From: an uncultured Planctomycetota bacterium
GTDB lineage: Bacteria > JAJVIF01 > JAPKYR01
DNA: 64,000 nucleotides
NCBI GenBank assembly: GCA_964354375.1
Contig: CAYGZQ010000002.1
Span: 44,866 to 108,865, forward strand
Reading direction: 5' to 3'
A program made the position numbers and the translations under genes. The notes below the pieces were generated by a model that was given only the letters and a program-made list of their open reading frames with translations, was not told where the DNA came from and searched no databases. This document shows, in pieces, positions 1-64,000 of this stretch; positions within the stretch are counted from its first letter, which is position 1; every line of letters begins with the position of its first letter.

Positions 1-578
1 TCAAGGAACGCAAGCGACGGACCGCACGCGGGGCAGCAGGTCGGCTGCGCGTGGAACCGACGATCGGACGGGTCCCGGTACTCTCGCGAGCACATTTCGC
101 ACATGGCGAATTCCAGCATCGTTGTTTTGGCGCGATCATAGGGAACATCCTCGATGATCGTGAACCGAGGTCCGCAGTTTGTGCAGTTGAGGAAGGGATA
201 ACGATAGCGAGGGTCTGCAGGATCGTACATTTCGCGAAGGCAGCCGTGGCACGTCGCGACGTCGGGACTTATCAGCACCCTCTCGCCCTCGATTGGAACG
301 CTCCGCCGGATCTCGAAATCCCTGAAACGATCCGCATCGTCGATTTCGGCAAGCTCATGATCGATGGACACAATCTGGGCCAGCGGCGGAGGCTCGGCTC
401 TCAATGCCGAGAGGAGGGATTCGAGTTTGTCCTCAGGGCCGTCCGCTACGATCTCCACTCCGCGCGAATCGTTGACCACCCAGCCCGTGAGGTCGAAACG
501 CCCCGCGAGCGAATGCACGAATGGCCGGAACCCGACCCCTTGCACGACGCCTTTTATGTGGACATGAAGGCGATACAT
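1..578 (-). CDS. hypF: [NiFe]-hydrogenase maturation carbamoyltransferase HypF, N-terminal part (partial; gene runs off window start)
   Basis: Own minus-strand translation from ATG at 578: MYRLHVHIKGVVQGVGFRPFVHSLAGRFDLTGWVVNDSRGVEI... (acylphosphatase-like domain), followed by two Zn-finger modules CHGCLREM..CTNCGPRF and CEMCSREY..CPACGP typical of HypF. No stop before position 1. Not in the ORF track because it is incomplete. Confidence 0.75.
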   Translation of the reverse strand, partial: MYRLHVHIKGVVQGVGFRPFVHSLAGRFDLTGWVVNDSRGVEIVADGPEDKLESLLSALRAEPPPLAQIVSIDHELAEIDDADRFRDFEIRRSVPIEGERVLISPDVATCHGCLREMYDPADPRYRYPFLNCTNCGPRFTIIEDVPYDRAKTTMLEFAMCEMCSREYRDPSDRRFHAQPTCCPACGPSLAFL

Positions 579-586
579 GTCAGACC

Positions 587-671
587 TCACCCCACCTCAC
601 CCCCTAACCCCCTCTGTACCTCACCCCCTAACCCCCTCTCCACCCTGTGGAGAGGGGGACTGGGGGTGAGG
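587..671. repeat. GC-rich REP-like palindromic element (half copy 587-620 plus full hairpin 621-671: CTCACCCCCTAACCCCCTCTCCACC / GGAGAGGGGGACTGGGGGTGAGG)
   Basis: Imperfect inverted repeat seen directly. Related copies at 24945-24995 and 42893-42947. This copy is read through by the 3' end of the tgt-fusion ORF. Confidence 0.7.
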
Positions 672-2578
672 ACAAAAAACAGCTCCTCCGCAAACTCGAC
701 CTTCGTTTGACGGAACTCAAGACCATCGGTAATCGACTCAAGCGTGCTCTCGTAGTTCTCTCTCATCCCCTTGTCACGACCACCGAACGACGATGTCGGG
801 AACGAGACAACAATGTGCTTCGAATCGATTCCCTCTATCAACCTTCTGCTGGACCCTTTTTCCTGTTGCTCGAGGGTAGGGACAGTCTTGAGCAGGAACG
901 CGACATCGGCCTGTTCGGACGGCGGCTGCCCGACTACATCCCGGCATTGCGCTTCGCCCTTGATCTTTGCCGGACGGAAAAATCGGTTCAGGAGGTCCAC
1001 GATGCGTCCGTCAATGTCGAGGGCGACATACTCCGCATCTTTGCCCAGCCCCATCCAGGGAATTGCGAACGGCCCGAAGCCGCAGGCGATGTCGATTATG
1101 CGCGATGGTGTCCCGGTGATCTCGAAAAGAGAAGGGAAGATGCGGTCGAGTACGGGCAGACGCTCGGACGTCGACCGATGACCTGCCAGAATCTTCCGGC
1201 ATAACGGCTTGATTCCGTCCGGGTCGGGGTCTTTCTCGAACTCGTCAAGCAAACCCACGGCGTAGTCGTAGCCGAAGGGATCGATGAACGCAGCGTAGAC
1301 CTGGTGCAGTTTCTTCTTCGCGATCTTGACGGCTTCCTTCTCGGTCCGGGATTTCGCGGACGCCCACTGGACCGCCCTCGCGATCGTGTCCTCGCAAAGA
1401 TGCCTGTATTTCCGGCTTCGTTTCAGGGATTCGACTATCGGCTTCGTGTCGATCGCCAGTGAAACAGGCGCAACCTCGCCGAGTCGAGCTTCCCCGGAGC
1501 CGTTCGCGAGCATTCCCATCAGGCGCATGTAGAATCTGAGGTTATGGATGGTCGCGAGCCGGTATGCCAGCGGGTCGTCCACATTGAACAGGTGGTGGAG
1601 GAACGATCTCGAATAGCGGCGGCAGCAGAGGCAATCGCATGATTCGTCCACCGGTTTCCGGTCGTCGGCGTATCGCGAATCCTGGAGGAAGACTCTTGAA
1701 TGGAAGCTCGGGGCATCGAGCCTGAGAGGGTCGGGATTTCCCTGGAAGACGTACAGGCGTTTTCGTCGCGCATCGCGGGTGGGAAATGCCCCGTCGAACA
1801 GGTCGTAGCCCATGCGAACGCAGGAAACGATATGATCCGGACTCGCGATCCCCAGCGCGAACTTCGGGAACCCCTCCGGGATCAACCCTGCGACAAGCTC
1901 GACAGACTCGACCAGTCGGCGATCCTCATCGATCGGCCAGCCGCCGTAGCCGTAGCCGTCGAAACCGATCTCCAGCAGCCTCTCGGCGCATTCGCGCCTG
2001 AGGGACTCATCCTCGCCCCCCTGGATGACCGCAAACAGAAGCGGCCGGGAGTCCTGAAGGCGTTCGCTCGCGGCTATGCGTGCGACGAACTCCGTCTTGC
2101 ATTCGCGGGCCCACAGGATTGTGTTCTCGACACTCTCGCGATGCCTCTCGGGGGGCTCCCCCGGATGCATGCAGTGGTCCAGGCAGATCATCAGGTCCGC
2201 CCCAAGCTGGAACTGCCTCTGTATCGACTTCGCAGGAGTGAGAGTGACTCTCTTCGCGCCTTTCGAGGCGCGATAAGCGAAGCCATCCGGGGTCACTTCG
2301 CCCAGGGCGGGATCCTTTGCGAGGAGCGAGTATATCTGGAACCCGCCGGAGTCCGAAACAATCGGGCGGTTCCATCCCATGAATCCGTGGATTCCGGACG
2401 CGGCCAGGATTCGCACGCCGGGCCTGGTAAGAAGATGGAAGGTGTTGACCACGAGGCCCGTTACGCCGCAGTTTTCGAGGTCGGACGAGTCGACCGACTT
2501 GACGACAGCCCGGGTGGCGTCCGGAAGAAAGGCCGGCAGAGGGAGTGCGCCATGAGGTGTCTTAAGCTCCCTGGACAT
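587..2578 (-). CDS. tgt: Fusion protein: queuine tRNA-ribosyltransferase (Tgt) domain + C-terminal FmrO/Rmt-like class I SAM methyltransferase domain (16S rRNA m7G1405 MTase-like)
   Basis: 663-aa ORF. N-terminal ~400 aa carry Tgt hallmarks (VNTFHL, SDSGGFQ nucleophile region, Zn site CDCLCC...HH). C-terminal ~260 aa carry an HRSTSERL motif and the SAM-binding motif IIDIACGFGP, resembling aminoglycoside-resistance-type 16S rRNA methyltransferases. The last ~25 codons are encoded by the REP-like palindrome. Confidence 0.6.
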   Translation of the reverse strand: MSRELKTPHGALPLPAFLPDATRAVVKSVDSSDLENCGVTGLVVNTFHLLTRPGVRILAASGIHGFMGWNRPIVSDSGGFQIYSLLAKDPALGEVTPDGFAYRASKGAKRVTLTPAKSIQRQFQLGADLMICLDHCMHPGEPPERHRESVENTILWARECKTEFVARIAASERLQDSRPLLFAVIQGGEDESLRRECAERLLEIGFDGYGYGGWPIDEDRRLVESVELVAGLIPEGFPKFALGIASPDHIVSCVRMGYDLFDGAFPTRDARRKRLYVFQGNPDPLRLDAPSFHSRVFLQDSRYADDRKPVDESCDCLCCRRYSRSFLHHLFNVDDPLAYRLATIHNLRFYMRLMGMLANGSGEARLGEVAPVSLAIDTKPIVESLKRSRKYRHLCEDTIARAVQWASAKSRTEKEAVKIAKKKLHQVYAAFIDPFGYDYAVGLLDEFEKDPDPDGIKPLCRKILAGHRSTSERLPVLDRIFPSLFEITGTPSRIIDIACGFGPFAIPWMGLGKDAEYVALDIDGRIVDLLNRFFRPAKIKGEAQCRDVVGQPPSEQADVAFLLKTVPTLEQQEKGSSRRLIEGIDSKHIVVSFPTSSFGGRDKGMRENYESTLESITDGLEFRQTKVEFAEELFFVLTPSPPLHRVERGLGGEVQRGLGGEVG

Positions 2579-2588
2579 CGGGTTAAGG

Positions 2589-3299
2589 TCACGGTTCGGT
2601 CCGAATGAACTTCGGATTGTTGCCCGCGATAACTATGGTCACTTCGCCCTTCACTTTCCTGTCGACGAACTGCTTGATCAAGTCGGACAAGTACCCCCTG
2701 TGAGTCTCCTCGAACATCTTGGTCAGCTCGACGCAAACGGCGGCCCTGCGGTCGCCGAGGACCTCCAGGGCGGCCTCAAGGACCTTGGAGAGCCGCAGGG
2801 GGGACTCATAGATCACCAGCGTATGGCCCAAGTCCTTTTCCATCTCGAGGGAGCGACGTCGAGCGCCCGGTTTCCTGGGCAGGAAGCCGAGGAAAACGTA
2901 GCTGTCGGTCGGCAGCCCGGAGGAGAGAAGCGCGACCGGCACCGCGCTAGCGCCCGGCACAACAACAACCCCGATCCCCTTCTCGACGGCCTCGCTTATC
3001 AGCCTGTAGCCTGCGTCGCTGATCCCGGGATAGCCTGCGTCGGAGCAGACAGCTACCGAGTTCCCCTGCTCCAGAAGCTTGATGATGCCGGGCGCGGATG
3101 TCTTCTCGTTCGCCTCGCGATAGGAGATGATTCGTCTGGGGGCGGGGATATTGTGCCGGTCGAGGAGGATTCTGGTCCGGCGGGTATCTTCACAAGCAAG
3201 GACATCGACCTCGCCCAGAATGCGTATCGCTCGGAGGGTTATGTCCTCAAGGTTGCCTATGGGAGTGGCGATAATGTATAAAGTTACCTCGGACGGCAT
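2589..3299 (-). CDS. rsmI: 16S rRNA (cytidine1402-2'-O)-methyltransferase RsmI
   Basis: TLYIIATPIGNLEDITLRAIRILGEVDVLACEDTRRT... tetrapyrrole-methylase fold typical of RsmI. Confidence 0.85.
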   Translation of the reverse strand: MPSEVTLYIIATPIGNLEDITLRAIRILGEVDVLACEDTRRTRILLDRHNIPAPRRIISYREANEKTSAPGIIKLLEQGNSVAVCSDAGYPGISDAGYRLISEAVEKGIGVVVVPGASAVPVALLSSGLPTDSYVFLGFLPRKPGARRRSLEMEKDLGHTLVIYESPLRLSKVLEAALEVLGDRRAAVCVELTKMFEETHRGYLSDLIKQFVDRKVKGEVTIVIAGNNPKFIRTEP

Positions 3300-3444
3300 G
3301 TGCTTGCGGGGGCGAGAGTCCCGGGTGCAATTTTACACCAAAGGACGTCGAGATGCCGGATAGCGGCTGTCCGGGGCGGTCCGGCTTGCGCGATATTCAC
3401 AAACGTAATGGGAAATTTCCCTGATTTTCTTCGGTCAATCGGCC

Positions 3445-3473
3445 TTGACGAGACCGCATTCGTGAAGTATATA
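3445..3473 (+). promoter_or_regulatory. Candidate sigma70-type promoter (TTGACG - 17 nt - TATATA) upstream of rpoD
   Basis: -35 at 3445-3450, 17-nt spacer, -10 at 3468-3473, in the 400-bp divergent intergenic region between rsmI and rpoD. Confidence 0.4.
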
Positions 3474-3698
3474 ACACTTGGCTGCTAACAGAGGCGTGAA
3501 CTTGATGAGGGAAAAGGAATGGAGGCTTATGCTCTGCCGGACATAGCGGGTTGATGTGTGGCAGAGCCGCCACGGTGAGGCGCGCGAGAAGCCTTACCGA
3601 TTTTTTTTGCGCATCATGCATCTTTTGGGCAAAACAGCATCTAAGAGAATAGAAGGCGGCTAGGCCTGACCGCTGAGAAATAGCCAAAAAACGCAACG

Positions 3699-4934
3699 GT
3701 GGTGATAACCTCTATGCCCGAACGGCCCGTGCTGGTTCCTCAGAAAGTATGTAAAGACGAGCGCTACAAGGACCTGTTGGCTCGTGGACGACATAAGGGG
3801 TGGCTGACACGTAAGGAAGTTCGCGACACTGTCAGACAATGCCAGAGGGTCAGTCGCGAAGAGCTCGAAGCGATCTTCGAGTCCATCGAGAAGAAGCGAA
3901 TCGACCTCCTTCTGCGTCATCCGACTAACGGCAAGAAGGGCAACGGGGGTCTGAAGGTCAAGGGCAGGAAGACTGCTGAGGGGACCAACTCCGTCAAGAC
4001 TCCCCGACTCCGCTCGGCGCTTGACAAGCGGAAGTCCGACCCCAGGCATCTCCTGGACAGCGATGTCAAGTTCTCCCACGACATCAAGATTGACGATTCG
4101 GTCAAGATCTATCTTAGGGAGATCGGATGGGTTCCCCTGCTCAGGCCCGATGAGGAGGTCCATCTCGCCAAGATCATTGCCGGCGACAACTCCAGCGACC
4201 ACGAAAAGGATATAGCCCGCAAGAAGCTGACCACGGCGAACCTCAGGCTTGTCGTGTCCATAGCGAAGAAATACAAGACCCAGGGTCTGAGCTTCCTGGA
4301 CCTGGTACAGGAAGGCAACCTGGGCCTGATGCGCGCGGTACAGAAGTTCGACCACACCAAGGGTTTCAAATTCTCCACGTACGCCACCTGGTGGATCAGG
4401 CAGGCCATTACCCGCGCGCTTGCCGACCAGGAGGACATCATCCGCAAGCCGGTCCATATCGTCGAGAAAATCAACAAGCTCAAGAAGGCGTCCAGCGAGA
4501 TCTCCCAGAAAAAGGGCACCGAGCCGACCCCGTACGAGCTCGGCAGCAAGATGAACATGCCCGCAGCCAAGGTGCAGGAGATCCGCAAGATCGCGCAGAG
4601 ACCTATCTCATTGGAGACCCCCATCGGCGAGGATGAAAACTCCCAGCTTCAGCATTTCCTCGAGGACCAGCGAATACCTAACCCCGACAGCTCCGCGATG
4701 AAGCATCTTCTCAGGGAAGAGCTCGAGAAAGTGCTCAATACGCTTTCGGATCGCGAGCGTCGGGTGATCCGGAGAAGGTTCGGATTCGATGACGGGCACT
4801 ACTACACGCTGGAGGAGGTCGGACGGGAGTTCGGCGTCACCCGCGAGCGCATCAGGCAGATCGAGGCCAAAGCGCTGAGGAGACTGAAAAGTCAGAAGCG
4901 GAGCGTACGGGTGAAGGACTTCCTGGACCTGTGA
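3699..4934 (+). CDS. rpoD: RNA polymerase primary sigma factor (sigma-70 family)
   Basis: Regions 1.2-4 conserved: [101 protein letters not shown]. The start could be ATG 3714 instead. Confidence 0.9.
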
Positions 4935-4961
4935 CGCTGAAGTGTAGCTTGAAACAACGAA

Positions 4962-4990
4962 ACCCCTGCTGCAAAGCAGGGTTTTTTTCA
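4962..4990 (+). terminator. Rho-independent terminator after rpoD
   Basis: CCCCTGCT-GCAA-AGCAGGG stem-loop followed by TTTTTTT. Confidence 0.8.
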
Positions 4991-5024
4991 TTGCCGTCCA
5001 GGAGAATCTGCCCTGGTATCCGAG

Positions 5025-5272
5025 GCCCGAACGTAAGGGGCTGTTGAAAAACCTACTTCGATGCTGAATCGCGTGGCACCCTCAGGCGGAAAGGCTGCGT
5101 AAGCAGGCTTTCTGCCTGGGGGTGCTCGATCTATTAGCCCCTTTATTCATGCGGCATTCAGGTCGTCGGCTCAGCACCCCCAGGCTCGAGGACTCGCCTG
5201 AGGGTGCCACGCCTGATATGCCATCCTTGCGCAAAACTGGATTTTTTCAACAGCCCCTCACGGTCGGGCCCC
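5025..5272. repeat. MITE-like nested palindromic element (~250 bp)
   Basis: Perfect inverted pairs GGGGCTGTTGAAAAA (5037-5051)/TTTTTCAACAGCCCC (5244-5258) and GCGTGGCACCCTCAGGCG (5071-5088)/CGCCTGAGGGTGCCACGC (5196-5213); outer GGCCCGAACGT/ACGGTCGGGCC. Sequence modules are shared with the hairpins at 13761-13870 and 16737-16823. Confidence 0.65.
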
Positions 5273-5382
5273 GGAAACGGCGAATCGCAAGTCCACCGGT
5301 TCATCTGGATCATGCGAAGTGGTATATTGTTAATGTCAGGACCAATGGCGCTGCCCGCGTGCGGGCGGACAGGAGGAATCGC

Positions 5383-5910
5383 GTGATAGTTGAAGGATTT
5401 CGTTTCTCAAAAATCGTTTTCGCAGCAGCCCTGCTTTCGCTGATCACTGTGTCGCTCACAGCGTGCCCGCTTGGAGACCAGCGACGGGCTGCCTGGATGT
5501 CCCGCGCAAAAGGGACGCTCCGATCGATCGGCTCGTCGCAATTGGCTTACCAGAGCTCCAATGCGGACAAGTCGTACGGCACGTTCGAAGACCTCCAGAG
5601 TGCGGAGTATGTCGCGCAGGGCTATACCCTCGAAAACATGATAGAAGCGTACACCATCAGTTGGACCGCCTATTCGTCGTCCCCTGCGGAGGAAGCCGGC
5701 TCGGAGGAGGGGAAGCCGGTGTTCGAGGACACGATGGGTTCGACGAAGACGCACGGGCCCTATGACAGATTCACGATCATCGCCTATCCGGTGGCGAGCT
5801 TCGGCGCTCTCTGCACGTTCGCCGTCACGGAAGACCAGGTGGTGAGGGTCTACAATCCCGACAACCGCAACAAAGAGGCTGACATAAAGACCTGGGACCC
5901 GATATTGTAG
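5383..5910 (+). CDS. Small putative lipoprotein, function unknown
   Basis: GTG start preceded by AGGAGG (5371-5376). Signal peptide with lipobox (FSKIVFAAALLSLITVSLTAC). The upstream part of the track ORF covers the MITE-like element and is probably not coding. Confidence 0.5.
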   Translation: MIVEGFRFSKIVFAAALLSLITVSLTACPLGDQRRAAWMSRAKGTLRSIGSSQLAYQSSNADKSYGTFEDLQSAEYVAQGYTLENMIEAYTISWTAYSSSPAEEAGSEEGKPVFEDTMGSTKTHGPYDRFTIIAYPVASFGALCTFAVTEDQVVRVYNPDNRNKEADIKTWDPIL

Positions 5911-5962
5911 CGACGGTCAAGAACCTGAATCTCGAAGACCCGGAATCGTAAGATACAATACC

Positions 5963-7573
5963 ATGAGCACAATTGAACAAATCGACCTGCTGATTCGCGC
6001 TCGATATCCCGTGATTTACATCACCACCTGGGAGGAAAAGCGGGCGGTCGACGAGTTGAAGTTGCTCGCCGACAAGCAGGGCAAGGCCCTGATGGTCTGG
6101 AGCCAGTCGATCGGCTTCACGACCAAGATGGACGACGAATCGAAGCAGAAGATTCGCGATCCTCAGGCCGTGCTGGAGTACATTCTGGAAGCCGACGAGA
6201 TCGCGATCTATGTCCTGAAGGACTTCCATCCGTACATCATGGAGCCGGGCGTCATAAGGCTTCTCAGGGACCTCGCGGAGGCGCTTAAGACCAGCTACAA
6301 GACCCTGCTCATCCTGTCGCCCGTCCTGAGAATCCCCCCTGAACTCGAAAAGGACCTCACCGTCGTGGATTACACGCTCCCCGACGCCGATGAAATGCGA
6401 AGAATCCTGGGCGAGCTGATCGAGGCTGTGAAGGACAACCCCCGTGTGAAAATCAGTCTCAAGCCGGACGAAAAGGAGCGATTGATCCAGGCCGCGCTCG
6501 GGCTGACCGCTGTCGAGGCCGAGAACGCGTTCAGCCGCGTGCTGGTGTCGAAAGGTCATCTCACGGTGGACGACATCGACGACATCCTCGCCGAGAAGAA
6601 GCAGATCGTCAGAAAATCCGGGCTTCTCGAATATTTCGAGCCCGAGGATCAATTCAACCAGGTCGGCGGACTGAGACCGCTCAAGGCGTGGCTTCTAAAG
6701 CGGGGAAGCGCTTTCTCAGAGCAGGCGAGATCGTACGGACTCCCCGACCCGAGAGGCATCCTTCTGGTTGGAGTGCAGGGCTGCGGAAAGAGCCTGACCG
6801 CGAAGGCAGTGAGCAACTTATGGAAACTGCCCCTTGTCAGGCTCGATTTCGGGCGATTGTTTTCGAGCCTGGTGGGGTCGAGCGAGGAGAACATGAGGCG
6901 CGCGATGTCGGTGGCCGAGAGCATCGCGCCGTGCATCCTGTGGATAGACGAGATAGAGAAAGGCATGAGCGGCGTGGAGGATTCAGGCTCAATGGATGCC
7001 GGCACCGCCACGAGGGTATTCGGCACTTTCATCACCTGGCTTCAGGAGAAAAAGCGACCCGTGTTCGTGATCGCCACGGCGAACAACATAGACGCCCTCC
7101 CGCCCGAGCTGATGCGGAAGGGCCGTTTCGATGAGATTTTCTTTGTGGACCTTCCGAATCCCAGAGAAAGAGCGGAGATTTTCCAAATCCATCTCGAGAA
7201 GACCGGTCGCGATCCCGGGTCTTTCGACGCCCACATGCTTGTGCATGCGAGCAAGAACTTCTCCGGAGCGGAAATCCGCGAGGCGATCATCGCAGCCATG
7301 TACGATGGTTTCTCGGAGAAACGGGAGTTCACGTCGGAGGACATCAGGAGGAACATCGAGGACACAATCCCGATCGCCCGGACTATGCCGGACGACATCA
7401 AAAAACTGAGAAGCTGGGCGGGAGTGCGGGCGAGGAGAGCGAACGAGGTAATCGAGGAGGAGGAGACGATAAAGCCGGTAACCGACGACGATGTGGCGAG
7501 GGTGCACCGCACGAGGGTCGATTACCTGGCGGTCGGAGAGACCGGCGAAGAGAAACCGAAGTCGGTGCAATAG
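5963..7573 (+). CDS. AAA+ family ATPase, Ycf46-like (N-terminal non-ATPase domain + single C-terminal AAA module)
   Basis: Walker A GVQGCGKSL, Walker B ILWIDEIEK, sensor/Arg finger region ATANNIDALPPELMRKGRFDE. The ~230-aa N-terminal domain has no nucleotide-binding motifs. Confidence 0.7.
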   Translation: MSTIEQIDLLIRARYPVIYITTWEEKRAVDELKLLADKQGKALMVWSQSIGFTTKMDDESKQKIRDPQAVLEYILEADEIAIYVLKDFHPYIMEPGVIRLLRDLAEALKTSYKTLLILSPVLRIPPELEKDLTVVDYTLPDADEMRRILGELIEAVKDNPRVKISLKPDEKERLIQAALGLTAVEAENAFSRVLVSKGHLTVDDIDDILAEKKQIVRKSGLLEYFEPEDQFNQVGGLRPLKAWLLKRGSAFSEQARSYGLPDPRGILLVGVQGCGKSLTAKAVSNLWKLPLVRLDFGRLFSSLVGSSEENMRRAMSVAESIAPCILWIDEIEKGMSGVEDSGSMDAGTATRVFGTFITWLQEKKRPVFVIATANNIDALPPELMRKGRFDEIFFVDLPNPRERAEIFQIHLEKTGRDPGSFDAHMLVHASKNFSGAEIREAIIAAMYDGFSEKREFTSEDIRRNIEDTIPIARTMPDDIKKLRSWAGVRARRANEVIEEEETIKPVTDDDVARVHRTRVDYLAVGETGEEKPKSVQ

Positions 7574-7659
7574 CCCTGACTTCCGGCGGGCCGGAAAGCC
7601 TGCCCCGCATACCGGAACACAAACATTGGGGCTTCTTTATCAGTCCCGGAACAGGATAC

Positions 7660-8652
7660 ATGGTCTACAGCACAAGCGAGCCCTATGCGAGGAGAGGCGG
7701 ACTCCCGTCGCCGGAGATCGACACCTTTTCTTTATCGCTTTGCGGGGCGGAAGAGCAGGCGTTTGTTCATGGCTGCAACGCCCTGCTTCAGGGCAGGGAG
7801 GAGCGGGCGCTTTTCGAGTTTCGGAAGGCGGCGCGATGCACCAGGGAATTCATGGACGCGTGGTTCATGGCGGGATTCATCGAGCTTGCGAACGGCCGCG
7901 CCGAGAACGCCCGCCAGGCGTTCCTGCGGATTCTTCAGGACGAGCGCCCGTTTTTCGGGCTCCACATCCTGAGGTTCATGCCCCGCTTCCGGGCACATGT
8001 CAACCTCTTCGAGGATTTCGTTTTCCATATCATGCCCACGACCCCGGAGGTCGCCGCCGCGACCGCAAGGCTCTACATGATCGAGGAACGAGTCAAAGAG
8101 GCCAAAAAGATCATTCATCCGGCGTTCAGGGAGTACGGGGACAACACGGCTGTGCAGGTGATGTGGGCGCAGGTCATGATCGAGGATGATGCTCCGGACG
8201 CAGTGATCGACGAGATCGACAGGAGCATTCAGTTTCACAAGGGCAAAACCGAGACGGACCTGCTGTTGACCTACCTGGTCGGGCGCGCGTTTCTCGACAA
8301 GGGCGAATTCAGGACGGCCGTCTCGCACTGGGAGAGCATTTTCCATCACGCGACCGGCAAGAATCCGCGCCTGATTGACCGGTTTTCCATTTTTCTCGCG
8401 AAGGCATACGAATCCAAGGGATTCCTGCTGAATGTGTACGATATTCTCCGGAAGGTGAAGGACTCGACCATGCCGTACGATCCGGGCGTCTCGGTCGACT
8501 TCAAGCTCGGGCAGATCGTGGAGAAAATCAACACCTACAGGCGTCAGGGAATCAGAACCCCGCTTGAATTCGAGGGTGTTCACGACTTCCCGAGATGGAA
8601 GGATTCGGAAGGATACCTGGAGCTGGACGGTCCGGGCACCGCGATTCCGTAG
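7660..8652 (+). CDS. Hypothetical protein (helical, TPR-like composition)
   Basis: 330-aa ORF with ordinary protein-like composition. The antisense ORF 7732-8583 is Arg-rich and judged a shadow. Confidence 0.45.
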   Translation: MVYSTSEPYARRGGLPSPEIDTFSLSLCGAEEQAFVHGCNALLQGREERALFEFRKAARCTREFMDAWFMAGFIELANGRAENARQAFLRILQDERPFFGLHILRFMPRFRAHVNLFEDFVFHIMPTTPEVAAATARLYMIEERVKEAKKIIHPAFREYGDNTAVQVMWAQVMIEDDAPDAVIDEIDRSIQFHKGKTETDLLLTYLVGRAFLDKGEFRTAVSHWESIFHHATGKNPRLIDRFSIFLAKAYESKGFLLNVYDILRKVKDSTMPYDPGVSVDFKLGQIVEKINTYRRQGIRTPLEFEGVHDFPRWKDSEGYLELDGPGTAIP

Positions 8653-8672
8653 ACGACGCTTTCCGAATCGCC

Positions 8673-8996
8673 ATGGGTAACAGGCTGAAATACATCGAGG
8701 ACGGCGGCGCGAAGCCTCTCAAAATCGAGGAGCCGGAACCTCTCGAGGAGAAGGTCAACTATCCAGTCCTGGCCCGGTACGATTTCGCGGGGAACGGTCC
8801 CCGTCCCGGCGTACTGAGGGACGAGTGGATGTACACGCAGGCGGGTCTGCTCCTCACGAAGGGCGAGAGGCTCAGCCCGCCGCTCAAGAGGATCGGATGG
8901 CTCCTGATCCGGCTTGCGATCGGTCTCGCTCTGGTTTATCTGTTTCTGCACGGAAGCAGCTTCGACTGCATGGGAACGCGCCACACGTGGCGCTAG
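8673..8996 (+). CDS. Small hypothetical membrane protein
   Basis: ATG at 8673. C-terminal TM segment IGWLLIRLAIGLALVYLFL. Confidence 0.35.
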   Translation: MGNRLKYIEDGGAKPLKIEEPEPLEEKVNYPVLARYDFAGNGPRPGVLRDEWMYTQAGLLLTKGERLSPPLKRIGWLLIRLAIGLALVYLFLHGSSFDCMGTRHTWR

Positions 8997-9072
8997 GGCG
9001 TTACCCATGCGGCCGGCAGTCTGCTCTGATAATGAGAATTTCCGGGTTGTACCCGAAGAAAGGAGGAAGAAG

Positions 9073-9471
9073 ATGAGCGGAGGTTTTATGATGCCGCCGG
9101 TCCCGATCCCGTTCATGGAGATCCCGACAGCGATTGTGGCCCTCGGGATGCTCGGGTTCGAGGTGGTGCAGGGCATCAACACCCTCGTGAACGCCAACCG
9201 TAACGAGCTCGTGGAGAATATTCTTGTCAACGAGAACGGGCTGAGGATCGGGGTCCGCACGAACAGAGAAGGCAGGCTCGAACTTCTCGTCGATGAGGAC
9301 GAGCTGAGAGAGAAGGAGGGTCTGGAGATCAAGGAGTTCCATCAGCAGATCCAGAAGAACTACGCGTACGTGAAGCTGATGGAGCGTCTCAAGGCTGAAG
9401 GCTACACCGTGGTGGAGGAGACCGAGGAAGCCAACGAAACGGTCAGAGTGGTGGTGAGAAGATGGCGATAA
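9073..9471 (+). CDS. Small conserved hypothetical protein, DUF1257/Ycf35-like (tentative)
   Basis: ATG preceded by AGGAGGA. 132 aa ending ...VRVVVRRWR, reminiscent of Ycf35-family C-termini. Its stop overlaps the start of the next small gene. Confidence 0.4.
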   Translation: MSGGFMMPPVPIPFMEIPTAIVALGMLGFEVVQGINTLVNANRNELVENILVNENGLRIGVRTNREGRLELLVDEDELREKEGLEIKEFHQQIQKNYAYVKLMERLKAEGYTVVEETEEANETVRVVVRRWR

Positions 9472-9665
9472 AAGAGGAATTCGAAATCAGGATCAGCAAG
9501 GAAGGGGAGCTCAAGGTGGTCGCGAAGGGGTTCAGGGGGGCCGAGTGCGAGGTTCCGCTGAAGAAGATCCAGAAGATTCTGAATGCCGAGACCGCCCGAA
9601 TCGAGCACACGGAGGAATTCAGCAAGATAACGGGCGAGGTCGAAGCGAAGATCAAGAAGAAATGA
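9462..9665 (+). CDS. Small conserved hypothetical protein, DUF2997-like (tentative)
   Basis: 67 aa, MAIKEEFEIRISKEGELKVVAKGFRGAECEV... matches the pattern remembered for DUF2997. Start overlaps the previous gene (translational coupling). Confidence 0.4.
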   Translation: MAIKEEFEIRISKEGELKVVAKGFRGAECEVPLKKIQKILNAETARIEHTEEFSKITGEVEAKIKKK

Positions 9666-9740
9666 GTCGGAGCGAACGATGAGCGCCATGGAAGTCCGAA
9701 ACACGAGGACGTGTTCGGCACAGGACGCATCCGGCCGTTG

Positions 9741-11789
9741 CTACAGCCTGAAGATCCGGAGCCCGTTCATGTCGTCCCACATATACGCGTAGCCCCCCGA
9801 CACGGCCAGCCTGGAAGAGAGCACCTGCCAGGTCATCATCTCATCCGTCGTGAACGGACTCTCGACCGCAGATTCGGGAAGATCGATCCTGACTGCTCTG
9901 ACAGCCCGATCGCCCGGGGCGTCCGAATACGCATACCGGTCCGATAGGGCTACCGACCATCCCCACGGAGAAAGGGTGTTCACTGTGGACGCCGATTCAG
10001 GGGGGTCGATGTCAACAATGTGAAGCAGGGAGCCTGCCGGCCCCCACCCAAGATCGCCGATCACTGTGCACGCAGCGTACGCGTATCCGTCCGAAATGAC
10101 CAAGTCACCAGTCACTTCCGGCCACACGATGTCGTTCACAACGGATGCCGATTCCGGAGGATCGATGTCGATTATCTGAAGGCCGCCTCCGAAGAACTCT
10201 GCGCCTTCCTGCCAGCACATTCCCCCCACATACGCATAGCCCCCCGACACAGCCAGTGTAGAGGAAAATCCAGGAATGGCCACGCTCTTGATCACCGAGG
10301 CAGACTCGGGTGGGTCGACGTCGACTATCTGGAGCCAGGACTCTCCCGGTTTCTCCGGACCGAACTCTCCGGACCCTGCAGCCGCAACATACGCGTACCC
10401 ACCCGACGCCGCCACTCCCATCGAACCCCCGGAGATTTCAACGGTCTTCACTATGGATGCAGATTCGGGAGGATCAATGTCGATTATCTGGAGGCGGAAC
10501 TCCGTCAAGACATCGGGATCCGGACCTCCCCCCACACTGACAAACGCATAGCCACCCGACACAGCCAGACCGATGGCTCCCGCCGCATCAACGATCTTCA
10601 CTATCGACGGAGATTCCGGAGCATCGAGATCCAGTATCACAAGACCGGACTCTGTGTCCGCAACATACGCGTAGCCTTCCGAGACCGTGACGTCCGCGAC
10701 TGACCACGACTTGTCCACGCAGGCGACGATTGATGTAGATTCGGGAGGATCGATATCGACCACATTGAGACCGGCAGCCATGTCGGCCACATACGCGTAA
10801 CCCCCTTCGATCGTCACATCCACCGCAGAGGGCATGTCGACGGTCTTCACGACCGACGCAGAATCGGGAGGATCTATATCGAGTACCTGGAGGCCGAGCT
10901 CTCTATTCGCCACGTACGCGTAGCCTCCCGACACTGCTACGCAAACAGCGTCTCCCAGGGTCTCCACGGTTTTCACAATCGAGGCAGACTCGGGAGCGCC
11001 GATATCGACAATCTGGAGGCCTTCATCGAAGTCCGCCACATAGGCGTAAGGCCCTGATATGTCCACACCTTGGGCGAGCCCCGTTGTGGGCACAGTCGTC
11101 AATATCGACGCGGACTCGGGAGAATCGATGTCCACAATCTGAAGTCCGCCGAGACCGTCGGCCACATAAGCGTATTCGCCCGACACGGCTACACTTTGGG
11201 CTATGGCCGGCATATCAACTGTTTTCACGACCGACGCAGACTCGGGAGGATCAACGTCGATTAAGTGGAGTCCGCCGACGCCGGAGACCACAAAAGCGTA
11301 CCCATCCGACACGTCCACACCCTGGGCGACCACCGGTGCAGAGATGATTTTCACTACGGACGCAGACTCGGGAGGATAAATGTCAACAATCACAAGACCC
11401 GAGAAACCCGCCGCAACATACGCATAGCCACCCGATACCGCTACCCCGATGGCCTCTCCCGGCGAGGTCTCGCCGCCGGGCTCCATCGGCATGACGACTT
11501 TGTTGACCCAGACAGGGTTCGATGGGTCGGAAATGTCGAAGATGTGAAGGCCGTTTGGGCCACCGGCCACGTAGCAGAGGGTCCCGTCGACGCACATGGA
11601 CCTTACCGAGATGTTCAGCCACGGAGGGGTGATATCCACTGGGTTGAAGGATGCCGCATCCTGCGGAGCTTCAGGCGAATCCGAGCCTCCGTACGCCCTG
11701 CCGGTGAAAGAAGGGCTCACCAGAATCAGCAAGAGGACCGCGGGCAGAATCGCAATTGCCCGAGTCGCGGCCAACCTGTTCTTTCTCAT
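9741..11789 (-). CDS. Secreted LVIVD-repeat beta-propeller protein
   Basis: Sec signal peptide MRKNRLAATRAIAILPAVLLLILVSPSF. More than 12 repeats of the GYAYVA...GLxIVDIDPPESASxV type (LVIVD repeat). ATG at 11789 preceded by GGGAGGA. Confidence 0.75.
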   Translation of the reverse strand: MRKNRLAATRAIAILPAVLLLILVSPSFTGRAYGGSDSPEAPQDAASFNPVDITPPWLNISVRSMCVDGTLCYVAGGPNGLHIFDISDPSNPVWVNKVVMPMEPGGETSPGEAIGVAVSGGYAYVAAGFSGLVIVDIYPPESASVVKIISAPVVAQGVDVSDGYAFVVSGVGGLHLIDVDPPESASVVKTVDMPAIAQSVAVSGEYAYVADGLGGLQIVDIDSPESASILTTVPTTGLAQGVDISGPYAYVADFDEGLQIVDIGAPESASIVKTVETLGDAVCVAVSGGYAYVANRELGLQVLDIDPPDSASVVKTVDMPSAVDVTIEGGYAYVADMAAGLNVVDIDPPESTSIVACVDKSWSVADVTVSEGYAYVADTESGLVILDLDAPESPSIVKIVDAAGAIGLAVSGGYAFVSVGGGPDPDVLTEFRLQIIDIDPPESASIVKTVEISGGSMGVAASGGYAYVAAAGSGEFGPEKPGESWLQIVDVDPPESASVIKSVAIPGFSSTLAVSGGYAYVGGMCWQEGAEFFGGGLQIIDIDPPESASVVNDIVWPEVTGDLVISDGYAYAACTVIGDLGWGPAGSLLHIVDIDPPESASTVNTLSPWGWSVALSDRYAYSDAPGDRAVRAVRIDLPESAVESPFTTDEMMTWQVLSSRLAVSGGYAYMWDDMNGLRIFRL

Positions 11790-11839
11790 GTTTGCTTCCT
11801 CCCATTGTCGAAGCGTTGCATAGGACAACGCAAAGGACG

Positions 11840-12364
11840 CTATCTTCCCATCTCGAACAAACTCCCGGCAAGATAGATGTCTTTTTGCACCGACGAAAAC
11901 GGCTCGACGAGGGGATACCTGTGTCCGTGCGACAGGTTCTCGATCGTCGATTTCTCCAGATCGATCCGGAGCTCCTCGCCGGACTCGATGTCCGTGTCGA
12001 TAATGCCGGGACAGACCACAAGCGGCCAGCCTGAGTTGATCGCGTTCCTCTTGTAGATCGCGCCGAAGCTCTCACCGACAATCGCCTGCACACCCAGCGC
12101 GACAAAACAATCGACCGCCTGCTGTCGCGACGACCCGCAGCCGAAATTGTGCCCCACGACGAGAATATCGCCGGGCTTGCACTTCTTCGGGAAATCCTCC
12201 CATCCGGCGAGATTCCCGAACGCGTGCGGGGCCATCAGATTCGGATCGGTGATGTGCAGGTGCGCGTTGTGGAAGATCATGTCGGTGTCAATGTCGTCGA
12301 TGCGCTTGCCGTCCGGCGCGCGTACAACCCAGCACCGTCCTGTCAGTTGATGCGGTCGACTCAT
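11840..12364 (-). CDS. Aconitase-family dehydratase small subunit (LeuD/HacB-like), copy 1
   Basis: [38 protein letters not shown] swivel-domain motifs. ATGA overlap with the upstream large-subunit gene. Confidence 0.8.
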   Translation of the reverse strand: MSRPHQLTGRCWVVRAPDGKRIDDIDTDMIFHNAHLHITDPNLMAPHAFGNLAGWEDFPKKCKPGDILVVGHNFGCGSSRQQAVDCFVALGVQAIVGESFGAIYKRNAINSGWPLVVCPGIIDTDIESGEELRIDLEKSTIENLSHGHRYPLVEPFSSVQKDIYLAGSLFEMGR

Positions 12365-13629
12365 TTCAGCACCTCCCCGGGATCGATAATCTCGCCTGCC
12401 ATGATGGATGCAGCGGCGGTGGCGGGGCTTGAGAGGTAGGTGTCGCCCTTGCCCTGCTTGCCCTTGAAATTGCGGTTGGAGGTCGACACCTGCACCTCGC
12501 CCTCGCCGGTCATGCCGACCTGTCCCGCGGCGCATCCACCGCATCCGGCTGACTGCACCATCGCACCTACACCCACAAACCTCTCCAGCAAGCCCCGTTT
12601 CATCATTTCCACGTACACCCGTCGAGTCGCAGGCACCACCTTGAGCGTTCGACCTTCCGCGATGTGAGCTTCCCTCTTCAGAAACGTGGCTGCGATGTCC
12701 ATGTCGCTGAAACGCCCGTTGGTGCAGCTACCGATGAATGCCGTGTCGATCTTCCGGCCCGCGACATCCGCCACCTGAGCGATATCATTGGGACTCCCGG
12801 GTCGCGCCACGAGCGGGCGGAGATCGTTGATGTCGAACGTGAGCTGCTCGGCGTATTGCGCATCTTCATCCGCCTTGAATTCATCGTACTCGTCGGGATC
12901 GTACGGGAACCCGTCGAAATCCCTAGTCATCTCGTCGGGCATGATGAGCGCGGCGATCGCGCCCATCTCCGTGGCCATGCTCGCGAGCGTGATGCGCTCG
13001 TCGATACTCATCGCGTGGATCGCGCCGCCGTAGAACTCGACCGCCTTCCCGAGAAGCTTGGTCGTGCCGAGCTCGCCGCAAAGCATAAGGGTGATGTCCT
13101 TGGCCGACGTGGGGAACTGGATGTCGCCCTTGATCGTGATTCTGACCGTCTCGGGGACCTCGAACCATGTGTACCCGTTCGCCCAGACAAACGCGATGTC
13201 CTGGTCGCCCATGCCCTGTCCGAAGCATCCGACCGCGCCCAGGATGTTCATGTGGCTGTCGGTCCCGACCGCGGTCCGTCCCGGTTGAGCGTAGTTTTCC
13301 TCGATCAGAATGTGCGATCCGATACCCAGTCCGACATCGTAAACTTTCAGTCCGTGTTTCTGGGCGAAAACCCGGCAGGCCTGCTGGTTGTCGGCGTACC
13401 CGATGGTCGTGGCGGGCGAATTGCAGTCAAGGGTGAAGAGGGTCTTCGAGGGGTCGCTCACGGGACGGTCGGGGTAGTGCTTCTTCAAGTTGGCGACCAC
13501 GCTCGCGCCGCCGAAATCGCGGGCGGAGCGGACATCGATCATGATCCAGACGATTCGTCCGGGCTCCACCTTCTCGCGCATGTCGCGAAGGTGAGAGACG
13601 AAGATTTTCTCGATCACTGTGTGAGGCAT
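12361..13629 (-). CDS. Aconitase-family dehydratase large subunit (archaeal-type LeuC/HacA-like), copy 1
   Basis: GSCTNGRFSD, VQSAGCGGCAAGQVG (Fe-S ligand cysteines), SNRNFKGKQG. About 420 aa. Confidence 0.8.
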   Translation of the reverse strand: MPHTVIEKIFVSHLRDMREKVEPGRIVWIMIDVRSARDFGGASVVANLKKHYPDRPVSDPSKTLFTLDCNSPATTIGYADNQQACRVFAQKHGLKVYDVGLGIGSHILIEENYAQPGRTAVGTDSHMNILGAVGCFGQGMGDQDIAFVWANGYTWFEVPETVRITIKGDIQFPTSAKDITLMLCGELGTTKLLGKAVEFYGGAIHAMSIDERITLASMATEMGAIAALIMPDEMTRDFDGFPYDPDEYDEFKADEDAQYAEQLTFDINDLRPLVARPGSPNDIAQVADVAGRKIDTAFIGSCTNGRFSDMDIAATFLKREAHIAEGRTLKVVPATRRVYVEMMKRGLLERFVGVGAMVQSAGCGGCAAGQVGMTGEGEVQVSTSNRNFKGKQGKGDTYLSSPATAAASIMAGEIIDPGEVLK

Positions 13630-13760
13630 GTCTTCCCCCATCTCTCCTCGAGGTGCTGAGATTGTCTCAGAAGGAGGAAAGGGGGTCAACAGGTGGGCAA
13701 AGCATCCAAGGCCGAATGTAAGAGACTGTCGAAAAAGTCCAAGATATGGACAATCCGCAT

Positions 13761-13829
13761 GTGGGGCAGGCTTTCCAGCCTGCCATTCATGCGGTGTTCA
13801 AAGACGGCAGGCTGGAAAGCCTGCCCCAC
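13761..13829. repeat. Intergenic hairpin repeat (perfect 24-bp inverted repeat GTGGGGCAGGCTTTCCAGCCTGCC / GGCAGGCTGGAAAGCCTGCCCCAC, 21-nt loop)
   Basis: Seen directly. Arms are themselves palindromic. The loop and flank (ATTCATGCGG, TTCAACAG, CGTAAGTAAGGGCGC) share modules with 5025-5272 and 16737-16823. Confidence 0.7.
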
Positions 13830-13889
13830 AAGGCGACTTCTTCAACAGCACCGTAAGTAAGGGCGCTTGCTGGGATAATCTGATATAAT

Positions 13890-16724
13890 GTGTATATGCG
13901 AGCTGCGAAGCGGTTTTGGGTCATTTTTCTGCTTCTCATCATGGGTTGCGGCGGACGAGGGGGTATTACACTGCCGAATGCCGGTGAAAATCCCCAACCC
14001 GACCGTCCCGGATCGGCTGCAAGAACGATCTGGGGCATGTGGCATGTGAGCATCGACTCGAACACCCTCGACGCGTCGATTGATCCGATACGCGGGGCGC
14101 AGTTCACGGCCAATGTCACCAGGTTCATGCAGCCGCCGATCAGCCCGATCAATCTCCTCAGCATCACAGTCGACCCGGAGAGCGATCCGCCGAACGGCTA
14201 CTTCGTGCTGTACATCAGCGCCCATCATCCGTTCCCGGGGATTGCCAGGCTGAGCGGGTTCGATGTGAGGGGGATTCTGTTCTCGGACGGATCGATCCAG
14301 GGAATCCACGACCCGGGCGTGCTTCGCGCAGGTCCAGGGGACACTCGGCTGGTGAACGCGGACGGCTACACCCGCTGGTGGAACTGGCCGGAGTTCATGA
14401 CGTACGGGAAGATTTTCGGAGCCACTCAGGGTGCATCCGCTCCAGTATGCCAGCCGACATCCACCGTGAACGGCTACAAGTACTTCGCGGACGGTCTCGA
14501 TTCCGATCAGCCTGTCGCGTCTCTCGATCCCCTGTCCAGAGGATTCTTCAGGACCGTGCCGGGAGTGAACACGCGCCGCTACGAAGTCCGGTTCAAGCAG
14601 GTGGGCGGACAGACGGTTTTCGCTTTCAACTACGCGATCGACGCGAGCTGGTCGCTGCCCGACCCTGCGTATGAGCCGGACTATCCGGTCGAGGCATTCG
14701 ATCTGTCGGCGAACTGCCGGGAAGCGTTCAATGTGTCGGTGGACGACACCGGATCGACCGCTTGGTACGTGGACGAGACGCATAGCGGTGGCGAGTTGGC
14801 GCTCCGGATAGAGGTATTTGACTGGCAAGGCGGAGCAAGCGGAAATGTTCCGGGCGAAGTGTCCGGCATTTTCCTTGAGGGCGGAGTTTTGCCGGGCGAG
14901 TATGATGTTTTAGCGAACGCGGCGATCCTTCCGGGCACAACCGCGAACTCGTCGATTTACGAGGTGGAAATCGCCGATTTGAGCCTGACAAGCTCAGGAC
15001 TATTCGAGCTTTTCGGGACTGTGGAGAGCTCGAACCCCAACACTTACAAACCCCAGGTACCCAATGGGGATGCGTTTGAGTATCCCGCCGCACCGCTAGC
15101 GGCTTACTTCACGTGCAGGGTTTCGGTGCTCGACGCCGCGCCTTTGGAAATCAGCATCACCGGGATCGAGCCGGACGAGGGCGTCCCCGACTGCACTCCG
15201 GAGCATGTGGTGATCACAGGCGATGGTTTCATCGACGGCGCCACAACATTCCGGCTGGAACGCGCAGCCGAGCCGGATATCGCAGCGGAGAATGTCCAAT
15301 GCATCAGCGTGAGCACGATCGAGGGCGATCTTCTTCTCGCCGGAGCTCTTCCGGGACCGTGGGACGCGGTGGTCGAGAATCCCGGGGGAGCAACCGACGC
15401 GCTTGATGACGGTTTCACCGTTTTGCCCGCGATCTATGTCGACGGCGACAACGCCGGTGACCCGCTCATGGACGGCACGCCGGATCATCCGTTCGACACG
15501 ATCCAGAAGGGGGTCGACGCCGCGTACGGGTCGAGCGACGAGCCGGTCATCGTCGATCAGTGCCTGTCGAACTATGCCCCGTTTACGCTCCACGATAACA
15601 GCCATGTCATCGGCTGCAACTGGAACGACGGATCGGGATGGCCCACAGTCACGCAGGAAGACCAATTCACCTACGGACCCAATGTCAATAACGTCACGAT
15701 CGAGGGGCTGTTCTTCGATCTCTACCTTCACACCGGCACGTACGATCCCAATTGGCACTATTATTATTCATACGGTGTGTATTTCGATCAGGGCACCGGC
15801 ATCACAATTACGAGATGCAAGTTCTCGGGATACGGGACGGTGCAGTTCACCTATTTCGTGCATTTCCTCCGCTCGTCCGATGTGGAAATCTCGTACTGCG
15901 AGTTCACGAATCTGTTTCGTCGCGGACCGACCAACGAGGCCCGGATGTTCAGCGTCCTGGATTGTGAGAGCGTAACGGGCCTCCTGTGCCATCATTGCGA
16001 GTTCCACCACATAGGTTACGATCAGGCGGATTCGGGCGAGTACGGCAGCCAGACCGAAGTGATAAGGACCTACGGCTGGGACCCGCATACATCGAACGAG
16101 GACTTTCACAATCTTCTCATCTACGATCTTTTTGACAAGACAAACGCCGTCGGGCAGACTCAGAATTACCTTTCCGCTTTCGGCATTTATCAGCCATCGG
16201 GAGACTATTTCAAGCTCCATAACGTTACGGTCGACGACATACGTCACGCGGACCCCCCGTCCGACACGATCGTGGAGTCGGGACACGTGAACGCAGCATA
16301 TATGGCGCAGGTATGGGCAGAGGTCAGGACATGGAAGAACAACATTGTCTCGAACATCCAGCCCACGGATGAAAGCATGGAGAGCGGGGTCAGCTCGTAT
16401 TATGGCTGGTGGGTCGACAACTACTGCGATCCGCCCCCCTCTCCTCAGCCAATGGACTATTCTCTCTGTTCCAGCCTGGGGAAACCGCTGCCCAACGGAG
16501 CGAATACGTGGCAATGGGATTCGGGATTCATCAACCAGTGCAGCGCGGGTGTTGGGTGCTACCAGAATTCGCAGGATATCGATCCGATGTACGACATGAC
16601 CCCCGGTTCCGGCTTCTACCATCCGACCAATCCGCTGATAGCGTCCGGCGCGGACGATGGGTCCGAGATGGGGGCGTTTGGAGGTCCGGAAGGCGACTGG
16701 ATTCCGCCGAGCCAGTTGGAGTAG
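13890..16724 (+). CDS. Large surface lipoprotein, paralog A: conserved N-terminal domain + C-terminal right-handed beta-helix (PbH1-like) region
   Basis: Lipobox LLIMGC. N-domain motifs HHPFPG..SGFDVRGI, ADGYTRWWNWPEF, NGYKYFADGL, NYAIDASW, FDLSANCREAF are shared with four other ORFs in the window. The C-terminal part has NVTIEGLFFDL / GITITRCKFSG / VEISYCEFTN beta-helix-like repeats. Confidence 0.7.
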   Translation: MYMRAAKRFWVIFLLLIMGCGGRGGITLPNAGENPQPDRPGSAARTIWGMWHVSIDSNTLDASIDPIRGAQFTANVTRFMQPPISPINLLSITVDPESDPPNGYFVLYISAHHPFPGIARLSGFDVRGILFSDGSIQGIHDPGVLRAGPGDTRLVNADGYTRWWNWPEFMTYGKIFGATQGASAPVCQPTSTVNGYKYFADGLDSDQPVASLDPLSRGFFRTVPGVNTRRYEVRFKQVGGQTVFAFNYAIDASWSLPDPAYEPDYPVEAFDLSANCREAFNVSVDDTGSTAWYVDETHSGGELALRIEVFDWQGGASGNVPGEVSGIFLEGGVLPGEYDVLANAAILPGTTANSSIYEVEIADLSLTSSGLFELFGTVESSNPNTYKPQVPNGDAFEYPAAPLAAYFTCRVSVLDAAPLEISITGIEPDEGVPDCTPEHVVITGDGFIDGATTFRLERAAEPDIAAENVQCISVSTIEGDLLLAGALPGPWDAVVENPGGATDALDDGFTVLPAIYVDGDNAGDPLMDGTPDHPFDTIQKGVDAAYGSSDEPVIVDQCLSNYAPFTLHDNSHVIGCNWNDGSGWPTVTQEDQFTYGPNVNNVTIEGLFFDLYLHTGTYDPNWHYYYSYGVYFDQGTGITITRCKFSGYGTVQFTYFVHFLRSSDVEISYCEFTNLFRRGPTNEARMFSVLDCESVTGLLCHHCEFHHIGYDQADSGEYGSQTEVIRTYGWDPHTSNEDFHNLLIYDLFDKTNAVGQTQNYLSAFGIYQPSGDYFKLHNVTVDDIRHADPPSDTIVESGHVNAAYMAQVWAEVRTWKNNIVSNIQPTDESMESGVSSYYGWWVDNYCDPPPSPQPMDYSLCSSLGKPLPNGANTWQWDSGFINQCSAGVGCYQNSQDIDPMYDMTPGSGFYHPTNPLIASGADDGSEMGAFGGPEGDWIPPSQLE

Positions 16725-16736
16725 TCGCCAGTGTAT

Positions 16737-16823
16737 CCAAGGCCCGAACGTAAGTGAGGGCGCATTCCTAATCGGCCAATATAGCTGCGGTTGACAGCGC
16801 CCTCACTGACGTTCGGGCCCTGG
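16737..16823. repeat. Intergenic hairpin (27-bp arms CCAAGGCCCGAACGTAAGTGAGGGCGC / GCGCCCTCACTGACGTTCGGGCCCTGG) between convergent lipoprotein genes
   Basis: Seen directly. Arm sequence is related to 5022-5040 and 13845-13866. It could act as a bidirectional terminator. Confidence 0.65.
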
Positions 16824-16841
16824 ATATGGATTCCGGGATGT

Positions 16842-19800
16842 TCAATACAGATCGTAAATCTTGAGACCGATCCGCGTGTGCATTTCGTAAAGGATGCCCT
16901 TGTTGTCAAGAAGTCCGGTGTTGGGGAAACCGGGGCAGGGAGTGGTCACCTCGCCGAAGACCTGCGGATCGTTGGGCGGCCAGAGATTGACCGCGACCGT
17001 CGGGCTGACGTCATCGGCGACGTAGGCATTCTGGCTGTCGATTGCCATGAATTTCATGCTGGGCGCGTACGGAAGCGTGACTGATCCGACAACGCTGGGC
17101 GCATTGCCGGTGCTGATGTCGAGGACCTCGAGGGTATCGCTTGTGAGCATGTACAGGTAGTCGCCGCGCACCTTGAGCTCGTTGATATTATGAGCCATTG
17201 GAAGGCTGTTCACCTGCTGCGGTGCATCAATGTTGCTGAGGCTGAAGACCAGGAGGGTTTGTCCGTTCGAGCCATACATGTAGGAGCCTTTGAGCGCCAA
17301 ATGCCACGCCGGCCAGGGAATCATCACGGGCCCCAGCGCTGTAACCGTCGGGAAAGAGCTGATGTCATAGACATATATCAGCCCATTGAGCAGACTGACG
17401 TAGCAGCGGGCGTCCGTAAGGGCCGGGGAGATGACATCCCCCCCGAGGTTCTCACTATATACGGCAAGCAACTCAGGGATGGCCCCCCCGTCGACGAGGG
17501 CAAAGCTCTGTCCCTGGCTGGATCCGATCGCAAAGACATCACCGAGTACAGCGATAGAATCGAAGTACAACCCCGGGATGGGCCAACTTACTGCGACAAC
17601 CGGGTGAAGGACATCGGTGTTGTCCAGGAAAGTGAGCGCCCCGAAAGAGCCGTCGCTCTGGCAGAAAATGCCGTAGTCTCCTGTGAAGGCACCGCAAATG
17701 GGGGCGTTCACGCATTGGGCGTAGGTCATCAGTATCGGACTCAGCGGTATGCTGAGATCATAGACCGCGAAGCCGCCATGCTCACAAACACACATCAGAA
17801 TATCCCCGTCCGCGTCCAGGGATATCGGGAGGGAAAACGTATCCTCGCTGGTCACCACAGTGGGATTATCAGGACTGGAAAAGTCGACGACCGTGACGCC
17901 TTCGTCACCGTCGGCTGCGTAGCACGTGGTTCCATGGACACAGATGTTCACTCCGTCACCCGGCAAATCGGCATAGCCGTGAGCATTAAGCTGCGTAACC
18001 GGCGAATAGCTCAGGACACTCACTCCGGAGACGGGACCGGGCATCACGTAGCTGTGGACAAGATACCAGCCCGAGACCTCAAGGTCCTTGAATTCAGCTC
18101 CCCCACCGGAATAGGCATTGCCGTTCGGGGTGACATCCAGAGGGTTCTCGACCACGAAAACCCTGAGTTGGGCTGGGAATAACACGGCAAGCGAAGTATG
18201 GGAACCCTCGGGGTCAATGACTTCGAGGTCAATGGGTTTCTCGTCGATCACGAAGTCGCTCACCCAGACGGGAGCCGCGGGATTGACCAGGTAATCGTAG
18301 ATGCTCACGCGCCAGTTGAGGCCCGTCCCTGCGGCTACATACATGTATCGGGAATCCATCGCGATATCCGCCACCCCGCTATTAACCACGAGCGCATCCT
18401 CGGTCAGCTCGGGCGCGGCCGGATCCGTGAAGTCAACCATGTCGATTCCCGCCGGATTCGCGGTGGGGTCCTCCCACGAGTACATGTAGGGATAATCAAA
18501 CGCCGGCTCGGAGCCACATTTGTCGTAGATTCGGGACACAAATACAGCACCGCCATAGTCGGACACGTCGTAAACCCAGTATCCGACCACTCCTGCCAGA
18601 AAGGCGTAGTCGCCATGCTTCTTGACCCAGATTGCGTCACAATCAAGATTCCAGGGCGTGATGTCGACCGGATTGTCGGGAATGGTGTCGACGATGCTGA
18701 AGTCCGATTCCAGAAGGTAGACCATTGCGCCCCCTCCGGAGATAGTGAACTGGTCGACTCTGAGCCTTACGTAGTAAGTGCCGGGACCCAGGTCCAGCGG
18801 ATCAAGCTCGATTTTCAGGATGCCGCCGCCCACGATGGTCGATTTGTCGAGCAGTTGCGCCTGTGAATCGTAGAACTCTATCTTGGCCTTCTGGGCATCT
18901 TGATACCATCGGATTTCTCCTTCCGGTCTGAAGCCGGGGGCGATCTCGAAGAAGTACCAATCCTCGTAATCGACAACGTCGCACAACGTGTCCTCGATCT
19001 GATCGCCGGGCCCGATCGGCTCCGCCTCCGGCATGGAGTTGTTCATGTCGGCGTCGCACGGGGGATCGACAATGTCGACCGTAAGAGCCTGCCAGGATGA
19101 AATCGCCGATGATACTGCCGCTGGGTAGCCGAGGCCCTGGTCGTAGGTCTGGCCGTCGTTGGATTCTGCCCTGACCGCGACCAGGGCAGTTCCCGGCTGC
19201 GACGGAACCGCCTTGCCCGTCAGGTCGACTGAGTACTGCGCCTTGATCGGGGTCTCGCCCACCAGCGTGCCGTCAACCACTCCCGCATAGAGATCGGGGG
19301 CGTACGCGCGCACGAGATTGACCTGTCCGGCGATGTCAGCCGCAGCCTGTCCCTGCCAGTCATGGACATTAGTCGCAAGCCTCAGAACTCCGCCCTTCAT
19401 GCCGGTCTCGCTGTCATAGAATAGCGTGTTGACCGTCGGCACGACGACCACATCGTACGGCTCGGGCTCATTCGCACTCAGCGGGAAATCATCCGGGACA
19501 GCGGAAGGCGGATTCGGACTCGGCGCGGCCCACGATGCATCGACGGCATAACCATAGATAACCTGGGGTCCGGGGTTCATCGGAAATCTGATCAGGTACC
19601 TTCTCGTGTTGCTGCTTCCCGCGGTGAAAACACCGCGTCCGGTGTCGGCATCCATCGCGGTGTTGTGGACAGAGCCCATGCTGTCCGTCGCCTCGAGCGC
19701 GTCGGCGAAATATTTGTACGGGTTCACAGTCGCGGTGAGGCTGCTCGCCGACGAGTTCGTCAGGACCCCCTGCGTGTAGCCGAACATCCCCGACTGAGTG

Positions 19801-20291
19801 AATTCGGTCGGATTCCACCATCGCGTATACCCGTCCGCGTTCTCAAGCCTTGTCTCGTCCCAGTCGGCGAATTTCAGAGAGCCGATATCGAGCGTGCCCG
19901 GCGTCATGAGGATGCCCTTCACGTCGAATCCCGCGAGCTGGGGCTTGGTTCCGAACGGGTGCTTGAGAGTGATGTCAAACGCGAAGAGGCCGTTCGGAGG
20001 ATCGGATTCGCTCGGGACCGCAGCCGCGCTGACTCCCATCGTGGTGTTCAGGATGCCGGTGACATTGAGGTGCAGGTCGGCGGATCGAGCGGGCAGGGCG
20101 GTGATCGACAAGCTGTCTGTATCTACACTGAGCGACCAGAAGCCAAGGCATCGATGTCCTGAGCCCGACTCAGTTGCACGGACCGGGGTGGCTTGTTTGT
20201 CGAAATCAGTGTCGGGAATCGTCGGATTCCCCTGGCAACCCGTCACCACGACCAGAATCGCCGGCAGCAGAGATAAAAGCCGCTTGAGCAT
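16842..20291 (-). CDS. Large surface lipoprotein, paralog B (1149 aa): conserved N-domain + beta-propeller-like C-terminal repeats
   Basis: Lipobox VVVTGC. N-domain motifs KHPFG..AGFDVKGI, ADGYTRWWNPTEF, NPYKYFADAL, GYAVDASWAAP, DFPLSANEPEP. Confidence 0.7.
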   Translation of the reverse strand: MLKRLLSLLPAILVVVTGCQGNPTIPDTDFDKQATPVRATESGSGHRCLGFWSLSVDTDSLSITALPARSADLHLNVTGILNTTMGVSAAAVPSESDPPNGLFAFDITLKHPFGTKPQLAGFDVKGILMTPGTLDIGSLKFADWDETRLENADGYTRWWNPTEFTQSGMFGYTQGVLTNSSASSLTATVNPYKYFADALEATDSMGSVHNTAMDADTGRGVFTAGSSNTRRYLIRFPMNPGPQVIYGYAVDASWAAPSPNPPSAVPDDFPLSANEPEPYDVVVVPTVNTLFYDSETGMKGGVLRLATNVHDWQGQAAADIAGQVNLVRAYAPDLYAGVVDGTLVGETPIKAQYSVDLTGKAVPSQPGTALVAVRAESNDGQTYDQGLGYPAAVSSAISSWQALTVDIVDPPCDADMNNSMPEAEPIGPGDQIEDTLCDVVDYEDWYFFEIAPGFRPEGEIRWYQDAQKAKIEFYDSQAQLLDKSTIVGGGILKIELDPLDLGPGTYYVRLRVDQFTISGGGAMVYLLESDFSIVDTIPDNPVDITPWNLDCDAIWVKKHGDYAFLAGVVGYWVYDVSDYGGAVFVSRIYDKCGSEPAFDYPYMYSWEDPTANPAGIDMVDFTDPAAPELTEDALVVNSGVADIAMDSRYMYVAAGTGLNWRVSIYDYLVNPAAPVWVSDFVIDEKPIDLEVIDPEGSHTSLAVLFPAQLRVFVVENPLDVTPNGNAYSGGGAEFKDLEVSGWYLVHSYVMPGPVSGVSVLSYSPVTQLNAHGYADLPGDGVNICVHGTTCYAADGDEGVTVVDFSSPDNPTVVTSEDTFSLPISLDADGDILMCVCEHGGFAVYDLSIPLSPILMTYAQCVNAPICGAFTGDYGIFCQSDGSFGALTFLDNTDVLHPVVAVSWPIPGLYFDSIAVLGDVFAIGSSQGQSFALVDGGAIPELLAVYSENLGGDVISPALTDARCYVSLLNGLIYVYDISSFPTVTALGPVMIPWPAWHLALKGSYMYGSNGQTLLVFSLSNIDAPQQVNSLPMAHNINELKVRGDYLYMLTSDTLEVLDISTGNAPSVVGSVTLPYAPSMKFMAIDSQNAYVADDVSPTVAVNLWPPNDPQVFGEVTTPCPGFPNTGLLDNKGILYEMHTRIGLKIYDLY

Positions 20292-20406
20292 ATGGCACCT
20301 GCCTATCGATCAGTATCGCCGTGGAGAAAGAGTAGCATTAGCGGCTGCCCACCGAAAGGCAAAGCCATGACGAACCACATCGGTCCCGGGGAGTCCTAAA
20401 TGCAGG

Positions 20407-20412
20407 TATAAT
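20407..20412 (+). promoter_or_regulatory. Candidate -10 element (TATAAT) 35 bp upstream of the 20447 gene
   Basis: Sequence inspection only. Confidence 0.25.
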
Positions 20413-20446
20413 GAAAGTGACAATCGGGAGAGTCTGACCAACGACG

Positions 20447-21109
20447 ATGGCCGATTATCATCGAGCAGTTCTCCACAATTTCCTGTTTTTCGCTTCCTGG
20501 CTGGTGCCACTTGCGGTCTCCATCGTAGTTATGCTGGTGGGGTTCATCAGGTGGCGTTCGCCGTCATCCTGGAGACTCCGGTTCTGGGGAGGCTTCGCAG
20601 CAGTCATTATCTTCGCGGCCTTCATTCTCTTTTCATCTTCCAATGACCATTCCTGGCGCCCGATCCCGGTAGTGCCGCCCTGGCATATGACGAGGGACAA
20701 TCTGAGCACAATCCAGATTGCTGTCGAACGTTACGCCGATCACAACGATGGCCACTACCCTCTGACGATTGAGGATCTGTTCACTGAGCCGATCCTGAAC
20801 TCGACCCCAAGGAACCGCTACACCGGTAAACTGATGGTGGAAATCCCGTTCGGAGCAACTCCCTGGGAAGGCGAGTTCACCTACGTCCCAGTCAAGCAGG
20901 GCGAGGATGTGATTGGCTACTACCTTATTGCCTACGGCGGCAAAGATTGGCGAGGAGACGATATCGACGGAGACGGGCAACCCGACCACGTCCTTCAGGT
21001 CCTCTCGAGCAAAGATGCGCACCCGGAGACACTCCTGCCTCCGCTGGAAGAGCTGCTTCGCGCCTCAAAAGCCTCGTCCAGATCCAAACCCCAGGGCAAC
21101 GGTTCCTGA
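20447..21109 (+). CDS. Membrane protein with pseudopilin (GspG)-like periplasmic domain but no prepilin leader
   Basis: Two N-terminal TM segments. Segment LSTIQIAVERYADHNDGHYPLTIEDLF resembles the conserved core of type II secretion/type IV pilin-like proteins. Confidence 0.35.
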   Translation: MADYHRAVLHNFLFFASWLVPLAVSIVVMLVGFIRWRSPSSWRLRFWGGFAAVIIFAAFILFSSSNDHSWRPIPVVPPWHMTRDNLSTIQIAVERYADHNDGHYPLTIEDLFTEPILNSTPRNRYTGKLMVEIPFGATPWEGEFTYVPVKQGEDVIGYYLIAYGGKDWRGDDIDGDGQPDHVLQVLSSKDAHPETLLPPLEELLRASKASSRSKPQGNGS

Positions 21110-21266
21110 ACTGTGAGTTGTCCGTTCGTCCGTCCCGGCGAGTGCATCGCCGGGCTACTTCGAGTAACGGCTGTGATAGTGCGGCTCGGCGGGAGCCTCG
21201 CCCTCCCGATCCAACTCCTTTGTCACCAGTTCATTGAGTTTTGAGACAGCCTCGTGCATCGCCGGG

Positions 21267-22391
21267 CTACTTCGAGACGTACTTCGCCACTTCCTGGGCT
21301 ACCTCGAGCGTTGTGTTTGTGCCGCCCATATCGTAGGTGCGTACGCGGCCCTCTTTGATCACGCGGGCGATGGCGTTCTCGACGCGAGCGGACATCTCTT
21401 TCTCCTCGAGCCAGTCGAGCATCAATTTCACCGTGAGGAGCATCGCCATCGGGTTCACCTTGTGCATCCCGGCGTATTTCGGCGCTGAGCCGTGCGTGGG
21501 CTCGAACAGCGCGAGACCGTCGCCGATGTTCGCGCTCGACGCAAACCCCAGTCCGCCGACAAGCTGGGCCGCGAGATCGCTGATGATGTCCCCGAACATG
21601 TTGGACGTGACCAGCACATCGTAATCGAGCGGGTTCTTCAAAAGCCACATGCACATGGCGTCGATGTTGGTCTCCCACAGAGGAATTCCGGGATATTCCT
21701 TCGCGATCTTCCTCGCCTCGCGGATCATGAGACCGCTGGTCTCGCGTATCACGTTCGGCTTCTCGACGATGGTCACGGATTTCCGTGAGTGCTTTTTCGC
21801 GTACTCAAACGCCGCTCGGATGATTTTCTGCGCTCCGGGACGCGTGATAATGCGGCACGATATCGCCATGTCGTGGTTGGGCACGCTGTCGAACTTCTGG
21901 AAAGCTTTCGAGCTCTCGCGCAGAGCCTTGCGAACCCCTTCCGGGACCGGATGGAACTCCACGCCCGAGTACAGGTCCTCCGTGTTCTCTCTGAAAACGA
22001 CGAGGTCGATGCCTTCCTTGTAGTTGAGCGGGTTGCCCGGGTAGGCCTTGCAGGGTCGGAGGTTGGTGTGCAGGTTGAAAAGCTGCCTCAGACGAACTAT
22101 CGGGGAGCGATAGACAAAACCCTTCCCCTGCAGCTCCGGGATAAGCTCATTCTCCGCCTCTTCCTTGGGCTTTGACGTTATCGCGCCAAAGAGACAGCAG
22201 GTCGTGTTTTTCAAAAGGTCGATCGTACGCTGGGGAAGCGCGTCTCCCTCGGTGCGCCAGAACTCCCAGCCGATGTCGCCGGGGATGTATTCCGCGTCAA
22301 GTTTGATGGCGTCGAGGACGATCTTCGCCGCGTCCATTACATCCCTGCCGACCCCGTCGCCGGGAAGCCACGCGATCTTGTACTTCGGCAT
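21267..22391 (-). CDS. Isocitrate/homoisocitrate dehydrogenase family enzyme (beta-decarboxylating dehydrogenase)
   Basis: NLRPCKAYPGNP...VVFRENTEDLYSG, NMFGDIISDLAAQLVGGLG, EPTHGSAPKYAG. The RENTEDLY signature is closer to prokaryotic IDH/HICDH than to LeuB. Confidence 0.75.
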   Translation of the reverse strand: MPKYKIAWLPGDGVGRDVMDAAKIVLDAIKLDAEYIPGDIGWEFWRTEGDALPQRTIDLLKNTTCCLFGAITSKPKEEAENELIPELQGKGFVYRSPIVRLRQLFNLHTNLRPCKAYPGNPLNYKEGIDLVVFRENTEDLYSGVEFHPVPEGVRKALRESSKAFQKFDSVPNHDMAISCRIITRPGAQKIIRAAFEYAKKHSRKSVTIVEKPNVIRETSGLMIREARKIAKEYPGIPLWETNIDAMCMWLLKNPLDYDVLVTSNMFGDIISDLAAQLVGGLGFASSANIGDGLALFEPTHGSAPKYAGMHKVNPMAMLLTVKLMLDWLEEKEMSARVENAIARVIKEGRVRTYDMGGTNTTLEVAQEVAKYVSK

Positions 22392-22431
22392 TTAGTTCTC
22401 CGTATGTGGTGAAGATCAAGAAAAAGAAAGA

Positions 22432-22547
22432 CTAACCACGAAGACACTAAGGACACCAAGAACACAAAGAGGAAGTCAAGCTAGCGATGTCCGATTTCTC
22501 CCGTTCTTCTTTGTGTCCTTCGTGCCCTTAGTGTCTTCGTGGTTACT
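22432..22547. repeat. Long imperfect inverted repeat (~38-bp arms AACCACGAAGACACTAAGGACAC.../...GTGCCCTTAGTGTCTTCGTGGTT) in the intergenic region between the dehydratase small-subunit gene and the IDH-family gene
   Basis: Seen directly. AT-richer than the surroundings. It lies inside an apparent operon, so it may be an attenuator, RNA processing site or terminator. Confidence 0.55.
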
Positions 22548-22553
22548 CTTCTC

Positions 22554-23051
22554 TTATCCCCTTTTCGACTTGACCCACTCAACGAGTCCGCCGCATTCGA
22601 GAATGCCCCTGACCTCTTCGGGCAGTGGCGGGAACGGGAATTCCTCTCCGGAGGACGAGATGATCACGCCTCTTTCGAGGTCGACGGTAATCTCCTCGCC
22701 CCTCTCGATCGCGTCGACCGCATCGGCCTGCACGATGACCGGCAGTCCGGCATTGATGCAGTTGCGGTAGTAAATCCGCGCGAAGCTCTTGCCTATCACC
22801 GCCCCCACACCGGCCGCCTTCAGGCAGAAAACCGCCTGCTCACGGGACGACCCGCATCCGAAATTGGTGCCTGCGACGATGATGTCGCCCGGCTTGACAG
22901 CTTTGGTGAAGGACGGGTCGAGGTCCTCGAACGCGTGCTTCGCCATCTCGTCGAGCTCGGTCACCGTGTAGGTGTATTTTCCGGGGAAAATGACGTCGGT
23001 GTTGACATCGTCCCCGTATTTCCACGTTCTGCCTTTGATGGATTTAGACAT
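22554..23051 (-). CDS. Aconitase-family dehydratase small subunit (LeuD/HacB-like), copy 2
   Basis: [38 protein letters not shown]. Confidence 0.8.
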
Positions 23052-23071
23052 GTTCGATCCTCGCCTTTGAG

Positions 23072-24322
23072 CTACAAACCCCTCGGATCGGTGATCTCGC
23101 CCGCGATTGCGCTCGCCATGACGGTCTCGGGGCTCGCGAGATAAATCTCCGATTCCGGGTTACCCATCCTTCCTTTGAAATTACGGTTGGCCGTCGAGAT
23201 GCACACTTCGCCGGTCGCAAGCACCCCTTCGTGTGCCCCCAGACATGGCCCGCAGCCGGTGTTCATTATAACACCGCCGGCCTGACTTATCTGCATCCAT
23301 GTGCCGTCCATGAGCGCCGCCTCGTAGATCTCCCGGGACGCCGGGAAGACAAGCAGGCGGACGTCCGGGTGAATCTCGCGTCCGTTCAGGACCCCCACAG
23401 CGGCGTGGAAGTCCTCCAGACGCCCGTTCGTGCATGTTCCGAGCACCGCCTGGTGGATTTTCGTTCCCGCTACATCCGCCACATCTGCGACATTGTCCAC
23501 CGTGTGCGGCTTCGCCACTTTCGGAGACAGCCTGGAGACGTCGAAATCGAGGTTCTGGAAAATGGCCGCGCCCTGATCGGTGTCCACCACCTCGAACGGC
23601 TCGCTTGTCCGGTCCATGAGCCATTCGATGACCTCCCGGTTGGGAATGCAGTAGCCGACCTTCGCGCCCATCTCGGCCGACAGGTTGCAGAGCACCATGC
23701 GTTCGCCCACCGACATTTTGTCAACAGTGTCGCCGTTGAACTCGATCGCCCTGTACAGCGCACCGTCCGCGCCGATTTTTCTGATAATCTCAAGGGCCAA
23801 ATCTTTCGCGCCCACCCGCTTGGGGAAACTCCCCTTGATTGTGATCGTCATCGTGTCCGGGCAGAGAAGCCAGAGCATGCCGATTGCCATGATGGACGCA
23901 AGCTCGCTTCGACCGATCCCGGCGGCGAACGCTCCGAAAGCCCCGTGGGTGGTCGTATGAGAATCCGAGCCCAGAATGAGTCTCCCAGGGAGGGCGAGCC
24001 CCTCCTCGGGAAGCACCTGGTGACAAATCCCCCGCTGGATATCGAAGAAATGCCTGATCCCCTGCGCCTTCACGAATTCCCGGATTTTCTTGTGGTTGGC
24101 GGCGTGCTTCGAGTCGGCCGCCGGGACGCAATGATCGAGGATCATCACGTGCCTGTCGGGGTTGTCGACCTTCCCGCCGCCCATCTTCTCGAACGTCGAG
24201 ATGATCGCGGCGGTATTGTCATGGGATAGCGCGATGTCGGGCGTGAGCATCGCGATCTCGCCCGCCTTCACCTCGCGTCCAGCGTGCTGAGAGAATATCT
24301 TCTCGGAGAATGTCTGTGGCAT
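23072..24322 (-). CDS. Aconitase-family dehydratase large subunit (LeuC/HacA-like), copy 2
   Basis: [41 protein letters not shown]. Confidence 0.8.
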
Positions 24323-24355
24323 GGCGTTGTCTCCGGTTCTTGGCGGTTTACGGCG

Positions 24356-24898
24356 TCACGTAAGCTTGAACGGCTCGAAGTTGAGGAAATCCGCGTGGTT
24401 GATGATTATTGCTTCGAGAGTCGCGCGCGACTTGTCGCCTTCGTGGGAGTGGTACGCGACTATGTGCTGGACCTCCTCCGGAAGTCCCGCCGCGCGCGCG
24501 ATCCCCATTCCGCTCAGGGGATGCCTGAGGAGTTTCCCGGATTTGGCGACAACAAAACGTCCGTCCTCCTCTTTGTACTCCACCAGCTTCCCCACGTCAT
24601 GGAGAAGAGCACCTGCGAGGAGGATATCGCGATTCGCAAGCATCTGGGGCTTGCCCGGATGCGCGGCTTCGATGGCGTCCGCGATCGCAAGCGCGACCCT
24701 GGTGACCCCCCTGATGTGCTCGAGCATTGTGGCCGGGCACGGACTGATCAAAAGCGTGAACGGCATCCTCTTCAGATCGGACGGGGTCCATCCGCCGGTC
24801 TCGAGCGCGTCGACATAGGCGTTCAACGCATCGGTTCTCAATCCCTGGTCCTTGATAAGGTTGAACTCCGGGATCAGCTCGATAAGTTCGTTGTGCAT
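24356..24898 (-). CDS. HD-domain phosphohydrolase
   Basis: H..LLHDVGK motif region, about 180 aa. Confidence 0.6.
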   Translation of the reverse strand: MHNELIELIPEFNLIKDQGLRTDALNAYVDALETGGWTPSDLKRMPFTLLISPCPATMLEHIRGVTRVALAIADAIEAAHPGKPQMLANRDILLAGALLHDVGKLVEYKEEDGRFVVAKSGKLLRHPLSGMGIARAAGLPEEVQHIVAYHSHEGDKSRATLEAIIINHADFLNFEPFKLT

Positions 24899-24944
24899 TT
24901 GAGTTCCACCTGTGACCCGGCAACCCGTTACCGGGATTTTTCTT

Positions 24945-24995
24945 TCTTCCCTCTCCCCTCGCCACGGGGTGGAGAGGGGTCAGGGGGTGAGGTGT
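24945..24995. repeat. REP-like GC-rich palindrome (partial copy: CCCTCTCCCCTCGCCACGGGGTGGAGAGGGGTCAGGGGGTGAGGTG)
   Basis: Shares GGAGAGGGG..AGGGGGTGAGGTG with 621-671 and 42893-42947. Intergenic between two minus-strand genes. Confidence 0.6.
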
Positions 24996-25759
24996 CTTTC
25001 CGAGGGACCCGCATAGCCGTAGTCCGACGGATCTATCTTCCGCATCGGCTTCTGCTCGGTAAGTTCCTCGTACACGTGCGCGAGAAGTCCCGGCGCCCTC
25101 GCGACCATGAAAAACCCGTTCATCATCATTGGGGGCACCCCGAGATCGCCCAGAATCGCGCCCAGCGCGCCGTCGACGTTCAGGGGGAGCGGCTTGCCCG
25201 ATTTCTCGAACTGCCGCTCGATCGCCTGCGCCATTCTGAGATGATCGCCGACATAACCCATTTCCTCGCACGTCTTGGTGAGCTTGACGGTGCGAGGATC
25301 CGCGGTGTGAAGCCGGTGACCGAACCCGGCGATGCGCTTTTTCTTTTCCCTGAAGTCCGCGAGAAGCTTCGCCGCCGCATCGTCAACCGAGATGCCGTCC
25401 TTTTTCATCATCTCGAGGGCCTGATGAAGGGCGTGGAAGCAGTCCTCCAGCGCGCCGCCGTGGTGACGATTGATGCTCATGATTCCTGCCGCGACGCTGG
25501 CGGAAAGGCTCGCGCCGGTGGACACGACGGTCCGGGCGGCAAGGCAGCTCGGCGGCGACGCGCCGTGATCGATCGACGACACAAAGATGACCTCAAGAAG
25601 CTTCGTCAGCTTCTCGTCCGGAAGCTCGCCCATGAGGATGAGCCATATCGCCTGCGCGAACGACACTTTCCCCATGAGCTCATCGATTCTGTAGCCGCGC
25701 ACCATGACCTTGTTCGGCGCGACGTCGGTCACTTTGGTGTCCCAGTGGTTCTCACCCAT
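24980..25759 (-). CDS. Citrate synthase-family short protein (citryl-CoA lyase-like)
   Basis: About 260 aa, corresponding only to the C-terminal catalytic half of citrate synthase. GFGHRLHTADPR motif (the GHRVY..DPR equivalent). Confidence 0.6.
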   Translation of the reverse strand: MGENHWDTKVTDVAPNKVMVRGYRIDELMGKVSFAQAIWLILMGELPDEKLTKLLEVIFVSSIDHGASPPSCLAARTVVSTGASLSASVAAGIMSINRHHGGALEDCFHALHQALEMMKKDGISVDDAAAKLLADFREKKKRIAGFGHRLHTADPRTVKLTKTCEEMGYVGDHLRMAQAIERQFEKSGKPLPLNVDGALGAILGDLGVPPMMMNGFFMVARAPGLLAHVYEELTEQKPMRKIDPSDYGYAGPSERHLTP

Positions 25760-25970
25760 TGCGTCTGTCCTCAAACATGTCCGAATTAGAGGGAGATAGT
25801 TTACCGTAAAGATTCGATTAAGGCGATAGCCTGCGCGCTATGTAGCATGCGCGTCCCTGCGCATGGTTCTTCTCCGACAGCAAAACCGTCCGCCAATTGG
25901 GATGGGAAACCGCCCCTTTGGAGCCAAAGAGCTCTCCTCGAAGACAGCCATCTGGTTGCACAGGAAATCA

Positions 25971-25979
25971 TGGTATAAT
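25971..25979 (+). promoter_or_regulatory. Candidate extended -10 promoter element (TGgTATAAT) 44 bp upstream of the lipoprotein C gene start
   Basis: TG at 25971-25972, TATAAT at 25974-25979. GAGGAGG RBS at 26010-26016. Confidence 0.4.
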
Positions 25980-26022
25980 GATTAACGCTGAACGCTGATT
26001 AGAGTATTTGAGGAGGGGCTCC

Positions 26023-28917
26023 ATGTTGGCTCGATACGTTCCAGTCTGCGCGGTGATCACGGCCATTCTGACCGCCGGACTCTCATGCTCAGGACAAAGC
26101 GGTGGACCCGGCCCGACAACACCCGATCTCGTCTCCGGGGCTGCAATCCGGCCTGTCCCGGGTTCGCGCCTGCTGCTGTCGGTCGGACGCATCTCCGTGG
26201 ATATTCCCTCAGGTCGGGCGGAGGTCATCCCGTTCCGCCGAGCGCCGTCACACCTGAATGTCGTGCAATGGCTGGAGAAGAACCCGTGCTCTGACTGTGT
26301 CAGGGTGGCAGACATATCTGTCCACTCGGACGGGACGGTCGATCTCGACATTGCACTCAGACACCCATTTTCTTCCCTCAATTTCACCTGCTTTGATGTC
26401 CGCGGAATATTGATGTTTGGCGGGAGCCTCACGTTTCCGACCGCGGGGTTGAACGCGCCCGACCGCGACCTGGGCGACGGAGAGCTTCTCAATGCCGATG
26501 GGTACACCACTCTCTACAATCCCCTGACCTCCGGCCACGGCATGGAGAGCTATCTCAAGGGAGAGCTTGCGTCCGACCCTCCTCCCTCCTGCATCCTGAA
26601 CGCCTTCAGACGTTTCACGAGCAAGGGCTCCGGAAACCTTCGCAATGCCTTCTACGCCGAGGACGAAGTCACTGTGAGATACACGATCAATCCTCCGGCG
26701 CCTTTTGTCTTCGCCTACGCCGTCGATGCGTGCTGGGCGCCGCCGACCACAAAGCCTGTCGAAGACCCCATGACCGACTTCCCTCCCGAGGCCAATTGCC
26801 CCGAGCCGTGGAGAATCCTGATCAGCGACCTTGGTCCGGGGCTCGACACGGAATACGGCCAGACCAGACTGCAGATCGATGTCTATGACCACCAGGACAG
26901 CGTCAATTCGCCTCCTCGCATTGAGGCCCCCTCGCTGTTCGAAGGCATCGTCACGGCGGACCTCAAGGGCGTATACCAGGGATCAAGACGGTATGAGGCC
27001 GTCATCCAGAACCAGAAAAATGCCTCCCCCGGACAGCACAAGTGTCTCGTTTGCGTGGAATCGGACGAGAACGATCCCGCCGCCAAGCCCTGGCTCAATC
27101 TCACGGCGTACCAGATCGCCTCAGTCACAGTGACGGGGACTCCGATCAATCCGGTCGACATAACTCCGGGAGGGCTTCATGTCGAGCCCGTGGAGGTGGC
27201 GGTTGAAGGCGACACAGCCTTCTTTGCCTGCGGCAATGATGGTTTGCATATCTTCGACATCTCCGATCCCTTGAATCCCGTATGGATAGCGAGGCTTGAA
27301 GGAGCAGTCGACTACGTGACAGTAAGCGGGGGGTATGCTTATTTGACGAGCGAGTTCGGTAGCTGGATGGGAATAGCCGCCATAGATCCGCCCGGCTCGG
27401 CACACTTTGTGTCTGGCATCGAGGCGGGCGGCAACTGCGTCGCGATATCCGGTGATTATGCGTATGTGGGCGGCTACGACGGCCCGTCTATCGTCGACAT
27501 AAGCTCCCCGGAGTCACCGAGCATTGTCAAACAGATCGGACTGCCGTATACAAGCGATGTGGCGGTATCAGGCGGGTACGCATACGCTACGACCAGCGAA
27601 TATGATCAGACTCTGGTCGTGATAGATGTAGACCCGCCCGGCGAGGCCTCGATTGTGAAGAAAGTGAAGCTTGACCATCCCGGCGGTTATGTCGAGGTGA
27701 GCGGCGATTGCGCGTATGTGACTATCGGGAGTAAATGGGGCTCGTCGGCTCTGGGCCTCTACATAGTGGACATAAACCCGCCTTCCGACGCACATGTCAT
27801 CAAGACCTGCGGGACCCTCGGGCAACCTTATTCCCTGATGCTCAGAGATGGGTACGCGTTTCTTTCCACGGAATACGCCGATATCGAGGTGATCGACATA
27901 GACCCGCTCGCGGACGCTCATACTGTTGCGCTTGCCGAGCTTCCTCAGCAGGCCCAAAGCATCGCCTTGCGTGACGACCTTGCCTATCTCGCGGCGGGGG
28001 AGGACGGCATCCTCGTCTGCGACATCGATCCGCTCGAGTCGATCCATGTCGTGTGGAACAGCCTGGTGCTGCACGAGTCTGTCACGATCGCGGTGTCGGA
28101 CGGACATGTCCTCCTCGGAACCCCACCTTATGGACTGCAGATTGTCGACATCGACCCGCCCTACAAGGCAAGGCTCGTCGGGGACATCGAGCTTCCCGAT
28201 GATCCCCGTGACATCGCTGTCTGCGACGGCTACGCGTATCTGGCCGATGGTGGCGGGGATCTGCAGGTTGTGGACATCGACCCACCCGACTCAGCGTGCG
28301 TAGTTGGCTTTCTCCCCGTAGAAGGTTCCGTTAACAGAGTCGCAGTATCCGGAAGTACTCTTTGCAGCCTCTCGTACGCGGGAGGGGCGAGTTCGCTGCG
28401 CGTTCTGCGACTAGGGCCATCAGGTTCCGTCTCGCCGGTCTCAGTAATAGCTCTTCCACAAGGCGCGGATTCGCTGGTGGTTGCCGGTGGTTACACCTAT
28501 TGCTCGGGTGGCTGGCCCTGCAGTCTTCAGATCATCGACATCGACCCACCCGAATCGGCGGCTATCGTGTCGACCCTGGATGTATATGCCCGCATTTGCG
28601 CTGTCTCAGGCGGTTACGCCTACCTCGCGGCAGATTCAGATGATGTCTTGGTTGTCGACGTGACTTCCCCCCAGTCGCCTGCACTCGCCGAGACTATTTC
28701 TCTCCCGGAATCATGCCGGGACATTCGAGTCTCCGGCGGCTATGCCTACGCGCTTGGAGATACGAATCTGTACGTGATCGATATCGATCCTCTCGATTCC
28801 GCATCGGTGATCGCCTCTTGCCCGGTGGCGGACTACTCAGCCGCAGGGTTGGAGATTTCCGGGAGATACGCCTACATCGGCGGCAGCGCGGGTCTGCAGA
28901 TCATCAGGCTCTGGTGA
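26023..28917 (+). CDS. Large surface lipoprotein, paralog C: conserved N-domain + LVIVD beta-propeller repeats
   Basis: Lipobox TAGLSC. N-domain motifs RHPFSS..CFDVRGI, NADGYTTLYNP, AYAVDACWAPP, DFPPEANCPEP. The C-terminal half has GYAY...IVDIDPPxSA repeats. Confidence 0.7.
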   Translation: MLARYVPVCAVITAILTAGLSCSGQSGGPGPTTPDLVSGAAIRPVPGSRLLLSVGRISVDIPSGRAEVIPFRRAPSHLNVVQWLEKNPCSDCVRVADISVHSDGTVDLDIALRHPFSSLNFTCFDVRGILMFGGSLTFPTAGLNAPDRDLGDGELLNADGYTTLYNPLTSGHGMESYLKGELASDPPPSCILNAFRRFTSKGSGNLRNAFYAEDEVTVRYTINPPAPFVFAYAVDACWAPPTTKPVEDPMTDFPPEANCPEPWRILISDLGPGLDTEYGQTRLQIDVYDHQDSVNSPPRIEAPSLFEGIVTADLKGVYQGSRRYEAVIQNQKNASPGQHKCLVCVESDENDPAAKPWLNLTAYQIASVTVTGTPINPVDITPGGLHVEPVEVAVEGDTAFFACGNDGLHIFDISDPLNPVWIARLEGAVDYVTVSGGYAYLTSEFGSWMGIAAIDPPGSAHFVSGIEAGGNCVAISGDYAYVGGYDGPSIVDISSPESPSIVKQIGLPYTSDVAVSGGYAYATTSEYDQTLVVIDVDPPGEASIVKKVKLDHPGGYVEVSGDCAYVTIGSKWGSSALGLYIVDINPPSDAHVIKTCGTLGQPYSLMLRDGYAFLSTEYADIEVIDIDPLADAHTVALAELPQQAQSIALRDDLAYLAAGEDGILVCDIDPLESIHVVWNSLVLHESVTIAVSDGHVLLGTPPYGLQIVDIDPPYKARLVGDIELPDDPRDIAVCDGYAYLADGGGDLQVVDIDPPDSACVVGFLPVEGSVNRVAVSGSTLCSLSYAGGASSLRVLRLGPSGSVSPVSVIALPQGADSLVVAGGYTYCSGGWPCSLQIIDIDPPESAAIVSTLDVYARICAVSGGYAYLAADSDDVLVVDVTSPQSPALAETISLPESCRDIRVSGGYAYALGDTNLYVIDIDPLDSASVIASCPVADYSAAGLEISGRYAYIGGSAGLQIIRLW

Positions 28918-28937
28918 TAGACTCGCGATTCGATCGG

Positions 28938-30245
28938 TCAGCCGGCGGTGGCGATGGTCATCCCGTCGAACATCACGGGCGGGATGAGAAGGGTCGTGTG
29001 CTTGAGCTCGCTGCCGATCTCCCTGAGCTGGATCTGCAGCATCCGGAAGATGTTCCCGGCCAGCATGGAGTCCTTGAATCGCCCGACGATTTTGCCGTTT
29101 TCGATCATGAACCCCAGCGATATGGAGACCGAGAAATCACCCGAGAACGGCGACGCCTGGTGCGCGCCCATGATCTGCTCGATAAGAACCCCCTTGTCAA
29201 CGTGGGAGATCATTTCGTCGAGGGTCCGCTTCCCGGGCATCAGGGTGAGAGTTGTGAAACCCGCGCGCGGGGTCGCCGCGAGACCGGCCCGCAGTCCGTT
29301 ACCCGTCGGCTCGACTCCCATTTTGCCTGCCGTGTGAAGATCGTGAATGAAGCCCTTCAGGACGCCGTTTTCAACGAGCGTTGTCCTCCGACCCGTCACG
29401 CCCTCGTCGTCGACCGGCTGCGTACCCGTCATGGACTCATGCAGACCGTCATCGATCAGACTGACCCGCTTGTCGAACACCTGCCGCCCCACTTTATCCC
29501 TGAGGGGGGACATGTCCTTCAGCACCATCCTCGCGTTCAGGGCGAGCTGGAGGGGTCCCAGGATTTCCATCGCCATGGGTCCGAGGATGCACGTGTACTC
29601 GCCCGCCTGGAGCCTTGAGATCCTTGCGGCCTCATTGAACCTGCGTATCGTCCAGTTCGCCCACTCGTCCGGTTGATTTTCGAACCTGGTCGAATCATCG
29701 TAATCCCAGATCGACAGAACGTCCCCTTCCCTGGTGATGGATCCTCCGAGGAAACCGGTGAAAACCGTCTTGGGGAAGTCGGCGCGCGCGCCGCAGGAGT
29801 TGGCGATAGCCACCCGGACAACCGACCGGCTGAGCTTCGCCTCATACATCGCTTCACTTTTTGCCGCCTTGGCCTTCGACACCATGCTGTTGCCGGCATC
29901 GACCAGCCTGTCGGCTCCGACATTCGCCGTGGGCTCATGGAACGCCGACACTTCCGCTGGGCGATACGACTCGGGGAATTCCCCTGCGAAATCTGTGCCG
30001 AGCGGAGCGAGCTCGCAGGCCGTGTCGACAATCGTGTCGGGGTCGTCGATCCTGTTGGTGGCGAAGAACCCGATCTTCCCGCCGATCAGCACCCTCAGAG
30101 CCACCCCGCTTGTCTCCTTGGCTTCGGCGAGCTTGAGCTTGTCGGACGCCCACTCGCAGGAGGTCGTCTCGCTGGTTGTATGGAAGACCTCGGCCGCTTC
30201 CGATTTCTTCCCTGCCTTCTCAAGAATCGCGTCTATCACTGTCAT
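28938..30245 (-). CDS. pmbA: Metalloprotease TldE/PmbA
   Basis: PmbA/TldD-family motifs. ATGA overlap with the upstream tldD. Confidence 0.8.
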   Translation of the reverse strand: MTVIDAILEKAGKKSEAAEVFHTTSETTSCEWASDKLKLAEAKETSGVALRVLIGGKIGFFATNRIDDPDTIVDTACELAPLGTDFAGEFPESYRPAEVSAFHEPTANVGADRLVDAGNSMVSKAKAAKSEAMYEAKLSRSVVRVAIANSCGARADFPKTVFTGFLGGSITREGDVLSIWDYDDSTRFENQPDEWANWTIRRFNEAARISRLQAGEYTCILGPMAMEILGPLQLALNARMVLKDMSPLRDKVGRQVFDKRVSLIDDGLHESMTGTQPVDDEGVTGRRTTLVENGVLKGFIHDLHTAGKMGVEPTGNGLRAGLAATPRAGFTTLTLMPGKRTLDEMISHVDKGVLIEQIMGAHQASPFSGDFSVSISLGFMIENGKIVGRFKDSMLAGNIFRMLQIQLREIGSELKHTTLLIPPVMFDGMTIATAG

Positions 30246-31639
30246 GATTCACCCCCGACCACGCAGTTCTGAATTCTGATGTGGGGACCGCCGGTGCCGA
30301 CAGGCAGGGGCATCTGGGCGCCTTTGCCGCATCCGCCGATCGATTCCCACTTCCGATCGTCGCAGATCATGTCGATGTTCTCGAGGGTTCTGAAGAGGTT
30401 TCCGGAGATGCTGACGTTCCGCAACCGTCGACCGACCTTCCCGTTCACGATCTCGAATCCCTCGCCGGCCCCGAACGTGAACTGCTCGAGCGATGTCTGT
30501 CCGCCGTGCGCTTTCACAGCGTAGATGCCGAACTTGATGTCCGAGAGCACCTCGTTGAACGTGTGAGTCCCGGGCTCGATCGAGGTGTTGGTCATGCGGA
30601 CGATAGGGGGGAAACGGTAGTTCACCGCGCGCGCGTTTCCGGTGGGCTTCTCGCCCATCGCTTTTGCCGTCTCGCGCGAGTGGAGCCGCCCGGTGAGAAT
30701 CCCGTCCTTCACAAGGTAGGTGAGTTGGGTCGGTGTTCCCTCGTCGTCGTATTTCATGGACCCGCCCTCGTTCGGCACGGTCGCACCGTCCGTGATATTG
30801 AGGTGCGGCAGGCCCATCTTGCGGCCCATGGTCAGGATTTTCTGCCAGTCGGGATTCTCGTGGACGAAGTCCGCCTCGCTGAGATGTCCGAATGCCTCAT
30901 GGATGAAGGTCCCGGTGAGCATCGGATCGACCACGACCGTGTAGGTCCCGGCTTTCACCTTCGGCGCCGCGGCGGTTTCGACCGCCCTCTTTGCGACACC
31001 CTCGGCGACACTCTGCTTGCCGAGAAGGACATCGTAATCCACGAGGCTGTTCGCGAAGTCCATCGAATCCTGCAGCATCCCGTCGGTATCGACGGCCATC
31101 GCGAACAGGACAAGCGTAACTCTCATCTTCTCCTGCTCGATGAAGCTCCCTGACTTGTTTGCGAAAATCCTGCGATAGTGGAAATGCACGTAACGGGACA
31201 TGGTGGATACAATCCCGGGACTGTGGAGCATGATGCCGTTGTACGTCTCCACGAGCTTGAGGGTGTCCGAGACAGGGACGGCGCGGGGATCCCGCGCGAT
31301 CTCGATGGACACCCTGTCGGTGCAAGGCTCCTGTTCGGAGAGGGCCGCGTCGGACGGCCCCAGAGCCCGCGCCATGGTGATCGCCTGACGCACCCGGTCG
31401 GGCAGGTTCTGGAGGGAGTTGAAGCTCGAAAATCCCCAGCTGCCGTCCACGAGCGCCCGCACGCAGCCTCCTTGGGAGACCCCCTTGTCCAATGTATCGA
31501 GCGAGTCCTTCTGGAAAGCGATCTGCGTCGTCTCGATTTCCTCCAGCCGGATTTCCACCTCGGATGCGTCCGCCCCGGCTTTCAGAGCCTCGTCGACCCG
31601 CTCCCGTACGTCGGGCAGGAGAGCGACTTCCTTGGTCAT
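30242..31639 (-). CDS. tldD: Metalloprotease TldD
   Basis: TldD-family conserved blocks (GGQTSLEQFTFGAGEGFEIVNGKV, GGCGKGAQ). Confidence 0.8.
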   Translation of the reverse strand: MTKEVALLPDVRERVDEALKAGADASEVEIRLEEIETTQIAFQKDSLDTLDKGVSQGGCVRALVDGSWGFSSFNSLQNLPDRVRQAITMARALGPSDAALSEQEPCTDRVSIEIARDPRAVPVSDTLKLVETYNGIMLHSPGIVSTMSRYVHFHYRRIFANKSGSFIEQEKMRVTLVLFAMAVDTDGMLQDSMDFANSLVDYDVLLGKQSVAEGVAKRAVETAAAPKVKAGTYTVVVDPMLTGTFIHEAFGHLSEADFVHENPDWQKILTMGRKMGLPHLNITDGATVPNEGGSMKYDDEGTPTQLTYLVKDGILTGRLHSRETAKAMGEKPTGNARAVNYRFPPIVRMTNTSIEPGTHTFNEVLSDIKFGIYAVKAHGGQTSLEQFTFGAGEGFEIVNGKVGRRLRNVSISGNLFRTLENIDMICDDRKWESIGGCGKGAQMPLPVGTGGPHIRIQNCVVGGES

Positions 31640-31782
31640 TCCGTCACCTCTTCTAACGCTGCCGTCTCAGGCTAGTCCCCACCCGGCCTTGTTAGTTGAA
31701 ATTGTCAACCATATTAGTGGAACCTGTCAACTTTTTCTGCAATAATACCCAGGGGCATCATGCGGAGAGGATTGGGTCTCAA

Positions 31783-32292
31783 GTGGCGAAAGATCGACGT
31801 ACACCGAAAAGAGGAAAGCTGAGGGAGCAGAGCAGAAGGCTCCGCGACGCCTTCATATGGCTTTTGAGAGGGTTCACACTGCAGGATCCCAGAAAGAACT
31901 ACCCCGGCTTCTATCTGTCCCCGCAGCAATCCTATGTGCTCGCCGTTATCCAGCGTTGGGACAACATCAGTCCGGGCGAGGTGGCGAAAGAGCTTCGTCT
32001 TGAGAAAAGCCATCTCACCAAGATCGTGAACTCCCTTATTCAGATGGGCGCAGTGGAAAAGCGGATCGATGACATGGATCGCAGGCGGCTCGTGCTTACT
32101 CTCACCGAGAAAGGCCGGCAGGTATTCAAGGAGCTTGACAAACTCGGTGTCGACTCGTACGTCGAGCTGATGGAACTGGTGCCGGAGAAAGAAAGGGAAG
32201 AGGTTGTCCGCGCAACGGAGGTACTTCTGGACGCCATGCAGGAGCTGAGAAAAAAGATGGGGATCGGCATCGGCCACTCGAAGAAAAGCTAG
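31783..32292 (+). CDS. MarR-family transcriptional regulator
   Basis: Winged-helix segment SPGEVAKELRLEKSHLTKIVNSLIQMGAVEKRIDDMDRRRLVLTLTEKGRQ. Start uncertain (track ORF begins at 31696; GTG at 31783 is proposed). Confidence 0.6.
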   Translation: MAKDRRTPKRGKLREQSRRLRDAFIWLLRGFTLQDPRKNYPGFYLSPQQSYVLAVIQRWDNISPGEVAKELRLEKSHLTKIVNSLIQMGAVEKRIDDMDRRRLVLTLTEKGRQVFKELDKLGVDSYVELMELVPEKEREEVVRATEVLLDAMQELRKKMGIGIGHSKKS

Positions 32293-32453
32293 AGGTGGCA
32301 GTGTCGGCAGACCCGCGGGAACCTGCTCGACACCTATCGGTGCGAGCACGACCATGTGCTCGCCGGTGGGGCTCCTGACAAGGGACACGCACTCATATCA
32401 GGGGCGATTTAGCCGCTGCGTTTGTGCTAACATGCACCGGAGGGATTCCTTCC

Positions 32454-33314
32454 ATGGCCGATGCACGCGTGCTTCTGGGCAGACCCGTTGCCAGAAACCT
32501 CAACGAGGCTACTCTCGAAAGAGCCAGGGAATTCGCTGCGAAGCGTAAGCGCCACCTTACGCTCGGCGTGCTTGCGTCCGCCGATCCCGCGGGGAAAAGC
32601 TACCTGAAGACAATACAGTCCACTGCCGAAGCGGTCGAGGTGAGAGTGCAGACGGTCGCGGTCAAAGCCGACTGGAAGGTAACCGAGGTCCACAGCGAGA
32701 TCAGACGTCTGAACGACGATAGGACAATAGACGGGATTCTGGTGCAGGAACCGCTTCCGGAAGGGATGAGTCTCGAGAAGGTGGGGAGGGCCGTGGATCC
32801 GGCCAAGGACGTAGACGGGATCACGCCGTATCAGTCGGGACTGCTCTTCAGGGGTGCGAGAACGGCATTGGTTCCACCGACCGCACGGGCTGTTCTCGAG
32901 ATTCTGGATTTTTACCGATATGGGCTTGAGGGTCTGGAGGTAGTGGTTCTGGGCCGGAGCCTGGTGGTCGGCAAGCCCGTGGGAGTCCTGGCGCTGTCGC
33001 GCAATGCGACGGTGACGTGGTGCCATTCACGCACCAAGGCATTGCCCGCGATATGTAAGCGGGCCGAGGTGTTGATTGTCGCTGTCGGCAAGGCCCGGTT
33101 CGTGGATCACAGATATGTCCGACCGGGCGCTACCGTCATCGATGTCGGGATCAACGTGGATGAGAAGGGAAAGCTCGCGGGGGATGTCGACGCCGAGAGC
33201 ATTTTATCGATGGCCACGGCCTACACGCCGGTCCCCGGCGGTATCGGACCCGTAACCACCGCCTGTCTCTTCGATAATCTTCTCAAAGCCGCGAGACTGC
33301 GGCAGACAGCCTGA
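32454..33314 (+). CDS. folD: Bifunctional methylenetetrahydrofolate dehydrogenase / methenyl-THF cyclohydrolase
   Basis: VVVLGRSLVVGKPV, PGGIGPVTTACL and other FolD blocks. Confidence 0.85.
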   Translation: MADARVLLGRPVARNLNEATLERAREFAAKRKRHLTLGVLASADPAGKSYLKTIQSTAEAVEVRVQTVAVKADWKVTEVHSEIRRLNDDRTIDGILVQEPLPEGMSLEKVGRAVDPAKDVDGITPYQSGLLFRGARTALVPPTARAVLEILDFYRYGLEGLEVVVLGRSLVVGKPVGVLALSRNATVTWCHSRTKALPAICKRAEVLIVAVGKARFVDHRYVRPGATVIDVGINVDEKGKLAGDVDAESILSMATAYTPVPGGIGPVTTACLFDNLLKAARLRQTA

Positions 33315-33418
33315 GCCTGACCCGTCTTCAATTGGCTGGTGCAGCACCCCTGACATGGTCGCTTGTGGAAAATGGCACCTTCTCAATGGTCCGAAAATGT
33401 TAGTATTACCGCGGTGTC

Positions 33419-34693
33419 ATGCTGGATCCCGAGATCGACATAGAATCCGATCCGCTCGAGCTCTCCGGCGAGAGAATCTGGACTGTGAGCCAGGTCACAT
33501 ACCGCCTCAAGAGTCTGATCGAGAGCGATCCCGCGTTCGTCGGTATCTCAGTGCGCGGAGAGGTCACCAACCTGTCGGCATCGAAGGCCGGACACGTGTA
33601 TTTCGGTCTGAAGGATGCTCAGAGTTATCTGAAGTGCGTGGCGTTCCGAGCCTCGGCAGCCAGGCTGAAGGTGCAGCCCGCCGAGGGAAGAGAAGTGGTG
33701 GCGACCGGACGGATAAATGTCTGGGCGGCCGGAGGCAGTTACCAGCTGATAGTCGATGAGCTGCAGGACGTGGGTCTCGGCGCGCTGTGGCTTCAATTCG
33801 AGGAGACGCGACGGCGGCTTGCGGAGGAAGGTCTGTTCGACGAAGACAAGAAGCGGCCGCTGCCCGAGTTTCCACGGTCGATCGGGATCGTTACGAGCCG
33901 TACCGGCGCAGCGATACGCGACATGATCAGGATTTTCCGAGAGCGGTCGCCATATATCTCCCTCATACTCTCGCCGTCGCTGGTGCAGGGGGAAAATGCT
34001 CCCCAGAGTCTTGTCGCGGCGCTCGATCTTCTCGAGATGTGGAACGATACGGAGCGCGCGTCGGGGCGAAGTGGCCTGGACCTCATCATTATCGGGCGCG
34101 GTGGGGGGAGTTTCGAGGACCTTGCCTGCTTCAATGATGAGACCCTGGTCCGAAGGGTCCGCGAGACAGAGGTGCCTGTGATAAGCGCGGTGGGGCACGA
34201 GGTCGATTTCACAATCGTGGATTTCGCCGCCGATGTCCGGGCTGCCACACCTACCCAGGCGGCACAGATCGCGGCGCCCGCGGCTGGTGAGCTTCTGCTC
34301 GAAGTGATCGGGAGGCTGTCGGAGTTAAGGCAGGCTGGGGAAATGAAGGTCGAGACATACCGGACCGGACTCGAGAACGCTCTCTCCAGGCCCGTATACA
34401 GGCGTCCGGTCGACCGCATCAACGGCCTCAGGCTGAATGTCGACGCTCTGGCCGGACGGTGCTCACGCGCGGCGTTGTCGGGACTGAAGGTCCTGAGGCA
34501 TCAGTTTATTTCGGTGGAGAGCCGTCTCGAAACGCTCGACCCCTCCGCTATCCTGGCGCGGGGATACTCGCTTGCCTTTCAGCGAGAGACCGGAAAGCTC
34601 ATTTCGCGCACTGCGCAAGTGAGCCCAAGCGACAAGGTCGATCTTCGCGTGTCGGACGGGATTATAAAGTTGAAGGTGGATGAGGAGAGATAG
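33419..34693 (+). CDS. xseA: Exodeoxyribonuclease VII large subunit
   Basis: OB-fold N-terminus and the conserved SAVGHEVDFTI... block. Confidence 0.85.
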   Translation: MLDPEIDIESDPLELSGERIWTVSQVTYRLKSLIESDPAFVGISVRGEVTNLSASKAGHVYFGLKDAQSYLKCVAFRASAARLKVQPAEGREVVATGRINVWAAGGSYQLIVDELQDVGLGALWLQFEETRRRLAEEGLFDEDKKRPLPEFPRSIGIVTSRTGAAIRDMIRIFRERSPYISLILSPSLVQGENAPQSLVAALDLLEMWNDTERASGRSGLDLIIIGRGGGSFEDLACFNDETLVRRVRETEVPVISAVGHEVDFTIVDFAADVRAATPTQAAQIAAPAAGELLLEVIGRLSELRQAGEMKVETYRTGLENALSRPVYRRPVDRINGLRLNVDALAGRCSRAALSGLKVLRHQFISVESRLETLDPSAILARGYSLAFQRETGKLISRTAQVSPSDKVDLRVSDGIIKLKVDEER

Positions 34694-34698
34694 AGGCC

Positions 34699-34968
34699 AT
34701 GAAGAAAAAGAAGAACACCGCTGAGATTCCCGAGGATATCGGAAAGATGTCCTTTGAAGAGGCTTTTTCGGCATTGAAAGCCGCCACAGACCGCCTCGAA
34801 GCGGAGGAGGTGGACCTGGAATCGACGCTGGTGGAGTACGCGAGGGCTTCCGCGCTTGCGCTTCACTGCGCGAACCTGCTTGACGATGCGGAGAAGCGGA
34901 TACGGGTTCTTATTGAGTCCGAGGGGGTTATCGAGCTGACCGATCTTGACACTGAAGAGGTCGAATAG
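34699..34968 (+). CDS. xseB: Exodeoxyribonuclease VII small subunit
   Basis: 89 aa, FEEAFSALKAATDRLEAEEVDLESTL. Immediately downstream of xseA. Confidence 0.8.
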   Translation: MKKKKNTAEIPEDIGKMSFEEAFSALKAATDRLEAEEVDLESTLVEYARASALALHCANLLDDAEKRIRVLIESEGVIELTDLDTEEVE

Positions 34969-34976
34969 GTCCAAAA

Positions 34977-35483
34977 ATGACTGATTTCTTCTCAGCGCTT
35001 TTTCATAATCAGCCGCTTGTCTCGGCGGTCATAGGATGGGCCCTTGCAGCGCTCATCAAGTTTCTTCTTGTCGCGATCCCTTCCCGGCGGTTCGACTGGG
35101 AGAGGCTTCTGGGCCCCGGCGGAATGCCGTCCACGCACACTACGCCTGTGGTCGCGTGCACGACCAGCATAGGGCTGGTGGCGGGTTTCAACAGCCCGGT
35201 TTTCGCGCTGGCGACGGTCATCACGTTTGTCGTGGCCTACGATGCCGCAGGAATCCGTCGCCATGCCGGCGAGCAGGCCAGGGCGATAACCAGTCTTATC
35301 AGAGATCTCACCAAGTTAGGTCCCTACAAGGACCAGACCATCGCCGACTTCTTCAAACGCTGGAACATCAAGGAACTTGAGACACTTCTCGGGCACAACC
35401 CCATAGAGGTCTTCATGGGTGTCATTCTCGGCATCGCGTCCGCGGTGGTGATTCACTACGAGTTCGGGCACCTGTTCCATTGA
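34977..35483 (+). CDS. Divergent PAP2-family membrane protein
   Basis: GGMPSTHT motif, polytopic, about 168 aa. Confidence 0.65.
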   Translation: MTDFFSALFHNQPLVSAVIGWALAALIKFLLVAIPSRRFDWERLLGPGGMPSTHTTPVVACTTSIGLVAGFNSPVFALATVITFVVAYDAAGIRRHAGEQARAITSLIRDLTKLGPYKDQTIADFFKRWNIKELETLLGHNPIEVFMGVILGIASAVVIHYEFGHLFH

Positions 35484-35580
35484 TGCTGCCGCAATTTCGG
35501 TAGCAGCTACTTTTCGAAGACGAAAAGGTAGCAGCTACCGAAATCAGTCTTCGAAAAGCAGCTGCTACCGAAATCCGCCT
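35484..35580. repeat. Palindromic repeat family GTAGCAGCTAC-CTTTTCGAAGACGAAAAG-GTAGCAGCTACC (three GTAGCAGCTACCGAAATC-like units)
   Basis: Seen directly. A second copy is at 40118-40165. Confidence 0.65.
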
Positions 35581-36419
35581 TGGTGTCATCGAAAAAAATC
35601 CGACTCGACCAGCTTCTCGTTGAACGTTGCCTGTTCCCGTCGCGGTCGCGCGCCCAGGCGGCGATAATGGCCGGAAGCGTTATCGTAGACGGACGTCGCG
35701 GGTCGAAAGCGGGCGACCGCGTGTCCCCCGACGTTGTAATCGAGCTATTGGAGCCGGACTACCCGTACGTCTCGCGCGGCGGAGTGAAACTCGAAGGCGC
35801 CCTCGACCTTTTCAAGATTGACCCCGCCGGATGGAACGCGCTCGACATCGGGGCATCCACCGGCGGCTTCACGGATTGCCTTCTGAAGCGGGGAGCGTCG
35901 CATGTCACGGCCCTGGACGTCGGGAATGGACTCATCGCGTGGTCGCTCAGAACCAACCCGTCGGTGACCGTAATAGAGAATTCCAATGCCCGGAATCTCA
36001 CGCCCGATCGGGTCCCCGGACCGTTCGACGGCACCGTCATCGATGTGAGTTTCATCTCGCTGAAACTGATCCTTCCGAACCTTCCCCTTCGCCTCAAGCC
36101 CTGCGGCGTCATTCTCGCCCTGATCAAACCCCAGTTCGAAGCGGGAAAGGGAAAAGCCCCGGGGGGAGTCGTTCGCGATCCCGAGGTATTGCGCGAAGTG
36201 CTGCAGTCGTTCGTATCGCCCGAGGTCTTCGATTTGCCGGATCGACTCTTGACGCCGGGATTGGTAGGTTTTGTTGAGAGCCCGATAACCGGGAGGGAAG
36301 GGAACAGGGAATTTTTCGGCTTCTGGAAAATGGGACAGGAGCAGCCGGATACTGCCGACATCGAACGCTTGATCGAATCACTGATTTCGCAAGTCGAAAA
36401 TGACGGGAATTCTTCATGA
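35580..36419 (+). CDS. tlyA: TlyA-family rRNA 2'-O-ribose methyltransferase (hemolysin A homolog)
   Basis: S4-like N-terminus, YVSRGGVKLEGAL, DIGASTGGFTDCLL, VIDVSFISL. Starts with TTG/GTG. Confidence 0.8.
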   Translation: MVSSKKIRLDQLLVERCLFPSRSRAQAAIMAGSVIVDGRRGSKAGDRVSPDVVIELLEPDYPYVSRGGVKLEGALDLFKIDPAGWNALDIGASTGGFTDCLLKRGASHVTALDVGNGLIAWSLRTNPSVTVIENSNARNLTPDRVPGPFDGTVIDVSFISLKLILPNLPLRLKPCGVILALIKPQFEAGKGKAPGGVVRDPEVLREVLQSFVSPEVFDLPDRLLTPGLVGFVESPITGREGNREFFGFWKMGQEQPDTADIERLIESLISQVENDGNSS

Positions 36420-36459
36420 GGTGAGACACCCATCCGCGCCCGCCGGAGCGGGCACGTAT

Positions 36460-36497
36460 GGGCGCCACCAGTATCGTGAACTCTCTGTGGCGCCCGT
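36460..36497. repeat. REP-like hairpin GGGCGCCACC...GTGGCGCCC
   Basis: Seen directly. Same GGCGCCAC stem motif as the terminal repeats of the RAYT element. Confidence 0.5.
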
Positions 36498-36582
36498 ACG
36501 TCCGCCACGAGCTTGTCGAGGGGCCGACGGACGGGTGTTTCCCTTATAGCTACCGTCACCCAAAAATGCTAAATTCATTTCC

Positions 36583-37509
36583 TTGCAGATGAACGGAAAT
36601 CGATGCATTCCAGTGAGACGGTTGGGTCTGAAGATGCATCCGCTGCACGAGCCTGCCGAGGAGGCTCTCGAGCGTTTGAGGAAAGCTGCGTCGGACCGCC
36701 GGATCGATATTGTATACCTGGATGAGGACCCGCAAGGGATCATTAATCCCCCGTGCCAGGCGGTTGCATCCATCGGAGGCGACGGGACGCTCCTGTCCGC
36801 CGTCCGATGCGCGTACCCGTCCGACATCCCGGTCTGGGGCATCAATGTCGGCGGCCTCGGCTACCTCACCACGTCCGGGACCGACGAGATCGAGCGCGGC
36901 GTCGAGCGCATCTCCAAAGGCGAGTATCAGGTTGAAAAGCGCACGATGATCGAAGCGGCGATCACGGGCACATCCGGACGTGAGACGCGCCTTGTCGCGC
37001 TCAACGACATCGTGGTCCATCGCATGGTGCCGGGCGGAGGGCTTATGGTGCTGGATGCGGAGCTTGACGGCAGGTTCCTTGCCACCTACGAAAGCGACGG
37101 GTTGATCGTATCAACGCCCACGGGCTCGACCGGGTACAACATCTCCGCAGGGGGATCCGTTCTCTCGCCCACGGTGCCCGCGTTCATTATCACGCCGATT
37201 TGCGCGCATTCCTTCAGTGCGAGAAGCCTGGTGATCGACGATTCGAGCGTCCTCGTGGTCAGGCCCAGGCTCAAGATGGCGGGCGAGATCGCGTTTGCGA
37301 CCGCGGACGGCCAGGACGTGGCCGAGCTTGTGGATTGTCCGCTGAGGAGCGGGCAGGGCGGCGCAGACAGTTGCCAGGTTGTCATTCGTCGCGCGGAGCG
37401 CTCGGCGGGACTTGTGCGATTCGACGAGGTGTTTTTCTCGGACGTTCTGAGGGACAAGCTCGGCTGGGCGGAAGGCGCGTCGGGCAACAGGAAAAAGTCC
37501 TCCGACTAG
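36583..37509 (+). CDS. nadK: NAD kinase
   Basis: GGDGTLL, NDIVV, TPTGSTGYNISAGG blocks. Start uncertain (ATG 36634 also possible). Confidence 0.8.
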   Translation: MQMNGNRCIPVRRLGLKMHPLHEPAEEALERLRKAASDRRIDIVYLDEDPQGIINPPCQAVASIGGDGTLLSAVRCAYPSDIPVWGINVGGLGYLTTSGTDEIERGVERISKGEYQVEKRTMIEAAITGTSGRETRLVALNDIVVHRMVPGGGLMVLDAELDGRFLATYESDGLIVSTPTGSTGYNISAGGSVLSPTVPAFIITPICAHSFSARSLVIDDSSVLVVRPRLKMAGEIAFATADGQDVAELVDCPLRSGQGGADSCQVVIRRAERSAGLVRFDEVFFSDVLRDKLGWAEGASGNRKKSSD

Positions 37510-37524
37510 GAGAAGGGTCGAAAC

Positions 37525-39231
37525 TTGCTGAAGGAGCTTTGCATACGGGATTTCAAGCTCCTGAGAGACGTGGATCTCAGATTCACGTCCGGCCTGACCG
37601 TTCTCACGGGCGAGACGGGCGCAGGGAAAACGCAATGCCTCGAAGCTCTGACGGCCGCTTTGGGAGCGAGGTCGGGCGACGACACGATCTCGAAGGACTC
37701 CGACAAGGCTGTCGTTACCGCGATCTTCGATCTTGGCGACCGGGCCGATGTCGCACTCACTCTGAAAAGGGGCGGCTGGCTCGACAACGACGAAACGGAG
37801 GTCGTGCTGGAGCGGACCATCGAGCGCGGCGGCCCGAGCAGGGGGCGTCTCAACGGCCGTCGAGTCCCCATCGGCACGCTGCAGGAAGTCTCCGACCGCC
37901 TCGTCGACCTCCTGGGTCAGAACGCGCGCGCCGACCTCCTCACTCGTCCGGCGCTCGAAATTCTCGACTCTCTCGGCGATGAATCCCACCAGAGCCACGT
38001 AGCCGCGGTCAGGAAAAATCACGCCGCATGGCAGGAGGCAAAAATCGCATATGAGCGGGAGGAGGCCGAGATCGAGCGGGCGAAGGAGCGTCGGGAGCTT
38101 GTCGAGTTCCAGTATTCAGAGCTTGAGAAAGCGGGCCTGAGAAAGGGCGAGGAGAAGGAGCTCACAAGAGAAGCCGAGCTTCTTGAGAGTGCGCGGGAGC
38201 GGATCGAGGAAGCTCTGAAGGCGGCATCGACACTGTCGGGCGAGACCGAAGGGGTTTCCAGCTCGAGGGATCTTCTTCAGGAAGCGCTCGACTCGATGGA
38301 GCACCTTGCGTCCGTGGACGCGGGTTTGAAGGGCGAGGCCTTGAGACTTCGCGAGATGGTGTTTCTCGCCGAGGAGCTTGCGGACACTCTCAGGCGCTAC
38401 GCGGAGGGGATAATAGACGATCCTGAGCGACGGTCGTGGGTCGAGGAAAGGCTCGGCGTGCTGCATCGTCTCGCCCGAAAGTACAAAATCGACGAGGCCG
38501 GACTGATCGAGCTTCGCGACAAGCTTGGGGAGGAACTCGAGAGGGTCACGAGCGCGTCCGACAGGCTCGGCAAGCTCGCGAAGGTGCGAGACGAAGCCCG
38601 AGACGAATATCTCAAGCAGGCCCGGACTCTGTCGAAGTTGAGAGAACGGCTCGGGAAGCGGATCTCCAAAGAGGTCAAAATACATCTCGCCGACCTCGAT
38701 CTGCCCAAGGCAACGTTCATTGCTGATTTGAAATCGGACCCGGACGATGAGAGCTCTTACAGGGCCGACGGAATCGACCGGGCCGAGCTTTTGATCGCGA
38801 CCAATCCGGCGCAGGAACCCGGTCCGCTCAAAAAGGTCGCCTCGGGCGGCGAGCTTTCCCGCCTTCTGATCGCACTCAAAACTGTGCTGGCGAAGCGCGA
38901 CAGGGTGCCGGTTTTGGTGTTCGACGAAGCTGAGGCCGGGATCGGGGGCGAGACCGCATTCAAGGTGGGAGAGAAACTCCTCGAGCTGAGCAAGAGCCAT
39001 CAACTGATACTCGTCAGCCATCTGCCGCAGATCGCGAGCCAGGGGGACGATCACTGGGTGATAGAGAAGGCGACGGTGAAATCCGACACGCGCGCTCTGG
39101 CAAGGAATGTCGCGGGCGAGGAGCGGGTGAAGGAAATCCAGCGTATGCTCGGCGCGCGCGGCGACCTCAAGGCGCTCGAAAAGCTCGCGCGCAGCTTCAT
39201 CAAGGGCACAAAACCCTCGACCTCACCCTGA
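37525..39231 (+). CDS. recN: DNA repair protein RecN
   Basis: N-terminal Walker A GETGAGKT, coiled-coil middle, C-terminal ASGGELSRLLIAL...LVFDEAEAGIGG. TTG start. Confidence 0.85.
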   Translation: MLKELCIRDFKLLRDVDLRFTSGLTVLTGETGAGKTQCLEALTAALGARSGDDTISKDSDKAVVTAIFDLGDRADVALTLKRGGWLDNDETEVVLERTIERGGPSRGRLNGRRVPIGTLQEVSDRLVDLLGQNARADLLTRPALEILDSLGDESHQSHVAAVRKNHAAWQEAKIAYEREEAEIERAKERRELVEFQYSELEKAGLRKGEEKELTREAELLESARERIEEALKAASTLSGETEGVSSSRDLLQEALDSMEHLASVDAGLKGEALRLREMVFLAEELADTLRRYAEGIIDDPERRSWVEERLGVLHRLARKYKIDEAGLIELRDKLGEELERVTSASDRLGKLAKVRDEARDEYLKQARTLSKLRERLGKRISKEVKIHLADLDLPKATFIADLKSDPDDESSYRADGIDRAELLIATNPAQEPGPLKKVASGGELSRLLIALKTVLAKRDRVPVLVFDEAEAGIGGETAFKVGEKLLELSKSHQLILVSHLPQIASQGDDHWVIEKATVKSDTRALARNVAGEERVKEIQRMLGARGDLKALEKLARSFIKGTKPSTSP

Positions 39232-39250
39232 AGACGCGCGCTGCGCGCCG

Positions 39251-39937
39251 GGTGGCGCCCACAGCCGGAGCGTCAGCGTAGGCTGTGGGTGAGCCCAGAT
39301 CACAGTCCTTTCAGTATCTCCAAATCCAACGGGATTTCCCCCTTCTCACCAACCAGCCATCCACGCGCGCTTCCCCATTTCCATTCTGTCGCTGTCATCA
39401 CCAAACCCTTCTTCACCGGATTATCGTGTATATATTGCACTTCAGCAAGAATGGCATCCTGTGTCCTCAGGTTTCTGTCATAGCCCCCTCCATCCTGCCA
39501 GAATCTGTATCTCGGTCTTGCTAAGCCCGTCTCGATACGCGCCAACAGCTTCGGACTTCTCTCTCTGATGACTGGAATCGCCTTGTTAGCCGACGATTGC
39601 TTGATTGACCTGAGTATGTCAGAGATTGAATACTCCTCCCGCCTCGGGAATATCAACAGGTGAACATGATCCGGCATGAACAGCCATGCCACAATTGCGA
39701 AATCATGCAGACGCCCCGCTCGTATTATAGCCTGCGCCACAATCTGCTTTGTGAAGGCATATTTCAAAAGGGGAAGATTCCTGAAGCACGAAAAATTGAG
39801 CGCGTGCGCGTGGCCTGGGACATTGAAATGCTGATACTTCCTGCCAAGCTCATTCGAAGGTCTCATAGGTAGTATTATATATCTTCTATTGAGGTCACCC
39901 ACAGCCTACGCTGACGCTCCGGCTGTGGGCGCCACCC
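39251..39937. mobile_element. Compact RAYT/IS200-like element: tyrosine (HUH) transposase gene flanked by perfect 42-bp terminal inverted repeats, each internally hairpin-forming
   Basis: Left end GGTGGCGCCCACAGCCGGAGCGTCAGCGTAGGCTGTGGGTGA (39251-39292) is the exact reverse complement of the right end 39896-39937. GC of the interior is about 50%, against about 61% for the flanks. Confidence 0.8.
39300..39902 (-). CDS. REP-associated tyrosine transposase (RAYT) / IS200-family TnpA (HUH Y1 transposase)
   Basis: HUH motif HVHLLI and catalytic Tyr region EVQYIHDNP. About 200 aa. Confidence 0.75.
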   Translation of the reverse strand: MGDLNRRYIILPMRPSNELGRKYQHFNVPGHAHALNFSCFRNLPLLKYAFTKQIVAQAIIRAGRLHDFAIVAWLFMPDHVHLLIFPRREEYSISDILRSIKQSSANKAIPVIRERSPKLLARIETGLARPRYRFWQDGGGYDRNLRTQDAILAEVQYIHDNPVKKGLVMTATEWKWGSARGWLVGEKGEIPLDLEILKGL

Positions 39938-40067
39938 CGAGAATAAGTCATCGATGTCCGGGTGCCCGTCACAAGCGTAGCTTGTGGCTGTTTTGTCCTA
40001 TGTAAAGAGTCCCGACAGTCGCAGCCTCCGCTAACGGGGTTGTTGAAAAAGTCGAATTTGTAAAGGC

Positions 40068-40086
40068 ACGGCATGCCGTGCCCTTT
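40068..40086. repeat. Short perfect palindrome GGCACGGCATGCCGTGCC (second copy at 51044-51062)
   Basis: Seen directly in two intergenic locations. Confidence 0.6.
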
Positions 40087-40117
40087 CTGATGCCGAATGA
40101 ATGGCAGGCTGGTAGCT

Positions 40118-40165
40118 GCCGGTAGCAGCTACTTTTTCGAAGACGAAAAAGATAGCAGCTACCGG
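40118..40165. repeat. Second copy of the GTAGCAGCTAC / CTTTTTCGAAGACGAAAAAG palindromic repeat
   Basis: Matches 35496-35540 nearly exactly. Confidence 0.65.
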
Positions 40166-40277
40166 CGCCACCCGGAAAGCACCCGCGCTTGTATGATTTC
40201 CCCGGCTGGAGTATGTTAAAGGATTACACGCGGGCAGGGACAATACTGCATGAGCTTTGCGCAGAAGGAACCGTAAG

Positions 40278-42905
40278 TTGGAGACGTCAAGGCTTAGAGA
40301 GCTGTTCATCGACTTCTTCCGCTCGAAGGATCACCACATAGAGCCGTCGGCGAGCCTTGTTCCGCCCGCGGACGACCGCTCGCTTCTCCTCATAAACGCG
40401 GGGATGGCACCGTTGAAACAGTATTTTCTGGGTATGGCGAAACCGCCGTCCACGCGCATCGCGTCGTGCCAGAGATGCCTCCGCACGAACGATATCGACG
40501 AGGTCGGCAGGACTCCCCGACATCTGACGCTCTTCGAGATGCTCGGCAATTTCTCGTTCGGCGATTATTTCAAGAAAGAGATCATCGTCTGGTCATGGGA
40601 ATTCGTGCGCGACTGGCTGGACATCCCCGAGGACCGGATGAGGGTGAGCGTTCACGAGAAGGACGATGAGGCCTACGGAATCTGGGAGAAAGAGGTCGGC
40701 GTAAGACGAGACTGGATTTATCGACTCGGCGACAATGATAACTTCTGGTTCATGGCTGAGACCGGACCGTGCGGTCCGGACAGCGAGATTTTCTACGATC
40801 TGGGCGAGGACCTGGGCGCTGACCTCACCCCCGAAACCGGCGGCGACAGATGGGTGGAAATCTGGAACCTCGTTTTCACGCAGTTCGACCGTCAGCCGGA
40901 CGGGACTCTGATCCCGCTGCCCAAGAAAAACGTGGACACCGGCATGGGCCTCGAAAGAACCGCCATGGCGCTGCAGGGAAAGCAGTCGGTGTTCGAGGCC
41001 GACTGTTTCGCCCCGATTATCGGGACTTTCCGCAACGACACTCCCGCGGAGATCCTCGAAAGCCGAAGTTACATCAAGGCCGGAATCAACTCGCTCTATG
41101 TCGTGGCGGATCATGTCCGCGCAGTGACGATGCTGATCGCGGACGGCGTGTATCCGGGCAACGAGGGTCGCGGGTATGTTCTGAGGCGATTATTGAGACG
41201 CGCGCTGGTGCACTTGAGAAGACTCGGTCAGCCGGAGGGCGGGCTACTGAAGGCGTTTCCCATCGTGCTCGATCTTCTCGGCGAAACCTACCCTCTTCTT
41301 GTGGAGCGCCGGGAGCATATCGAGAAGCTGGTCACGGTCGAGGAGGACAATTTCCTGAAGACCCTGGGCGCAGGCGTGGCGCGACTCGAAAGCGCAATAG
41401 AGAACCTGTCCCAAGCGAATGTGATCCCCGGCGAGATCGCGTTCGAGATGTTCGACACGTACGGTGTGCCGCTCGATGTGACGGTCGAGATGGCGCAGGC
41501 TCGCGGCATGAAGGTCGACGAAAGAGGCTATCAGGAAGCGCTGGATGGAGCGCGCAAACGCAGCCGGGTGGTTACCGAGGAACTCCTGGGCGCCGATCAG
41601 GATGCTCGCCATGCCGTTCAGACCACCGGCAAGACCGAGTTCACCGGCTACGGGGAGCTCGACGAAACCGCCACTTTGGTCGAGTACAATCCCGAGCATG
41701 GTTTCGTTCTGCTCGACCGTACGCCTTTCTATGCGGAGAAGGGCGGACAGGTCGGGGACACGGGAAAGATCCGATTCAATGGCGGCGAGCTCACTGTGGT
41801 CGACACGCAGTATGTCGGGGATGTCGTGGTGCACAAAATCGATCCCTCCAAGACCGAGGGGGACCCGTCGGCGATCAAGCCGGGCGACCCGGTTGAGGCA
41901 ATCGTGGATGGGAACCGCCGTCGCGCCATCCGTCGCGCTCATACGGCCACTCATCTCCTTCACGCGGCGCTGAGGCATGTTCTGGGCGAGCATGTACATC
42001 AGGCCGGATCGGTTGTCGAGCCGGACCGCCTGAGGTTCGATTTCTCTCACTTCCAGCCGCTGACCAGGGAGGAGGTCCGAAAAATCGAGGACTGGGCGAA
42101 CGAGAGAGTGTTTTCGGAAATCAGTGTTCATTGCAGGGAAGTGCCGTACGATGAGGCGGTGAAAGCGGGCGCGATGGCGCTGTTCGGCGAGAAGTACGGT
42201 GAGAGGGTGCGCATGGTCTGGGTGGGCGAGCATGAAGACATGCCTGTCAGGGGGAGATCGGAGACGATCGAGCTTTGCGGCGGAACGCACGTGGACAATA
42301 CGGGCGTTATCGGGATGATCAAGGTGATCGGCGAGGAGTCGGTGGCGAGCGGGGTAAGGCGTATCGAGGCGGTCACGGGTCGACGGGCGTACGAGCTTGC
42401 GCAGGGCGAAGATGCAACCCTTCGTGTAATCTCGGATGAGCTGCGAGTGCCGCTAACCTCTATCGAGCGCGGCGTCGCCAGGCTTGTCGAAAACATGAAG
42501 CGTCTGGACAAAGAAAAAAAGGACCTGGAGCAGAGACTGATAAACGGTCAGACGGGAAACGTCTCCGAGCAGGTCTCGATCGGATCGGCTACGGCGGTTA
42601 TTTTTCCGGCCCAGACACTGGCACCCGACGCTGTGGGGAAAATGCTCGATCGGGCTGTCGAGAAGGAAGCGGTCGTGATCGCGTTCGCAGTCACTTCTTA
42701 CGAGGACAAAGGCACGTTGCTGATAAGCTGCTCAAAAGCGGCGGTAAATGCGGGTTATCATGCGGGAAACCTTGTGAAGGCGGTGTCGGAGTCGATGGGC
42801 GGTCGAGGTGGCGGCAAGGCTTCATTTGCGCGCGGCGGTGTCGATGCATCAAAGTATGAAGAAGGCAAAGCGGCTTTCCTGAAGGCGCTAGACCTCACCC
42901 CCTGA
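40278..42905 (+). CDS. alaS: Alanine--tRNA ligase
   Basis: LRELFIDFFRSKDHHIEPSASLVP, TNAGM-like block LINAGMAP, FEMLGNFSFGDYFK, editing-domain HTATHLLHAAL, C-terminal DHHA1. TTG start after a GAAGGA RBS. Confidence 0.9.
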   Translation: METSRLRELFIDFFRSKDHHIEPSASLVPPADDRSLLLINAGMAPLKQYFLGMAKPPSTRIASCQRCLRTNDIDEVGRTPRHLTLFEMLGNFSFGDYFKKEIIVWSWEFVRDWLDIPEDRMRVSVHEKDDEAYGIWEKEVGVRRDWIYRLGDNDNFWFMAETGPCGPDSEIFYDLGEDLGADLTPETGGDRWVEIWNLVFTQFDRQPDGTLIPLPKKNVDTGMGLERTAMALQGKQSVFEADCFAPIIGTFRNDTPAEILESRSYIKAGINSLYVVADHVRAVTMLIADGVYPGNEGRGYVLRRLLRRALVHLRRLGQPEGGLLKAFPIVLDLLGETYPLLVERREHIEKLVTVEEDNFLKTLGAGVARLESAIENLSQANVIPGEIAFEMFDTYGVPLDVTVEMAQARGMKVDERGYQEALDGARKRSRVVTEELLGADQDARHAVQTTGKTEFTGYGELDETATLVEYNPEHGFVLLDRTPFYAEKGGQVGDTGKIRFNGGELTVVDTQYVGDVVVHKIDPSKTEGDPSAIKPGDPVEAIVDGNRRRAIRRAHTATHLLHAALRHVLGEHVHQAGSVVEPDRLRFDFSHFQPLTREEVRKIEDWANERVFSEISVHCREVPYDEAVKAGAMALFGEKYGERVRMVWVGEHEDMPVRGRSETIELCGGTHVDNTGVIGMIKVIGEESVASGVRRIEAVTGRRAYELAQGEDATLRVISDELRVPLTSIERGVARLVENMKRLDKEKKDLEQRLINGQTGNVSEQVSIGSATAVIFPAQTLAPDAVGKMLDRAVEKEAVVIAFAVTSYEDKGTLLISCSKAAVNAGYHAGNLVKAVSESMGGRGGGKASFARGGVDASKYEEGKAAFLKALDLTP

Positions 42906-42947
42906 CCCCCTCTCCGCAATTGCGGAGAGGGGGCTAGGGGGTGAGGT
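42893..42947. repeat. REP-like perfect palindrome CTCACCCCCTGACCCCCTCTCCGCAA/TTGCGGAGAGGGGGCTAGGGGGTGAGG overlapping the alaS stop codon
   Basis: Seen directly. Likely acts as a transcript-end hairpin (no T-tract). Confidence 0.7.
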
Positions 42948-43033
42948 GTTGATGGGATTATAATATCAGGAAGATTCGGTAACGGATGAATGCTGCCGTT
43001 CTGAACCCACGAACCAACGAGGCGGTCTGGCTA

Positions 43034-44830
43034 ATGGTGAAACCTGCAATGATGAATGGCAAACGAGGGGCCCGGGGGTTGATCCTCGGATTGATTGCGG
43101 CGCTCAGTTTCCTTGCGGTCGCTCAAGCCGCCGGGGCACAGCAGGTAAGGCAGTTCGCCCCGATCCCGCGAACCGATCTCTATGAGAGGGAGTTTATCAG
43201 CGATTTCTTCGATGCTCTCGGGTCGCGGCCGGAGGGTTTGTCGTGGGTGGAGGACAGCGCGACGGTGCGTGTTCTTGTCGATGGCGGCGTGCTCGCCGAG
43301 CGCGGAGATGTCGAAGGCGCTATAACGTCGTTCAGCGCCCTCCCCGAAAATATCTCGTCCGCGTTCCCGTTTCTCGCGACGATGAAGGAAGACCTGCACG
43401 TTCCGGTTGTCCTCGAGCCCTGGTATCGGCAGGACGAAGCACGGGAGATGCTCTTCACTTTCTACGAGGACGTGTGGCTGCCTCATCCGGAATATCGCGA
43501 CGATTACCTGAGTTTCAAGGAAGACACCATGGGTCGGGCGAGCAGGCTCAGTGAGACCACGCCGGCGGTCTGGATAATGGGTCATCTCGCCGACTACGGA
43601 TTCATCGCCGACAGGCAGCTCACCGAAGATGATCCCTATCTCTTCCTCTGGGACCTTCTCACCGGAGTGTCCTTCTACGCTCAGCGCGCGACTTTCTATG
43701 GGCTTCAGTGGGACAAGTACGACGAGAACAAATACAAGATAGCGGTGGTCGCGAGGGTCGGACAGCTGATTCACGGGGCGCATGACGAAGCGGCCCGGCT
43801 CGAAATGGGTCGGGGCTTCTGGGGAGACCTGATAAGCAGCCACAAGCCCTTCGAGACGCAGACCCGTGGAGTTGAGAGCACGGGCGAGGTTCGTCCGCCC
43901 GCGGAGACGGGCCCGACATCCCAGACCGGCACCGCCGGGACAGTGGTTCCTCCCATAGAGAGAACAGCGGAGGAAGTCGACTACGCCGACCTCTTCAAGG
44001 CGCCCGGGGAGTTGGTTCAGCCTGCCGGCGAACGAGCGGCGAGGATCAAATCGCTGGTCGACGAACTGGAGCGGAAAGTCCAGGCGGCCGAGACCGCTGC
44101 GCAGACCCCGTCCGGTGAGGAGACCGCTCCTCCTGAGGTGCGCGTGACGCCGCCTGTAGAGCAGCCACCGACCGAACAACCACCAGCTGAGCAGCCTCCA
44201 ACCGAGCAACCACCGACCGAGCAGCCTCCGGACGAGTTCCAGTATGAGCCGGTGCCTGAGCAGGTTCCCTCGGAAGCGGCGCAGGAAGGCCAGGCGCCGA
44301 CCGAACTGACACCCTATGCTGCGGCGAGGCTGACCGAGATCGCCGACAAGCTTGCAGTCGATATCGGGGCGCTTGCCGGTGAGCTGGGTCGGGAGACGAT
44401 TGATCTTGTTGTGATCTACAACGACGTGAATGTATCGGAGGAGACGGTCGGCGCCGCCGAGGAGCGGTATGTTGCGAAGCGCGAGGAATTTCTGGCCGGA
44501 CTCGCTCTTTGGGATCGGTTCAACATGGAGATCTACTCGCCGCTCACGCTGAAGGACTTCAACGACCTCATAATGGCCGATCTCAGGGCGCCGTACGAGG
44601 AACTGAAGACAAAGCCGACCCAGTGGGAGGGCTACAAGGCGTTCGAGTCTCATTTCGAGGAAGCCCTGGGTCAGATCGAGCACGGCACACGCAACCGTCG
44701 CGACCAGGCGGATGTCCAGGCTGCGGAAGCTGCGGCGCTGACGGCGTTCCTGGGCGACTACCAGGACCTCGTCGAGGAAATCGAAGACCTTCTCTCCGGA
44801 GCGGTCACATCGGCTCCGGTGGGACAATAG
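43034..44830 (+). CDS. Secreted hypothetical protein with Pro-rich PPTEQ pentapeptide tandem repeats
   Basis: Signal peptide GLILGLIAALSFLAVAQAAGA. Repeats EQPPTEQPPAEQPPTEQPPTEQPPDE at 44158-44236. Start uncertain (track ORF begins at 42986). Confidence 0.5.
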   Translation: MVKPAMMNGKRGARGLILGLIAALSFLAVAQAAGAQQVRQFAPIPRTDLYEREFISDFFDALGSRPEGLSWVEDSATVRVLVDGGVLAERGDVEGAITSFSALPENISSAFPFLATMKEDLHVPVVLEPWYRQDEAREMLFTFYEDVWLPHPEYRDDYLSFKEDTMGRASRLSETTPAVWIMGHLADYGFIADRQLTEDDPYLFLWDLLTGVSFYAQRATFYGLQWDKYDENKYKIAVVARVGQLIHGAHDEAARLEMGRGFWGDLISSHKPFETQTRGVESTGEVRPPAETGPTSQTGTAGTVVPPIERTAEEVDYADLFKAPGELVQPAGERAARIKSLVDELERKVQAAETAAQTPSGEETAPPEVRVTPPVEQPPTEQPPAEQPPTEQPPTEQPPDEFQYEPVPEQVPSEAAQEGQAPTELTPYAAARLTEIADKLAVDIGALAGELGRETIDLVVIYNDVNVSEETVGAAEERYVAKREEFLAGLALWDRFNMEIYSPLTLKDFNDLIMADLRAPYEELKTKPTQWEGYKAFESHFEEALGQIEHGTRNRRDQADVQAAEAAALTAFLGDYQDLVEEIEDLLSGAVTSAPVGQ

Positions 44831-44892
44831 CCGCCATAATCGATTCCGGTCATTTTCTATCGTTACATCCCGTGAATCCTGGATGACAAGCC

Positions 44893-45732
44893 ATGCGCGT
44901 CGCCTTCGTACAGACATCGCCCCGGCTGGGTCTCACCTCCCTGAATCTTCGGGAGGCTTTCTCACTTGTCGAGAAAGTGCGCGACGCCGATCTGATCGTT
45001 CTCCCCGAGCTTTTCCATTCGGGGTACGCGGTGAGGGATCGCGGGGAGTCCGAGGCTCTCTCGGTATCGCCGGACGAATTGAGCGATCCGCTGCAGATGT
45101 GCGTGGACGCGTGCCGGGGTTTCAACACGGCCATTGTCGGCGGATTTCTCGAGCGCGACGATTCGGGCAGACTCTACAATTCGGCATGGCTTGTGGGTCC
45201 GGACGGAGTTTCGGCAACATATCGGAAGGTCCATCTTTTCAACCATGAGAAGGACATTTTCGAGCCTGGAGACGCCGAGGCCCCGCCGCCAGTAGCCAGG
45301 GTCGGGGGAGCGGGCGGCGGAAGGGTCGGGATGCAGATTTGTTTCGACTGGATTTTTCCCGAAGGCTGGGGCAGGATTGCATGGGGCGAGGGCGATGGAA
45401 GCGGCGCGCAGATCATCGCGCATCCCGTGAATCTGGTGATACCCGATGCCTGTCCGCTTGCAATTCGGACGCGGGCAATGGAAAATCGTGTTTTCATCGT
45501 CACGGCGGGACGAGTGGGTACCGATCCCGGTCCCGAGGGCGTCATCGAGTTCAGGGGGGGAAGCCGGATAGTCGCGCCGGACGGCTCGATACTGGCGGCG
45601 GGTTCCGACTATCGTCCCGGGTGCGACATGGCGACAATCGATCCCGCCTGGGCGGACGACAAATACGTCACTCCCCGAAACCATGTCCTGAAAGAGCGTT
45701 TCGGCGTGACCGATGGCATTGAGCCATCCTAG
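44893..45732 (+). CDS. Carbon-nitrogen hydrolase family protein (nitrilase/amidase superfamily)
   Basis: Catalytic triad context LPELF (Glu), KVHLF (Lys), QICFDWIFPE (Cys). Confidence 0.75.
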   Translation: MRVAFVQTSPRLGLTSLNLREAFSLVEKVRDADLIVLPELFHSGYAVRDRGESEALSVSPDELSDPLQMCVDACRGFNTAIVGGFLERDDSGRLYNSAWLVGPDGVSATYRKVHLFNHEKDIFEPGDAEAPPPVARVGGAGGGRVGMQICFDWIFPEGWGRIAWGEGDGSGAQIIAHPVNLVIPDACPLAIRTRAMENRVFIVTAGRVGTDPGPEGVIEFRGGSRIVAPDGSILAAGSDYRPGCDMATIDPAWADDKYVTPRNHVLKERFGVTDGIEPS

Positions 45733-45746
45733 AAAGCTGTTTCCTG

Positions 45747-48524
45747 ATGAGCGAGAATCAAGACACGAGCGGGACGCCCGGGGGAGGTCCCCCAGAGGCA
45801 GTTCGCAAGATCCCCGATTTCACGCTATTCGTGGCAATCGATCTTGAGACTACGGGCCTGGACCCCGGCGAGGGCGAGATAATCGAGCTGGGGGCGGTTC
45901 GATTCGTCGACGGGAAAGAGTCGGATGCATTTCGCTCGCTTGTTAAACCGCAGGCGGGTTTCCCGGAGCGCAACCGCCGTCTCACCGGCATCGATCCCGC
46001 CGACCTCAGGGAGGCGCGTTCTCCAAAGGCCGCGCTGGAGGAATTCAAAGCTTTTCTGCGGGACGATCTTCTCGTGTCGCACAATGCGCCGTTCGACCTG
46101 AGTTTCCTTGCGACCCATCTCGGGAGGCACGGAATCGGACCGATCGAGAACCCGGCTCTATGCACACTTCATCTCGCGGCTTTCATGAATCCCGAGGCCG
46201 AGACGCTGCAGCTCGGCACGCTTGCGAAAAACCTCGGCGTGACGGTTATCGATCCTCATCGGGCCATGCAGGACGCCCGCATGGCGGGACGTGTGTTTCT
46301 CAGGCTGAAGGACGAGCTGGCGCGCTGGCCAGGCGTTTTCATTCGCCATCTCGCGGAATACCGGGGAAAGAGCATTGATCCTCTCTTTGACCTTCTGGAC
46401 TCGCTTGCAGGCGAAGGATCGCCGGAAGGCAATGCGTGGCGTCTGAGCGATGCGGTCCTGGGCCATCTGGCTGATCCCGAAATCCCCAGCGCACTTCCCC
46501 CGCTGCGAGTTCTCGCAGAGACTGAGGAGAGAAGAGAGACCGACGATCCGGCTCTCGCGGCCGAGGTCGCCCAAGCGTTTGGTCGTGGCGTGTTGACGCT
46601 TCTCGAGGACGCCCGTCCCGGCGCACCGCCGGTTTCCAGCTCGGTCCCTCCGAATGCGGCTGACATCCCGCGCTTTGTCGTGGGGATTCCCGATGAGAGC
46701 GCGCTTTCGACACTGCTGGGCTGGGACGACGGGGCCGACGGGGCCGATGATCCGAGTGGGCGATTCTACCTGGGATTGCGCAGCGAATACATATGCCTGA
46801 GGCGAGCGTTTGCCCCGGACGGACGTCCAGCCGGATGGCGCGAGCTGAGCCCGTACGAGCGTATCGTGCTCGCAAGATGGCTCGCGGGCACGCGTACCGG
46901 CCGGTTCGCGCGCGTGAACTGGTGGCTTCTCAACAACTACTCAGGTCTGAAAGGGCACCTCAACGCCCTGAGCGGCACCGAGGTCGAGTGCGTGGGTCCG
47001 GATGCTCCGCACGACGGGCCGTGCTTTGCGGAGAGGGCTCGGGAAATCGCTCGGTCGTCCGCCGGAGTGATTGTCCAGCAGAGGCATCTCTGCGCAAGGC
47101 CTCCAAGCTCACCGTCGTCCGAGCGGCTGCTCGACCCGTTCGATGCGTGCGTGATCGAGGGCGCGTCCCGGCTTGTGCACTCGGCGCGCGCAACCGAAAG
47201 CCGCGTGCTGGAGCTCGACTCGATCAAGCGACGGCTCACGCAGCTTAGCGAGTTCGCCGAGGGCGACGATACAGGCTTTGCGGATGCCTTGAACTCCGCC
47301 CTGTCCTCGATGAAAGACCTGCTGGAAGCGTGCAGGCGAACCATAGGTGCATTCCGCGACGCACGGTCGCGCGACAATCTCGGACCCATCACCGTGGACG
47401 ACGAATCATGGACCACCGACATCTTCAGCGAGCTTTCCGGCACCCTCCAGGTCGCTCAAGAGTCGCTTTACAAGGCCTCCGAAAGGATCGGCGAGATTCC
47501 CGCGTTAACTGAAGATGCGGCGGCGGTCGGCGTGATGCTGTCCAGGATCGCGGAGACGCTGAGGATGTTCAGAGAGGCGCAGGCTGTGTGGGCACTATCG
47601 CTGGAGGGTGCGCCCGCGCGAAATCCGAAGCGGATCACATTGCGACTGGAGCCTGTCGATGTCAGCGACGTAATCCGAAGGATCACGTCCGAAGCGAAGC
47701 TGGGCGTCATCGCGTCCGACCGGCAGTTGCGATACGCCGACTCGTTCGACCATCTTCGCTCGATGTGGGGATTGCAGGCCGATGTCGCGGTCACCGAGCG
47801 AGTTCTGACGGACCCGTCGCACATACCGCCCCCTCTGTTCCTGCCCGAGGATATCAACGCCCCGGCGGCGAGGTCGGGTCGGCGGTATCACTGGGAGAAG
47901 TACATGGAGCGCACCGCCAACCTCCTCAGGATGGTTGCCGATACGCTGGGGGGCAGGACCGTCGCAGCGTTCAGCGCGCACCACGAGCTGAGAAGGGTCC
48001 GCGAGCTTCTGGAACAGAACCCGCCAAGAGAGGCGATCGTTCTCGCGCAGTACATGGACGGCACGAAAAGCGCTCTCATCCGAGAATACCTCGCCAATCC
48101 AGCGACGCTGCTGCTGGGTGGAAGGAGTTTCCTTGACGGAGTCGATTTGCGTCCAGCCGGATTCACCGCGCTGATCCTGGTGAAGCTTCCGTTCGTGTCG
48201 CCGGAGGAGCCGCTGCATCGAGCGGCCCTGCGGCTGCAAGAGGCCCAGGGTCTGGACGGCATGACGTCCTATCTTGTTCCCCTTGCCGCCGAGACCTCCA
48301 ACAGGTGGATCGACAGCCTCATCAGCGGACCGATAACCTCTCCTGCGAACGCCGACAGCGACGCGTCCGCGGCGGAACCCGCAGGGGCAGTGATTCTTCT
48401 CGACCCCCGCGCCGTGCAAAACGAATGGGGAGACGAGCTGGTCTCGTCGCTCAATGCCCGCCCGGCGTACAGGCTTTCATTCCGCGAAATGCTCGCCAGG
48501 CTCAGCGAAATGGTCAGGGGATGA
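45747..48524 (+). CDS. DinG-family protein: N-terminal DEDDh 3'-5' exonuclease domain + degenerate helicase-like region with DinG-type C-terminal helicase domain
   Basis: Exo motifs FVAIDLETTGL, HNAPFDLSFL, HRAMQDARM. C-terminal LLLGGRSFLDGVDLRPAGFTALILVKLPFVSPEEP matches the DinG/XPD HD2 motif. No recognisable Walker A. Confidence 0.5.
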   Translation: MSENQDTSGTPGGGPPEAVRKIPDFTLFVAIDLETTGLDPGEGEIIELGAVRFVDGKESDAFRSLVKPQAGFPERNRRLTGIDPADLREARSPKAALEEFKAFLRDDLLVSHNAPFDLSFLATHLGRHGIGPIENPALCTLHLAAFMNPEAETLQLGTLAKNLGVTVIDPHRAMQDARMAGRVFLRLKDELARWPGVFIRHLAEYRGKSIDPLFDLLDSLAGEGSPEGNAWRLSDAVLGHLADPEIPSALPPLRVLAETEERRETDDPALAAEVAQAFGRGVLTLLEDARPGAPPVSSSVPPNAADIPRFVVGIPDESALSTLLGWDDGADGADDPSGRFYLGLRSEYICLRRAFAPDGRPAGWRELSPYERIVLARWLAGTRTGRFARVNWWLLNNYSGLKGHLNALSGTEVECVGPDAPHDGPCFAERAREIARSSAGVIVQQRHLCARPPSSPSSERLLDPFDACVIEGASRLVHSARATESRVLELDSIKRRLTQLSEFAEGDDTGFADALNSALSSMKDLLEACRRTIGAFRDARSRDNLGPITVDDESWTTDIFSELSGTLQVAQESLYKASERIGEIPALTEDAAAVGVMLSRIAETLRMFREAQAVWALSLEGAPARNPKRITLRLEPVDVSDVIRRITSEAKLGVIASDRQLRYADSFDHLRSMWGLQADVAVTERVLTDPSHIPPPLFLPEDINAPAARSGRRYHWEKYMERTANLLRMVADTLGGRTVAAFSAHHELRRVRELLEQNPPREAIVLAQYMDGTKSALIREYLANPATLLLGGRSFLDGVDLRPAGFTALILVKLPFVSPEEPLHRAALRLQEAQGLDGMTSYLVPLAAETSNRWIDSLISGPITSPANADSDASAAEPAGAVILLDPRAVQNEWGDELVSSLNARPAYRLSFREMLARLSEMVRG

Positions 48525-50214
48525 AAACGATCAGCCTTTCGTCCTGGTAGGCTACCTTGTACCCCGCGATGTCCCGGAAGAACTCGAGCGGCGGCACCTC
48601 CCAGTCGCCCACATCGAAGTGCTCGCCGAGCGACGTCTTAGCGGCCCACGGATGATACAGCACCATGTCGATCCCCAGGTCCTTCACAATCCGGGGATTC
48701 CAGTTGAAATCAAGAAAGAATTCCATCGCGCCGGGCGGAGGATAGGAGAGCTCTCCATCCATTGTGGGAATTTGATGGATCGTCTGCTGCAGGAGGAAGT
48801 GTCTTCGCTGGGGAAGCAGCGGATAATTGATAATCAGATCGGGGGGATTGGGGTCGCCGGTCGCGTCGGAGTAGATCTCTGCCAGGTTTTTCAGTGCGGG
48901 ATGACGATACTCATTTCCCGAGATCGGAATCGGCGCGACCGTTGTTTCCAGCACGATCAAAACCGGCAACAGCCACAGGAGGATCGCACGTCGCCATCCG
49001 GTCCGCCACACCGGCCCGAGTCCCGCGACCCATCCGGCCGCCCCGATTCCCAACGCCAGTGTAAACGGCCCGACAAACCTCGCCGGCACTCTGACCAGGT
49101 TCAGACCCGGGATCTCCGACCACAGTCTGAACGGTCCCCAAATCGGAACTGAGTGCCCGAACAACGGGATTTTCGGCTGCAAACTCAGGATCGTCAGGGT
49201 GGGTCCGAGCGCGAGAATGAAGAGGATCAATCCGAGCCAGCACCATGCGCGGGTCGTGGGATTGCGCCGGAACCACGAGAGGAACCCAAGCACGATCGCG
49301 ATCATTCCAAGCGACGCCACTCCCTCCGTCGCGTTGCCCGGGATGGTCGCAGCCAGCGGTTTCGAGAGCGCTCCAAGGAATGGATGGTCCGGCGGTGGAA
49401 GAACGGCCCATGTGGGATCGAGAACATACATCTTGCCCATCTCCACCTGCCACGCGGTCCCCAGGATACGCGATTCGTCCCAGGCCGCGATAATAAGCGG
49501 GCTCAGAATCAGAGTCGCCGCCAGCCAGGGCAGAATCGCCCTCGTCCAGCGCTGCATGCCGCCGAGGTGGTCTCTCAGGCCAAATTGTCCAATCAACATC
49601 AGGCCAAAGAACACGACTGCAGAGAACGCCAGTTGGTACCAGTGCGACAGAGCGGCGGCAAGGAGCATCAGAATCGACAGGACGCCGTCCCGCCATCCGC
49701 CGTCGCGCGTGAACTTGAGCAGGTAATAGACGCTGAGCGGGAGCCATCCGCTCGATACCGTGCCGAGCTGCGAGAGGTGCATTGCGTGATACACGCTGAA
49801 ACCATAGATAACGCCTGCGATCACACTCGCGGGACGGTTCCCGGTCAGGTACCAGGCGAGTATGTATGCTCCCCACGCTCCCAGAACATAATGGAAGATT
49901 ATGAGCAGATTGTATGACGCGAAATCCCCGACAAACGGAATCAACAGCTCCTGGATGAACGAGTTGAGCGGGCTCAGGTCATGGAGGATGAGCGATGTAC
50001 CTACGGGAGCGTACTGGCAGGGGGTCCACCAGACCGACAGATTGGGATCCGCGAGCGCTTTCCGGAACCACCATCCGTTCCAGATGAACTGGAACGCATC
50101 GCCGCCGTACGGAATCCCCTGATTGAACCTGAGCGCGAGCGGCCACGTGACCGCGATCGCGGCGACGACGAAGGACAGAAGGACGCAAAGGTGCGATCTA
50201 TTGTGGGGGTTCAT
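48514..50214 (-). CDS. Polytopic integral membrane protein, putative GT-C-type glycosyltransferase
   Basis: At least 12 predicted TM segments with a large periplasmic C-terminal domain. The assignment rests on topology only. Confidence 0.35.
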   Translation of the reverse strand: MNPHNRSHLCVLLSFVVAAIAVTWPLALRFNQGIPYGGDAFQFIWNGWWFRKALADPNLSVWWTPCQYAPVGTSLILHDLSPLNSFIQELLIPFVGDFASYNLLIIFHYVLGAWGAYILAWYLTGNRPASVIAGVIYGFSVYHAMHLSQLGTVSSGWLPLSVYYLLKFTRDGGWRDGVLSILMLLAAALSHWYQLAFSAVVFFGLMLIGQFGLRDHLGGMQRWTRAILPWLAATLILSPLIIAAWDESRILGTAWQVEMGKMYVLDPTWAVLPPPDHPFLGALSKPLAATIPGNATEGVASLGMIAIVLGFLSWFRRNPTTRAWCWLGLILFILALGPTLTILSLQPKIPLFGHSVPIWGPFRLWSEIPGLNLVRVPARFVGPFTLALGIGAAGWVAGLGPVWRTGWRRAILLWLLPVLIVLETTVAPIPISGNEYRHPALKNLAEIYSDATGDPNPPDLIINYPLLPQRRHFLLQQTIHQIPTMDGELSYPPPGAMEFFLDFNWNPRIVKDLGIDMVLYHPWAAKTSLGEHFDVGDWEVPPLEFFRDIAGYKVAYQDERLIVFIP

Positions 50215-50257
50215 GAATCCAAGCCGGGGAGATTATAGCATTCGTCGCGCGGGGAAT

Positions 50258-51019
50258 TCAGAAGTAGACATTCATCTCGGCATATCCATCCCATGTATCG
50301 TCGTGCTCGACCCACGGGCACGGCCCGCCGGTCATTTCGATCATCTCGCCGACGGTAACGATCGTGTAGCCGCGCTCTCTCAGGCGATTGACGATGGACG
50401 GGAGCGCCCTCCGTGTATTGTCCACCCCGTCATGAAGCAGGATAATCGCGCCGGGACTGACCCGGGTCACCACGCGGCTGTAGATATCGGAGCTCGAGAT
50501 ACCCTTGTAGTCCGACGTGTTGACGCTCCAGAGAACGGTCACCATCTCCCTTGCATAGGCCTCGTCGCTGACTCGCAAGTCGTAGTGTCCGCCCGGGGGC
50601 CGGAAGAGATGCGGGATGACTCCGGTCAATGTCTGGATCAGCTCGTTCGTCGAGTCCAGTTCGTCGGCCAGGGTCGCATCGCTCACCTTCGTCACGTTGG
50701 GATGGTTGTAGGTGTGGTTGCCGATCTCGTGACCGGCGTTCACTATGTCCTGAAGGAGGCTTGGACGCCAGGAGGCGAATTCGCCCTCGACGAAAAAGGT
50801 CGCCCTGACGTCCAGACTGTCGAGAACGGCAAGCAACTCGCCAGTGTCCGGAGTGGGGGCGTCATCGAACGTGATAGCCACGTAACGTCCGTCGCCGGGA
50901 CCCTGCCTGTAAACGTGGGGCCATTCGAGGCCGTCCTGCGCCAGGCTTACAGAAGCTGGGTCTCCGATCAAAGCGATCAGAAACCCAAGGAAGCCGAGCA
51001 TTGCGATTCGAAGTGTCAT
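50258..51019 (-). CDS. Polysaccharide deacetylase (NodB homology / CE4 family), secreted
   Basis: FDDAP, HTYNHP, FRPPGG motifs. Signal peptide. Confidence 0.75.
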   Translation of the reverse strand: MTLRIAMLGFLGFLIALIGDPASVSLAQDGLEWPHVYRQGPGDGRYVAITFDDAPTPDTGELLAVLDSLDVRATFFVEGEFASWRPSLLQDIVNAGHEIGNHTYNHPNVTKVSDATLADELDSTNELIQTLTGVIPHLFRPPGGHYDLRVSDEAYAREMVTVLWSVNTSDYKGISSSDIYSRVVTRVSPGAIILLHDGVDNTRRALPSIVNRLRERGYTIVTVGEMIEMTGGPCPWVEHDDTWDGYAEMNVYF

Positions 51020-51062
51020 TTTCCCTCGGTACAAGTAGGGGCACGGCATGCCGTGCCCTACA

Positions 51063-51878
51063 TTATGCATTTTTCTCGGCTCTTAGCATCCTCGAGAGGG
51101 TCGCGAAGCCCTCGACCGTCACTTCCTGCGCGCGCGCGGATGGGCTGACCCCCATGCGTTGAATGATGTCCTCGATTTTCGCCGCCGGCATTTCCGGGAA
51201 TCCGGCGTGCAGATTGTTCTTGAGCGTCTTACGTCTCATGTGAAAGGCAACCTGCACCGTCCGCTCGAAGGTGTCGACAAGATCCGGCTCGACCAGCGGC
51301 GTCTTGCGGGGGGTCATCCTGATGAGCGTGCTCGTCACCTTCGGAGGCGGCTTGAACGCATCGGGAGGAATGTTGAACAGGATTTCGGTTTCGAGAAATG
51401 CGCCCAGTGAGACCGACAGCCGACCGTAGCTGTGATCGGACGGTTTCGACGCTATTCTCTGGGCGACCTCTTTCTGAATCAGGAGAATCGCTCGCCGGAA
51501 ATCGAGCCCGCTGTAGGCCAGCCTGAGGAGCAGAGGAGAGGTGATGTAGTACGGCAGATTCCCGGTGATGACGAGCGGCTCGACAGGTTCGAGGCCGAGT
51601 GCGGTCCGATCCCACTCGATCTTCAGCGCGTCCGCCTCGCGGACTTCGACATTCCCTCCCCAGGACGGCGCGAATTTCCTGAGATGCTCCGCCCATCCGG
51701 AATCGATCTCAAAGACGATGAGGCGTTTGCATCGGGACGCGATGACGCGCGTGAGTGCGCCCCTGCCGCCGCCGATCTCGACGCAGGCTTCCTCCTCGCG
51801 AAGCTCGATCGCGTCGGCGATTCGGCCGGTCGCGCGCTTGTCCACAAGCCAGTGTTGTCCCAGTTTCGCCCGAGTCAT
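51063..51878 (-). CDS. rsmA: 16S rRNA (adenine1518/1519-N6)-dimethyltransferase
   Basis: GQHWL, EIGGGRGALT, NLPY motifs. Confidence 0.85.
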   Translation of the reverse strand: MTRAKLGQHWLVDKRATGRIADAIELREEEACVEIGGGRGALTRVIASRCKRLIVFEIDSGWAEHLRKFAPSWGGNVEVREADALKIEWDRTALGLEPVEPLVITGNLPYYITSPLLLRLAYSGLDFRRAILLIQKEVAQRIASKPSDHSYGRLSVSLGAFLETEILFNIPPDAFKPPPKVTSTLIRMTPRKTPLVEPDLVDTFERTVQVAFHMRRKTLKNNLHAGFPEMPAAKIEDIIQRMGVSPSARAQEVTVEGFATLSRMLRAEKNA

Positions 51879-51950
51879 TGATCGAAAGCATATCACGTCC
51901 CCGACATGCGGGACACACTAGCCAGGTGCCGCCTATCCGAGCCGTGTGGC

Positions 51951-52050
51951 ACCCTTAAGAATCGTCCTCGATTCTTAAGGGTGCTGCTATGGAACGAGGC
52001 ATATCAAAGCCACCCATAAGAGGCCGGGAAGCCTCTTATGGGTGCCACCC
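51951..52050. repeat. Two adjacent REP-like hairpins with GTGGCACCC bases (GCACCCTTAAGAATCG/CGATTCTTAAGGGTGC and GCCACCCATAAGAGGC/GCCTCTTATGGGTGCCACC)
   Basis: Seen directly, immediately upstream of the AT-rich island. Confidence 0.65.
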
Positions 52051-52201
52051 CAGCTTTCGTATGCTAGACTGAATGGCACCAAGAACCGTCCTCGGCGTGC
52101 CGGCGGAGCACCACTGCTTCACAGACGAGGAGCTGAACTTCATCGTCAACTATGACATCAAGTACCGGGTGGGGAGACGGTCGGGGGAGGAAGAAAAACG
52201 A

Positions 52202-52921
52202 GTGACTGCCAAATTGCTGTATAACATATACTGCGACGAGAGCTGCCATCTGGAATCTACTGACGCTTATGGAATGGTTATCGGCGCGATATGGTGCCCA
52301 ATCAACAGTTCCAGGGCTATAGCTGATGAGGTGCGCGAACTTAAGACAAAACACGGAATGGGTGTAAGGCGCGAGATAAAGTGGACTGGATTATCATCCG
52401 CGAAACTGCACTTTTATCTGGAGGTGTTGGATTACTTTTTCAAGAGGGACGACCTCAATTTCAGAGCTATTGTCATTCCTGATAAAGGAATTCTGGACCA
52501 CAAAGCATTTAATCAGGAGCACGGGACCTGGTATTACAAGATGTTCTATGACCTTCTAAAGATGCTGTTTGTTCCGAACTCATCATACAGGATATTTCTA
52601 GATGTAAAGGACACACATTCAGGATACCGGGCAGAGCAACTGCGAGGGATTCTGGAACGTCGCGCAAACCAAATGGAGAACTGTGTTATTGAGCTTATTC
52701 AGAATGTCCGTTCTCACGAAGTCCAGCAGATTCAGCTTGTTGATTTGTTGATCGGTGCAATCAGTTACGCCAGCCGCGGTCTGAAATCAAGCGATGCCAA
52801 ACTTGAGTTTGTTACCCGTTTCGAAAGATTGGTGGGAGGGTCAATAATAAATACAACACCGGCATCCCGAACAAAGGTAAACATTCTTAGATGGGATCCT
52901 GATCGGGGGCGGCAAAGCTGA
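52202..52921 (+). CDS. DUF3800-family protein (low-GC island gene 1)
   Basis: N-terminal NIYCDESCH motif characteristic of DUF3800. GTG start after a GGGAGGAAG RBS. Local GC is about 45%. Confidence 0.6.
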   Translation: MTAKLLYNIYCDESCHLESTDAYGMVIGAIWCPINSSRAIADEVRELKTKHGMGVRREIKWTGLSSAKLHFYLEVLDYFFKRDDLNFRAIVIPDKGILDHKAFNQEHGTWYYKMFYDLLKMLFVPNSSYRIFLDVKDTHSGYRAEQLRGILERRANQMENCVIELIQNVRSHEVQQIQLVDLLIGAISYASRGLKSSDAKLEFVTRFERLVGGSIINTTPASRTKVNILRWDPDRGRQS

Positions 52922-52922
52922 T

Positions 52923-53399
52923 ATGGATTGGCTGCCACCACTGGTACATATTAATGAAACTGGTGGAAATGTCGCTCAATATTACGAGCTGCTATATCGG
53001 CACTATCTAAATGACCTTGTATATGATCCACCGGAATTTGAGGGTACTCAGATCAGAACCATGGTAAATCCGTTGAAACAGGAAAAGGAAGCAGGATTCT
53101 GGCATATCCTAGAAGGTGGGAACGAACATGTTCTCGATGATTCACTGAGGCGTCATGAGAGAATTCGATGGGTAAGACCTATCATTCAGGCTGTTGGCAC
53201 AAAGGAGGTTCTGATGTGGAAAAGGCCTGTGAGGGAAGGTGTCACAAAACCACATGTTGTTCTTCCAGATTTCAGTTATATCGTTATTCTTCAAGAAGGC
53301 AAGGTGGCAGTAACTCTCATAACGGCTTTCCCAGTGGATCGTGCGAGGAGGAGACAAGACTATCGTAAGGAATGGGAGAGATGTCAACAGGGAGTCTAA
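52923..53399 (+). CDS. Hypothetical protein (low-GC island gene 2), translationally coupled to the DUF3800 gene
   Basis: ATG 1 nt after the upstream stop. 158 aa, no recognised domain. Confidence 0.5.
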   Translation: MDWLPPLVHINETGGNVAQYYELLYRHYLNDLVYDPPEFEGTQIRTMVNPLKQEKEAGFWHILEGGNEHVLDDSLRRHERIRWVRPIIQAVGTKEVLMWKRPVREGVTKPHVVLPDFSYIVILQEGKVAVTLITAFPVDRARRRQDYRKEWERCQQGV

Positions 53400-53587
53400 A
53401 AAAGCAATGCCGCCGAAGCGACATTTAAGCTGTGCTTACAACATGGTAAGTCAGCAATGTTCTTATACCACAAACCAGGCTGTTTGTCAAGAGAGGAAAG
53501 GTCTGCTAACAGGTTGGAAATCCAAGCCCGTCATCGAGCACATCGAGTGGGTGCCACCCGACCACGTTGTTGCCGTTATGCGGGACT

Positions 53588-53670
53588 TCAATAGTCCGCC
53601 CGGATTCGTGCGTAGAAGGGCTGCGGCGGGAACGGATAACCTCTCCAGAAGGCGATGGTGCTCGTGTCGC
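53588..53670. repeat. 83-bp direct repeat copy A (duplicate of the 3' end of lipoprotein gene D, 1 mismatch)
   Basis: Identical except one C/T to 55206-55288. Encodes ...TIAFWRGYPFPPQPFYARIRADY-stop on the minus strand. Confidence 0.8.
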
Positions 53671-53687
53671 CGGCCGGCAGGCGGCGG

Positions 53688-54188
53688 TTACAAATCCGAG
53701 AATCGGTCGTCTGCGACGGTCCGGTCCACCGGTGAGCTGTCGAGCCAGCCGCTGTGGCTTTCGGGAAAAGCATCAAACCGGGGGCAGTAGGGTTTGATGT
53801 CGAGAAGCGGTGTCCCATCCACAACATCGATTCCGGCCACATGAAGCCGACCGCCGTCGATCCGCAGAAGGCGCACGGCGGACAAGCCGATGGGATTTGG
53901 ACGGCATGGTGCGCGAGTGGCGAACAGGCCGCGCTCCCGGACTTCCCGGAAGGGCTGGACCAGAAGTCGCGATCGTGGAGCGCGGTGGAGCCAGTAAACA
54001 AGCCAGACGCGTTCAAAGCCCTCCAGGTCCTGAAGCCCTGCCAGGTACTCCGGGAACACCTCTACGATGCCCTCTGTGTCGCCTGCATATACCGGCTGGA
54101 TGGGGACGCTCTCTATCTCCTTGAAAGGCGAATGAATTACGCCGATGGCCTTAAGCTCCGGAATTCTCTCTGAGTGGCGTTCAGTCAT
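53688..54188 (-). CDS. tsaA: tRNA (adenine37-N6)-methyltransferase TsaA/TrmO (YaeB family)
   Basis: IGVIHSPF...ERVWLVYWLH...RPNPIGLS..L..I.G..L.V.G.D.VDGTPLLDIKPY hallmark blocks. ATG at 54188. Confidence 0.75.
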   Translation of the reverse strand: MTERHSERIPELKAIGVIHSPFKEIESVPIQPVYAGDTEGIVEVFPEYLAGLQDLEGFERVWLVYWLHRAPRSRLLVQPFREVRERGLFATRAPCRPNPIGLSAVRLLRIDGGRLHVAGIDVVDGTPLLDIKPYCPRFDAFPESHSGWLDSSPVDRTVADDRFSDL

Positions 54189-54585
54189 GGTGACAACACT
54201 CACCGGTCGTGCTGCGGGTGGCAAGGTCACCCCGATAGTATGCAAGCGCCGCCGCTTCCGGATCCATTGGCTCGGACAGGATGAGGGCCCTGATCCCGGA
54301 AGATTCCAGGGCGGCAACGGCCCGCGGTCCCATACCGAGGCAGATGACCGCCTCGCAATCGGCGAGCATTGCCATACGATCCTGGTGGCCATGTTCCGTC
54401 TTACCATGGCAGTTGCGCTCACCGTGTCCGTGCTCGCCCTTGCCGTCGCCGCACGAGCCAGCAGCCCGGCGCACTTCGCGATGCGACACCTTGCCGTCCT
54501 CGACCTCGAGAACAAGGAAACCGTCGCAATGGCCGAAGTGCGCCGCGATGCTTCTGCCGTCATCCGTAGCACACGCTAGCTTCAT
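54181..54585 (-). CDS. NifX/NifB-type dinitrogenase FeMo-cofactor-binding-domain protein with His-rich insert
   Basis: MKLACATDDGRSIAAHFGHCDGFLVLEV typical of the NifX-NifB (PF02579-like) fold. Insert GDGKGEHGHGERNCHGKTEHGHQD. Confidence 0.65.
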   Translation of the reverse strand: MKLACATDDGRSIAAHFGHCDGFLVLEVEDGKVSHREVRRAAGSCGDGKGEHGHGERNCHGKTEHGHQDRMAMLADCEAVICLGMGPRAVAALESSGIRALILSEPMDPEAAALAYYRGDLATRSTTGECCHHD

Positions 54586-55121
54586 TTGGATTCACTCCCG
54601 GTCGGTGTTGGGCTGTCCTTGGACGTGCGACGGGGGGTCGCCCGACCGCCGCCCTTGCGGCTGCAGCCCTGACCGCGCCCTCCCGGGCCACCGTGACGCG
54701 CCCGGCCGCGGTCCTCTTCCGCACGGTGCAGATTCTTTCCGCTGCATTGGGGGCATTCGCGGGGTCTCCCGGTGCCGTGCGGAATCTCCCACGTGTGTTG
54801 ACAGTCCGAGCAACGGAAACGTCTCATAGTCGTGAGCATGATGTTTCCTCCTTCCAGTTTGAGCGCCTTGCCTTTCACAACGGCCTCGGCGACCTTTCGC
54901 CGAGCGGACTCGATCAACCGAGTGAAAGTGGGGCGTGATATGTTCATTTTACCGGCCGCCTCCTCCTGGTACAGGCCTTCAAGGTCGGCCAGCCGTATCG
55001 CCTCCAGTTCATCGAGCCCCAGGACGACTTCCTCAAGGGCCGTCATTGGCACGCCCCGGGGCTTGAAGTAGACGCACACGGGCTGATAGGCGATTCGACG
55101 GCAGCAAGGCGGACGAGGCAT
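54582..55121 (-). CDS. DUF134/UPF0251-family protein with C-terminal zinc ribbon
   Basis: MPRPPCCRRIAYQPVCVYFKPRGVP...LEAIRLADLEGLYQEEAAGKMNISRPTFTRL. CxxC...CxxC at the C-terminus. ATGA overlap with the downstream gene. Confidence 0.7.
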   Translation of the reverse strand: MPRPPCCRRIAYQPVCVYFKPRGVPMTALEEVVLGLDELEAIRLADLEGLYQEEAAGKMNISRPTFTRLIESARRKVAEAVVKGKALKLEGGNIMLTTMRRFRCSDCQHTWEIPHGTGRPRECPQCSGKNLHRAEEDRGRARHGGPGGRGQGCSRKGGGRATPRRTSKDSPTPTGSESK

Positions 55122-55205
55122 ATGCTATCTTCTCACTACCCCACATTATGAACAAAAGTTCAAAATAGTCAAGCCCGAAATTGCACTTTCGCCGACAAAC
55201 AACAC

Positions 55206-55288
55206 GTCAATAGTCCGCCCGGATTCGTGCGTAGAAGGGCTGCGGCGGGAACGGATAACCTCTCCAGAAGGCGATGGTGCTTGTGTCG
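55206..55288. repeat. 83-bp direct repeat copy B (native 3' end of lipoprotein gene D)
   Basis: See copy A. Confidence 0.8.
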
Positions 55289-57864
55289 CTGTCCCAGCAG
55301 GGATCGGTGATTCCGGCAAACGAGCACCAGGTTCCCTGATAGGGGGTGTTGTCGTTGACAGATCCCATTTCGATCAGGTTGCCGTTGCGATCGATCAGAG
55401 CGACATCGGTTCTCCAGCCTGATGTCGCGGCATCGTGCCAAAAATCGATATATGCGTTGCCGTCGGGGTCGCATGCGATGCCGGTGACATTCTCGGACTG
55501 TGAGCCGGGAATGATCTTTCCCTGCCATGAGCCCGAGCGATTGTTGGTGTATGCGGCCTGGGTCATTGTGACGCACCAGGCGACATGGACCGTCCCGAGG
55601 TAATCCACCGCCACTGCGGCGAAGTTCGGATATCCCGACACGCCCGAAGATGCCACTTCGATGGAGCCCCATGTGCCGGACGCATTGCGTTTCATGTACA
55701 TGATGGTGGATGCGCCGGGACCGGTCCAGACGAGATGAAGGTTGCCGAACCGGTCGGCGACCATGTCGGGACGCATGTGGTAGATGTCGGGGTTGACCTG
55801 GGTTGTGAGATCGACCGGCGCAGACAGACTCCCCGGCTGTCCATGAACATAGACCAGCTTGTAGTTGCCGCTGTACGAGGGCATGACGATGTGGATCTCG
55901 TCGTCGGGAGTGACGGCGATCGTCGATTCTCCTTCATACCCGGACGGGGAAGTGAAGGTATGAATCGTGGTGAAGTTCTGGACGGCATTGCCCGGCGTGA
56001 CCATTGCGTAGTAGTAGGCGTGCGACGTGCTGTAATAGCTCGTCCATACGATGTGCGCGTTGCCCTGCGAATCCGGGGCGACATCGGCGACCTCACCGTA
56101 CGCATACGAGCCGAGACTCACCTCCTGGAAGCTGGTGGGATTGGTCATGGAGGACCGTACGAACCTCGTGGGAAGGGCGTAGACCAGGTAGATCGTCCCG
56201 TCCGGTGTGACGAACGAGTTGACGAAATTGGAGGCCCCGACATTTCCCATCTGTCCGTCGGGATTTTCGAGGTCGGTGAAACCCTTCGGCGCGACGTAGA
56301 CCGGGGTAGCGGACGTCATCGCGGACGCATTGGACTCGGTCGCGTCGATATCGACAGCCTTGACCACATAATCGTATGTCGTGCCGGTCATGAGAACGGC
56401 GGTGTCGATGTAGTCGGTATCGGTGAGTATCGTGGGGTTGAGGGGGTCCAGAAAGTCGAAACCGGGAGCGGTCGAGAGTTTCCGGTAGACGTTGTAACCG
56501 GCGAGCGTGGGCCAGTCGACGGGATCCCAGAAGAGATGGACCACTCCGGCAGCGGCGCAGTTATCGAGGCCGGTGGGCGTGGGGATCGAAACGGGCTCCT
56601 CGGTGAGGATCGGCGCGTCCCAGAACAGGAAAGCCGCAAGAGGCTCCTCGGGATAATCGAAGCCCGAGATGCCCTCGAGATTCGGCGCATAATCGGAGGG
56701 GGACTCGGACTCGACCGCGACCATCAGAGTCTGACCGGTCAGGCCGGATGGAGTAACGTCCGCGATCTCCACATGGAACACCGATGAAGTCGGGCCGTCC
56801 GGAGACACGACGGCTGCGGGCAGAACATCTATCGGCGTATCGAAGAGATCAGGGGACTCGACCCATATCGCGGCGACTTCCCCCGGAACCCCGAGCGGAT
56901 TTTCCACAGCCTGCCAGTCGTAGACGGTAATGTCGAGGACAAGATCGCCGCCGTTCTCGGTCGGCGAGACATACCATGCGTCGGAGCCGGCATCGGCGAC
57001 GGCCAGCATGTACGCTTCCTGGCAATTCGCGCTGAGAGAATAGTCCTCGGGGAGATAGACCGGGCCGTCGCCTGTCGGCGCGTCCCAGCTCGCATCGACC
57101 GCGTAATTGAATTCCACCACCGGCGAGCCCGCGTCCATCGGGAAATGAATCATGTAGCGCCGCTCGTTGAAGCCAGGGGATGTGGCGAAAAATCCCCGGG
57201 TGGCGGGATCGATCACAAGCTCGTCCTCGCTTTCAAGATCGTCCGCGAAATACTTGTAGGGGTTCAGCGTCGCCGTCGCCGTGAAACCGGGAGAGGCCAG
57301 CGCCCCCTGAGTGTATCCGAAGATCGTATTGTATGTCGTGAATTCGGTGGGATTCCACCAGCGCGTCCAACCGTCGGAGTTCAGGAGCCTCGCTTCATCG
57401 CCTGCAGCGTAAAGGAGATTGCTGTAATGGTCGCTCAGGACGCTGCCGTCCGACATGAAAATCCCCCTCACGTCGAAGCCGGAATACATCGATATCCCCG
57501 GAAACGGATGATGGAGCATGACGTCGACCGCGAAGAGGCCCTCAGGGATGTCGCTTGCGAACGGGTCGATCGACACGGTGATGCGGTTGATCGGCGAGAT
57601 CGGCTTCTGCATGAACATGGTCACGTTCGCGTTGAACTCGGCCGTTCTGGACGGTTCAACCGTCACCTCGAGCGTACGTGTGTCGATGCCGATTTCGTAG
57701 ACGCCCCACACGACGCGAGAGCTGCCCAAGCAGGATGCCCGGTGACCGCTGAGGTCGGGCGCCGCCGTTGGACCGAGAACTGAATCACCTGCGGTCGAGC
57801 AACCGACGATCATCGACACGAGCAGAATAATCCCCAGCCAAATAATGTTTACACGGGTGTTCAT
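55207..57864 (-). CDS. Large surface lipoprotein, paralog D (885 aa): conserved N-domain + beta-propeller/YVTN-like C-terminal region
   Basis: Lipobox MIVGC. N-domain motifs LHHPFPG..SGFDVRGI, SDGWTRWWNPTEF, NPYKYFADDL, NYAVDASWDAP, YSLSANCQEAY. Confidence 0.7.
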   Translation of the reverse strand: MNTRVNIIWLGIILLVSMIVGCSTAGDSVLGPTAAPDLSGHRASCLGSSRVVWGVYEIGIDTRTLEVTVEPSRTAEFNANVTMFMQKPISPINRITVSIDPFASDIPEGLFAVDVMLHHPFPGISMYSGFDVRGIFMSDGSVLSDHYSNLLYAAGDEARLLNSDGWTRWWNPTEFTTYNTIFGYTQGALASPGFTATATLNPYKYFADDLESEDELVIDPATRGFFATSPGFNERRYMIHFPMDAGSPVVEFNYAVDASWDAPTGDGPVYLPEDYSLSANCQEAYMLAVADAGSDAWYVSPTENGGDLVLDITVYDWQAVENPLGVPGEVAAIWVESPDLFDTPIDVLPAAVVSPDGPTSSVFHVEIADVTPSGLTGQTLMVAVESESPSDYAPNLEGISGFDYPEEPLAAFLFWDAPILTEEPVSIPTPTGLDNCAAAGVVHLFWDPVDWPTLAGYNVYRKLSTAPGFDFLDPLNPTILTDTDYIDTAVLMTGTTYDYVVKAVDIDATESNASAMTSATPVYVAPKGFTDLENPDGQMGNVGASNFVNSFVTPDGTIYLVYALPTRFVRSSMTNPTSFQEVSLGSYAYGEVADVAPDSQGNAHIVWTSYYSTSHAYYYAMVTPGNAVQNFTTIHTFTSPSGYEGESTIAVTPDDEIHIVMPSYSGNYKLVYVHGQPGSLSAPVDLTTQVNPDIYHMRPDMVADRFGNLHLVWTGPGASTIMYMKRNASGTWGSIEVASSGVSGYPNFAAVAVDYLGTVHVAWCVTMTQAAYTNNRSGSWQGKIIPGSQSENVTGIACDPDGNAYIDFWHDAATSGWRTDVALIDRNGNLIEMGSVNDNTPYQGTWCSFAGITDPCWDSDTSTIAFWRGYPFPPQPFYARIRADY

Positions 57865-58138
57865 TTCGTGACCTCTCTCGTTTGTCTGTTACTGAATCAC
57901 GAGGTTCTGCCGGGAGTAATGATACCACAGTATGGCAAGGCGCCGCACGCTAAGGAGGCACCGGTCCCCGCCGGTGCACGAGTTCAGTAAGCGCATACTT
58001 ACACCATTCTGGGATTCGCAGAAATCATTTTTTTGGTATTCCAGTCAGGGCATGGTAAAATGAGATCGGTGCCGGGTCGGTTAAGAGTGCGTCCTCTTTT
58101 CCCGACGACCCTCCACAGAGACGCAGGGAGGAACGGCA

Positions 58139-59715
58139 GTGTTCTACAAATTAACCTTCAGTTTCAGGGGGGGGGCAGGTATGCGCCTGCATGCCTGACA
58201 CCAGCAGTAGTCCTTGCACTTATCATTTTGAGCGGATGTAATGGGGGAGGAAGTCCTATCAGCGGAGATAATCCGGCAAGCCTTCAAAGGACAGCGCAGG
58301 CATTCGCAGGGGGAGAAGAATGGGGGGAAGCCTACAAAATGGATTCCGCATCGTCGATCTGGGCTCATCCGGTACCGGACGGAATCACACCGGGCGATAT
58401 CGCCGTGTCGGATCCGGGGCTCGGCGATGTCTCCACACTCGCAACTGCTTTCGTAAAGCATGGAAGCTCGGGAGCGCCGTCCGAGATCGACCTGATCGTT
58501 TTTGACGAGGGCGGGGAGTTCCCGCGGTACTTGGATACTTTCAGCGCGCCCGAGCTGATGACAGGCTATCATGACCCGCTGTGCCGCTATCCGGCGGTGG
58601 AAGTGACTTACTCGCGCAACGAAGGCGTGAACGCGGGGATATTGGTGGTCGAAGTCATCTGGTCGCAACTCACGAACCTAGAGGCTCCTCACTGGGACCT
58701 GTATTACCACCAGGTATCTTTCAGGGTCTTCGCTGATGGTATCTGGTGGTTCCTCCCGATGGAGAGTCCGATTGTCCAGATTGAGTCGACAGCTTCGGGT
58801 TTCGACGAATTCCAGCCGGATCTGTCCGTGCATGCGGAAAGCGGCGACCTGTATGCCGTGTTCAACCGCAGAGACCCGACCGACCCGACGCTGGACAAAA
58901 TCTATGCCGTCCGTCATCCCGATTGGGGCCAGGTGATGAAATGGTCGCCGCTTTGGGCCATGCCGTACAAGATATGCGGCTCCGATGCGAGACCCAGGTC
59001 GGCGCCGAAAGTCGACGCCGGGCCTGTCGAGTTGGATGAGGGCATACCGGTGCCGCGGGTTGCGGCGACCTGGTCGGAGCTCTACGATGAGCATACCTGG
59101 CAGGTATGGTACAACGACTGGGATCCGGGGAATCCCGGCACCCCGTCGCAGACGGCAGAGCCGGTAACTCAGTACGCCATGTACCGGGTGAACGCTCTTC
59201 CGCAGATTGACATCACACCGGATTCCTCGGGGATACATCAGGCCGTGATAGCCTGGTTCCATTGCCGATGGGTCTTGACCCCGGAGCCCGCTCACTATGA
59301 CGAGTTCGCAGTCTGGATGACTGCAACGCCGGATATTGACGACTTCACAGCGATCCCGGAAACGAGCATCTGCCCGGATGTGGCGTGCTATCAGATGTCC
59401 GACCCGGACGAGCACTGGTTCGGGCTCAGCTATTATCTTCCTGCGGGGGAGGAGCCGTGGCTGGTGCGCGCTCATCGATTCACTTTCTCCGTGGACTGGG
59501 AGACCGAGAGCGTGACTATCACTCCTGTGTTCTCGACTGACGTGCTGGGCTCGAATGGCCGCTGGAACCTTGATAACCCCTTCACAGGTTCGACATTGAA
59601 CCTGAGGATCCCCGATGACGATGACCTCGAATCGTCAAACTTTGGGATCGGCTGGGTTGACAAGGAAGACGGCGATGAGTTCATGGCCTACCTTTCGGCA
59701 GGGACCATCGACTGA
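58139..59715 (+). CDS. Surface lipoprotein F (not a member of the A-E family); translation from the RBS-linked GTG start depends on the length of a G9 tract
   Basis: GGGAGGA RBS at 58125-58131 followed by GTG 58139. With the observed G9 run (58167-58175) this frame stops at 58196. With G10 it reads VFYKLTFSFRGGGRYAPACLTPAVVLALIILSGC (lipoprotein signal) into the long ORF. The track ORF starts at TTG 58033 without an RBS. Confidence 0.5.
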
Positions 59716-59732
59716 CTCAGGGAGGTCTAACC

Positions 59733-60986
59733 ATGAAAGCAACCGCGCTTTGTCTTGTTGTGGTAGCGCTCCTCGTCGAGGCGCTGTCATGCGCGACGGG
59801 GGATCGTCCGACCGCTCCTGGTTTGCATCCAGTTCCGCAGGCAGGCGGTGAGCCGTGCTGCGACCAAGCCGGTGGCCGGTATCTGGACTGGGGAACGTAC
59901 AATATCGAGATCGCCAGTGACGCCTCATACGTTCGCGTCGTCCCTGAGCGCAGCGCATCCGGTAAGTACGGAATTCATCTGAATGCTACAAAGCTTCTGG
60001 AAGCAGGGCCCTGCTACGACTGTCTGTCAACCAGCAACCTCTATCTGCTACCCAACGGGGATATCTCAATCGATATCTCGATAACCCATCCATATAGTGA
60101 TGCACGTTACAGTGGTTTCGATGTAAGGGGGATCATTATGTTCCCCGCGAGCCAGGACTTCCCCGATGTCGAGCTTCGAAAAGCAGCCGGATGGGATGAC
60201 AACTATGGGGGTTATGTCATCAGGATAGCCAGCAGTGAAAAGGGCGATGCGGAGTTGATGAACCCGGACGGCTGGACTACGATTTGGTCGCCAGATGTTG
60301 AGGAACTCTGGCATTCGTGGGATCAGATTGAGGAGGGAGACTATCCTATCCTCAAGTACTATCCCGGTAAGTACGCCTCAGGCGATAACCTCAGTGTTAT
60401 CAGTCCGTTCAGACGGTTTCACTCAAACGAGATCCGTCACATGTTCGAAGTGGGGAAGACCGTTACGCGCACGTATATCCTGCGGCCACCGGCATCTGGA
60501 CCGATAAAGGCATCTTATGCGATTTGCGCCCACTGGGCGCCGGCCACTAATGTTCCCGTCAGCGACCCTGCGGTCGATTTCCCGCCGGAAGCGAATTCGC
60601 CGACGCCTTACGAGTTCACGATCACACAGGACGCGCCGATAGATCCGGACGATATTTCCTGGGAATCGGCGAAACATCTTCACTACCACATCAAGGCATG
60701 GTACAGCGACTTGTCGTCATGGGTAGGTACTCTTTTGGACATAGGGTGCATCTCGAATCCGGGTGGAGAGTTCGAACCATATCCCGGAGGAGAGCCAGAC
60801 GAGTACTATTTCGCTGGATTCACAGCTCTTCCCTGGGAGAACATCCCGGGATGCTTGCCGGCAGATTGCCTCTATGTCTTTCGACTCGAGATGCGTGATC
60901 CGGAGCATGTCTGGGGCACAGGAAAGCCTCTCGGCACTGATTTCTATATCTTCAAGATCGCAATAGAAGCCTCGGACGGGGAGTAA
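59733..60986 (+). CDS. Surface lipoprotein, paralog E (417 aa): conserved N-domain only
   Basis: Lipobox EALSC. Motifs THPYSD..SGFDVRGI, NPDGWTTIW, YAICAHWAPA, DFPPEANSPTP. GGGAGG RBS; 18 bp after the preceding gene. Confidence 0.65.
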   Translation: MKATALCLVVVALLVEALSCATGDRPTAPGLHPVPQAGGEPCCDQAGGRYLDWGTYNIEIASDASYVRVVPERSASGKYGIHLNATKLLEAGPCYDCLSTSNLYLLPNGDISIDISITHPYSDARYSGFDVRGIIMFPASQDFPDVELRKAAGWDDNYGGYVIRIASSEKGDAELMNPDGWTTIWSPDVEELWHSWDQIEEGDYPILKYYPGKYASGDNLSVISPFRRFHSNEIRHMFEVGKTVTRTYILRPPASGPIKASYAICAHWAPATNVPVSDPAVDFPPEANSPTPYEFTITQDAPIDPDDISWESAKHLHYHIKAWYSDLSSWVGTLLDIGCISNPGGEFEPYPGGEPDEYYFAGFTALPWENIPGCLPADCLYVFRLEMRDPEHVWGTGKPLGTDFYIFKIAIEASDGE

Positions 60987-61185
60987 GCGACACGAACGCA
61001 GTTCGGACCGGCTAGCTTGTAATCAGGCATGGGATTGTTGTGTCTCCGTCTCTGAGGCATGTGCGAGTGAAGCCGTCCTTTTCAGGGTCCTCTATTTCTG
61101 CTATACTCCCGCAACGTATTTTTTCGACCTCCGGAGTACTGCCGGGGCAAGTTTTGTGTGCGCTTTCGCGAGGGAGGATTTCACA

Positions 61186-63000
61186 GTGGGCACCCAACCT
61201 CAATTCAACCGATGGCTCGTAGTACTGGGGGCCATCCTCATTCAGCTATGCCTTGGAGCGATCTACGCGTGGTCGGTTTATACGCCCGCGCTGACAGCCA
61301 AGACGGCTGCACAGCTTGCGCAGGAAGAAGCGGCGGCGAAGGTTGTCGAGCAGGCGCCGGCTCCTGTGATCGAGCAGCCCGAGGTCGAAAATGTTCCTGT
61401 CAACCAGCCGACAGGCGCTGCAGGCGAACCGGGTACGACACCGACACCGGTCGGTGAGGACAAGACGGTGGAGTCGGGCGGAATGGTCAAGCCCGGCTCG
61501 ACCGGTGAGACGGGAGCGACGGGTACAGTTCCGCCGGATGCGTCGGGCAACGCGACACCCGCTCAGCCCGCTCCAGGCGGCGAGCCACCGAAGACCGAAG
61601 AACCGCCCGCAGGACTGGTGACGCCCACGTCACCCGCCACGCAGACTCCGGCGACGCAGCCCGCGCAAGTGCCTCCTGCGGTCAAGGAGAAGCCGAAGCC
61701 CGGGCTGTACGGATGCTCCACCAAGGAGTCTCAATGGCCGTTTTCGATCGGACTGGTGACGTTCGCAATCGTGATGGTGCTGGCGGGCAACTGGCAGAAG
61801 AAGGTCGGTCCGAAGAAGGTGGCGCTTACCGGCGGGATACTTCTGGGCCTCGGCTACATACTGGCAGGTCTGGTCGGGAGCACAGTAACCGCTCAGATCA
61901 TCCTGATCGGTCTTGTTGGAGGAGCCGGGATCGGGTTGGCGTACGTGTGCCCGATCGCGGTCGGCGTCAAATGGTTCCCGGACAAGAAGGGCCTCATAAC
62001 CGGTCTTGCGGTCGCCGGATTCGGTTTCGGCGCCACCATCTGGGTCATGCTGGCGAAAGGTATCAAAACCATAGCATTCCCCGGCCTTCTCAACATGCTT
62101 CATTTCTCATTCGCCAACGACTGCGGGGTGCGGTCCACCTGGTTTGTCTACGGCATTGTTTATCTCATCCTGGTCAGTATCGGATCCATCTGGATGGTCA
62201 ACCCTCCGGACGGATACAAGCCCAAGGGCTGGACCCCGCCGCCCGCGGCCAAGGCTGCCACGACCGGGGGAATCGAGTTCGGCCAGTTCCGGATGCTCAG
62301 TACGCTGCAGTTCTACATGATCTGGTTCTGTTTCATTGCGGGCGCGGCTGCAGGTCTCATGGTGATCGGGGTTATCGCGCTGTTCGGGACCGATGCGCTC
62401 ATGGTTTCCGGTATGGCGAAGGTTGACGCGGAGGGCGCTGCAGCGATCGCGATGGGCGTGTTCTACGCCTTGTTCAACGGGCTGGGCCGCATCATATGGG
62501 GCGTGGTCTCGGACAAGATCGGCAGGAAGCCGTCGATTTTCCTTATGTGTCTCATCCAGGGCATCGCGATGCTGCTGTTCTTCTTTGTGGGCGGCACGGT
62601 GTGGGGGCTGTGGCTGATGGCTGCACTGATCGGCTTCAACTTCGGCGGCAACTTCGCGTTGTATCCTGCAGCGACGGCGGACTATTTCGGCAACAAGAAT
62701 GTCGGGGTGAATTACGGCTGGATGTTCACGGCGTACGGAGTGGGCGGGCTTCTGGGTCCGCAGATCGCGGCGTATTTCAAGGATGGGGCGACTGAGCTCG
62801 TGAAAAACACCACGGATCAGCTCAAGTTGATCGCGGACCAGACGTCGCCGCAAGCGCTCGACCTCTTGCACAAAATAGCGAGCACGCGTTATGAGGCGTG
62901 GCACATGCCGTTCATGATCGCAGGCATCGCCAGCATCGTGGCCGCGGCGGTCATCCTCCTCACTCAAAAGCCGAAGGCCAAATCGACCGAGGCCGGCTAG
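61186..63000 (+). CDS. MFS transporter, oxalate/formate antiporter (OFA) family, with ~150-aa Pro/Thr/Ala-rich insertion between TM1 and TM2
   Basis: WFPDKKGLITGLAVAGFGFGA OFA signature, 12 TM. GTG start after a GGGAGGA RBS. The track ORF starts at 61156. Confidence 0.7.
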   Translation: MGTQPQFNRWLVVLGAILIQLCLGAIYAWSVYTPALTAKTAAQLAQEEAAAKVVEQAPAPVIEQPEVENVPVNQPTGAAGEPGTTPTPVGEDKTVESGGMVKPGSTGETGATGTVPPDASGNATPAQPAPGGEPPKTEEPPAGLVTPTSPATQTPATQPAQVPPAVKEKPKPGLYGCSTKESQWPFSIGLVTFAIVMVLAGNWQKKVGPKKVALTGGILLGLGYILAGLVGSTVTAQIILIGLVGGAGIGLAYVCPIAVGVKWFPDKKGLITGLAVAGFGFGATIWVMLAKGIKTIAFPGLLNMLHFSFANDCGVRSTWFVYGIVYLILVSIGSIWMVNPPDGYKPKGWTPPPAAKAATTGGIEFGQFRMLSTLQFYMIWFCFIAGAAAGLMVIGVIALFGTDALMVSGMAKVDAEGAAAIAMGVFYALFNGLGRIIWGVVSDKIGRKPSIFLMCLIQGIAMLLFFFVGGTVWGLWLMAALIGFNFGGNFALYPAATADYFGNKNVGVNYGWMFTAYGVGGLLGPQIAAYFKDGATELVKNTTDQLKLIADQTSPQALDLLHKIASTRYEAWHMPFMIAGIASIVAAAVILLTQKPKAKSTEAG

Positions 63001-63032
63001 CCCGCCAGGAAAATCGGTAACAATCGAACTAT

Positions 63033-63059
63033 CCCGCCCGGCTCCCGGGCGGGTTTTTG
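63033..63059 (+). terminator. Rho-independent terminator after the MFS gene, followed by a second hairpin (63060-63086)
   Basis: CCCGCCCGG-CTC-CCGGGCGGG followed by TTTTTG. Confidence 0.75.
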
Positions 63060-63149
63060 TAGCAACGCGCGAGACGCGCATTGCTACGTTTTGTTTCCGT
63101 GGTCCATTTATGTGAACGGGCGGGAATCAGACGAGAGAAGGAGGCCCAT

Positions 63150-64000
63150 ATGCGGAGCCTGAGTTTGCTTTCAATTCTTGCCGGACTGGTGCTGATTTTG
63201 GCGAACCCGGTCCGAGCCGATTCGGACAGAGATTACATCGAGAACAAACTCGACGAATGGATCCAATACGCCGAGAACCTCGGGTACGAGGTGATCGAGT
63301 TCGACATAGGGACGGTCGATGAGGACTCGATATTCTATTACGGCCTGGGACCCGGCAGGTATCATGTCTATTCAGAGAGCAGCGAAGGGATCACCGACCT
63401 CGATATGATAGCCAGAGACGATTGGGGCAACGAGATCGCCGGCGACACCATGGCCGACAGTTTCCCGGTCCTCGAGTTCAGACTGAATGACTGGCAGGAA
63501 GTCGAGTTCGAAATTGACGTGTATGCGTCCGAAGGAGATTACGGTCGAGGCTACTACTGTTTTGTTCTGGCAATTGAACCGGACTATAGTGGAGGGTGGT
63601 ACTCGGACGACTATCAAGACACAAGGGACAGGGATGGAAACCGGGATCGGGACCGCGATCGTGGTCGCGATCGTGATCGTGATCGGTGGGGCGGCGACGA
63701 CTCGTGGGGAGGCGGAAACGAAAGAGGCCACAATCGGGGCCGGTGGTCGGATGAGTGGCAGGAATGGTGGCGGGACTGGGACGATGGGCGGTGTTGCGAC
63801 GGTAGCGATAATTGGTCAGGGAACCAACGTCAACGATACATGGAGGATAAGCTGGATTACCTCTACGAGTTCGCGTCGCATCGGGGACTCAGCCCGATCA
63901 TGGACAGGATCGATGAGATTGAGGACACGAGGACGTATTCGATCACGCTGCACAGGGGATACTACGTAGTGTTCGCCGCGGGTGGGCCATGGATCGACGA
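63150..64000 (+). CDS. Secreted hypothetical protein with RD/DR dipeptide repeat tract (partial, runs off window end)
   Basis: Own translation: AGGAGG RBS, ATG 63150, signal peptide MRSLSLLSILAGLVLILANPVRA, RDRDGNRDRDRDRGRDRDRDRWGGDDSWGGG. No stop before 64000. Absent from the track because it is incomplete. Confidence 0.6.
   Translation, partial: MRSLSLLSILAGLVLILANPVRADSDRDYIENKLDEWIQYAENLGYEVIEFDIGTVDEDSIFYYGLGPGRYHVYSESSEGITDLDMIARDDWGNEIAGDTMADSFPVLEFRLNDWQEVEFEIDVYASEGDYGRGYYCFVLAIEPDYSGGWYSDDYQDTRDRDGNRDRDRDRGRDRDRDRWGGDDSWGGGNERGHNRGRWSDEWQEWWRDWDDGRCCDGSDNWSGNQRQRYMEDKLDYLYEFASHRGLSPIMDRIDEIEDTRTYSITLHRGYYVVFAAGGPWID

Follow-up and report, generated by a model that had tools for sequence, protein, structure and literature searches.

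The closest described systems belong to two families of RNA-modifying enzymes. One is the canonical bacterial Tgt (EC 2.4.2.29), which replaces G34 with preQ1 in tRNA-Asp, -Asn, -His and -Tyr and is represented by the enzymes of Z. mobilis, E. coli and T. maritima, the genes of which are accompanied by queA, yajC and secDF. The Tgt core is retargetable and can carry extra domains, as illustrated by archaeal ArcTGT, which acts on G15 of tRNA and has C-terminal PUA domains, and by DpdA, which acts on DNA. In canonical Tgt, a Leu231/Ala232 peptide switch aided by Glu235 serves preQ1/guanine (PMC3660597). The other is the FmrO family with the Arm/Rmt/Sgm methyltransferases, known from resistant pathogens and from producers of aminoglycosides; these enzymes form m7G1405 in 16S rRNA and give high-level resistance to 4,6-disubstituted deoxystreptamine aminoglycosides. 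In RmtC, the 30S helices h45, h24 and h27 are contacted by residues K20, Y21, K47, R50 and H54. A second group (Tyr60, Lys204, Lys236, Arg241 and Met245) positions G1405 and distorts h44; within it, K204 touches G1405 at N7, M245 reaches into the pocket of h44, and a Y60F substitution is tolerated. Homologues of Rmt enzymes in Chloroflexi have been noted in a preprint and are uncharacterised. When the literature was searched for FmrO together with transglycosylase and for Tgt together with G1405, we found no description of an association of the two families.

In the window (the whole 64-kb stretch of DNA that was analysed), representatives of both families are encoded by one complete ORF of 663 amino acids at 587..2578 on the minus strand. 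As the initial annotation had claimed, the ORF is uninterrupted by any stop codon, and all four motifs quoted there are found in the translation (within IVSDSGGFQ, ESCDCLCC...LHHLF, GHRSTSERL and RIIDIACGFGP). The protein consists of a Tgt domain with a TIM barrel and a zinc subdomain (residues 1–361; 1496..2578), an inter-domain linker (residues 362–374; 1457..1495), an FmrO/Rmt-type SAM methyltransferase domain that includes the N1/N2 subdomains for 30S docking (residues 375–636; 671..1456) and a repeat-derived C-terminal tail (residues 637–663, with the stop codon; 587..670), all on the minus strand. An AF2 model of the fusion has a mean pLDDT of 91.7 and a pTM of 0.61. Both domains are predicted with confidence (pLDDT > 90), and the 13-residue linker is predicted to be disordered (pLDDT < 50); both domains are thus complete and well folded in the model, with a flexible linker between them. 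The low pTM, together with the disordered linker, points to independent domains, and because of this pTM no inter-domain geometry is deduced from the model. This structure prediction and the profile searches of the two halves, both proposed in the initial annotation, agree on the two-domain composition of the protein.

The placement of the gene between hypF and rsmI was also confirmed, as both neighbours were assigned by profile matches. The upstream operon gene rsmI (2589..3299, minus strand), encoding the 16S rRNA C1402 2'-O-methyltransferase that forms Cm1402, scored 209 bits against TIGR00096, above the cut-off of 167.9, and its stop codon is followed after 10 nt by the ATG of the fusion gene. 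Eight nucleotides separate the stop codon of the fusion gene from the ATG of hypF, the 5' part of which (1..578, minus strand; acylphosphatase and zf-HYPF domains) runs off the window. At the fusion loci L001, L003 and L004, rsmI is likewise located upstream of the fusion gene. As hypF was found in the equivalent position only in the window and L003, it was rejected as a member of the conserved gene set described below. An Rfam scan of the whole 64-kb window yielded no matches, and hence no rRNA or tRNA context.

The N-terminal half matches the Pfam TGT profile over residues 4–355 (E = 9.8e-91; 304.9 bits versus a cut-off of 26.3). Among PDB sequences it is matched best by 2ash, the Tgt of T. 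maritima (E = 4e-67), and Foldseek comparison gave TM scores of 0.84–0.86 to 1q2r/2ash, indicating a fold shared with the canonical enzymes. The superfamily model TIGR00449 was passed, whereas the score against the equivalog model TIGR00430 (286.5 bits) is just under the curated cut-off of 306.75. Membership in TgtA (70.6 bits versus a cut-off of 350) and in DpdA (E = 0.047) was rejected. The catalytic residues D102 and D280, the base-recognition residues D156, Q203 and G229/230 and the zinc ligands Cys318, Cys320, Cys323 and His349 are present in the window protein and in 119 or 120 of the 120 members of its subfamily; Cys158 is likewise shared with canonical Tgt. We judged conservation of the tRNA-interacting surface through R286 and R289, the phosphate-binding residues of the tRNA enzyme, and through the homodimer hot spot, which we take to comprise Phe92, Trp326, Tyr330, His333 and the Lys52–Glu339 pair, in agreement with the names of mutants in the PDB. 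Both arginines are invariant in the alignment of the 120 members, and the hot spot is largely retained (F92 in 114, Y at position 326 in 113, Y330 in 116 and H333 in all 120 members; R/K52 in 119 and D/E339 in 118 at the positions of the pair).

In contrast, the base-binding pocket differs from that of canonical Tgt. In place of the canonical G-G-L-A-V-G, the window protein reads G-G-W-P-I-D at residues 212–217 (1928..1945, minus strand), followed by E, so that the Leu231/Ala232/Glu235 peptide switch (GGL[AS][VI]GE) is absent. Trp231 is found in 117 and Pro232 in all 120 members of the subfamily, whereas Glu at position 235 is found in only 17; the consensus GGWP[ILV]xx thus lacks the NH of Ala232 and a conserved Glu235. 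In addition, Val45 and Ser287 are both replaced by Asp, the canonical FDEC reads LD[HY]C, and an 11-residue insertion precedes the zinc site. GGWP and canonical Tgts show 31–39% identity and form separate subfamilies. Thus, although the initial annotation described a complete bacterial-type Tgt catalytic domain, this half is not a standard bacterial Tgt but, judged by its sequence, a member of a distinct and widespread GGWP subfamily. The loss of the switch and the replacement of Val45 and Ser287 by Asp suggest that its base or RNA substrate may differ from that of canonical Tgt. Both types are present in Chloroflexota, and the GGWP enzyme may be not the housekeeping Q34 enzyme but a paralogue. 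No second tgt was found in the window or in the first 167 fetched loci (L001–L167; ~1.7 Mb), a length in which less than one would be expected by chance.

The C-terminal half was described in the initial annotation as an FmrO/Rmt-like methyltransferase, an assignment borne out by the Pfam FmrO match over residues 387–635 (E = 2.7e-56; 191.3 bits versus a cut-off of 27), which covers positions 1–254 of the 255 profile positions. Against the NCBIfam model for Rmt family 16S rRNA (guanine(1405)-N(7))-methyltransferases (Rmt_gen), its score was 226 bits, or 229 bits when the domain was taken by itself, slightly under the cut-off of 250. It matches Sgm (3lcu) with an E-value of 5e-46 and ~40% identity over the full length, including N1/N2, and in a profile comparison Sgm is matched at 4e-78. 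The SAM-binding and 30S-docking residues and most of the G1405-positioning residues are shared with the Arm/Rmt/Sgm enzymes: equivalents of RmtC K20, Y21, K47, R50, H54, Y60 (as F), S107, D160, K204, R241, M245 and N248 are kept in the window protein, including both SAM-binding residues (Ser107 and Asp160), which together with the confident AF2 prediction agrees with a class I Rossmann fold. At the six N1 positions through which RmtC docks on h24/h27/h44/h45 (Lys20, Tyr21, Arg39, Lys47, Arg50 and His54), the residues of the window protein are K, Y, K, K, K and H, and these positions are identical or equally charged in 84–99% of 108 Tgt-adjacent homologues. In the same set, K20, Y21, K47, R50, H54, Y60, S107, D160, K204, R241 and M245 are at least 90% conserved. 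The position of RmtC K236 carries Ser in the window protein and varies across the subfamily, a difference from the Arm/Rmt/Sgm enzymes. Within the fused clade to which the window protein belongs, the K236 and R241 equivalents are both poorly conserved, although the window protein itself has R241.

A search for related fusions, also proposed in the initial annotation, yielded eight further fused proteins. The nine Tgt-FmrO proteins (P0001–P0006, P0011, P0039 and P0266, P0001 being identical to the window protein) share one domain order, each in an unbroken reading frame, the additional ones being derived from JGI, ENA, Logan and NCBI sources. Their linkers differ in length (13 to ~80 residues) and sequence. 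Members of the P0001–P0006 clade show 64–73% identity to one another and at most 60% to any unfused Tgt, whereas P0011 and the P0039/P0266 pair are each closest to unfused Tgts. Judging from these nearest-neighbour identities, on which our count of fusion events rests, the same fusion arose independently at least three times. GGWP-type Tgt is also fused to RsmI (P0257, P0383, P0384, P0388 and P0402) and to RsmH (P0403). ArcTGT and DpdA also carry extra domains, but the domain appended in the fusion is a complete separate enzyme.

Analysis of gene neighbourhoods revealed that tgt and fmrO lie side by side in at least 10 phyla of uncultured bacteria; Dictyobacter aurantiacus S27 is a cultured carrier. 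The complete genomes with the module include that of D. aurantiacus S27 (NZ_BIFQ01) and those of members of the Armatimonadota (CP070816.1), Latescibacterota (OZ252228.1) and Aminicenantes (CP070627.1). In the set seeded with FmrO, tgt is present within 4 kb at 64 of the 80 loci from species-representative genomes, and 61 of these Tgts were typed as GGWP. In the metagenome set seeded with Tgt, fmrO is adjacent at 61 of the 80 loci, and 12 of the remaining 19 stop at a contig edge; fmrO is thus adjacent at ~90% of the assessable loci seeded with GGWP Tgt. In the FmrO- and Tgt-seeded sets, respectively, rsmI is found within 3 kb at 35 and 28 of the 80 loci (~40%), rsmF at 11 and 4 and rsmH at 2 and 3. 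Gene order varies (e.g. rsmI-tgt-fmrO and fmrO-rsmI-tgt), the flanking genes are unrelated, and unfused tgt and fmrO are typically separated by 6–90 nt. The partners of GGWP Tgt are 16S helix-44 methyltransferases, in contrast to those of canonical Tgt, and none of these methyltransferase genes neighbours the one canonical Tgt that was examined. Unlike the Arm/Rmt/Sgm genes, these fmrO genes are chromosomal, occur in non-producer environmental phyla, are fused or adjacent to tgt and share an operon with housekeeping rRNA methyltransferase genes. The initial annotation had regarded the fusion as unusual. It is indeed rare, with no fused pair among the ~125 adjacent tgt/fmrO pairs in the fetched loci, but it does not stand alone, being an infrequent covalent version of the conserved operon module (rsmI)-tgt-fmrO. 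Genes related to 7-deazaguanine metabolism were also observed. At 8 loci, tgt is immediately preceded by a QueE-like gene; 4 loci encode the precursor transporter YhhQ (above the TIGR00697 cut-off), and QueA is encoded near the module at 1 of 167 loci. We counted the QueE-like, YhhQ and QueA neighbours in favour of a 7-deazaguanine substrate, and the near-absence of QueA against a tRNA-Q34 reading.

The ORF encodes a genuine two-domain protein. With a probability of about 50%, we consider it to belong to a module devoted to modification of the decoding centre of the ribosome and of the tRNAs bound there. The initial annotation had raised the possibility of a bifunctional RNA-modification enzyme, and this is the best reading, because both halves keep their catalytic residues; most likely, the protein would form m7G1405 in 16S rRNA and insert a 7-deazaguanine base into tRNA. 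The C-terminal domain would dock on the 30S subunit in the manner of RmtC or Sgm and methylate N7 of G1405, which would give the host intrinsic insensitivity to aminoglycosides of the 4,6-disubstituted deoxystreptamine class. The N-terminal domain would be an active dimeric guanine transglycosylase that replaces guanine with a 7-deazaguanine precursor; preQ1 at position 34 of tRNA is the simplest candidate. Its GGWP pocket would be fixed in one state, and Pro232 would lack the NH directed at guanine N7 in canonical Tgt. The two activities may be co-expressed because both would tune one site, made up of the wobble pair and helix 44. As a counterpoint, the activities of both domains are predictions from sequence, and both halves score just under the respective equivalog cut-offs. 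Nor is the ~90% two-way coupling, or the fusion of GGWP Tgt to three different helix-44 methyltransferases, obviously explained by mere co-regulation.

Several other explanations have to be weighed. Two separate genes might have been merged by a stop codon or frameshift missed in the linker region, and P0001 is known from a single contig. However, the eight other fused proteins, which come from different samples and sources, make such an error at ~1457–1495 very unlikely, and the probability of an assembly or sequencing artefact is close to negligible. The initial annotation had also suggested that the methyltransferase may have been repurposed for tRNA. In this case, the FmrO-like domain would methylate tRNA or the 7-deazaguanine base handled by Tgt, as might be imagined from the covalent linkage or adjacency of the two domains, the variable K236 position and the score slightly under the Rmt cut-off. 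The retention of the RmtC residues for docking and for positioning of G1405 N7 argues against this idea: the entire N1/N2 30S-docking region is present and K20, Y21, K47, R50, H54, K204 and M245 are at least 93% conserved. Moreover, preQ1 has no N7 to be methylated, and we regard repurposing as very improbable. It is less improbable, though still not to be expected, that the fusion is functionally meaningless, with closely packed operon genes joined by stop loss, a flexible linker allowing the join to be tolerated, and the gene association reflecting only shared regulation of housekeeping RNA-modification genes. The rarity of the fusion (nine proteins versus none of the ~125 adjacent pairs), the variable linkers, the pTM of only 0.61 and the apparent rule that whichever gene adjoins tgt becomes fused, be it that of FmrO, RsmI or RsmH, are all consistent with this possibility. 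Nevertheless, the P0001–P0006 clade has retained the fusion despite divergence to about 58–62% identity, the association persists across at least 10 phyla although gene order changes and the flanking genes are unrelated, and it is specific to Tgts with the GGWP pocket, as judged against the one canonical Tgt examined.

The remaining alternative, which we consider unlikely but serious, is that GGWP Tgt is a paralogue with the small ribosomal subunit instead of tRNA as its target, where it would act on 16S helix 44 alongside FmrO, RsmI and RsmH. Its full form, in which this enzyme, tethered or adjacent to those methyltransferases, is the first rRNA guanine transglycosylase and places 7-deazaguanine in the 16S decoding centre, is slightly more doubtful still. 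The rRNA route might be an exchange of m7G1405 freshly made by FmrO: methylation would weaken the glycosidic bond, and Tgt would recognise the cationic m7G and replace it with a 7-deazaguanine base, Trp231 stacking on the base, Pro232 removing the NH that faces N7 and Asp45 and Asp287 balancing the charge. Such a role would fit the two-way coupling of GGWP Tgt and fmrO (80–90%), the enrichment of the neighbourhoods in methyltransferases for 16S nucleotides 1402–1407, the fusion of one type of Tgt to FmrO, to RsmI and to RsmH, the location of the pocket changes exactly at the edge that faces base position 7 and the co-existence of both Tgt subfamilies at the phylum level; the QueE-like and YhhQ neighbours suit any deazaguanine-inserting enzyme. 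However, no transglycosylase is known to us to act on rRNA, nor is 7-deazaguanine known to us as an rRNA base. Both the homodimer interface and R286/R289, with which the tRNA enzyme binds phosphate, are conserved, and 16S G1405 lies in a C-G-U context, whereas Tgt needs U-G-U. The strong conservation of the N7-positioning residues in FmrO fits m7G as the end product, AF2 indicates no fixed domain arrangement, and operon neighbours can fuse without physical cooperation. If the enzyme nevertheless acts on rRNA, this would be a new type of rRNA modification and perhaps also a new path to insensitivity to aminoglycosides.

Thus, a distinct GGWP subfamily of Tgt is gene-locked to homologues of the clinically important aminoglycoside-resistance methyltransferases that form m7G1405. 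This predicts that 7-deazaguanine (queuosine-type) modification and helix-44 methylation are functionally linked at the decoding centre. In Vibrio cholerae, tgt is reportedly needed for aminoglycoside tolerance (PMC11703503), and the module may be a genomic counterpart of this effect. The presence of FmrO/Rmt homologues in a housekeeping operon of at least 10 environmental phyla is relevant to the question of where the ArmA/Rmt genes came from and to possible intrinsic aminoglycoside insensitivity in uncultured bacteria. The fused proteins provide ready-made constructs with which the cooperation of the two activities can be tested.

The 3' end of the fusion gene overlaps a REP-like palindromic element (584..671) composed of 25-nt inverted arms (619–643 and 647–671; 88% complementary) and an extra tandem copy of the arm (594–617). 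No copies were found in the fetched loci. The last 27 codons (residues 637–663) run through the palindrome, and the encoded tail, in which AF2 predicts disorder at residues 645–663, is missing from all homologues. The initial annotation had proposed that the C-terminus was remodelled by repeat insertion, and this proved correct to the extent that the insertion merely added a disordered 27-residue tail. A second copy with two arms, each containing one mismatch, is located at 42893..42946, and these are the only two sites within the 64 kb; five matches were observed in the window compared with none in shuffled sequence. The element resembles REP-like dispersed palindromes in being an imperfect palindrome at a gene end that is present in multiple dispersed copies.

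The initial annotation had proposed a single in-frame fusion of Tgt to a methyltransferase, and an uninterrupted ORF of 663 amino acids is indeed present at 587..2578 (minus strand) in the ORF listing, with all of the quoted Tgt and methyltransferase motifs in its translation. Pfam searches assigned residues 4-355 to TGT (E = 9.8e-91) and residues 387-635 to FmrO (E = 2.7e-56). The top NCBIfam models were 'tRNA guanosine(34) transglycosylase Tgt' for the Tgt half (286.5 bits versus a cut-off of 306.75) and 'Rmt family 16S rRNA (guanine(1405)-N(7))-methyltransferase' for the C-terminal half (226 versus 250 bits). By sequence, the nearest solved structures for the N-terminal half are the Tgts of T. 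maritima and Z. mobilis (E = 4e-67); for the C-terminal half, the nearest is Sgm, a sisomicin-gentamicin resistance methylase (E = 5e-46). The AlphaFold2 model, based on an alignment of 75 sequences, contains two well-folded domains (mean pLDDT 91.7), with disorder predicted for the linker (362-374) and the tail (645-663); the N-terminal domain matches Tgt structures with TM-scores of 0.84-0.86 (Foldseek). For this two-domain protein, pTM is only 0.61, so no fixed domain arrangement is predicted. Long ORFs antisense to the gene (window 647-2608, plus strand; e.g. 1700-2608, 302 aa, and 51-710, 219 aa) are shadow ORFs typical of G+C-rich coding DNA, not genes.

The gene lies between hypF and rsmI, as previously noted: its ATG is 10 nt from the end of rsmI (2589-3299, minus strand; above the curated cut-off for the 16S C1402 2'-O-methyltransferase), and its stop codon is 8 nt from the start of hypF. 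The final 27 codons (residues 637-663) traverse a palindromic element at 584-671, which has 25-nt arms (88% complementary) and an extra arm copy. The suspected remodelling of the C-terminus by this REP-like repeat was borne out; the repeat-encoded tail is absent from every homologue. The methyltransferase keeps its final conserved strand (…EELFFVL) undamaged, and the repeat therefore replaced the stop codon without harm to the domain. The only other site in the 64-kb window is at 42893-42946 (0 expected by chance), and no copy was found in the fetched genome and metagenome loci. An Rfam search of the whole window (1-64000) yielded no family at the gathering score; tRNAs, rRNAs and riboswitches, the preQ1 type among them, are therefore absent from the window. 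Elsewhere in the window are two large LVIVD-repeat proteins (Pfam PF08309; 9744-11828, with seven repeats, and 16845-20291, both on the minus strand), and large ORFs lacking a Pfam match include 13890-16721, 5122-5907 and 8583-9332.

The Tgt half belongs to a distinct pocket type. All of the 120 best Tgt matches, fused or unfused, contain GGWP[ILV], whereas the canonical motif is GGL[AS][VI]GE. When these were mapped to Z. mobilis numbering, D102, D156, D280, Q203, C158, G229/230, R286, R289 and the four zinc ligands were invariant, and the homodimer hot spot (F92, Y326, Y330, H333, K/R52 and D/E339) was kept. Leu231 is replaced by Trp in 117 sequences and Ala232 by Pro in all 120, Val45 and Ser287 have become Asp in 119, and Glu235 is not conserved. 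In canonical Tgt, Glu235 assists the flip of the Leu231/Ala232 peptide, the Ala232 NH contacts N7 of guanine-34 via a water molecule, and preQ1 is bound through its aminomethyl group by the Leu231 carbonyl (PMC3660597). As Pro232 lacks the NH, this switch is inoperable in the GGWP (WP-type) Tgts. WP-type Tgts from different phyla share 43-61% identity with each other and 31-39% with canonical Tgts, and one Chloroflexota bacterium possesses a Tgt with the canonical pocket and no fmrO or rsmI nearby. The identity gap and the occurrence of both types in Chloroflexota mark the two as distinct subfamilies, not as products of lineage drift.

When 5.8 billion proteins were searched for the same fusion, the homologues recovered were P0002-P0006 (full-length identity 58-62%), P0011 and P0039 (∼40%), and P0266, an N-terminally truncated relative of P0039. 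The Tgt domains of these first five and the window's protein (P0001) share 64-73% identity within the group and at most 60% with any unfused Tgt, and the closest Tgt relatives of P0011 (74%) and P0039 (63%) are unfused; the Tgt::FmrO fusion thus has at least three independent origins. Tgts of this type also occur fused to RsmI (P0257, P0383 and P0384, together with P0388, which is more distant, and P0402, which is partial) and to RsmH (P0403). At locus L168, fmrO directly follows an RsmI-Tgt fusion gene, and L169 has the layout rsmH::tgt-fmrO-rsmI. All typable RsmI- and RsmH-fused Tgts have the WP pocket; P0402 was not typable. P0462 (673 aa) and P0475 (685 aa, Leptospira kobayashii), join a PF05430 (MnmC-type SAM methyltransferase) domain to a Tgt whose pocket is the canonical GGLAVGE; this is a pairing for tRNA wobble modification and has no relation to the FmrO module. 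Another unusual architecture is P0361 (581 aa), in which an RVT_3 (RNase H-like) domain comes after the Tgt domain.

The fusion is rare, but the gene pair is common. Each of three standalone FmrO homologues examined has a TGT gene immediately upstream; their neighbourhoods are otherwise unrelated. A survey of one genome per GTDB species with the FmrO-domain alignment yielded at least 558 loci; among the best 80, a tgt gene lies within 4 kb in 64 (same strand in 62), and 5 of the remaining 16 lack flanking sequence. Conversely, scanning metagenome contigs with an alignment of GGWP-type Tgts gave 80 loci, 61 with an adjacent fmrO, nearly always 10-110 nt downstream. Of the other 19, 12 end <900 nt from a contig edge; when these are set aside, adjacency is ∼61/68 (∼90%). 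Genes within 3 kb in the FmrO- and Tgt-seeded sets, respectively, include rsmI (35/80 and 28/80), RsmF-like genes (m5C1407; 11/80 and 4/80) and RsmH genes (m4C1402; 2/80 and 3/80). Gene order varies by lineage: many phyla have rsmI-tgt-fmrO, Anaerolineae have fmrO-rsmI-tgt, and the flanks are unrelated. FmrO-seeded carriers include Chloroflexota (with the cultured Dictyobacter aurantiacus S27), Latescibacterota, Armatimonadota, Nitrospiraceae, Planctomycetota, Acidobacteriota/Aminicenantes, Gemmatimonadetes, Spirochaetota, Hydrogenedentes and Adiutricales; Firmicutes (L169 and L171) also carry the module. None of the ∼125 adjacent pairs in the surveyed loci is fused.

Cryo-EM of RmtC on the 30S subunit defined critical residues that dock on h24/h27/h44/h45 and set the N7 of G1405 beside SAM (PMC10288597). 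We compared these positions in an alignment of 162 FmrO sequences to which RmtC, Sgm, RmtB and 6pi9 were added. Among the 108 Tgt-adjacent proteins, the equivalents of S107, Y60 (Y/F) and D160 (D/E) are kept in all, those of Y21, H54 and K204 in 107, R50 (K/R) in 105, K47 (K/R) and M245 in 103, K20 (K/R) in 101, and R241 (R/K) in 98. The window's domain retains all eleven, with Y60 as Phe, a change tolerated by RmtC (PMC10288597); K236, the sole variable critical position, is Ser. The simplest inference from this conservation is that the FmrO domain still methylates 16S G1405.

The Tgt half is almost certainly an active transglycosylase. A QueE-like radical-SAM gene (best match to QueE families, below cut-off) directly precedes tgt in eight Latescibacterota and Gemmatimonadetes loci, YhhQ, a queuosine-precursor transporter, is encoded in four Chloroflexota loci (above cut-off), and QueA near the module in one only (L121, 2848-4029). 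These neighbours point to a 7-deazaguanine base as substrate, and a tRNA anticodon loop as target agrees with the conservation of the dimer interface and of R286/R289. The bifunctional RNA-modification enzyme envisaged in the initial annotation remains the best explanation, both halves keeping their key residues, with a probability of about 0.5 for the full mechanism: one domain would make 16S m7G1405 and the other would independently place preQ1, or a deazaguanine related to it, at position 34 of tRNA. The reason for co-expression with RsmI would be that the three enzymes tune one and the same site, a few angstroms in extent, in the decoding centre. In Vibrio cholerae, tgt is reported to be necessary for aminoglycoside tolerance (PMC11703503), which offers a physiological rationale for pairing the two activities.

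Three features are not accounted for by two independent activities: the two-way coupling specific to the switch-less pocket, the fusion of Tgt to three different helix-44 methyltransferases, and the near-absence of QueA at module loci. N7-methylation weakens the glycosidic bond of guanine. The GGWP Tgt might instead be a paralogue acting on the 30S subunit itself, in one version exchanging the m7G1405 made by FmrO; the Trp, the lost NH and the two added Asp would suit cationic m7G. However, we know of no precedent for Tgt exchange on the 30S subunit or rRNA, and several features argue against this idea, which we consider doubtful. Less probable still is a neutral, incidental fusion of operon neighbours; in the window's lineage, the fusion has been retained through substantial divergence. 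Repurposing of the methyltransferase for tRNA, also raised initially, is very unlikely, since the RmtC docking and G1405-placing residues are kept, and the fused homologues leave an assembly artefact scarcely credible.

Tgt and FmrO are both well known as families, and earlier work mentions Rmt homologues in Chloroflexi that are uncharacterised. In the literature, we found no description of the Tgt::FmrO architecture, the GGWP subfamily, the conserved rsmI-tgt-fmrO module, or the RsmI::Tgt and RsmH::Tgt fusions. Action of Tgt on the ribosome, if true, would be a categorically new finding.

An in-frame stop divides the QueA gene of L121 into two ORFs, each matching PF02547; the gene may be a pseudogene, or the stop an assembly error. 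In four Latescibacterota loci, among them L012 (7831-8856), the QueE-like gene is separated from tgt by a GFO/IDH/MocA-family oxidoreductase, which may be an extra module member in that phylum. L012 also contains, at 1642-4323 and 6399-6848, an ammonium-transporter gene apparently split by a DDE_3 transposase, and an IS200-like transposase just upstream of its queE-like-tgt-fmrO cluster. Five tgt-linked loci contain a second FmrO paralogue (L019, 710-1486; L041, 6305-7060; L048, 11735-12511; L068, 12403-13170; L081, 18139-18912) with 31-37% identity to the window's domain; the two scanned scored 174 and 203 bits against the Rmt family model. Some FmrO genes near but not adjacent to tgt (300-3,000 bp), including second paralogues, have His at RmtC T207, Leu at M245 and Gly at R241.

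Follow-up and report, generated by a model that had tools for sequence, protein, structure and literature searches.

The locus between recN and alaS raises the question of what kind of element it holds: a short transposase-like gene, enclosed by exact inverted repeats, could be an insertion sequence, the remains of one, or part of a system in which the gene serves a family of repeats. We analysed the locus within the whole 64-kb stretch of DNA presented above, which we refer to as the window. A first-pass annotation had placed the gene between recN and alaS, and both neighbors were recognized by their domains (SMC_N for recN, whose homologues are named RecN, and tRNA-synt_2c, 576 bits, for alaS); an NAD kinase gene lies upstream. 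That annotation had also proposed a REP-RAYT-REP (REPtron-like) architecture, and this architecture recurred at every homologous locus examined. The unit is very probably a REPtron, that is, a class-2 Y1 HUH gene (RAYT, or TnpA_REP) between two inverted cognate REPs. Earlier work (PMC6006769, PMC8266576) describes how REPtrons are built, their GT[AG]G foot, and the chemistry of cleavage. The features of the locus are collected in Table 1.

Table 1. Positions of the RAYT unit and of related repeats in the 64-kb window
Feature	Position	Strand	Description
Solo REP-like element	36430..36480	-	TGGTGGCGCC, imperfect 13-bp hairpin, GGTG; upstream of the NAD kinase gene
Segment differing from the close relative L038	39236..39957		722 bp, against an unrelated 45 bp in L038
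Left REP	39250..39292	+	Foot GGGTGG, stem 39256-39266 pairing with 39281-39291, then A; arm similarity continues to 39297
RAYT (TnpA_REP) gene	39300..39866	-	188 aa from the ATG at 39866; stop codon at 39300-39302
Codon of Tyr145 (in YIHDNP), predicted catalytic Tyr	39432..39434	-	Invariant in 35 homologues; aligns with Y115 of 4ER8
Codons of the HUH motif, H67-V68-H69 (CAT GTT CAC)	39660..39668	-	H67 and H69 invariant; align with HMH of 4ER8
Right REP	39895..39937	-	Exact reverse complement of the left REP; 28 nt upstream of the RAYT ATG
REP-like variant	39958..39991	+	GGGTGCCCGTCACAAGC-GTA-GCTTGTGGC; inverted relative to the right REP, 20 nt away; also in L038 (2878-2911)
Third foot copy fused to a different long hairpin	40108..40176	-	Foot CCGGGTGGCGCC (40164-40175); hairpin of the GGTAGCTGC family
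Solo REP-like element	52011..52050	-	Frame GGGTGGCACC, hairpin, and GGTG shared with the REP; stem CATAAGAGGC differs

Inverted REP hairpins flank a single gene

A repeat search of the whole window identified two inverted arms of 48 nt (39250-39297 and 39890-39937) that are 96% complementary. Their perfect part is 43 nt long (39250-39292 and 39895-39937), with no outward extension; the exact 42-bp inverted repeats first described from position 39251 were thus essentially right. Each arm opens with GGGTGGCG and has the form CCCACAGCC-N14-GGCTGTGGG. Allowing up to 3 mismatches, this pattern occurs at only 2 places in the 64-kb window, namely, the two arms, where 0.01 would be expected from shuffled sequence. 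A hairpin had been proposed inside each repeat, and the 43-mer arm, folded as single-stranded DNA, indeed formed an 11-bp stem (-13.1 kcal/mol; z = -3.2) containing one G.T pair and closing a 14-nt loop; none of 200 shuffles folded as well. GTGG, at 39252-39255, abuts the stem on its 5' side, in the position of a GT[AG]G foot, and the feet of the left and right REPs both face away from the RAYT gene. The gene therefore has an inverted REP hairpin on either side, as a REPtron does, with perfect arms of 43 nt. The left hairpin starts 19 nt past the recN stop codon and may also be a transcript-end structure.

One minus-strand open reading frame lies between the arms. The first-pass annotation had assigned it a HUH transposase of about 200 aa; the HUH and Tyr residues were confirmed, and the length was revised, because a 200-aa reading begins only at a GTG within the right arm. 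The ATG at 39866 gives 188 aa, and this start agrees with that of P0001, a database gene call with 100% identity, as well as with the N termini of homologues. A scan for sigma-70 promoters yielded nothing convincing for the RAYT gene: a TATAAT is located 7 nt upstream of the ATG, with no -35 box at proper spacing.

The REP-RAYT-REP layout is retained in homologous loci

We compared the unit with five homologous loci whose RAYT proteins are 46 to 76% identical to that of the window. All five had the same layout of foot, hairpin, gene, and inverted copy. At 76% protein identity (L027, L028, and L031), the arms were perfect over 43 nt and differed from those of the window in the loop only. At 67% (L026), perfect arms of 41 nt were accompanied by two further copies downstream. 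At 58% (L032), there was a compensatory C-G to T-A change between the two arms, and at 55% (L029), the perfect arms were 44 nt long, with stems CCTACAG/CTGTAGG. The most distant locus, from Zixibacteria (L043; 46%), had retained the foot GGGTGGC with new stems, TCCCAAA/TTTGGGA. The arms of L026, L027, and L029 were 100% complementary. Counting the window together with the five homologous loci, the foot GGGTG[G/C]C was present on both flanks in 6 of 6 cases, although L029 has GTGC rather than GTGG. Canonical REPs are defined by a GT[AG]G foot (PMC6006769); since the foot GGGTG[G/C]C contains GTGG, it fits this definition.

In an alignment of ten distinct repeats, 96.4% of stem cells were paired, with double changes at 3 pairs. 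Only 2 of 500 shuffles reached the observed values, and slid controls paired at 25 to 46%. We concluded that the stem pairing of the repeat is held by compensatory changes between homologous loci.

DNA similarity between the window and the homologous loci ended precisely at the outer arm ends, indicating that the inherited module is REP-gene-REP. The neighboring genes differed at every homologous RAYT locus.

Two of these loci carried additional repeats. On L027, the stretches 9622-9644, 9653-9682, and 9751-9770 carry versions of the repeat that lack the hairpin, GGGTGGCGCCCA(CA)-A-TGGGTGA, plus two tandem GGGTGGCGCCTAAAT units. By their look, the stem-loop core has been removed from these versions, which could be processing footprints. 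L029 has a second Y1_Tnp gene (171 aa; 3520-4035), 6 kb from the 55% homologue. The flanks of that gene are inverted arrays of a tandem repeat of about 19 nt, TTTCAGAGACACGAACG (3348-3495 and 4072-4282), and not single hairpins.

Copies of the repeat occur away from the gene in metagenomes

In a REPtron, the cognate REPs are expected in many extragenic copies across the same genome, and we looked for such copies at three scales. In the 64-kb window, no further copy of the 43-nt repeat was found. A hairpin-pattern scan of the GTDB representatives, which do not include the source genome, returned 25 loci, about the number expected by chance; each had one match with an unrelated loop, and most were terminator-like. 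In metagenome Ga0315296, which holds the 76% homologue, solo copies of the repeat were present on four other contigs that carried no RAYT. These copies showed 0 to 3 differences, at loop positions, and were sited between long open reading frames; what ties them to the RAYT-bearing organism is a match in GC content (0.59 to 0.61) and the shared sample. In addition, two contigs from other samples (L034 and L036) had the L032-type repeat as an inverted doublet. From the solo copies and the doublets, we concluded that this repeat family does disperse.

The window also contains solo elements, at 52011-52050 and 36430-36480, that share the frame of the REP and have other stems (Table 1). The type found at 52011-52050 is also present in L039 (4313-4348), a relative with 74% RecN identity; it may be the repeat of another RAYT or represent a subfamily of the same one.

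A close relative lacks the unit at the same site

The one unusual point of the locus is the absence of the unit from a very close relative at the same site. In this relative, a JGI contig (L038), RecN is 98% identical at the amino acid level, recN and alaS are 94% and 92% identical at the nucleotide level, and dS for recN is 0.24. Its recN-alaS spacer is 290 bp long and contains no RAYT. Homology between L038 and the window is lost 4 nt past the recN stop codon and regained at the REP-like variant at 39958. The 722-bp segment of the window that differs consists of the REP-RAYT-REP unit with unmatched flanks of 14 bp and 20 bp. The comparison shows no target duplication at the unit, and the short flanks do not match, so a clean insertion scar is not what separates the two genomes here. 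The window and L038 differ again farther along the spacer.

Because so close a relative lacks the unit, its gain or loss must have been recent. Both are compatible with the data, since no outgroup keeps recN beside alaS: at 74 to 75% RecN or AlaS identity, the two genes were not adjacent in any outgroup. One more-distant contig ends just past recN, in AT-rich sequence with no REP.

The 45 bp that L038 has at the RAYT-less site (2833-2877) form a GC-rich hairpin unlike the left hairpin of the window. They hold GCCGGAGCG, identical to part of the REP loop, plus GGGTGG-GAC-GGTGA. Either a degenerate repeat or a scar left by excision could account for this stretch, which is too short for a claim.

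Base composition had been taken as a sign of recent acquisition. The compositional difference itself was borne out: the RAYT coding sequence has a GC content of 0.503, whereas the rest of the window has 0.59 and the surroundings have 59 to 62%, and GC3 is 0.58 for RAYT, 0.75 for recN, and 0.73 for alaS. However, the 76% homologue has a similar offset (0.509 versus 0.607) in its 60%-GC host, so low GC by itself is not diagnostic of recent acquisition; it may be a property of the gene lineage rather than a timestamp. RAYT homologues from hosts of 45 to 49% GC have the GC content of their hosts. Of the earlier proposal, then, a recent event stands, as gain or loss, on the evidence of L038, and GC as its proof does not.

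Possible autonomous mobility of the unit

These observations bear on a different reading of the locus, in which the 688-bp block is an autonomous, IS-like mobile element that arrived horizontally, was inserted recently, and serves no dispersed repeats. The absence of the block from L038 speaks for such an element, but the two alleles differ by more than the block (14 and 20 bp of unmatched flank against 45 bp), and a target duplication is lacking. Likewise, the two arms match perfectly at this locus and at three homologous ones, and similarity between loci stops at the arm ends amid different neighbors; yet inverted, identical hairpin ends are unlike those of IS200/IS605 elements, which sit on one strand. 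The low GC3 of the gene would suit a foreign origin but is countered by the equal GC offset of the 76% homologue. The lack of a further repeat in 64 kb agrees with an element that serves none, whereas the metagenome of a relative has solo repeats. Copy number also argues against autonomous mobility: one copy is seen per locus or contig, the 64-kb window has a single RAYT copy, and P0001 is the sole member of its cluster, on 1 contig. Finally, plasmids and phages are almost devoid of the family. A tblastn search gave one 31% match among plasmids (a Persicobacter replicon) and none among phages; hence, there is no sign of a mobile vector. We consider it distinctly improbable that the unit is an autonomous element of this kind.

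A REPtron might nevertheless change place as a whole. The presence and absence of the unit in two genomes that are about 6 to 8% diverged, the identical arms, the conservation ending at the arms, and the foreign-looking GC3 would all be explained if the entire REP-RAYT-REP block were still mobile or passed between closely related genomes. We regard this as possible, though rather unlikely.

The protein is a REP-associated tyrosine transposase

The motifs HVHLLI and YIHDNP, which the first-pass annotation had picked out, are both present in the RAYT open reading frame. It had left two checks to be made on the protein, an alignment of the HUH and catalytic Tyr residues and a classification against RAYT groups and IS200/IS605 TnpA. 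In the alignment, H67, H69, Y145, the N149-P150 pair, and an FWQ motif were invariant across 35 homologues, as were G126, G127, G128, and D130 of a RFWQDGGGYDRN segment. The best sequence match in the PDB was 4ER8, E. coli TnpA_REP, in which HMH aligns with HVH and Y115 aligns with Y145. Y115F is the catalytic mutant of the E. coli enzyme (PMC8266576).

In the classification, the protein matched the NCBIfam equivalog model for REP-associated tyrosine transposases (NF047646, REP_Tyr_transpos) with 85.6 bits, above the cutoff of 80, over profile positions 2 to 145 of 146. The NCBIfam IS200 model (NF033573) gave 24 bits, below its cutoff of 55. The class-2 (TnpA_REP) signature is Y---NP, whereas IS200 and class 3 have Y---Q (PMC6006769); with YIHDNP, the protein carries the class-2 signature. 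An AlphaFold model (pLDDT, 91.4) had 4er8_A as its top structural match (E = 5e-10; TM, 0.66/0.74), and the TnpA structures of IS608 and ISDra2 followed at about 0.49/0.67, with an IS200 transposase also next. These results support a REP-associated tyrosine transposase rather than an IS200 TnpA.

A classical IS200/IS605 insertion sequence of the tnpA-only IS200 type would share the length of about 700 bp, the single Y1 HUH gene, the subterminal hairpins, and the match to Pfam Y1_Tnp, which the RAYT protein also shows. It is nonetheless contradicted by the outcomes of both family models, by the Tyr motif, by a protein of 188 aa that has additions to the core and a fold nearer to 4ER8 than to IS608, ISDra2, or IS200 TnpA, and by ends that are exact inverted repeats rather than distinct one-strand hairpins. 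Multiple copies were not seen, either. We judge that the unit is hardly such an insertion sequence.

The RAYT gene and the 76% homologue gave a dN/dS of 0.11, showing that the gene is maintained; the protein is under purifying selection. Consequently little credence can be given to a decaying relic, in which the repeats are gone from the genome and the hairpins merely end transcripts or stabilize mRNA for recN and the RAYT gene: the lack of another repeat in the window, the short distance from the recN stop codon to the left hairpin, and the different GC-rich hairpin of L038 at the same place would agree with it, but the open reading frame is intact with all invariant residues and low dN/dS, and the two arms are still perfectly identical, which is unexpected for unselected relics.

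Clustered at 50% identity, the RAYT family comprised 69 clusters when E was limited to 1e-30, 1057 with a limit of 1e-10, and at least 5000 with a limit of 0.001.

Proposed action of the enzyme on the repeat

If the REPtron acts as E. coli TnpA_REP and IS608 do (PMC8266576), its enzyme would bind the top strand of the repeat once this has folded in single-stranded form, as might happen at replication forks, and would read the hairpin together with the foot tetranucleotide. Cleavage would take place next to the repeat, with Tyr145 forming a 5'-phosphotyrosyl intermediate and a metal ion held by His67 and His69. Rejoining of the strands could then cause repeats to be spread or copied, deleted, or rearranged, and it would be the gene-flanking copies whose match to the enzyme is maintained. 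For this subfamily, where the enzyme cuts and what the GGGTGG foot does are predictions. Sequence-specific REP cleavage and strand transfer have been assayed for the Ec, Sm, and Mb enzymes (PMC8266576).

Comparison with known systems

The REPtron of E. coli K-12 (TnpA_REP, or RAYT yafM; Bertels Group 2, Quentin subclass 2.2; structure 4ER8) shares with the unit a Y1 HUH enzyme, whose HUH motif and Tyr align (Y145 with Y115) and which is the best match in the PDB by both sequence and fold, and a gene set between inverted REP hairpins whose foot is of the GT[AG]G type. The two proteins are about 22% identical over the structural alignment. Their motifs differ (DHVH, WQ, and YIHDNP here; DHLH, WE, and YIHYNP in E. 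coli), and the conserved RFWQDGGGYDRN segment is extra here. The foot is GGGTGG (GTGG) here and GTAG in the E. coli REP, and the stem is perfect except for one G.T, with a 14-nt loop, whereas the E. coli REP stem is bulged. The hosts, an uncultured deep lineage and a proteobacterium, differ as well.

Compared by description, Quentin subclasses 2.4, 2.6, and 2.7 (Bertels Groups 4 and 5) resemble the protein in Y---NP, WQ, and a size of about 180 to 210 aa. They occur in non-proteobacterial phyla and have REPtron-like flanks (PMC6006769). YIH[QN]NP and a C-terminal SS resemble subclass 2.6, and [ND]HVH resembles subclass 2.7; the motifs [DEN]HVH, WQ, YIH[ND]NP, and SS fit subclasses 2.4, 2.6, or 2.7 only loosely. 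Subclass 2.6 is described with atypical weak structures and no GT[AG]G, in contrast to the strong hairpin with GTGG found here. For subclass 2.4, insertions of REPs into the gene are on record; none were seen in the RAYT gene of the window.

In Marinomonas sp. MWYL1, the repeats of REPtrons Ma and Mb are concentrated beside tnpA_REP instead of being spread through the genome, and the authors read these systems as recently arrived (PMC8266576). The unit resembles them in having repeats near the tnpA_REP gene, a likeness drawn from the 64-kb window only. The Ma and Mb enzymes fall into other subclasses (Groups 2 and 3), and their foot is GTAG.

IS200/IS605 elements (the TnpA proteins of IS200, IS608, and ISDra2) have the same catalytic fold and presumably act on single-stranded hairpins by the same chemistry, the guide tetranucleotide lying on the 5' side of the hairpin. 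They differ in having Y---Q, shorter proteins, ends that are not inverted repeats, and many identical copies per genome.

We also considered a TIRYT (subclass 2.1), in which a RAYT-like gene is likewise bounded by terminal inverted repeats. TIRYTs have a C-terminal HTH domain (about 238 aa) and repeats of the form GGGG[AT][CG]A[CG] without REP hairpins (PMC6006769). The 188-aa protein ends shortly past the core, with no extra domain, and its arms are REP hairpins; a TIRYT is less likely than a REPtron.

Host lineage and significance

The host appears to be an uncultured, poorly sampled deep lineage, judging from its sequence relationships. Homologues of RecN and AlaS were about 57 to 63% identical inside the clade, with an abrupt fall to 38 to 46% for all else.

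To our knowledge, RAYT/REP systems have been studied almost entirely in Proteobacteria. The locus is an ordinary but clean REPtron, a known kind of element in a new host lineage; together with its relatives, it extends the REP-RAYT architecture to an uncultured deep-branching lineage and leaves current understanding unchanged. The frame of the repeat (foot GGGTGGC, variable stem, GGTG) persists into Zixibacteria-type hosts and is a concrete candidate for the recognition motif. The near-identical pair of genomes, one having the unit and the other lacking it, offers a natural way into the question of whether REPtrons travel as blocks. If they do so here, RAYTs of this subfamily would not be fully domesticated, and the GGGTGGC foot would be the subfamily's counterpart of the proteobacterial GTAG guide.

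Other palindromes in the window

Extra palindromes had been reported immediately downstream of the RAYT unit. They are real and are located at 39968-39988, 40062-40085, and 40108-40166. The last belongs to a hairpin family, GGTAGCTGC, with GGTAGCAGCTAC...TTTTCGAAGAC, that has copies at 35494-35574 and 40108-40166. L038 shares the hairpin at 40108-40166 but not the foot CCGGGTGGCGCC, so that the fusion of hairpin and foot is found in the window only. The recN-alaS spacer is a mosaic of several hairpin repeat types and resembles a BIME cluster. An Rfam scan of 38500-41000 gave only subthreshold matches, to RAGATH-24 (24.6 bits; gathering threshold, 45.3), Guanidine-II (19.7; threshold, 32), and one miRNA model, and these were rejected.

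Elsewhere, a family of long, near-perfect palindromes, CCTCACCCCCTNACCCCCTCTCC plus its complement, is present at 619-671 and 42892-42947, the second of which starts within the last codons of alaS. Further long inverted repeats, with arms of 25 to 47 nt that are 89 to 100% complementary and separated by short spacers, lie at 13760-13830, 16734-16826, and 22428-22550. The window is rich in distinct palindromic families.

Follow-up and report, generated by a model that had tools for sequence, protein, structure and literature searches.

The window, by which we mean the whole 64-kb stretch of DNA that was analysed, contains an AT-rich island with two genes on the forward strand. The segment from 52202 to 53399 has a GC content of 45.3%, versus 59.3% in the rest of the window, and when the GC fraction is computed in 300-nt windows it falls from 0.58-0.64 to 0.43-0.46 between ~52200 and 53450, and then returns to above 0.61. 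The only two ORFs of the island are gene A (rlfA-like; DUF3800; PDC-M04A; 52202-52921, + strand, 239 aa from GTG 52202) and its partner gene B (rlfB-like; PDC-M04B; 52923-53399, + strand, 158 aa). The TGA of gene A occupies 52919-52921 and the ATG of gene B 52923-52925, leaving a spacer of 1 nt, and gene B is translationally coupled to gene A. An initial annotation made from the letters alone had described a sharp AT-rich shift from ~52200 to ~53400 and, within it, a DUF3800 gene with a NIYCDES motif followed after 1 nt by a 158-aa gene; the measured composition bears out the former, and both the ORF and the Pfam results agree with the latter. Gene B is followed by a cassette 3' tail (53400-53458, + strand), which shares 84% nucleotide identity with the stretch after gene B in the closest relatives (L002 and L003) and contains a small hairpin (53406-53425) that is terminator-like when read on the minus strand. 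The island had also been placed between ksgA and a lipoprotein locus, and this position stands, with the correction that the right flank is not directly a lipoprotein gene: it consists of a fossil copy of the lipoprotein gene 3' end (53586-53668) and then a three-gene block. The present neighbours of the pair are ksgA, a polysaccharide deacetylase gene, a TrmO-like gene, a NifX-like gene and a DUF134 gene, none of which is a defence gene.

The annotated ORF of gene A (52073-52921, + strand) begins at ATG 52073 and encodes 282 aa. It is probably over-extended at its N-terminus, and we placed the start at GTG 52202 because homologues measure 232-240 aa. In frame with this longer ORF is the fossil 3' end of a type IIG (Eco57I/MmeI-like) restriction-modification gene (52097-52180, + strand), 28 codons that end in FTDEELNFIVNYDIKYRVG and match positions 1070-1097 of 1100 in the PADLOC profile REase_MTase_IIG (E 2.7e-7). 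Another locus (L018) has an intact Eco57I/MmeI-type gene of 1129 aa that terminates in the same FTDEELNFIVNYDIKYRVG motif and lies ~200 nt upstream of the gene A homologue; the stub in the window is 89% identical to the end of that gene over 66 nt.

Further upstream lie two REP-like hairpins, neither of them assigned to a strand. Hairpin 1 (51946-51984) has a perfect 16-bp stem (51949-51964/51969-51984) and is located upstream of the divergently transcribed ksgA, and hairpin 2 (52011-52048) has a perfect 14-bp stem (52011-52024/52031-52044). Together they form an inverted, REPIN-like doublet whose arms (51946-51983 and 52011-52048) are 76% complementary; the folding z-score for 51940-52055 is -7.6, with none of 200 shuffles equally stable, and GGGTGCCAC occurs five times in the window versus 0.5 expected. 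These hairpins had been described as bounding the island on its upstream edge. The two perfect stems are indeed present there, but hairpins of the same type are found elsewhere in the window (5068-5214, with the GCACCC...GGGTGC design at 5076-5125 and 5174-5207), and an analogous hairpin exists at the same site in a relative that does not carry the island (L086). We therefore assign the hairpins to the host backbone as intergenic repeats and reject them as ends of the island. The 12-nt direct repeat TGGGTGCCACCC occurs in exact form just twice in the 64-kb window, once at each edge of the island and both times on the + strand: the left copy (52039-52050) overlaps the end of hairpin 2, and the right copy (53548-53559) lies close to the further motif that had been noted downstream at ~53545. 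Homology to the island-free L086 restarts at the right copy, and the orthologous sequence in L086 is TGGGAGCCATCCGAC. Neither of the island's ORFs is a recombinase, transposase or integrase, and no tRNA that might serve as an attachment site is found within the 64-kb window; the island lacks these marks of a transposon, an IS or an integrative element.

The island-free relative shares ~90% DNA identity with the window and is collinear with it at 88-93% on both sides of the site. The cassette's own nearest relative (67% and 60% identity) adjoins ychF, in surroundings unrelated to those here. Relatives at 42-52% identity occur in at least 573 species genomes from many phyla, and in 47 of 71 other genomes the cassette is poorer in GC than the flanking DNA. 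Judged by its atypical GC content, the empty site in L086 and the different surroundings of its nearest relative, the island is a horizontally acquired two-gene cassette, as had been proposed. Since so close a relative lacks the pair at this locus, and since the pair's GC content falls below the flanks in those 47 genomes, the pair is not the widespread housekeeping neighbour of ordinary composition that the initial annotation had named as the alternative.

In order to characterize gene A, we compared its product with profile and sequence collections. It matches Pfam DUF3800 (PF12686) with 43.8 bits (cut-off 21; E 5.3e-11; profile positions 1-148 of 149), the PADLOC profile PDLC04353 (PDC-M04A; E 1.6e-82; ORF residues 50-277 of 282, profile positions 5-229 of 232), phrog_3732 (E 1e-44) and, by BLASTP, RlfA of phage P1 with 43% identity over 232 aa (E 4e-76). 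NCBIfam contains no match for gene A or gene B, and a PDB sequence search with family profiles returned noise only. DUF3800 proteins are characterized by a DE motif in the N-terminal part and a QxxD motif in the C-terminal part (PMC7736814), and both are present in gene A, as D12-E13 within NIYCDES and as Q178-L-V-D181. Across 120 gene A homologues there is no variation at D12, E13, D134, D137 or D181, and conservation of Q178 is 90% or higher; a C11/C15/H16 cluster is likewise conserved, and C32 is also among the extra conserved Cys/His residues.

The AF2 model of gene A (pLDDT 88.1) was compared with the PDB using Foldseek, and the top 19 matches are RNase HII, H2A and H3 structures. The matches to RNase HII/H2A have E-values of 1.6e-6 to 1e-3 and a probability of 1.0, the best being archaeal RNase HII 1eke, with TM-scores to RNase HII structures of only ~0.45-0.5 and identities of 11-16%. 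On the basis of this model gene A is predicted to be an RNase HII-like metal-dependent nuclease. With cellular RNase HII and eukaryotic RNase H2A it shares the predicted fold and an adjacent Asp-Glu pair on the first strand; it differs from them in being mobile, non-syntenic and always accompanied by gene B, and in having the extra conserved C11, C15, H16 and C32. This fold-level similarity is the sole support for reading gene A as a housekeeping paralogue of RNase HII, with gene B as an ordinary neighbour. The likelihood of this is close to negligible: gene A has no match to the RNase HII sequence family in Pfam or NCBIfam, the GC content is atypical, phages and restriction-modification (RM) operons also carry the pair, and the empty site in L086 effectively refutes it.

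Gene B matches the PADLOC profile PDLC04357 (E 2e-38; residues 2-155, profile positions 4-157 of 162) and 11 additional M04B profiles, and has no domain match in Pfam. Its similarity to P1 RlfB and P7 RapB is detected by tblastn (E 3e-6), and the B family profile aligns with P1 RlfB with an hhalign probability of 99.9 (E 5.8e-37). The AF2 model (pLDDT 93.6) is that of a small alpha/beta protein, for which Foldseek against the PDB returned nothing significant: the best E-value is 0.13, NTF2-like, cystatin-like, RelE and HigB structures match at that value or worse, and the matches to RelE and HigB are partial (E 0.2-0.8). Foldseek against BFVD recovered a single member of B's own family and nothing else. 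A search for domain fusions among 1.84 billion representatives, which yielded 1912 clusters, gave no informative fusion among the best 150, all of them stand-alone proteins of ~120-255 aa. We rejected gene B as a RelE-like protein, as the hhalign probability is 0.1 against an approximate E. coli RelE sequence. The structure prediction and remote-homology comparison that had been suggested for both proteins therefore yield an RNase HII-like model for gene A and, for gene B, a profile match to RlfB with no match to a solved fold.

A B homologue is encoded directly 3' of the A homologue, on the same strand and in the same order, in 84 of 84 genome and metagenome loci. Gene B is adjacent to gene A in 76 of 80 viral loci; three of the exceptions are cut by contig ends and in the fourth B lies 2.8 kb away, so that when only loci with downstream DNA are counted, viral adjacency is 76 of 77 and a B homologue is present in all. 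Genes A and B are an obligate pair, and the co-occurrence on which the initial annotation had made its proposal depend is found at every locus examined. Evolution of the two proteins is also correlated (Mantel r 0.54, a value reached by 0 of 999 permutations), and the median pairwise identity is 62% for A versus 39% for B, indicating that B diverges faster. From the coupling, the co-evolution and the evolutionary rate we infer a role for gene B as a regulator or partner of gene A.

By sequence homology, the pair is a member of the PDC-M04 family, which PADLOC catalogues as a candidate for phage defence, and is homologous to rlfA-rlfB of phage P1. PDC-M04A, PDC-M04B and DUF3800 profiles all match, so that a pair that had been left without a name can now be given one. 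Both proteins match the PDC-M04 profiles over their full length, with the same order, strand and adjacency. Type I RM and DISARM-like operons surround their relatives, and the candidate was defined by just such embedding. PDC-M04 (CAS_00034, FAM_00014>>FAM_00043) was among the candidates picked by guilt-by-embedding, and PADLOC PDCs are explicitly presented as candidates awaiting test (Payne et al., bioRxiv 10.1101/2024.01.29.577857); the name "PDC-M04" has no full-text match in the literature and appears in a supplementary table only. The copy in the window differs from this definition in that it is not within an intact defence system and has only the type IIG stub upstream.

Next to the pair, a type I S subunit is encoded on the upstream side in 10-11 of 73 loci, and on the downstream side 7-9 of 72 loci have HsdR; the gene order hsdS-A-B-hsdR was confirmed in L015, L023 and L046. 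One further locus (L025) has a DISARM-like DUF1156/SNF2 context, and in another (L068) a reverse transcriptase and HsdR are encoded alongside the pair. The family is also present on 102 IMG/VR contigs and on 106 plasmids, which are mostly P1-like.

The resemblance to P1 rlfA-rlfB (rapA-rapB in P7) extends to the gene order, the start/stop coupling and the protein lengths (239/158 aa here versus 234/154 aa in P1). In P1, which is a phage-plasmid, the pair follows kilA-repL/oriL and has a C1 operator in front of it, whereas the pair described here is chromosomal, lies between ksgA and the lipoprotein locus without nearby replication or phage genes, and shows no linkage to a kilA-repL-oriL lytic replicon or a C1 operator. 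The location in P1 and P7 directly downstream of repL/oriL under C1 control, the PHROGs label of the B family as "replication protein" and the RNase HII-like fold of gene A would all be consistent with an accessory role in replication, where A processes RNA primers or R-loops at a transcription-activated origin, B is a cofactor, and the chromosomal copy is a leftover of a phage or plasmid. However, the description of the pair in the P1 GenBank annotation as "possibly associated with lytic replication" is a positional label only; CRISPRi knock-down of rlfA/rlfB in P1 gave no essentiality phenotype and the genes are non-essential for lytic growth (PMC10695390), and in P1-like plasmids the region is replaceable, with the genes deleted or replaced (PMC6906374). 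No replication initiator is encoded beside the pair here or in 80 genome loci, where the recurrent neighbours are RM subunits, and the cassette moves alone, as the ychF-adjoining relative illustrates. We consider a replication role improbable.

Loci of retron type VII, Cas12a2/a3 and Cas13 repeatedly contain DUF3800, an RNase H-fold nuclease family (PMC7736814, PMC10910872, PMC12669027, PMC13594972). Gene A shares the Pfam family, the RNase H-like fold and the DE and QxxD motifs with the DUF3800 proteins of retron type VII, with the TPR-DUF3800 proteins found with Cas12a2/a3 and with Csx32 of Cas13 CASK loci. In each of those systems DUF3800 is joined to another, system-specific partner, and here the partner belongs to the RlfB family; unlike those systems, the locus has no reverse transcriptase, ncRNA, TPR domain, CRISPR array or cas gene. 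A search of 51700-53800 against Rfam gave no credible match to the DUF3800-I to -X motifs or any other motif at E<=10, the matches obtained (mir-2004, istR and SNORD100, E 2.5-7.8) being noise, and at gathering score there is no hit in the whole window nor in seven related loci. Retron type VII was rejected as an identification, as no reverse transcriptase ORF flanks the pair and no Rfam ncRNA is found in that interval or at gathering score window-wide.

The reading that we favor, with a probability of roughly 0.6, is that the pair is a mobile nuclease-plus-regulator module for conflict with phages or other mobile elements, acting in a manner similar to abortive infection. The segment gained by horizontal transfer, which lies between ksgA and the lipoprotein locus, is ~1.6 kb long (~51920-53545). 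In the complex that A and B would form, A would be the effector and cleave nucleic acid, RNA or RNA-DNA hybrids being its most plausible targets. B would be its cognate regulator, which either inhibits A or senses the arrival of a phage or another invading replicon and then releases or directs A. The anti-phage or anti-mobile-element reading follows from this putative effector-regulator complex, and the module would travel as a self-contained cassette. Membership in PDC-M04, the strict pairing and the RM and DISARM contexts sustain the initial proposal of a candidate defence or accessory module, with defence activity being a prediction for the whole family; in the literature searchable here we found no anti-phage phenotype for any PDC-M04 or RlfAB member. 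We counted against the favored reading that the cassette is solitary in the window and its neighbours are not defence genes, as well as the C1 control of the P1 pair beside repL/oriL, which misfits a protection of the host expressed from the prophage.

A two-gene, translationally coupled cassette whose smaller partner evolves faster, which is carried by phage-plasmids (P1 and the 106 mostly P1-like plasmids) and has a patchy, horizontally transferred distribution, might also be an addiction module resembling toxin-antitoxin systems, with A as a toxic nuclease and B as its antidote, stabilizing the DNA that carries it with no dedicated anti-phage role. In the P1 annotation rlfB has predicted promoters within rlfA, which would permit separate expression of the antidote. 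We regard addiction as unlikely, as both proteins lack a known toxin fold and any DNA-binding antitoxin domain, the B profile shows no resemblance to RelE (again the approximate sequence), CRISPRi knock-down of rlfA or rlfB in P1 had no essentiality phenotype (PMC10695390), and plasmid addiction leaves the preferential embedding in RM and DISARM operons unexplained. Toxin-antitoxin and abortive-infection functions are not mutually exclusive. A type II toxin-antitoxin system of the RelE/ParE type was rejected, there being no recognisable toxin family and no DNA-binding antitoxin domain.

The reduction of the upstream type IIG gene to 28 codons would fit an intact cassette that came with a broken restriction gene and is neither expressed nor used here. 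No convincing sigma-70-type promoter was found upstream of gene A, the scan being no better than chance (2 promoter-like sites in the region versus 2.3 expected, both of them elsewhere than upstream of gene A), and the GC content is still far from that of the host, implying a recent arrival. However, the scan was limited to sigma-70-type promoters, which may not be the type used by the host, both ORFs are full length relative to their homologues with all invariant residues kept, and the coupling of A to B is preserved. An inert passenger thus has little likelihood.

The instance itself is ordinary, in that a standard PADLOC run would label the pair PDC-M04. It does provide a natural before/after comparison, with the island present here and absent from a relative of ~90% DNA identity, and the restriction-gene stub documents how such cassettes may leave RM operons and settle alone beside housekeeping genes. 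The homology of PDC-M04 to the long-unexplained rlfA-rlfB genes of P1 is apparent from the comparison of sequences, and we did not find this link stated in the searchable literature; it implies that a genetically tractable E. coli system exists for testing the family. Gene B combines a confident model and no solved-structure match with strict co-inheritance with a DUF3800 nuclease.

We can only tentatively suggest that RlfAB/PDC-M04 is a mechanistically new system of immunity or inter-element competition, a possibility about which we are doubtful. An RNase H2-like nuclease would act on RNA-DNA hybrids, such as the replication primers and R-loops of invaders, gated by an infection-sensing partner of unseen fold, and P1 would deploy it lytically against competitors. 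If true, a widespread family, found in at least 573 bacterial species genomes as well as in phages, would gain a function and an E. coli model. Identifying what a DUF3800 protein cleaves would also inform the retron, Cas12a2/a3 and Cas13 systems that have a DUF3800 accessory.

The AT-rich island flagged in the initial annotation reflects a real shift in composition, as GC content in 300-nt windows falls from ~0.58-0.64 to 0.43-0.46 over ~52200-53450 and recovers thereafter; the stretch 52202-53399, which holds both coding regions, has 45.3% GC against 59.3% elsewhere in the window. Its first gene (gene A; ORF 52073-52921 as annotated, plus strand) carries the NIYCDES motif and matches Pfam DUF3800 (E = 5.3e-11), and the 158-aa gene B (52923-53399, plus strand) begins 1 nt past the TGA of gene A, in the tight coupling originally described. 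The pair, initially left without a named system, can now be identified as PDC-M04, a PADLOC candidate defence family, and as RlfAB of phage P1. In a search of PADLOC-DB profiles, gene A matched PDC-M04A (E = 1.6e-82) and gene B matched PDC-M04B over its full length (E = 2e-38) together with eleven more M04B profiles. PDC families are "phage defence candidates", explicitly presented as untested, chosen on the grounds that homologous cassettes lie inside BREX, DISARM or type I RM operons; PDC-M04 corresponds to cassette CAS_00034 in the supplementary table of that work (bioRxiv 10.1101/2024.01.29.577857). Gene A is 43% identical to P1 RlfA across 232 residues (E = 4e-76), gene B matched P1 RlfB and P7 RapB in tblastn searches against phage genomes, and a profile of 125 B sequences matched P1 RlfB with an hhalign probability of 99.9. 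In the P1 record, rlfA (DUF3800, 234 aa) is followed by rlfB (154 aa), whose start overlaps the rlfA stop.

A and B form an obligate, co-evolving pair. Relatives of A at 42-52% identity occur in at least 573 genomes (scan of one genome per species), from phyla including Chloroflexota, Acidobacteriota, Desulfobacterota, Bacteroidota, Planctomycetota, Cyanobacteria, Chlamydiota and Patescibacteria. Each of the 84 loci retrieved has an ORF, typically of ~160-180 aa, directly after A, either overlapping it or starting within a few nucleotides of its end, and every one matches a B profile with E of 3e-21 or better, bearing out the proposed partnership. A is also present on 102 viral contigs in IMG/VR, and B is adjacent in 76 of the 80 viral loci fetched, three others being cut by the contig end. 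The last (UViG_2923491830_000001, 3923-7883) is the sole non-adjacent case among 164 loci; there, ~2.8 kb separates A from B, which follows it in the same orientation, indicating that something was inserted between them. Pairwise identity of A correlates with that of B (Mantel r = 0.54, 0/999 permutations), with B diverging faster (median pairwise identity 39%, vs 62% for A). A full HMM search of 1.84 billion representatives recovered 1912 B clusters, the best 150 of which are all stand-alone proteins, with no informative fusions.

The island was acquired by horizontal transfer, as initially claimed, and recently so. A metagenome contig from a close relative (L086), whose KsgA is 97% identical, is collinear with the window (92.7% DNA identity to 51919 and 88% from 55196 on), lacks the island, and has only ~385 nt and no gene between the points matching 51919 and 55196. 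This empty site effectively refutes the reading of gene A as a housekeeping RNase H, which we regard as highly improbable. An exact 12-nt direct repeat, TGGGTGCCACCC, lies at 52039-52050 and 53548-53559; L086 homology restarts at 53548, exactly at the right copy, where L086 reads TGGGAGCCATCCGAC. Such a repeat would fit microhomology-mediated recombination; searches for a recombinase, a transposase or a tRNA were negative. The most closely related cassette (A 67%, B 60% identical) adjoins ychF in an unrelated context and shares a 59-nt 3' tail with the window cassette. Of 71 loci in other genomes, 47 have a cassette whose GC content is 3 or more points lower than that of the flanks.

The two perfect-stem hairpins at the upstream edge of the island (51949-51984 and 52011-52044; folding z-score -7.6) are also real, and only their role as island termini has to be abandoned: L086 has its own hairpin of like design at the corresponding position and similar elements lie at 5068-5214, so they are host REP/REPIN-like repeats. 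Intergenic members of this family (window 5068-5214 and 51946-52048; L086 5925-5985 and ~5775-5815) conserve the stem base, G(T)GGCACCC ... GGGTGCCAC, have variable upper stems, and often form inverted doublets. The window contains five occurrences of GGGTGCCAC, where 0.5 would be expected. For the 147-nt element at 5068-5214, the folding energy is -54.9 kcal/mol (z -9.4).

To the right of the island, the last ~83 nt of the gene for an 885-aa lipoprotein, encoding ...STIAFWRGYPFPPQPFYARIRADY*, have a near-exact duplicate 1.6 kb away (53586-53668 and 55205-55288). L086 also has two copies, ~320 nt apart, and in both genomes the two are more alike than either is to its orthologue, pointing to gene conversion or independent duplication. 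Between the window copies, a minus-strand block (53671-55195) encodes a TrmO-like tRNA methyltransferase domain protein, a NifX/dinitrogenase FeMo-cofactor-binding family member, and a DUF134 plus zinc ribbon protein. In L086 its place is taken by 228 nt containing a REP-like hairpin; given the host-like GC content of the block, loss in L086 and gain in the window are both possible. Neither the lipoprotein (55207-57864) nor a 566-aa polytopic membrane protein (48514-50214) matched Pfam at E up to 1e-3, and the whole 64-kb window contains no tRNA and no Rfam family at gathering score.

Embedding of the cassette in RM operons is recurrent. A type I specificity subunit is the upstream neighbor in 10-11 of 73 loci and type I HsdR the downstream neighbor in 7-9 of 72, the order hsdS-A-B-hsdR being verified in three (L015, L023, L046). 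MmeI/Eco57I methylases, HsdM, GmrSD, DUF4276 and integrases were also seen; one cassette (L025) lies in a DISARM-like DUF1156/SNF2 context and another (L068) has a reverse transcriptase and HsdR nearby. The window island retains a trace of such a context. The more than 1900 A homologues are typically 232-240 aa long and their alignments begin at GTG 52202, 12 nt downstream of a GGAGG, whereas the database protein (P0006, 282 aa) starts at ATG 52073, probably a start-codon mis-call. Within its 43 extra N-terminal codons (52073-52201), a stretch of 28 residues matches the very end of the C-terminus of type IIG restriction-methyltransferases (PADLOC profile positions 1070-1097 of 1100, E = 2.7e-7); the island thus includes a disrupted restriction-gene 3' end, and P0006 fuses this dead tail to the DUF3800 protein. 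The motif FTDEEL(D/N)FI(I/V)NYDIKYR(M/V)G also ends an intact 1129-aa Eco57I/MmeI-type gene located ~200 nt upstream of an A homologue in an Anaerolineae MAG (L018), with 89% DNA identity over 66 nt. The stub is a remnant of a former RM-embedded position of the cassette.

The predicted structure of gene A (pLDDT 88) shows an RNase H-like fold in which the acidic residues are intact. The closest structures in the PDB are those of archaeal RNase HII and human RNase H2A (E = 1.6e-6 to 1e-3, probability 1.0, TM ~0.45-0.5), consistent with earlier work that describes DUF3800 as a nuclease of RNase H fold (PMC7736814, PMC10910872, PMC12669027). D12, E13, D134, D137 and D181 are invariant across 120 homologues and present in the window copy, as is a conserved C11/C15/H16 (plus C32) cluster that could be a metal site. 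The gene B model (pLDDT 93.6) places helices against a four-stranded antiparallel sheet; it has no significant match in PDB (best E 0.13), its sole match in BFVD is a member of its own family, and its sequence matched nothing in Pfam, NCBIfam or PDB-sequence searches. Partial, weak matches to RelE/HigB were unsupported in profile comparison. H61, R77, E79, W83 and W99 are invariant. At the most conserved motif of the family, ExxRxPDLRRCERIxW, window B has NEHVLDDSLRRHERIRW, with R71L, P73D, D74S and C78H changed and the invariant R77, E79 and W83 retained. Its nearest relatives L002 and L009 share this departure, and the three look like a distinct sub-clade.

Phages carry the cassette as a dispensable gene pair: both rlf genes were non-essential in a P1 CRISPRi screen (PMC10695390), and in P1-like plasmids they have been lost or exchanged for other sequence (PMC6906374). 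The "replication" label of P1 rlfAB derives from position only, downstream of kilA-repL/oriL and a C1 operator. Being C1-controlled and beside the lytic origin, the P1 copy keeps a replication-accessory or lytic-phase role in play, though we consider a replication accessory improbable. The P1 annotation (NC_005856 51685-52200) also places four predicted sigma-70 promoters for rlfB within rlfA, besides the operator under C1 control that precedes rlfA. Were these promoters genuine, lysogens could produce RlfB while keeping RlfA repressed, a pattern expected of an antidote/toxin pair; an addiction module is somewhat less improbable, if still unlikely.

We favor a self-contained, abortive-infection-like conflict module, in which A would be a nucleic-acid-cleaving effector and B its cognate regulator or sensor, probably with anti-phage or anti-MGE activity. 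Genomic context and the faster evolution of B point this way, as does the pattern in retron type VII, Cas12a2/a3 and Cas13 CASK loci, where DUF3800 is a plug-in nuclease with differing partners. The solitary state of the window copy counts against this reading; its neighbors, like those of the remaining cassettes, are varied housekeeping genes, and that the cassette is an inert passenger is a doubtful alternative. The window pair is a fresh member of an already catalogued candidate family and, as a finding, ordinary. We found no statement in the searchable literature of the homology between PDC-M04 and P1 rlfAB, which offers a direct experimental route to the family.

Follow-up and report, generated by a model that had tools for sequence, protein, structure and literature searches.

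The closest described counterparts of the locus analysed here are CIME-type decayed integrative elements, as defined in PMC5704250, and islands located at the 3' end of a host gene, such as those of Dehalococcoides that target the 3' end of ssrA (PMC3146451). The locus lies in a window (the whole stretch of 64,000 nt that was analysed, on whose numbering the coordinates of the repeat copies R1 and R2 are given) and shares several properties with both. Direct repeats surround accessory genes, one of the repeats supplies the target gene with its functional 3' end, where the block of identity also stops, and the content varies among close relatives; as in a CIME, integrase and transfer genes are absent inside. 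The differences are that the target is a lipoprotein gene rather than a tRNA or tmRNA gene, that no cognate integrase was found and the repeat lacks integrase-binding inverted repeats, and that the insert measures just 1.5 kb, the att role of its repeats being putative. Campbell-type integration also offers a match, with its A-R-B-R-C layout, a repeat as long as the shared homology and reversibility via the repeats; however, no circular partner was observed for the window, and the repeat pre-exists in a relative.

Hot spots between core genes, in which homologous recombination in the flanks exchanges accessory or defence islets, were the third point of comparison. Conserved flanking core genes (here the lipoprotein gene and ksgA), content that differs among the closest relatives and a candidate defence pair (the low-GC PDC-M04 pair, PADLOC) were all found in the window. 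In contrast to such hot spots, the slot also holds internal gene-converting direct repeats derived from a flanking gene, which are not known to be a general feature of them.

The genes between the repeats include a DUF134 protein and a NifX/NifB-C-terminal Di-Nase protein. As in the known pairs of this kind, the two proteins matched PF02001 and PF02579 above threshold and their genes show the recurrent overlap of stop and start. For MrpORP, binding of Fe-S clusters by the Di-Nase domain is documented (PMC6345978). By contrast, the window protein consists of a Di-Nase domain standing on its own, has a Cys/His-rich loop and ends in a CCH tail, and there is no P-loop partner. The function of the DUF134-NifX-like pair is undescribed so far. 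For DUF134 itself no function was found in the searchable literature, in agreement with a preliminary description of the locus.

The repeat pair and the genes between its copies

The preliminary description reported an 83-bp direct repeat with a single mismatch, derived from the 3' end of the lipoprotein gene and bounding three tightly packed, co-oriented genes. Comparison of the two copies confirmed the repeat. R1 and R2 (Table 1) differ at one position in 83 nt (53663 C, 55282 T), are exactly identical over 75 nt (53588-53662 and 55207-55281) and are spaced 1619 nt apart, and the wider alignment has an identity of 96% over 91 nt. The coordinates given earlier for R1 stood, while the copy at the gene end had been placed one base off, at 55206-55288. 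Across the 64-kb window this was the sole long, high-identity dispersed direct repeat, and the likelihood of its arising by chance is negligible.

Table 1. Coordinates of the features discussed, on the numbering of the window.
Feature	Position	Strand	Evidence or remark
ksgA/rsmA (RrnaAD)	51063..51896	-	Conserved right-hand border of the variable slot
REP-like hairpin with GGGTGGCACCCA head	52006..52050	-	Just upstream of ksgA; position matches the hairpin at L002 3555-3597
Low-GC islet	52051..53547	+	Second lineage-specific insertion in the slot; bracketed by direct copies of GGGTGGCACCCA
PDC-M04A (DUF3800)	52073-52921	+	1.6e-82
PDC-M04B	52923-53399	+	2e-38
Flank downstream of R1	53548..53587	-	Orthologous to L002 3500-3534; ends in the REP-head motif GGGTGGCACCCA (53548-53559)
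R1	53588..53670	-	Non-coding relic of the lipoprotein 3' end; weaker homology to 53585-53675
TrmO/TsaA-family protein, 166 aa, N-terminal domain only	53688..54188	-	PF01980, TIGR00104
NifX/NifB-C-terminal-like (Nitro_FeMo-Co, 'Di-Nase') protein, Cys/His-rich loop, C-terminal CCH motif	54181..54585	-	PF02579
DUF134 (UPF0251) HTH protein, C-terminal CxxC...CxxC zinc ribbon	54582..55121	-	PF02001
Operon promoter TTGACT-16-CATAAT (sigma-70-like)	55145..55172	-	Conserved upstream of DUF134 genes
Putative palindromic operator TTTTGAAC-TTTT-GTTCATAA	55146-55165	-	Inside the operon promoter
R2	55207..55289	-	Last 27 codons and stop of the lipoprotein gene; weaker homology to 55204-55294
Lipoprotein gene, 885 aa	55207..57864	-	ORF with lipobox (MIVGC)

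The interval between the copies was found to hold exactly three co-oriented genes on the minus strand, and the earlier family assignments held for all of them. The DUF134 protein matched PF02001 (1.3e-24; 87.1 bits, cutoff 27), the NifX-like protein matched PF02579, Nitro_FeMo-Co (61.2 bits, cutoff 26.3), and the TsaA protein matched both PF01980, TrmO_N (E = 3.3e-39), and TIGR00104, the family model of the tRNA m6t6A methyltransferase TrmO (142.2 bits, cutoff 93.25). The NifX-like gene overlaps the DUF134 gene by 4 nt (ATGA) and is itself overlapped by the TsaA gene by 8 nt. The codon usage of the operon is host-like (z = -0.9).

R1 begins 12 nt past the TsaA stop; as its frame differs from that of TsaA, it was rejected as an extension of that gene. 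A structured or functional RNA in the repeat was also rejected, based on fold z-scores around 0 (+0.3) and the lack of any Rfam match in window 51800-55400 or in L002 (see below) 3000-3800. No inverted repeats were detected in window 52000-57000. Searches of viral_contigs with the repeat core and with the DUF134 protein gave no matches, and a phage or viral origin was rejected on this basis.

The lipoprotein belongs to a large paralogous family, the close members of which keep the C-terminal tail ...FWR..P...ARIQ/RxDY. Its match to the NCBIfam model PDIAV_lipo was weak and sub-threshold.

The lipoprotein 3' end is duplicated in a relative that lacks the operon

The closest sampled relative is represented by two independent assemblies, L002 (ENA) and L007 (JGI), which are 99% identical to each other. 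Both are syntenic with window 64000-42315 at 85-94% identity, the lipoprotein-to-ksgA region included, with an overall nucleotide identity of about 91-93%, and the operon is absent from both between these two genes. The end of the lipoprotein gene (L002 3150-3207) is nevertheless repeated at L002 3442-3499 with 90% identity, the values for the copies in this relative ranging from 90 to 93%. The second copy, R1', is the ortholog of R1; the segment L002 3442-3534 aligns to R1 together with its 40-nt flank at 81% (E = 4e-17). In all copies of both lineages, the homology between the R1 and R2 types stops 3 nt after the stop codon. R1' still reads in frame as GYPSPPQPFYARIQTDY*. It is truncated, with a REP element adjoining it, and no remnant of its missing 5' part was found upstream of the REP in L002.

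Since both copies persist in the relative without the operon, where the 3' boundary and the downstream flank also agree, the duplication is older than the split of the lineages. The two 83-bp copies therefore go back to an old duplication of this gene end, which the ancestor shared with the closest sampled relative already had. For the same reason the repeat is not a target-site duplication, or any other footprint, of the insertion of the operon, as had been supposed, and the comparison of empty and filled sites in related genomes that had been proposed yielded an empty site already holding two copies. It is extremely improbable that the 83-bp repeat is a long duplication of the target produced when the operon inserted: the repeat flanks the operon precisely, but there is no transposase, there are no terminal inverted repeats, the other DUF134 loci fetched have no such flanking repeats, and 83 bp is, as was recognised from the start, unlike a normal target-site duplication. 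A transposon or IS target-site duplication was rejected on the same evidence. That the operon is 'precisely bounded by long direct repeats' had suggested an unusual insertion mechanism; the locus corrects this tempting inference, the comparison with the relative showing the repeats to be older than, or independent of, the operon.

Between its copies the relative carries 185 nt of unrelated DNA and the REP element. This spacer showed no homology to the operon ends, the operon proteins, other loci or the region upstream of the lipoprotein gene, and it was rejected as a remnant of the operon; as the operon ends are not represented in it, no simple deletion links the two alleles. A possible correspondence of sRNA-like promoter and terminator elements between the spacer and window ~53495-53400 was also rejected, the local alignment being no better than those of shuffled sequences.

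The copies were found to undergo gene conversion. All three SNPs between L002 and L007 that fall inside the copies (3164, 3181 and 3452) switch to the base of the other copy, for which we estimate a chance expectation of about 4e-5, and at four sites R1 and R2 of the window agree with each other yet differ from the two copies of the relative, which likewise agree. Gene conversion accounts for the near-identity of R1 and R2, so that the identity is no evidence of a recent event and is of no use for dating. The exact identity reaches the last base of the stop codon, approximately 3 nt from the end of the homology between the copies, which is somewhat unusual for a conversion tract and would suit a recent recombination event just as well.

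The interval from the lipoprotein gene to ksgA is a variable hot spot, in which R1 and R2 bracket a compact, self-contained operon in the window and the unrelated DNA with the REP element in the relative. A second, independent insertion in the window, the low-GC islet (codon-usage z = -4, GC3 z = -6), sits 40 nt past R1, where the relative has a REP-like hairpin, and its adjoining PDC-M04A and PDC-M04B genes correspond to the PADLOC candidate system PDC-M04. On a small scale, the locus illustrates from nature how one place in a chromosome has come to collect a pair of candidate defence genes as well as an accessory operon. In relatives of 51-64% identity, wherever the downstream region was read, the gene next to the lipoprotein gene was HflX, a convergent gene or a paralog, and never ksgA; in L003 and L004, the two checked for it, the 3' end of the lipoprotein gene is not duplicated. 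Among the lineages compared, only two have the lipoprotein gene adjacent to ksgA, and no outgroup does.

Origin of the duplication

Taken as a whole, the explanation preferred with moderate confidence combines an old, converted duplication, a variable slot, an att-like scar and an operon that looks related to Fe-S or metal clusters. The best reading of the locus is that of a decayed att-like scar, or recombination slot, with an accessory operon. Most likely, the duplication would have begun as an attL/attR-like scar, left when a circular element recombined into the lipoprotein gene at its very end; the block of identity ends 3 nt after the stop codon, as it does where an element restores the 3' end of the gene it targets. 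Genes for recombination would have been lost later to give a CIME-like state, and the content between the repeats may since have been replaced or lost through homologous recombination at the conserved flanks and at the repeats. The 75-bp identity would permit RecA-dependent loss of the operon with the lipoprotein gene left intact.

Direct repeats flank the operon, and one of them forms the 3' end of the target gene, with the block of identity stopping where the gene does, all as in CIMEs and att sites. Scanning of the ORFs revealed no integrase or other recombinase between the repeats or within window 40-64 kb, and neither of the two lineages sharing the locus has an integrase. With no integrase inside the repeats, only a decayed, CIME-like state is compatible; with no recombinase, and neither inverted repeats nor structure in the repeat, the att-scar origin is read from the anatomy of the locus alone. 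An integron attC cassette was rejected for the same lack of inverted repeats, fold and integrase. A diversity-generating retroelement was rejected since no RT was present among the ORFs scanned in 40-64 kb. The sole mismatch in the window pairs a G in the downstream copy with an A in the gene copy, and the mismatches between the copies of L002 (T/C, G/T, G/C and C/T) are not confined to adenines.

A recent Campbell-type insertion, in which circular DNA carrying the operon and the lipoprotein 3' end recombined with the chromosomal copy by means of RecA or an unlinked recombinase, is considered unlikely. The copies would then be alike because they are new and not because they were converted, and the older relic would have been overwritten or used as the partner. 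The exact match over 75 nt and single mismatch in 83 nt, compared with 90-93% between the copies of the relative, fit such an event, as do the extremely tight placement of the operon against both repeats and the absence of a DUF134 ortholog of ~90% identity from the large series of samples to which the relative belongs, where the best matches were 69-78%. Both copies, ending at an identical boundary, are already there in the relative, however, so the insertion need not have created the repeat, and the directly visible conversion suffices for the identity. The host-like codon usage of the operon also argues against an insertion of this kind, and neither a donor nor a circular form was observed. 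It is decidedly unlikely that R1 is instead the last remnant of a tandem paralogous lipoprotein gene, the body of which was deleted or replaced by the operon, with no integrative element ever involved. Tandem paralogs with the same ...RIQTDY tail do occur in a 63%-identical relative (the L003/L005 arrangement), paralogous coding sequences would be expected to lose homology at the stop codon, and R1' is still in frame; but in L003 the tandem paralogs have just 16 nt of their tails in common, too little to start conversion, and no other trace of a paralog body was found in either lineage. The DNA between the repeats is also without homology to the region upstream of the lipoprotein gene, which leaves a recent tandem duplication of the whole gene unsupported.

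The assembly itself was considered using the Logan unitigs of run ERR3804374. A unitig of 1604 bp from this independent assembly matched window 53633-55236 exactly; it spans the DNA between the repeats and reaches 30 nt (k-1) into either copy, indicating that in the raw reads of this run the operon runs into the repeat on each side. The unitig ends inside both repeats, and the graph fits the integrated form and a 1619-bp circle (which would also suit a Campbell-type insertion) alike. An assembly artefact, with a single chromosomal copy and the operon plus repeat present as a separate circle or tandem amplification or derived from a co-occurring strain, the repeat loop having been misresolved, is very unlikely. 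The k=31 graph does break exactly at the 75-nt repeat, but 75 nt is shorter than the usual Illumina read, and such a path is normally resolved by the reads. In the relative, of which there are two independent assemblies, the copies are diverged and hence unambiguous, which shows that a pair of copies at this place is genuine, and the copies in the window carry distinguishing mismatches in their flanks, as two loci should. In addition, a circle of 1.6 kb would have no replication gene, and the host-like codon usage of the operon counts against an artefact as well.

A further reading would make the repeat pair a functional recombination module rather than a passive scar, maintained by conversion under selection, into which operons are captured, swapped or reversibly excised without a linked integrase. 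This is highly improbable. If true, a surface lipoprotein gene would carry at its 3' end a slot for gene cassettes that is not of the integron kind and on which an unlinked recombinase or a REP/RAYT-associated activity might act, the latter being considered because REP heads stand at the slot boundaries.

The DUF134-NifX-like operon and its promoter

The NCBIfam match of the NifX-like protein was to the MrpORP Di-Nase domain. The equivalog models for NifX, NifB and MrpORP all scored far under their cutoffs, so the protein can be assigned to the domain family and no further. Among the homologue loci fetched, the DUF134-NifX pair with its 4-nt overlap was kept in most, that is, in all but those of the L011 type, and the neighbouring genes encoded FeS_assembly_P, NifU_N, radical SAM and Fer4 proteins. 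The feature first described as a His-rich insert proved to be a Cys/His-rich loop that, with the C-terminal CCH motif, is family-wide. Together, the loop, the Fe-S neighbours and the Di-Nase match point to the handling of Fe-S or metal clusters; nothing was found in favour of nickel, the metal suggested earlier. The accessory operon thus looks related to Fe-S or metal clusters, and the NifX-like protein would bind such a cluster via its Cys/His loop and CCH tail.

TrmO_N was the sole domain detected in the TsaA protein; E. coli YaeB has a C-terminal TrmO domain. Linkage to TsaA, described earlier as unusual, is not unique to the window: in the L008 locus the DUF134-NifX genes are followed by what is left of a window-type TsaA C-terminus, and another TrmO_N gene lies 1 kb beyond this relic. 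The third gene nevertheless varied among close homologues. The TrmO-family protein would be an accessory and variable third partner.

Similarity to the promoters of other DUF134 genes begins 22 nt after R2. A conserved promoter, with a 20-bp palindrome (TTATGAACATATGTTCATAA) over the -10 element, lies upstream of DUF134 genes, and the palindromic operator was kept 5' of the DUF134 genes in five other independent loci, making six with the window. The DUF134 protein is predicted to be an autoregulator, which would bind the palindrome overlapping its own -10. The most reusable by-product of the analysis is this prediction for the widespread, uncharacterised DUF134 family, the position of the palindrome suggesting autoregulation of the DUF134-NifX-like pairs.

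The repeat pair and the genes between its copies

The direct repeat previously described as flanking a cassette of DUF134, NifX-like and TrmO/TsaA genes was confirmed. Positions 53588-53662 and 55207-55281 are identical at 75 of 75 nt, with one mismatch over 83 nt (53588-53670 versus 55207-55289); the copy at the lipoprotein gene end had been placed one base off. Weaker homology extends outwards to 53585-53675 versus 55204-55294 (96% over 91 nt), and the copies are 1619 nt apart. This was the only pair of long, high-identity dispersed direct repeats in the window. The genes relevant to the repeat locus are all on the minus strand. The gene-end copy is termed R2 and the copy past the TsaA gene R1, the reading frame of which differs from that of TsaA. 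The cassette is compact and self-contained, having its own promoter-like site and a TsaA stop 12 nt from R1, and in codon usage it resembles the host (z=-0.9; GC3 0.69 versus 0.72 +/- 0.04).

Features of the locus and positions of the DUF134-associated palindrome (window coordinates unless a locus is named)
Feature	Position	Strand	Remarks
Lipoprotein gene	57864 to 55207	-	885 aa; lipobox MIVGC
R2	55207-55289	-	final 27 lipoprotein codons and stop
Spacer, R2 to DUF134 gene			82 nt
DUF134 gene	55121 to 54582	-	CxxC...CxxC ribbon
Nitro_FeMo-Co (NifX-like) gene	54585 to 54181	-	4-nt overlap with DUF134
TrmO_N/TsaA gene	54188 to 53688	-	8-nt overlap with NifX-like gene
R1	53588-53670	-	begins 12 nt past TsaA stop
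Extra segment 1, operon	between R2 and R1		1.5 kb
Extra segment 2, low-GC islet	52051-53547		1.5 kb; starts 40 nt past R1
Islet gene, DUF3800	52073-52921	+
Islet gene, 158-aa protein	52923-53399	+
Palindrome TTATGAACATATGTTCATAA	55146-55165
Palindrome TTATGAACATATGTTCATAA, L020	415-434
Palindrome TTATGAACATATGTTCATAA, L021	173-192
Palindrome TTATGAACATATGTTCATAA, L022	1267-1286
Palindrome TTATGAACATATGTTCATAA, L023	326-345
Palindrome TTATGAACATATGTTCATAA, L008, L011, L014, L019			upstream of DUF134

One Logan unitig of run ERR3804374 was recovered by exact-protein look-up. Its 1604 bp match window 53633-55236 with 0 mismatches and comprise the inter-repeat segment plus 30 nt of each repeat copy (k-1, k=31); reads of this run therefore connect either end of the cassette with repeat sequence. 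The unitig graph is a loop and, taken alone, fits both the order lipoprotein-R-cassette-R-flank and lipoprotein-R-flank plus a 1619-bp circle. An assembly or topology artefact is considered quite improbable.

The corresponding locus in the closest sampled relative

The nearest relative of the window lipoprotein (P0001, 92% amino acid identity) is encoded on ENA contig k141_224832 (L002). Positions 1-3214 of this contig match window 58406-55196 at 90.5% identity, and 3599-13201 match 51919-42315 at 92.9%. A JGI contig (L007) represents the same species (99% identity) with an identical arrangement. On both contigs ksgA comes next after the lipoprotein gene, and the DUF134/NifX/TsaA operon and the DUF3800 genes are absent from this locus. 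The relative too has the lipoprotein 3' end in duplicate: L002 3150-3207 recurs at 3442-3499 (90% identity over 58 nt, spacing 292), and 3442-3534 aligns to R1 and its 40-nt downstream flank (81%, E=4e-17). In a six-sequence alignment, the gene-end and downstream copies of both lineages were homologous up to stop+3. Past this point, the gene-end flanks were alike over approximately the first 11 nt only, and the downstream flanks were clearly homologous over 36-40 nt. The gene-end duplication is ancestral, and a single event older than the split of the two lineages would explain the shared copies. Since the relative carries both copies without the operon, the repeat was not made by the cassette. 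The preliminary description was thus correct in its observation, but its reading of the cassette as an insert that had duplicated an 83-bp target was not supported, and a target duplication generated by the cassette is scarcely credible.

R1 (at least 83 nt) is longer than the downstream copy of the relative (58 nt). In L002 the truncated end of the latter is adjoined by a REP element (3393-3441), upstream of which no remnant of the missing part was found.

Within the shared 58 nt there are four sites at which the window copies agree with each other and differ from both copies of the relative, which is concerted evolution. L002 and L007 differ at just 7 positions in 520 nt. Three of these (3164, 3181 and 3452) fall inside the repeat copies, and each turns one copy into the base of the other (chance probability for all three ~4e-5 by our estimate). 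In the relative, conversion can thus be seen directly and is ongoing between 58-nt repeats 292 nt apart. As conversion homogenises the copies, the single mismatch in 83 nt in the window gives no date for an insertion; a recent Campbell-type insertion is regarded as unlikely. R1 as the relic of a tandem paralog appears rather improbable: lipoprotein family members do stand in tandem in another fetched locus (L003), but their tails have just 16 nt in common and no other remnant was found.

The gene-end duplication is thus decayed and gene-converting, and it sits in a chromosomal slot of variable content, the stretch from the lipoprotein gene to ksgA, which today contains an accessory operon and an adjoining candidate defence pair. 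Genome dynamics of these kinds are known, and the locus adds a new example. Most simply, a circular element would have recombined into the lipoprotein 3' end and left the duplication as an attL/attR-like scar; the identity block stops at the gene end, as in elements that rebuild the 3' end of their target. The islands at ssrA (single-copy tmRNA) of Dehalococcoides (PMC3146451) are a comparable case. The element would later have decayed, with its recombination genes gone. The inter-copy content, which differs between the sister lineages, may then have been swapped when the conserved flanks underwent homologous recombination, or lost via recombination between the 75-bp identical repeats; the lipoprotein gene would stay intact either way. 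The operon may have been gained in the window lineage, or lost and replaced in that of the relative. Lipoprotein-ksgA adjacency was seen in none of the outgroups examined, and the 185-nt spacer of the relative is unrelated to the cassette ends. The sample series containing the relative yielded no DUF134 ortholog at ~90% identity, and its lineage is therefore probably without the operon altogether.

DGR, attC/integron and transposon readings were also considered and rejected, their defining features being absent from the locus. Neither the inter-repeat segment nor the ORFs scanned across window 40-64 kb, which is mostly syntenic housekeeping DNA, encode an integrase, transposase or reverse transcriptase.

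The operon and a candidate DUF134 operator

A sigma-70-like promoter site, TTGACT-16-CATAAT (55172-55145), lies upstream of the window DUF134 gene. Inside it, overlapping the -10, is a 20-bp palindrome, TTTTGAAC-TTTT-GTTCATAA, which was matched once in the window against 0.04 expected. Five other independent loci, six including the window, have this promoter and palindrome (consensus TTGACAgTTATGAACATATGTTCATAAT) ahead of their DUF134 genes, although the surrounding sequence is otherwise unrelated and the proteins are just 69-77% identical. Homology to the other DUF134 promoters starts 22 nt past R2. The palindrome is probably the DUF134 operator, which predicts autoregulation. Of the new leads from the locus, this conserved candidate operator is the most useful.

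The DUF134-NifX pair with overlapping stop and start was kept in most fetched homologue loci; the exceptions were the L011-type loci, in which a chromate transporter comes next instead. The third position varied between FeS_assembly_P with a Zn-ribbon gene, a gene for a Fer4 protein and one for a 424-aa protein, and NifU_N and radical SAM genes were close by in some loci. Linkage to TsaA had been called unusual, but it recurs, as locus L008 has a relic of the window-type TsaA C-terminus (60-71% amino acid identity, E=3e-8) and another TrmO_N gene. The relic (7649-7788) is frameshifted and lies downstream of DUF134-NifX-FeS_assembly_P-Zn_ribbon. L010 encodes an identical DUF134 protein in another downstream context (radical SAM, NifU_N).

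The supposed His-rich insert proved to be a Cys/His-rich loop present throughout the family, where it is accompanied by an invariant H-G and a C-terminal CCH motif, and nothing pointed specifically to nickel, the metal suggested earlier. The NCBIfam models closest to the NifX-like domain were those for the MrpORP, NifB and NifX Di-Nase domains, though its scores fell far short of the equivalog cutoffs; the Di-Nase domain of MrpORP binds Fe-S clusters (PMC6345978). The searchable literature contained no functional study of DUF134. The operon is accessory and probably autoregulated, with a predicted Fe-S or metal-cluster-related function.

The PDC-M04 islet and other features of the window

Compared with L002, the window has two separate additional segments in the slot, the operon and the islet. 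The latter, a second, independent insertion, has a GC of 0.47, a codon-usage z of -4 and a GC3 z of -6. Its gene pair matches a PADLOC candidate defence pair (PDC-M04A, 1.6e-82; PDC-M04B, 2e-38) and is missing from the closest relative. The islet lies between two direct copies of GGGTGGCACCCA (53548-53559 and 52039-52050, minus strand). Elsewhere in the window, exact matches to this 12-mer occur only on either side of an IS200-like/RAYT gene (minus strand, 39300-39902), which scored 28.9 bits for Y1_Tnp. At places matching the islet boundaries, the relative carries REP-like hairpins. REP/RAYT activity may have contributed to rearrangements of the slot.

A pair of inverted 48-nt REP hairpins (39250-39297 and 39890-39937), 96% complementary to each other, encloses the RAYT gene; their head, GGGTGGCNCCCA, occurs elsewhere in the window only at the islet boundaries. 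The lipoprotein-ksgA intergenic region of L002 contains three REP-like elements (3393-3441, 3513-3534 and 3555-3597). Its inter-repeat spacer includes, at 3244-3340, a promoter-like TTGACA-17-TATAAA with two hairpins and then a T-run after it, which could be an orphan leader or small RNA; it had no Rfam match, and its similarity to a look-alike at window ~53495-53400 was not significant.

The lipoprotein (55207-57864) belongs to a very large family (homologues P0001-P0120), with further relatives in the window near 14.3 kb and 19.8 kb. No Pfam domain was detected in it. Its N-terminal half (~47% of the query) is common to hundreds of proteins, the C-terminal halves of which differ (PQQ/BamB-like, PKD, FG-GAP), and the ...FWR..P..ARIQ/RxDY tail is confined to the closest 14 homologues. 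Long coding tandem repeats (period ~126 nt, 8-11 copies, 60-88% identity) occur within large ORFs at 9741-11828 and 28134-28803, and these regions resemble each other in inverted orientation. A palindromic motif, GGCACGGCATGCCGTGCC, is common to 40060-40101 and 51021-51068, 11 kb apart, in intergenic or gene-start regions.
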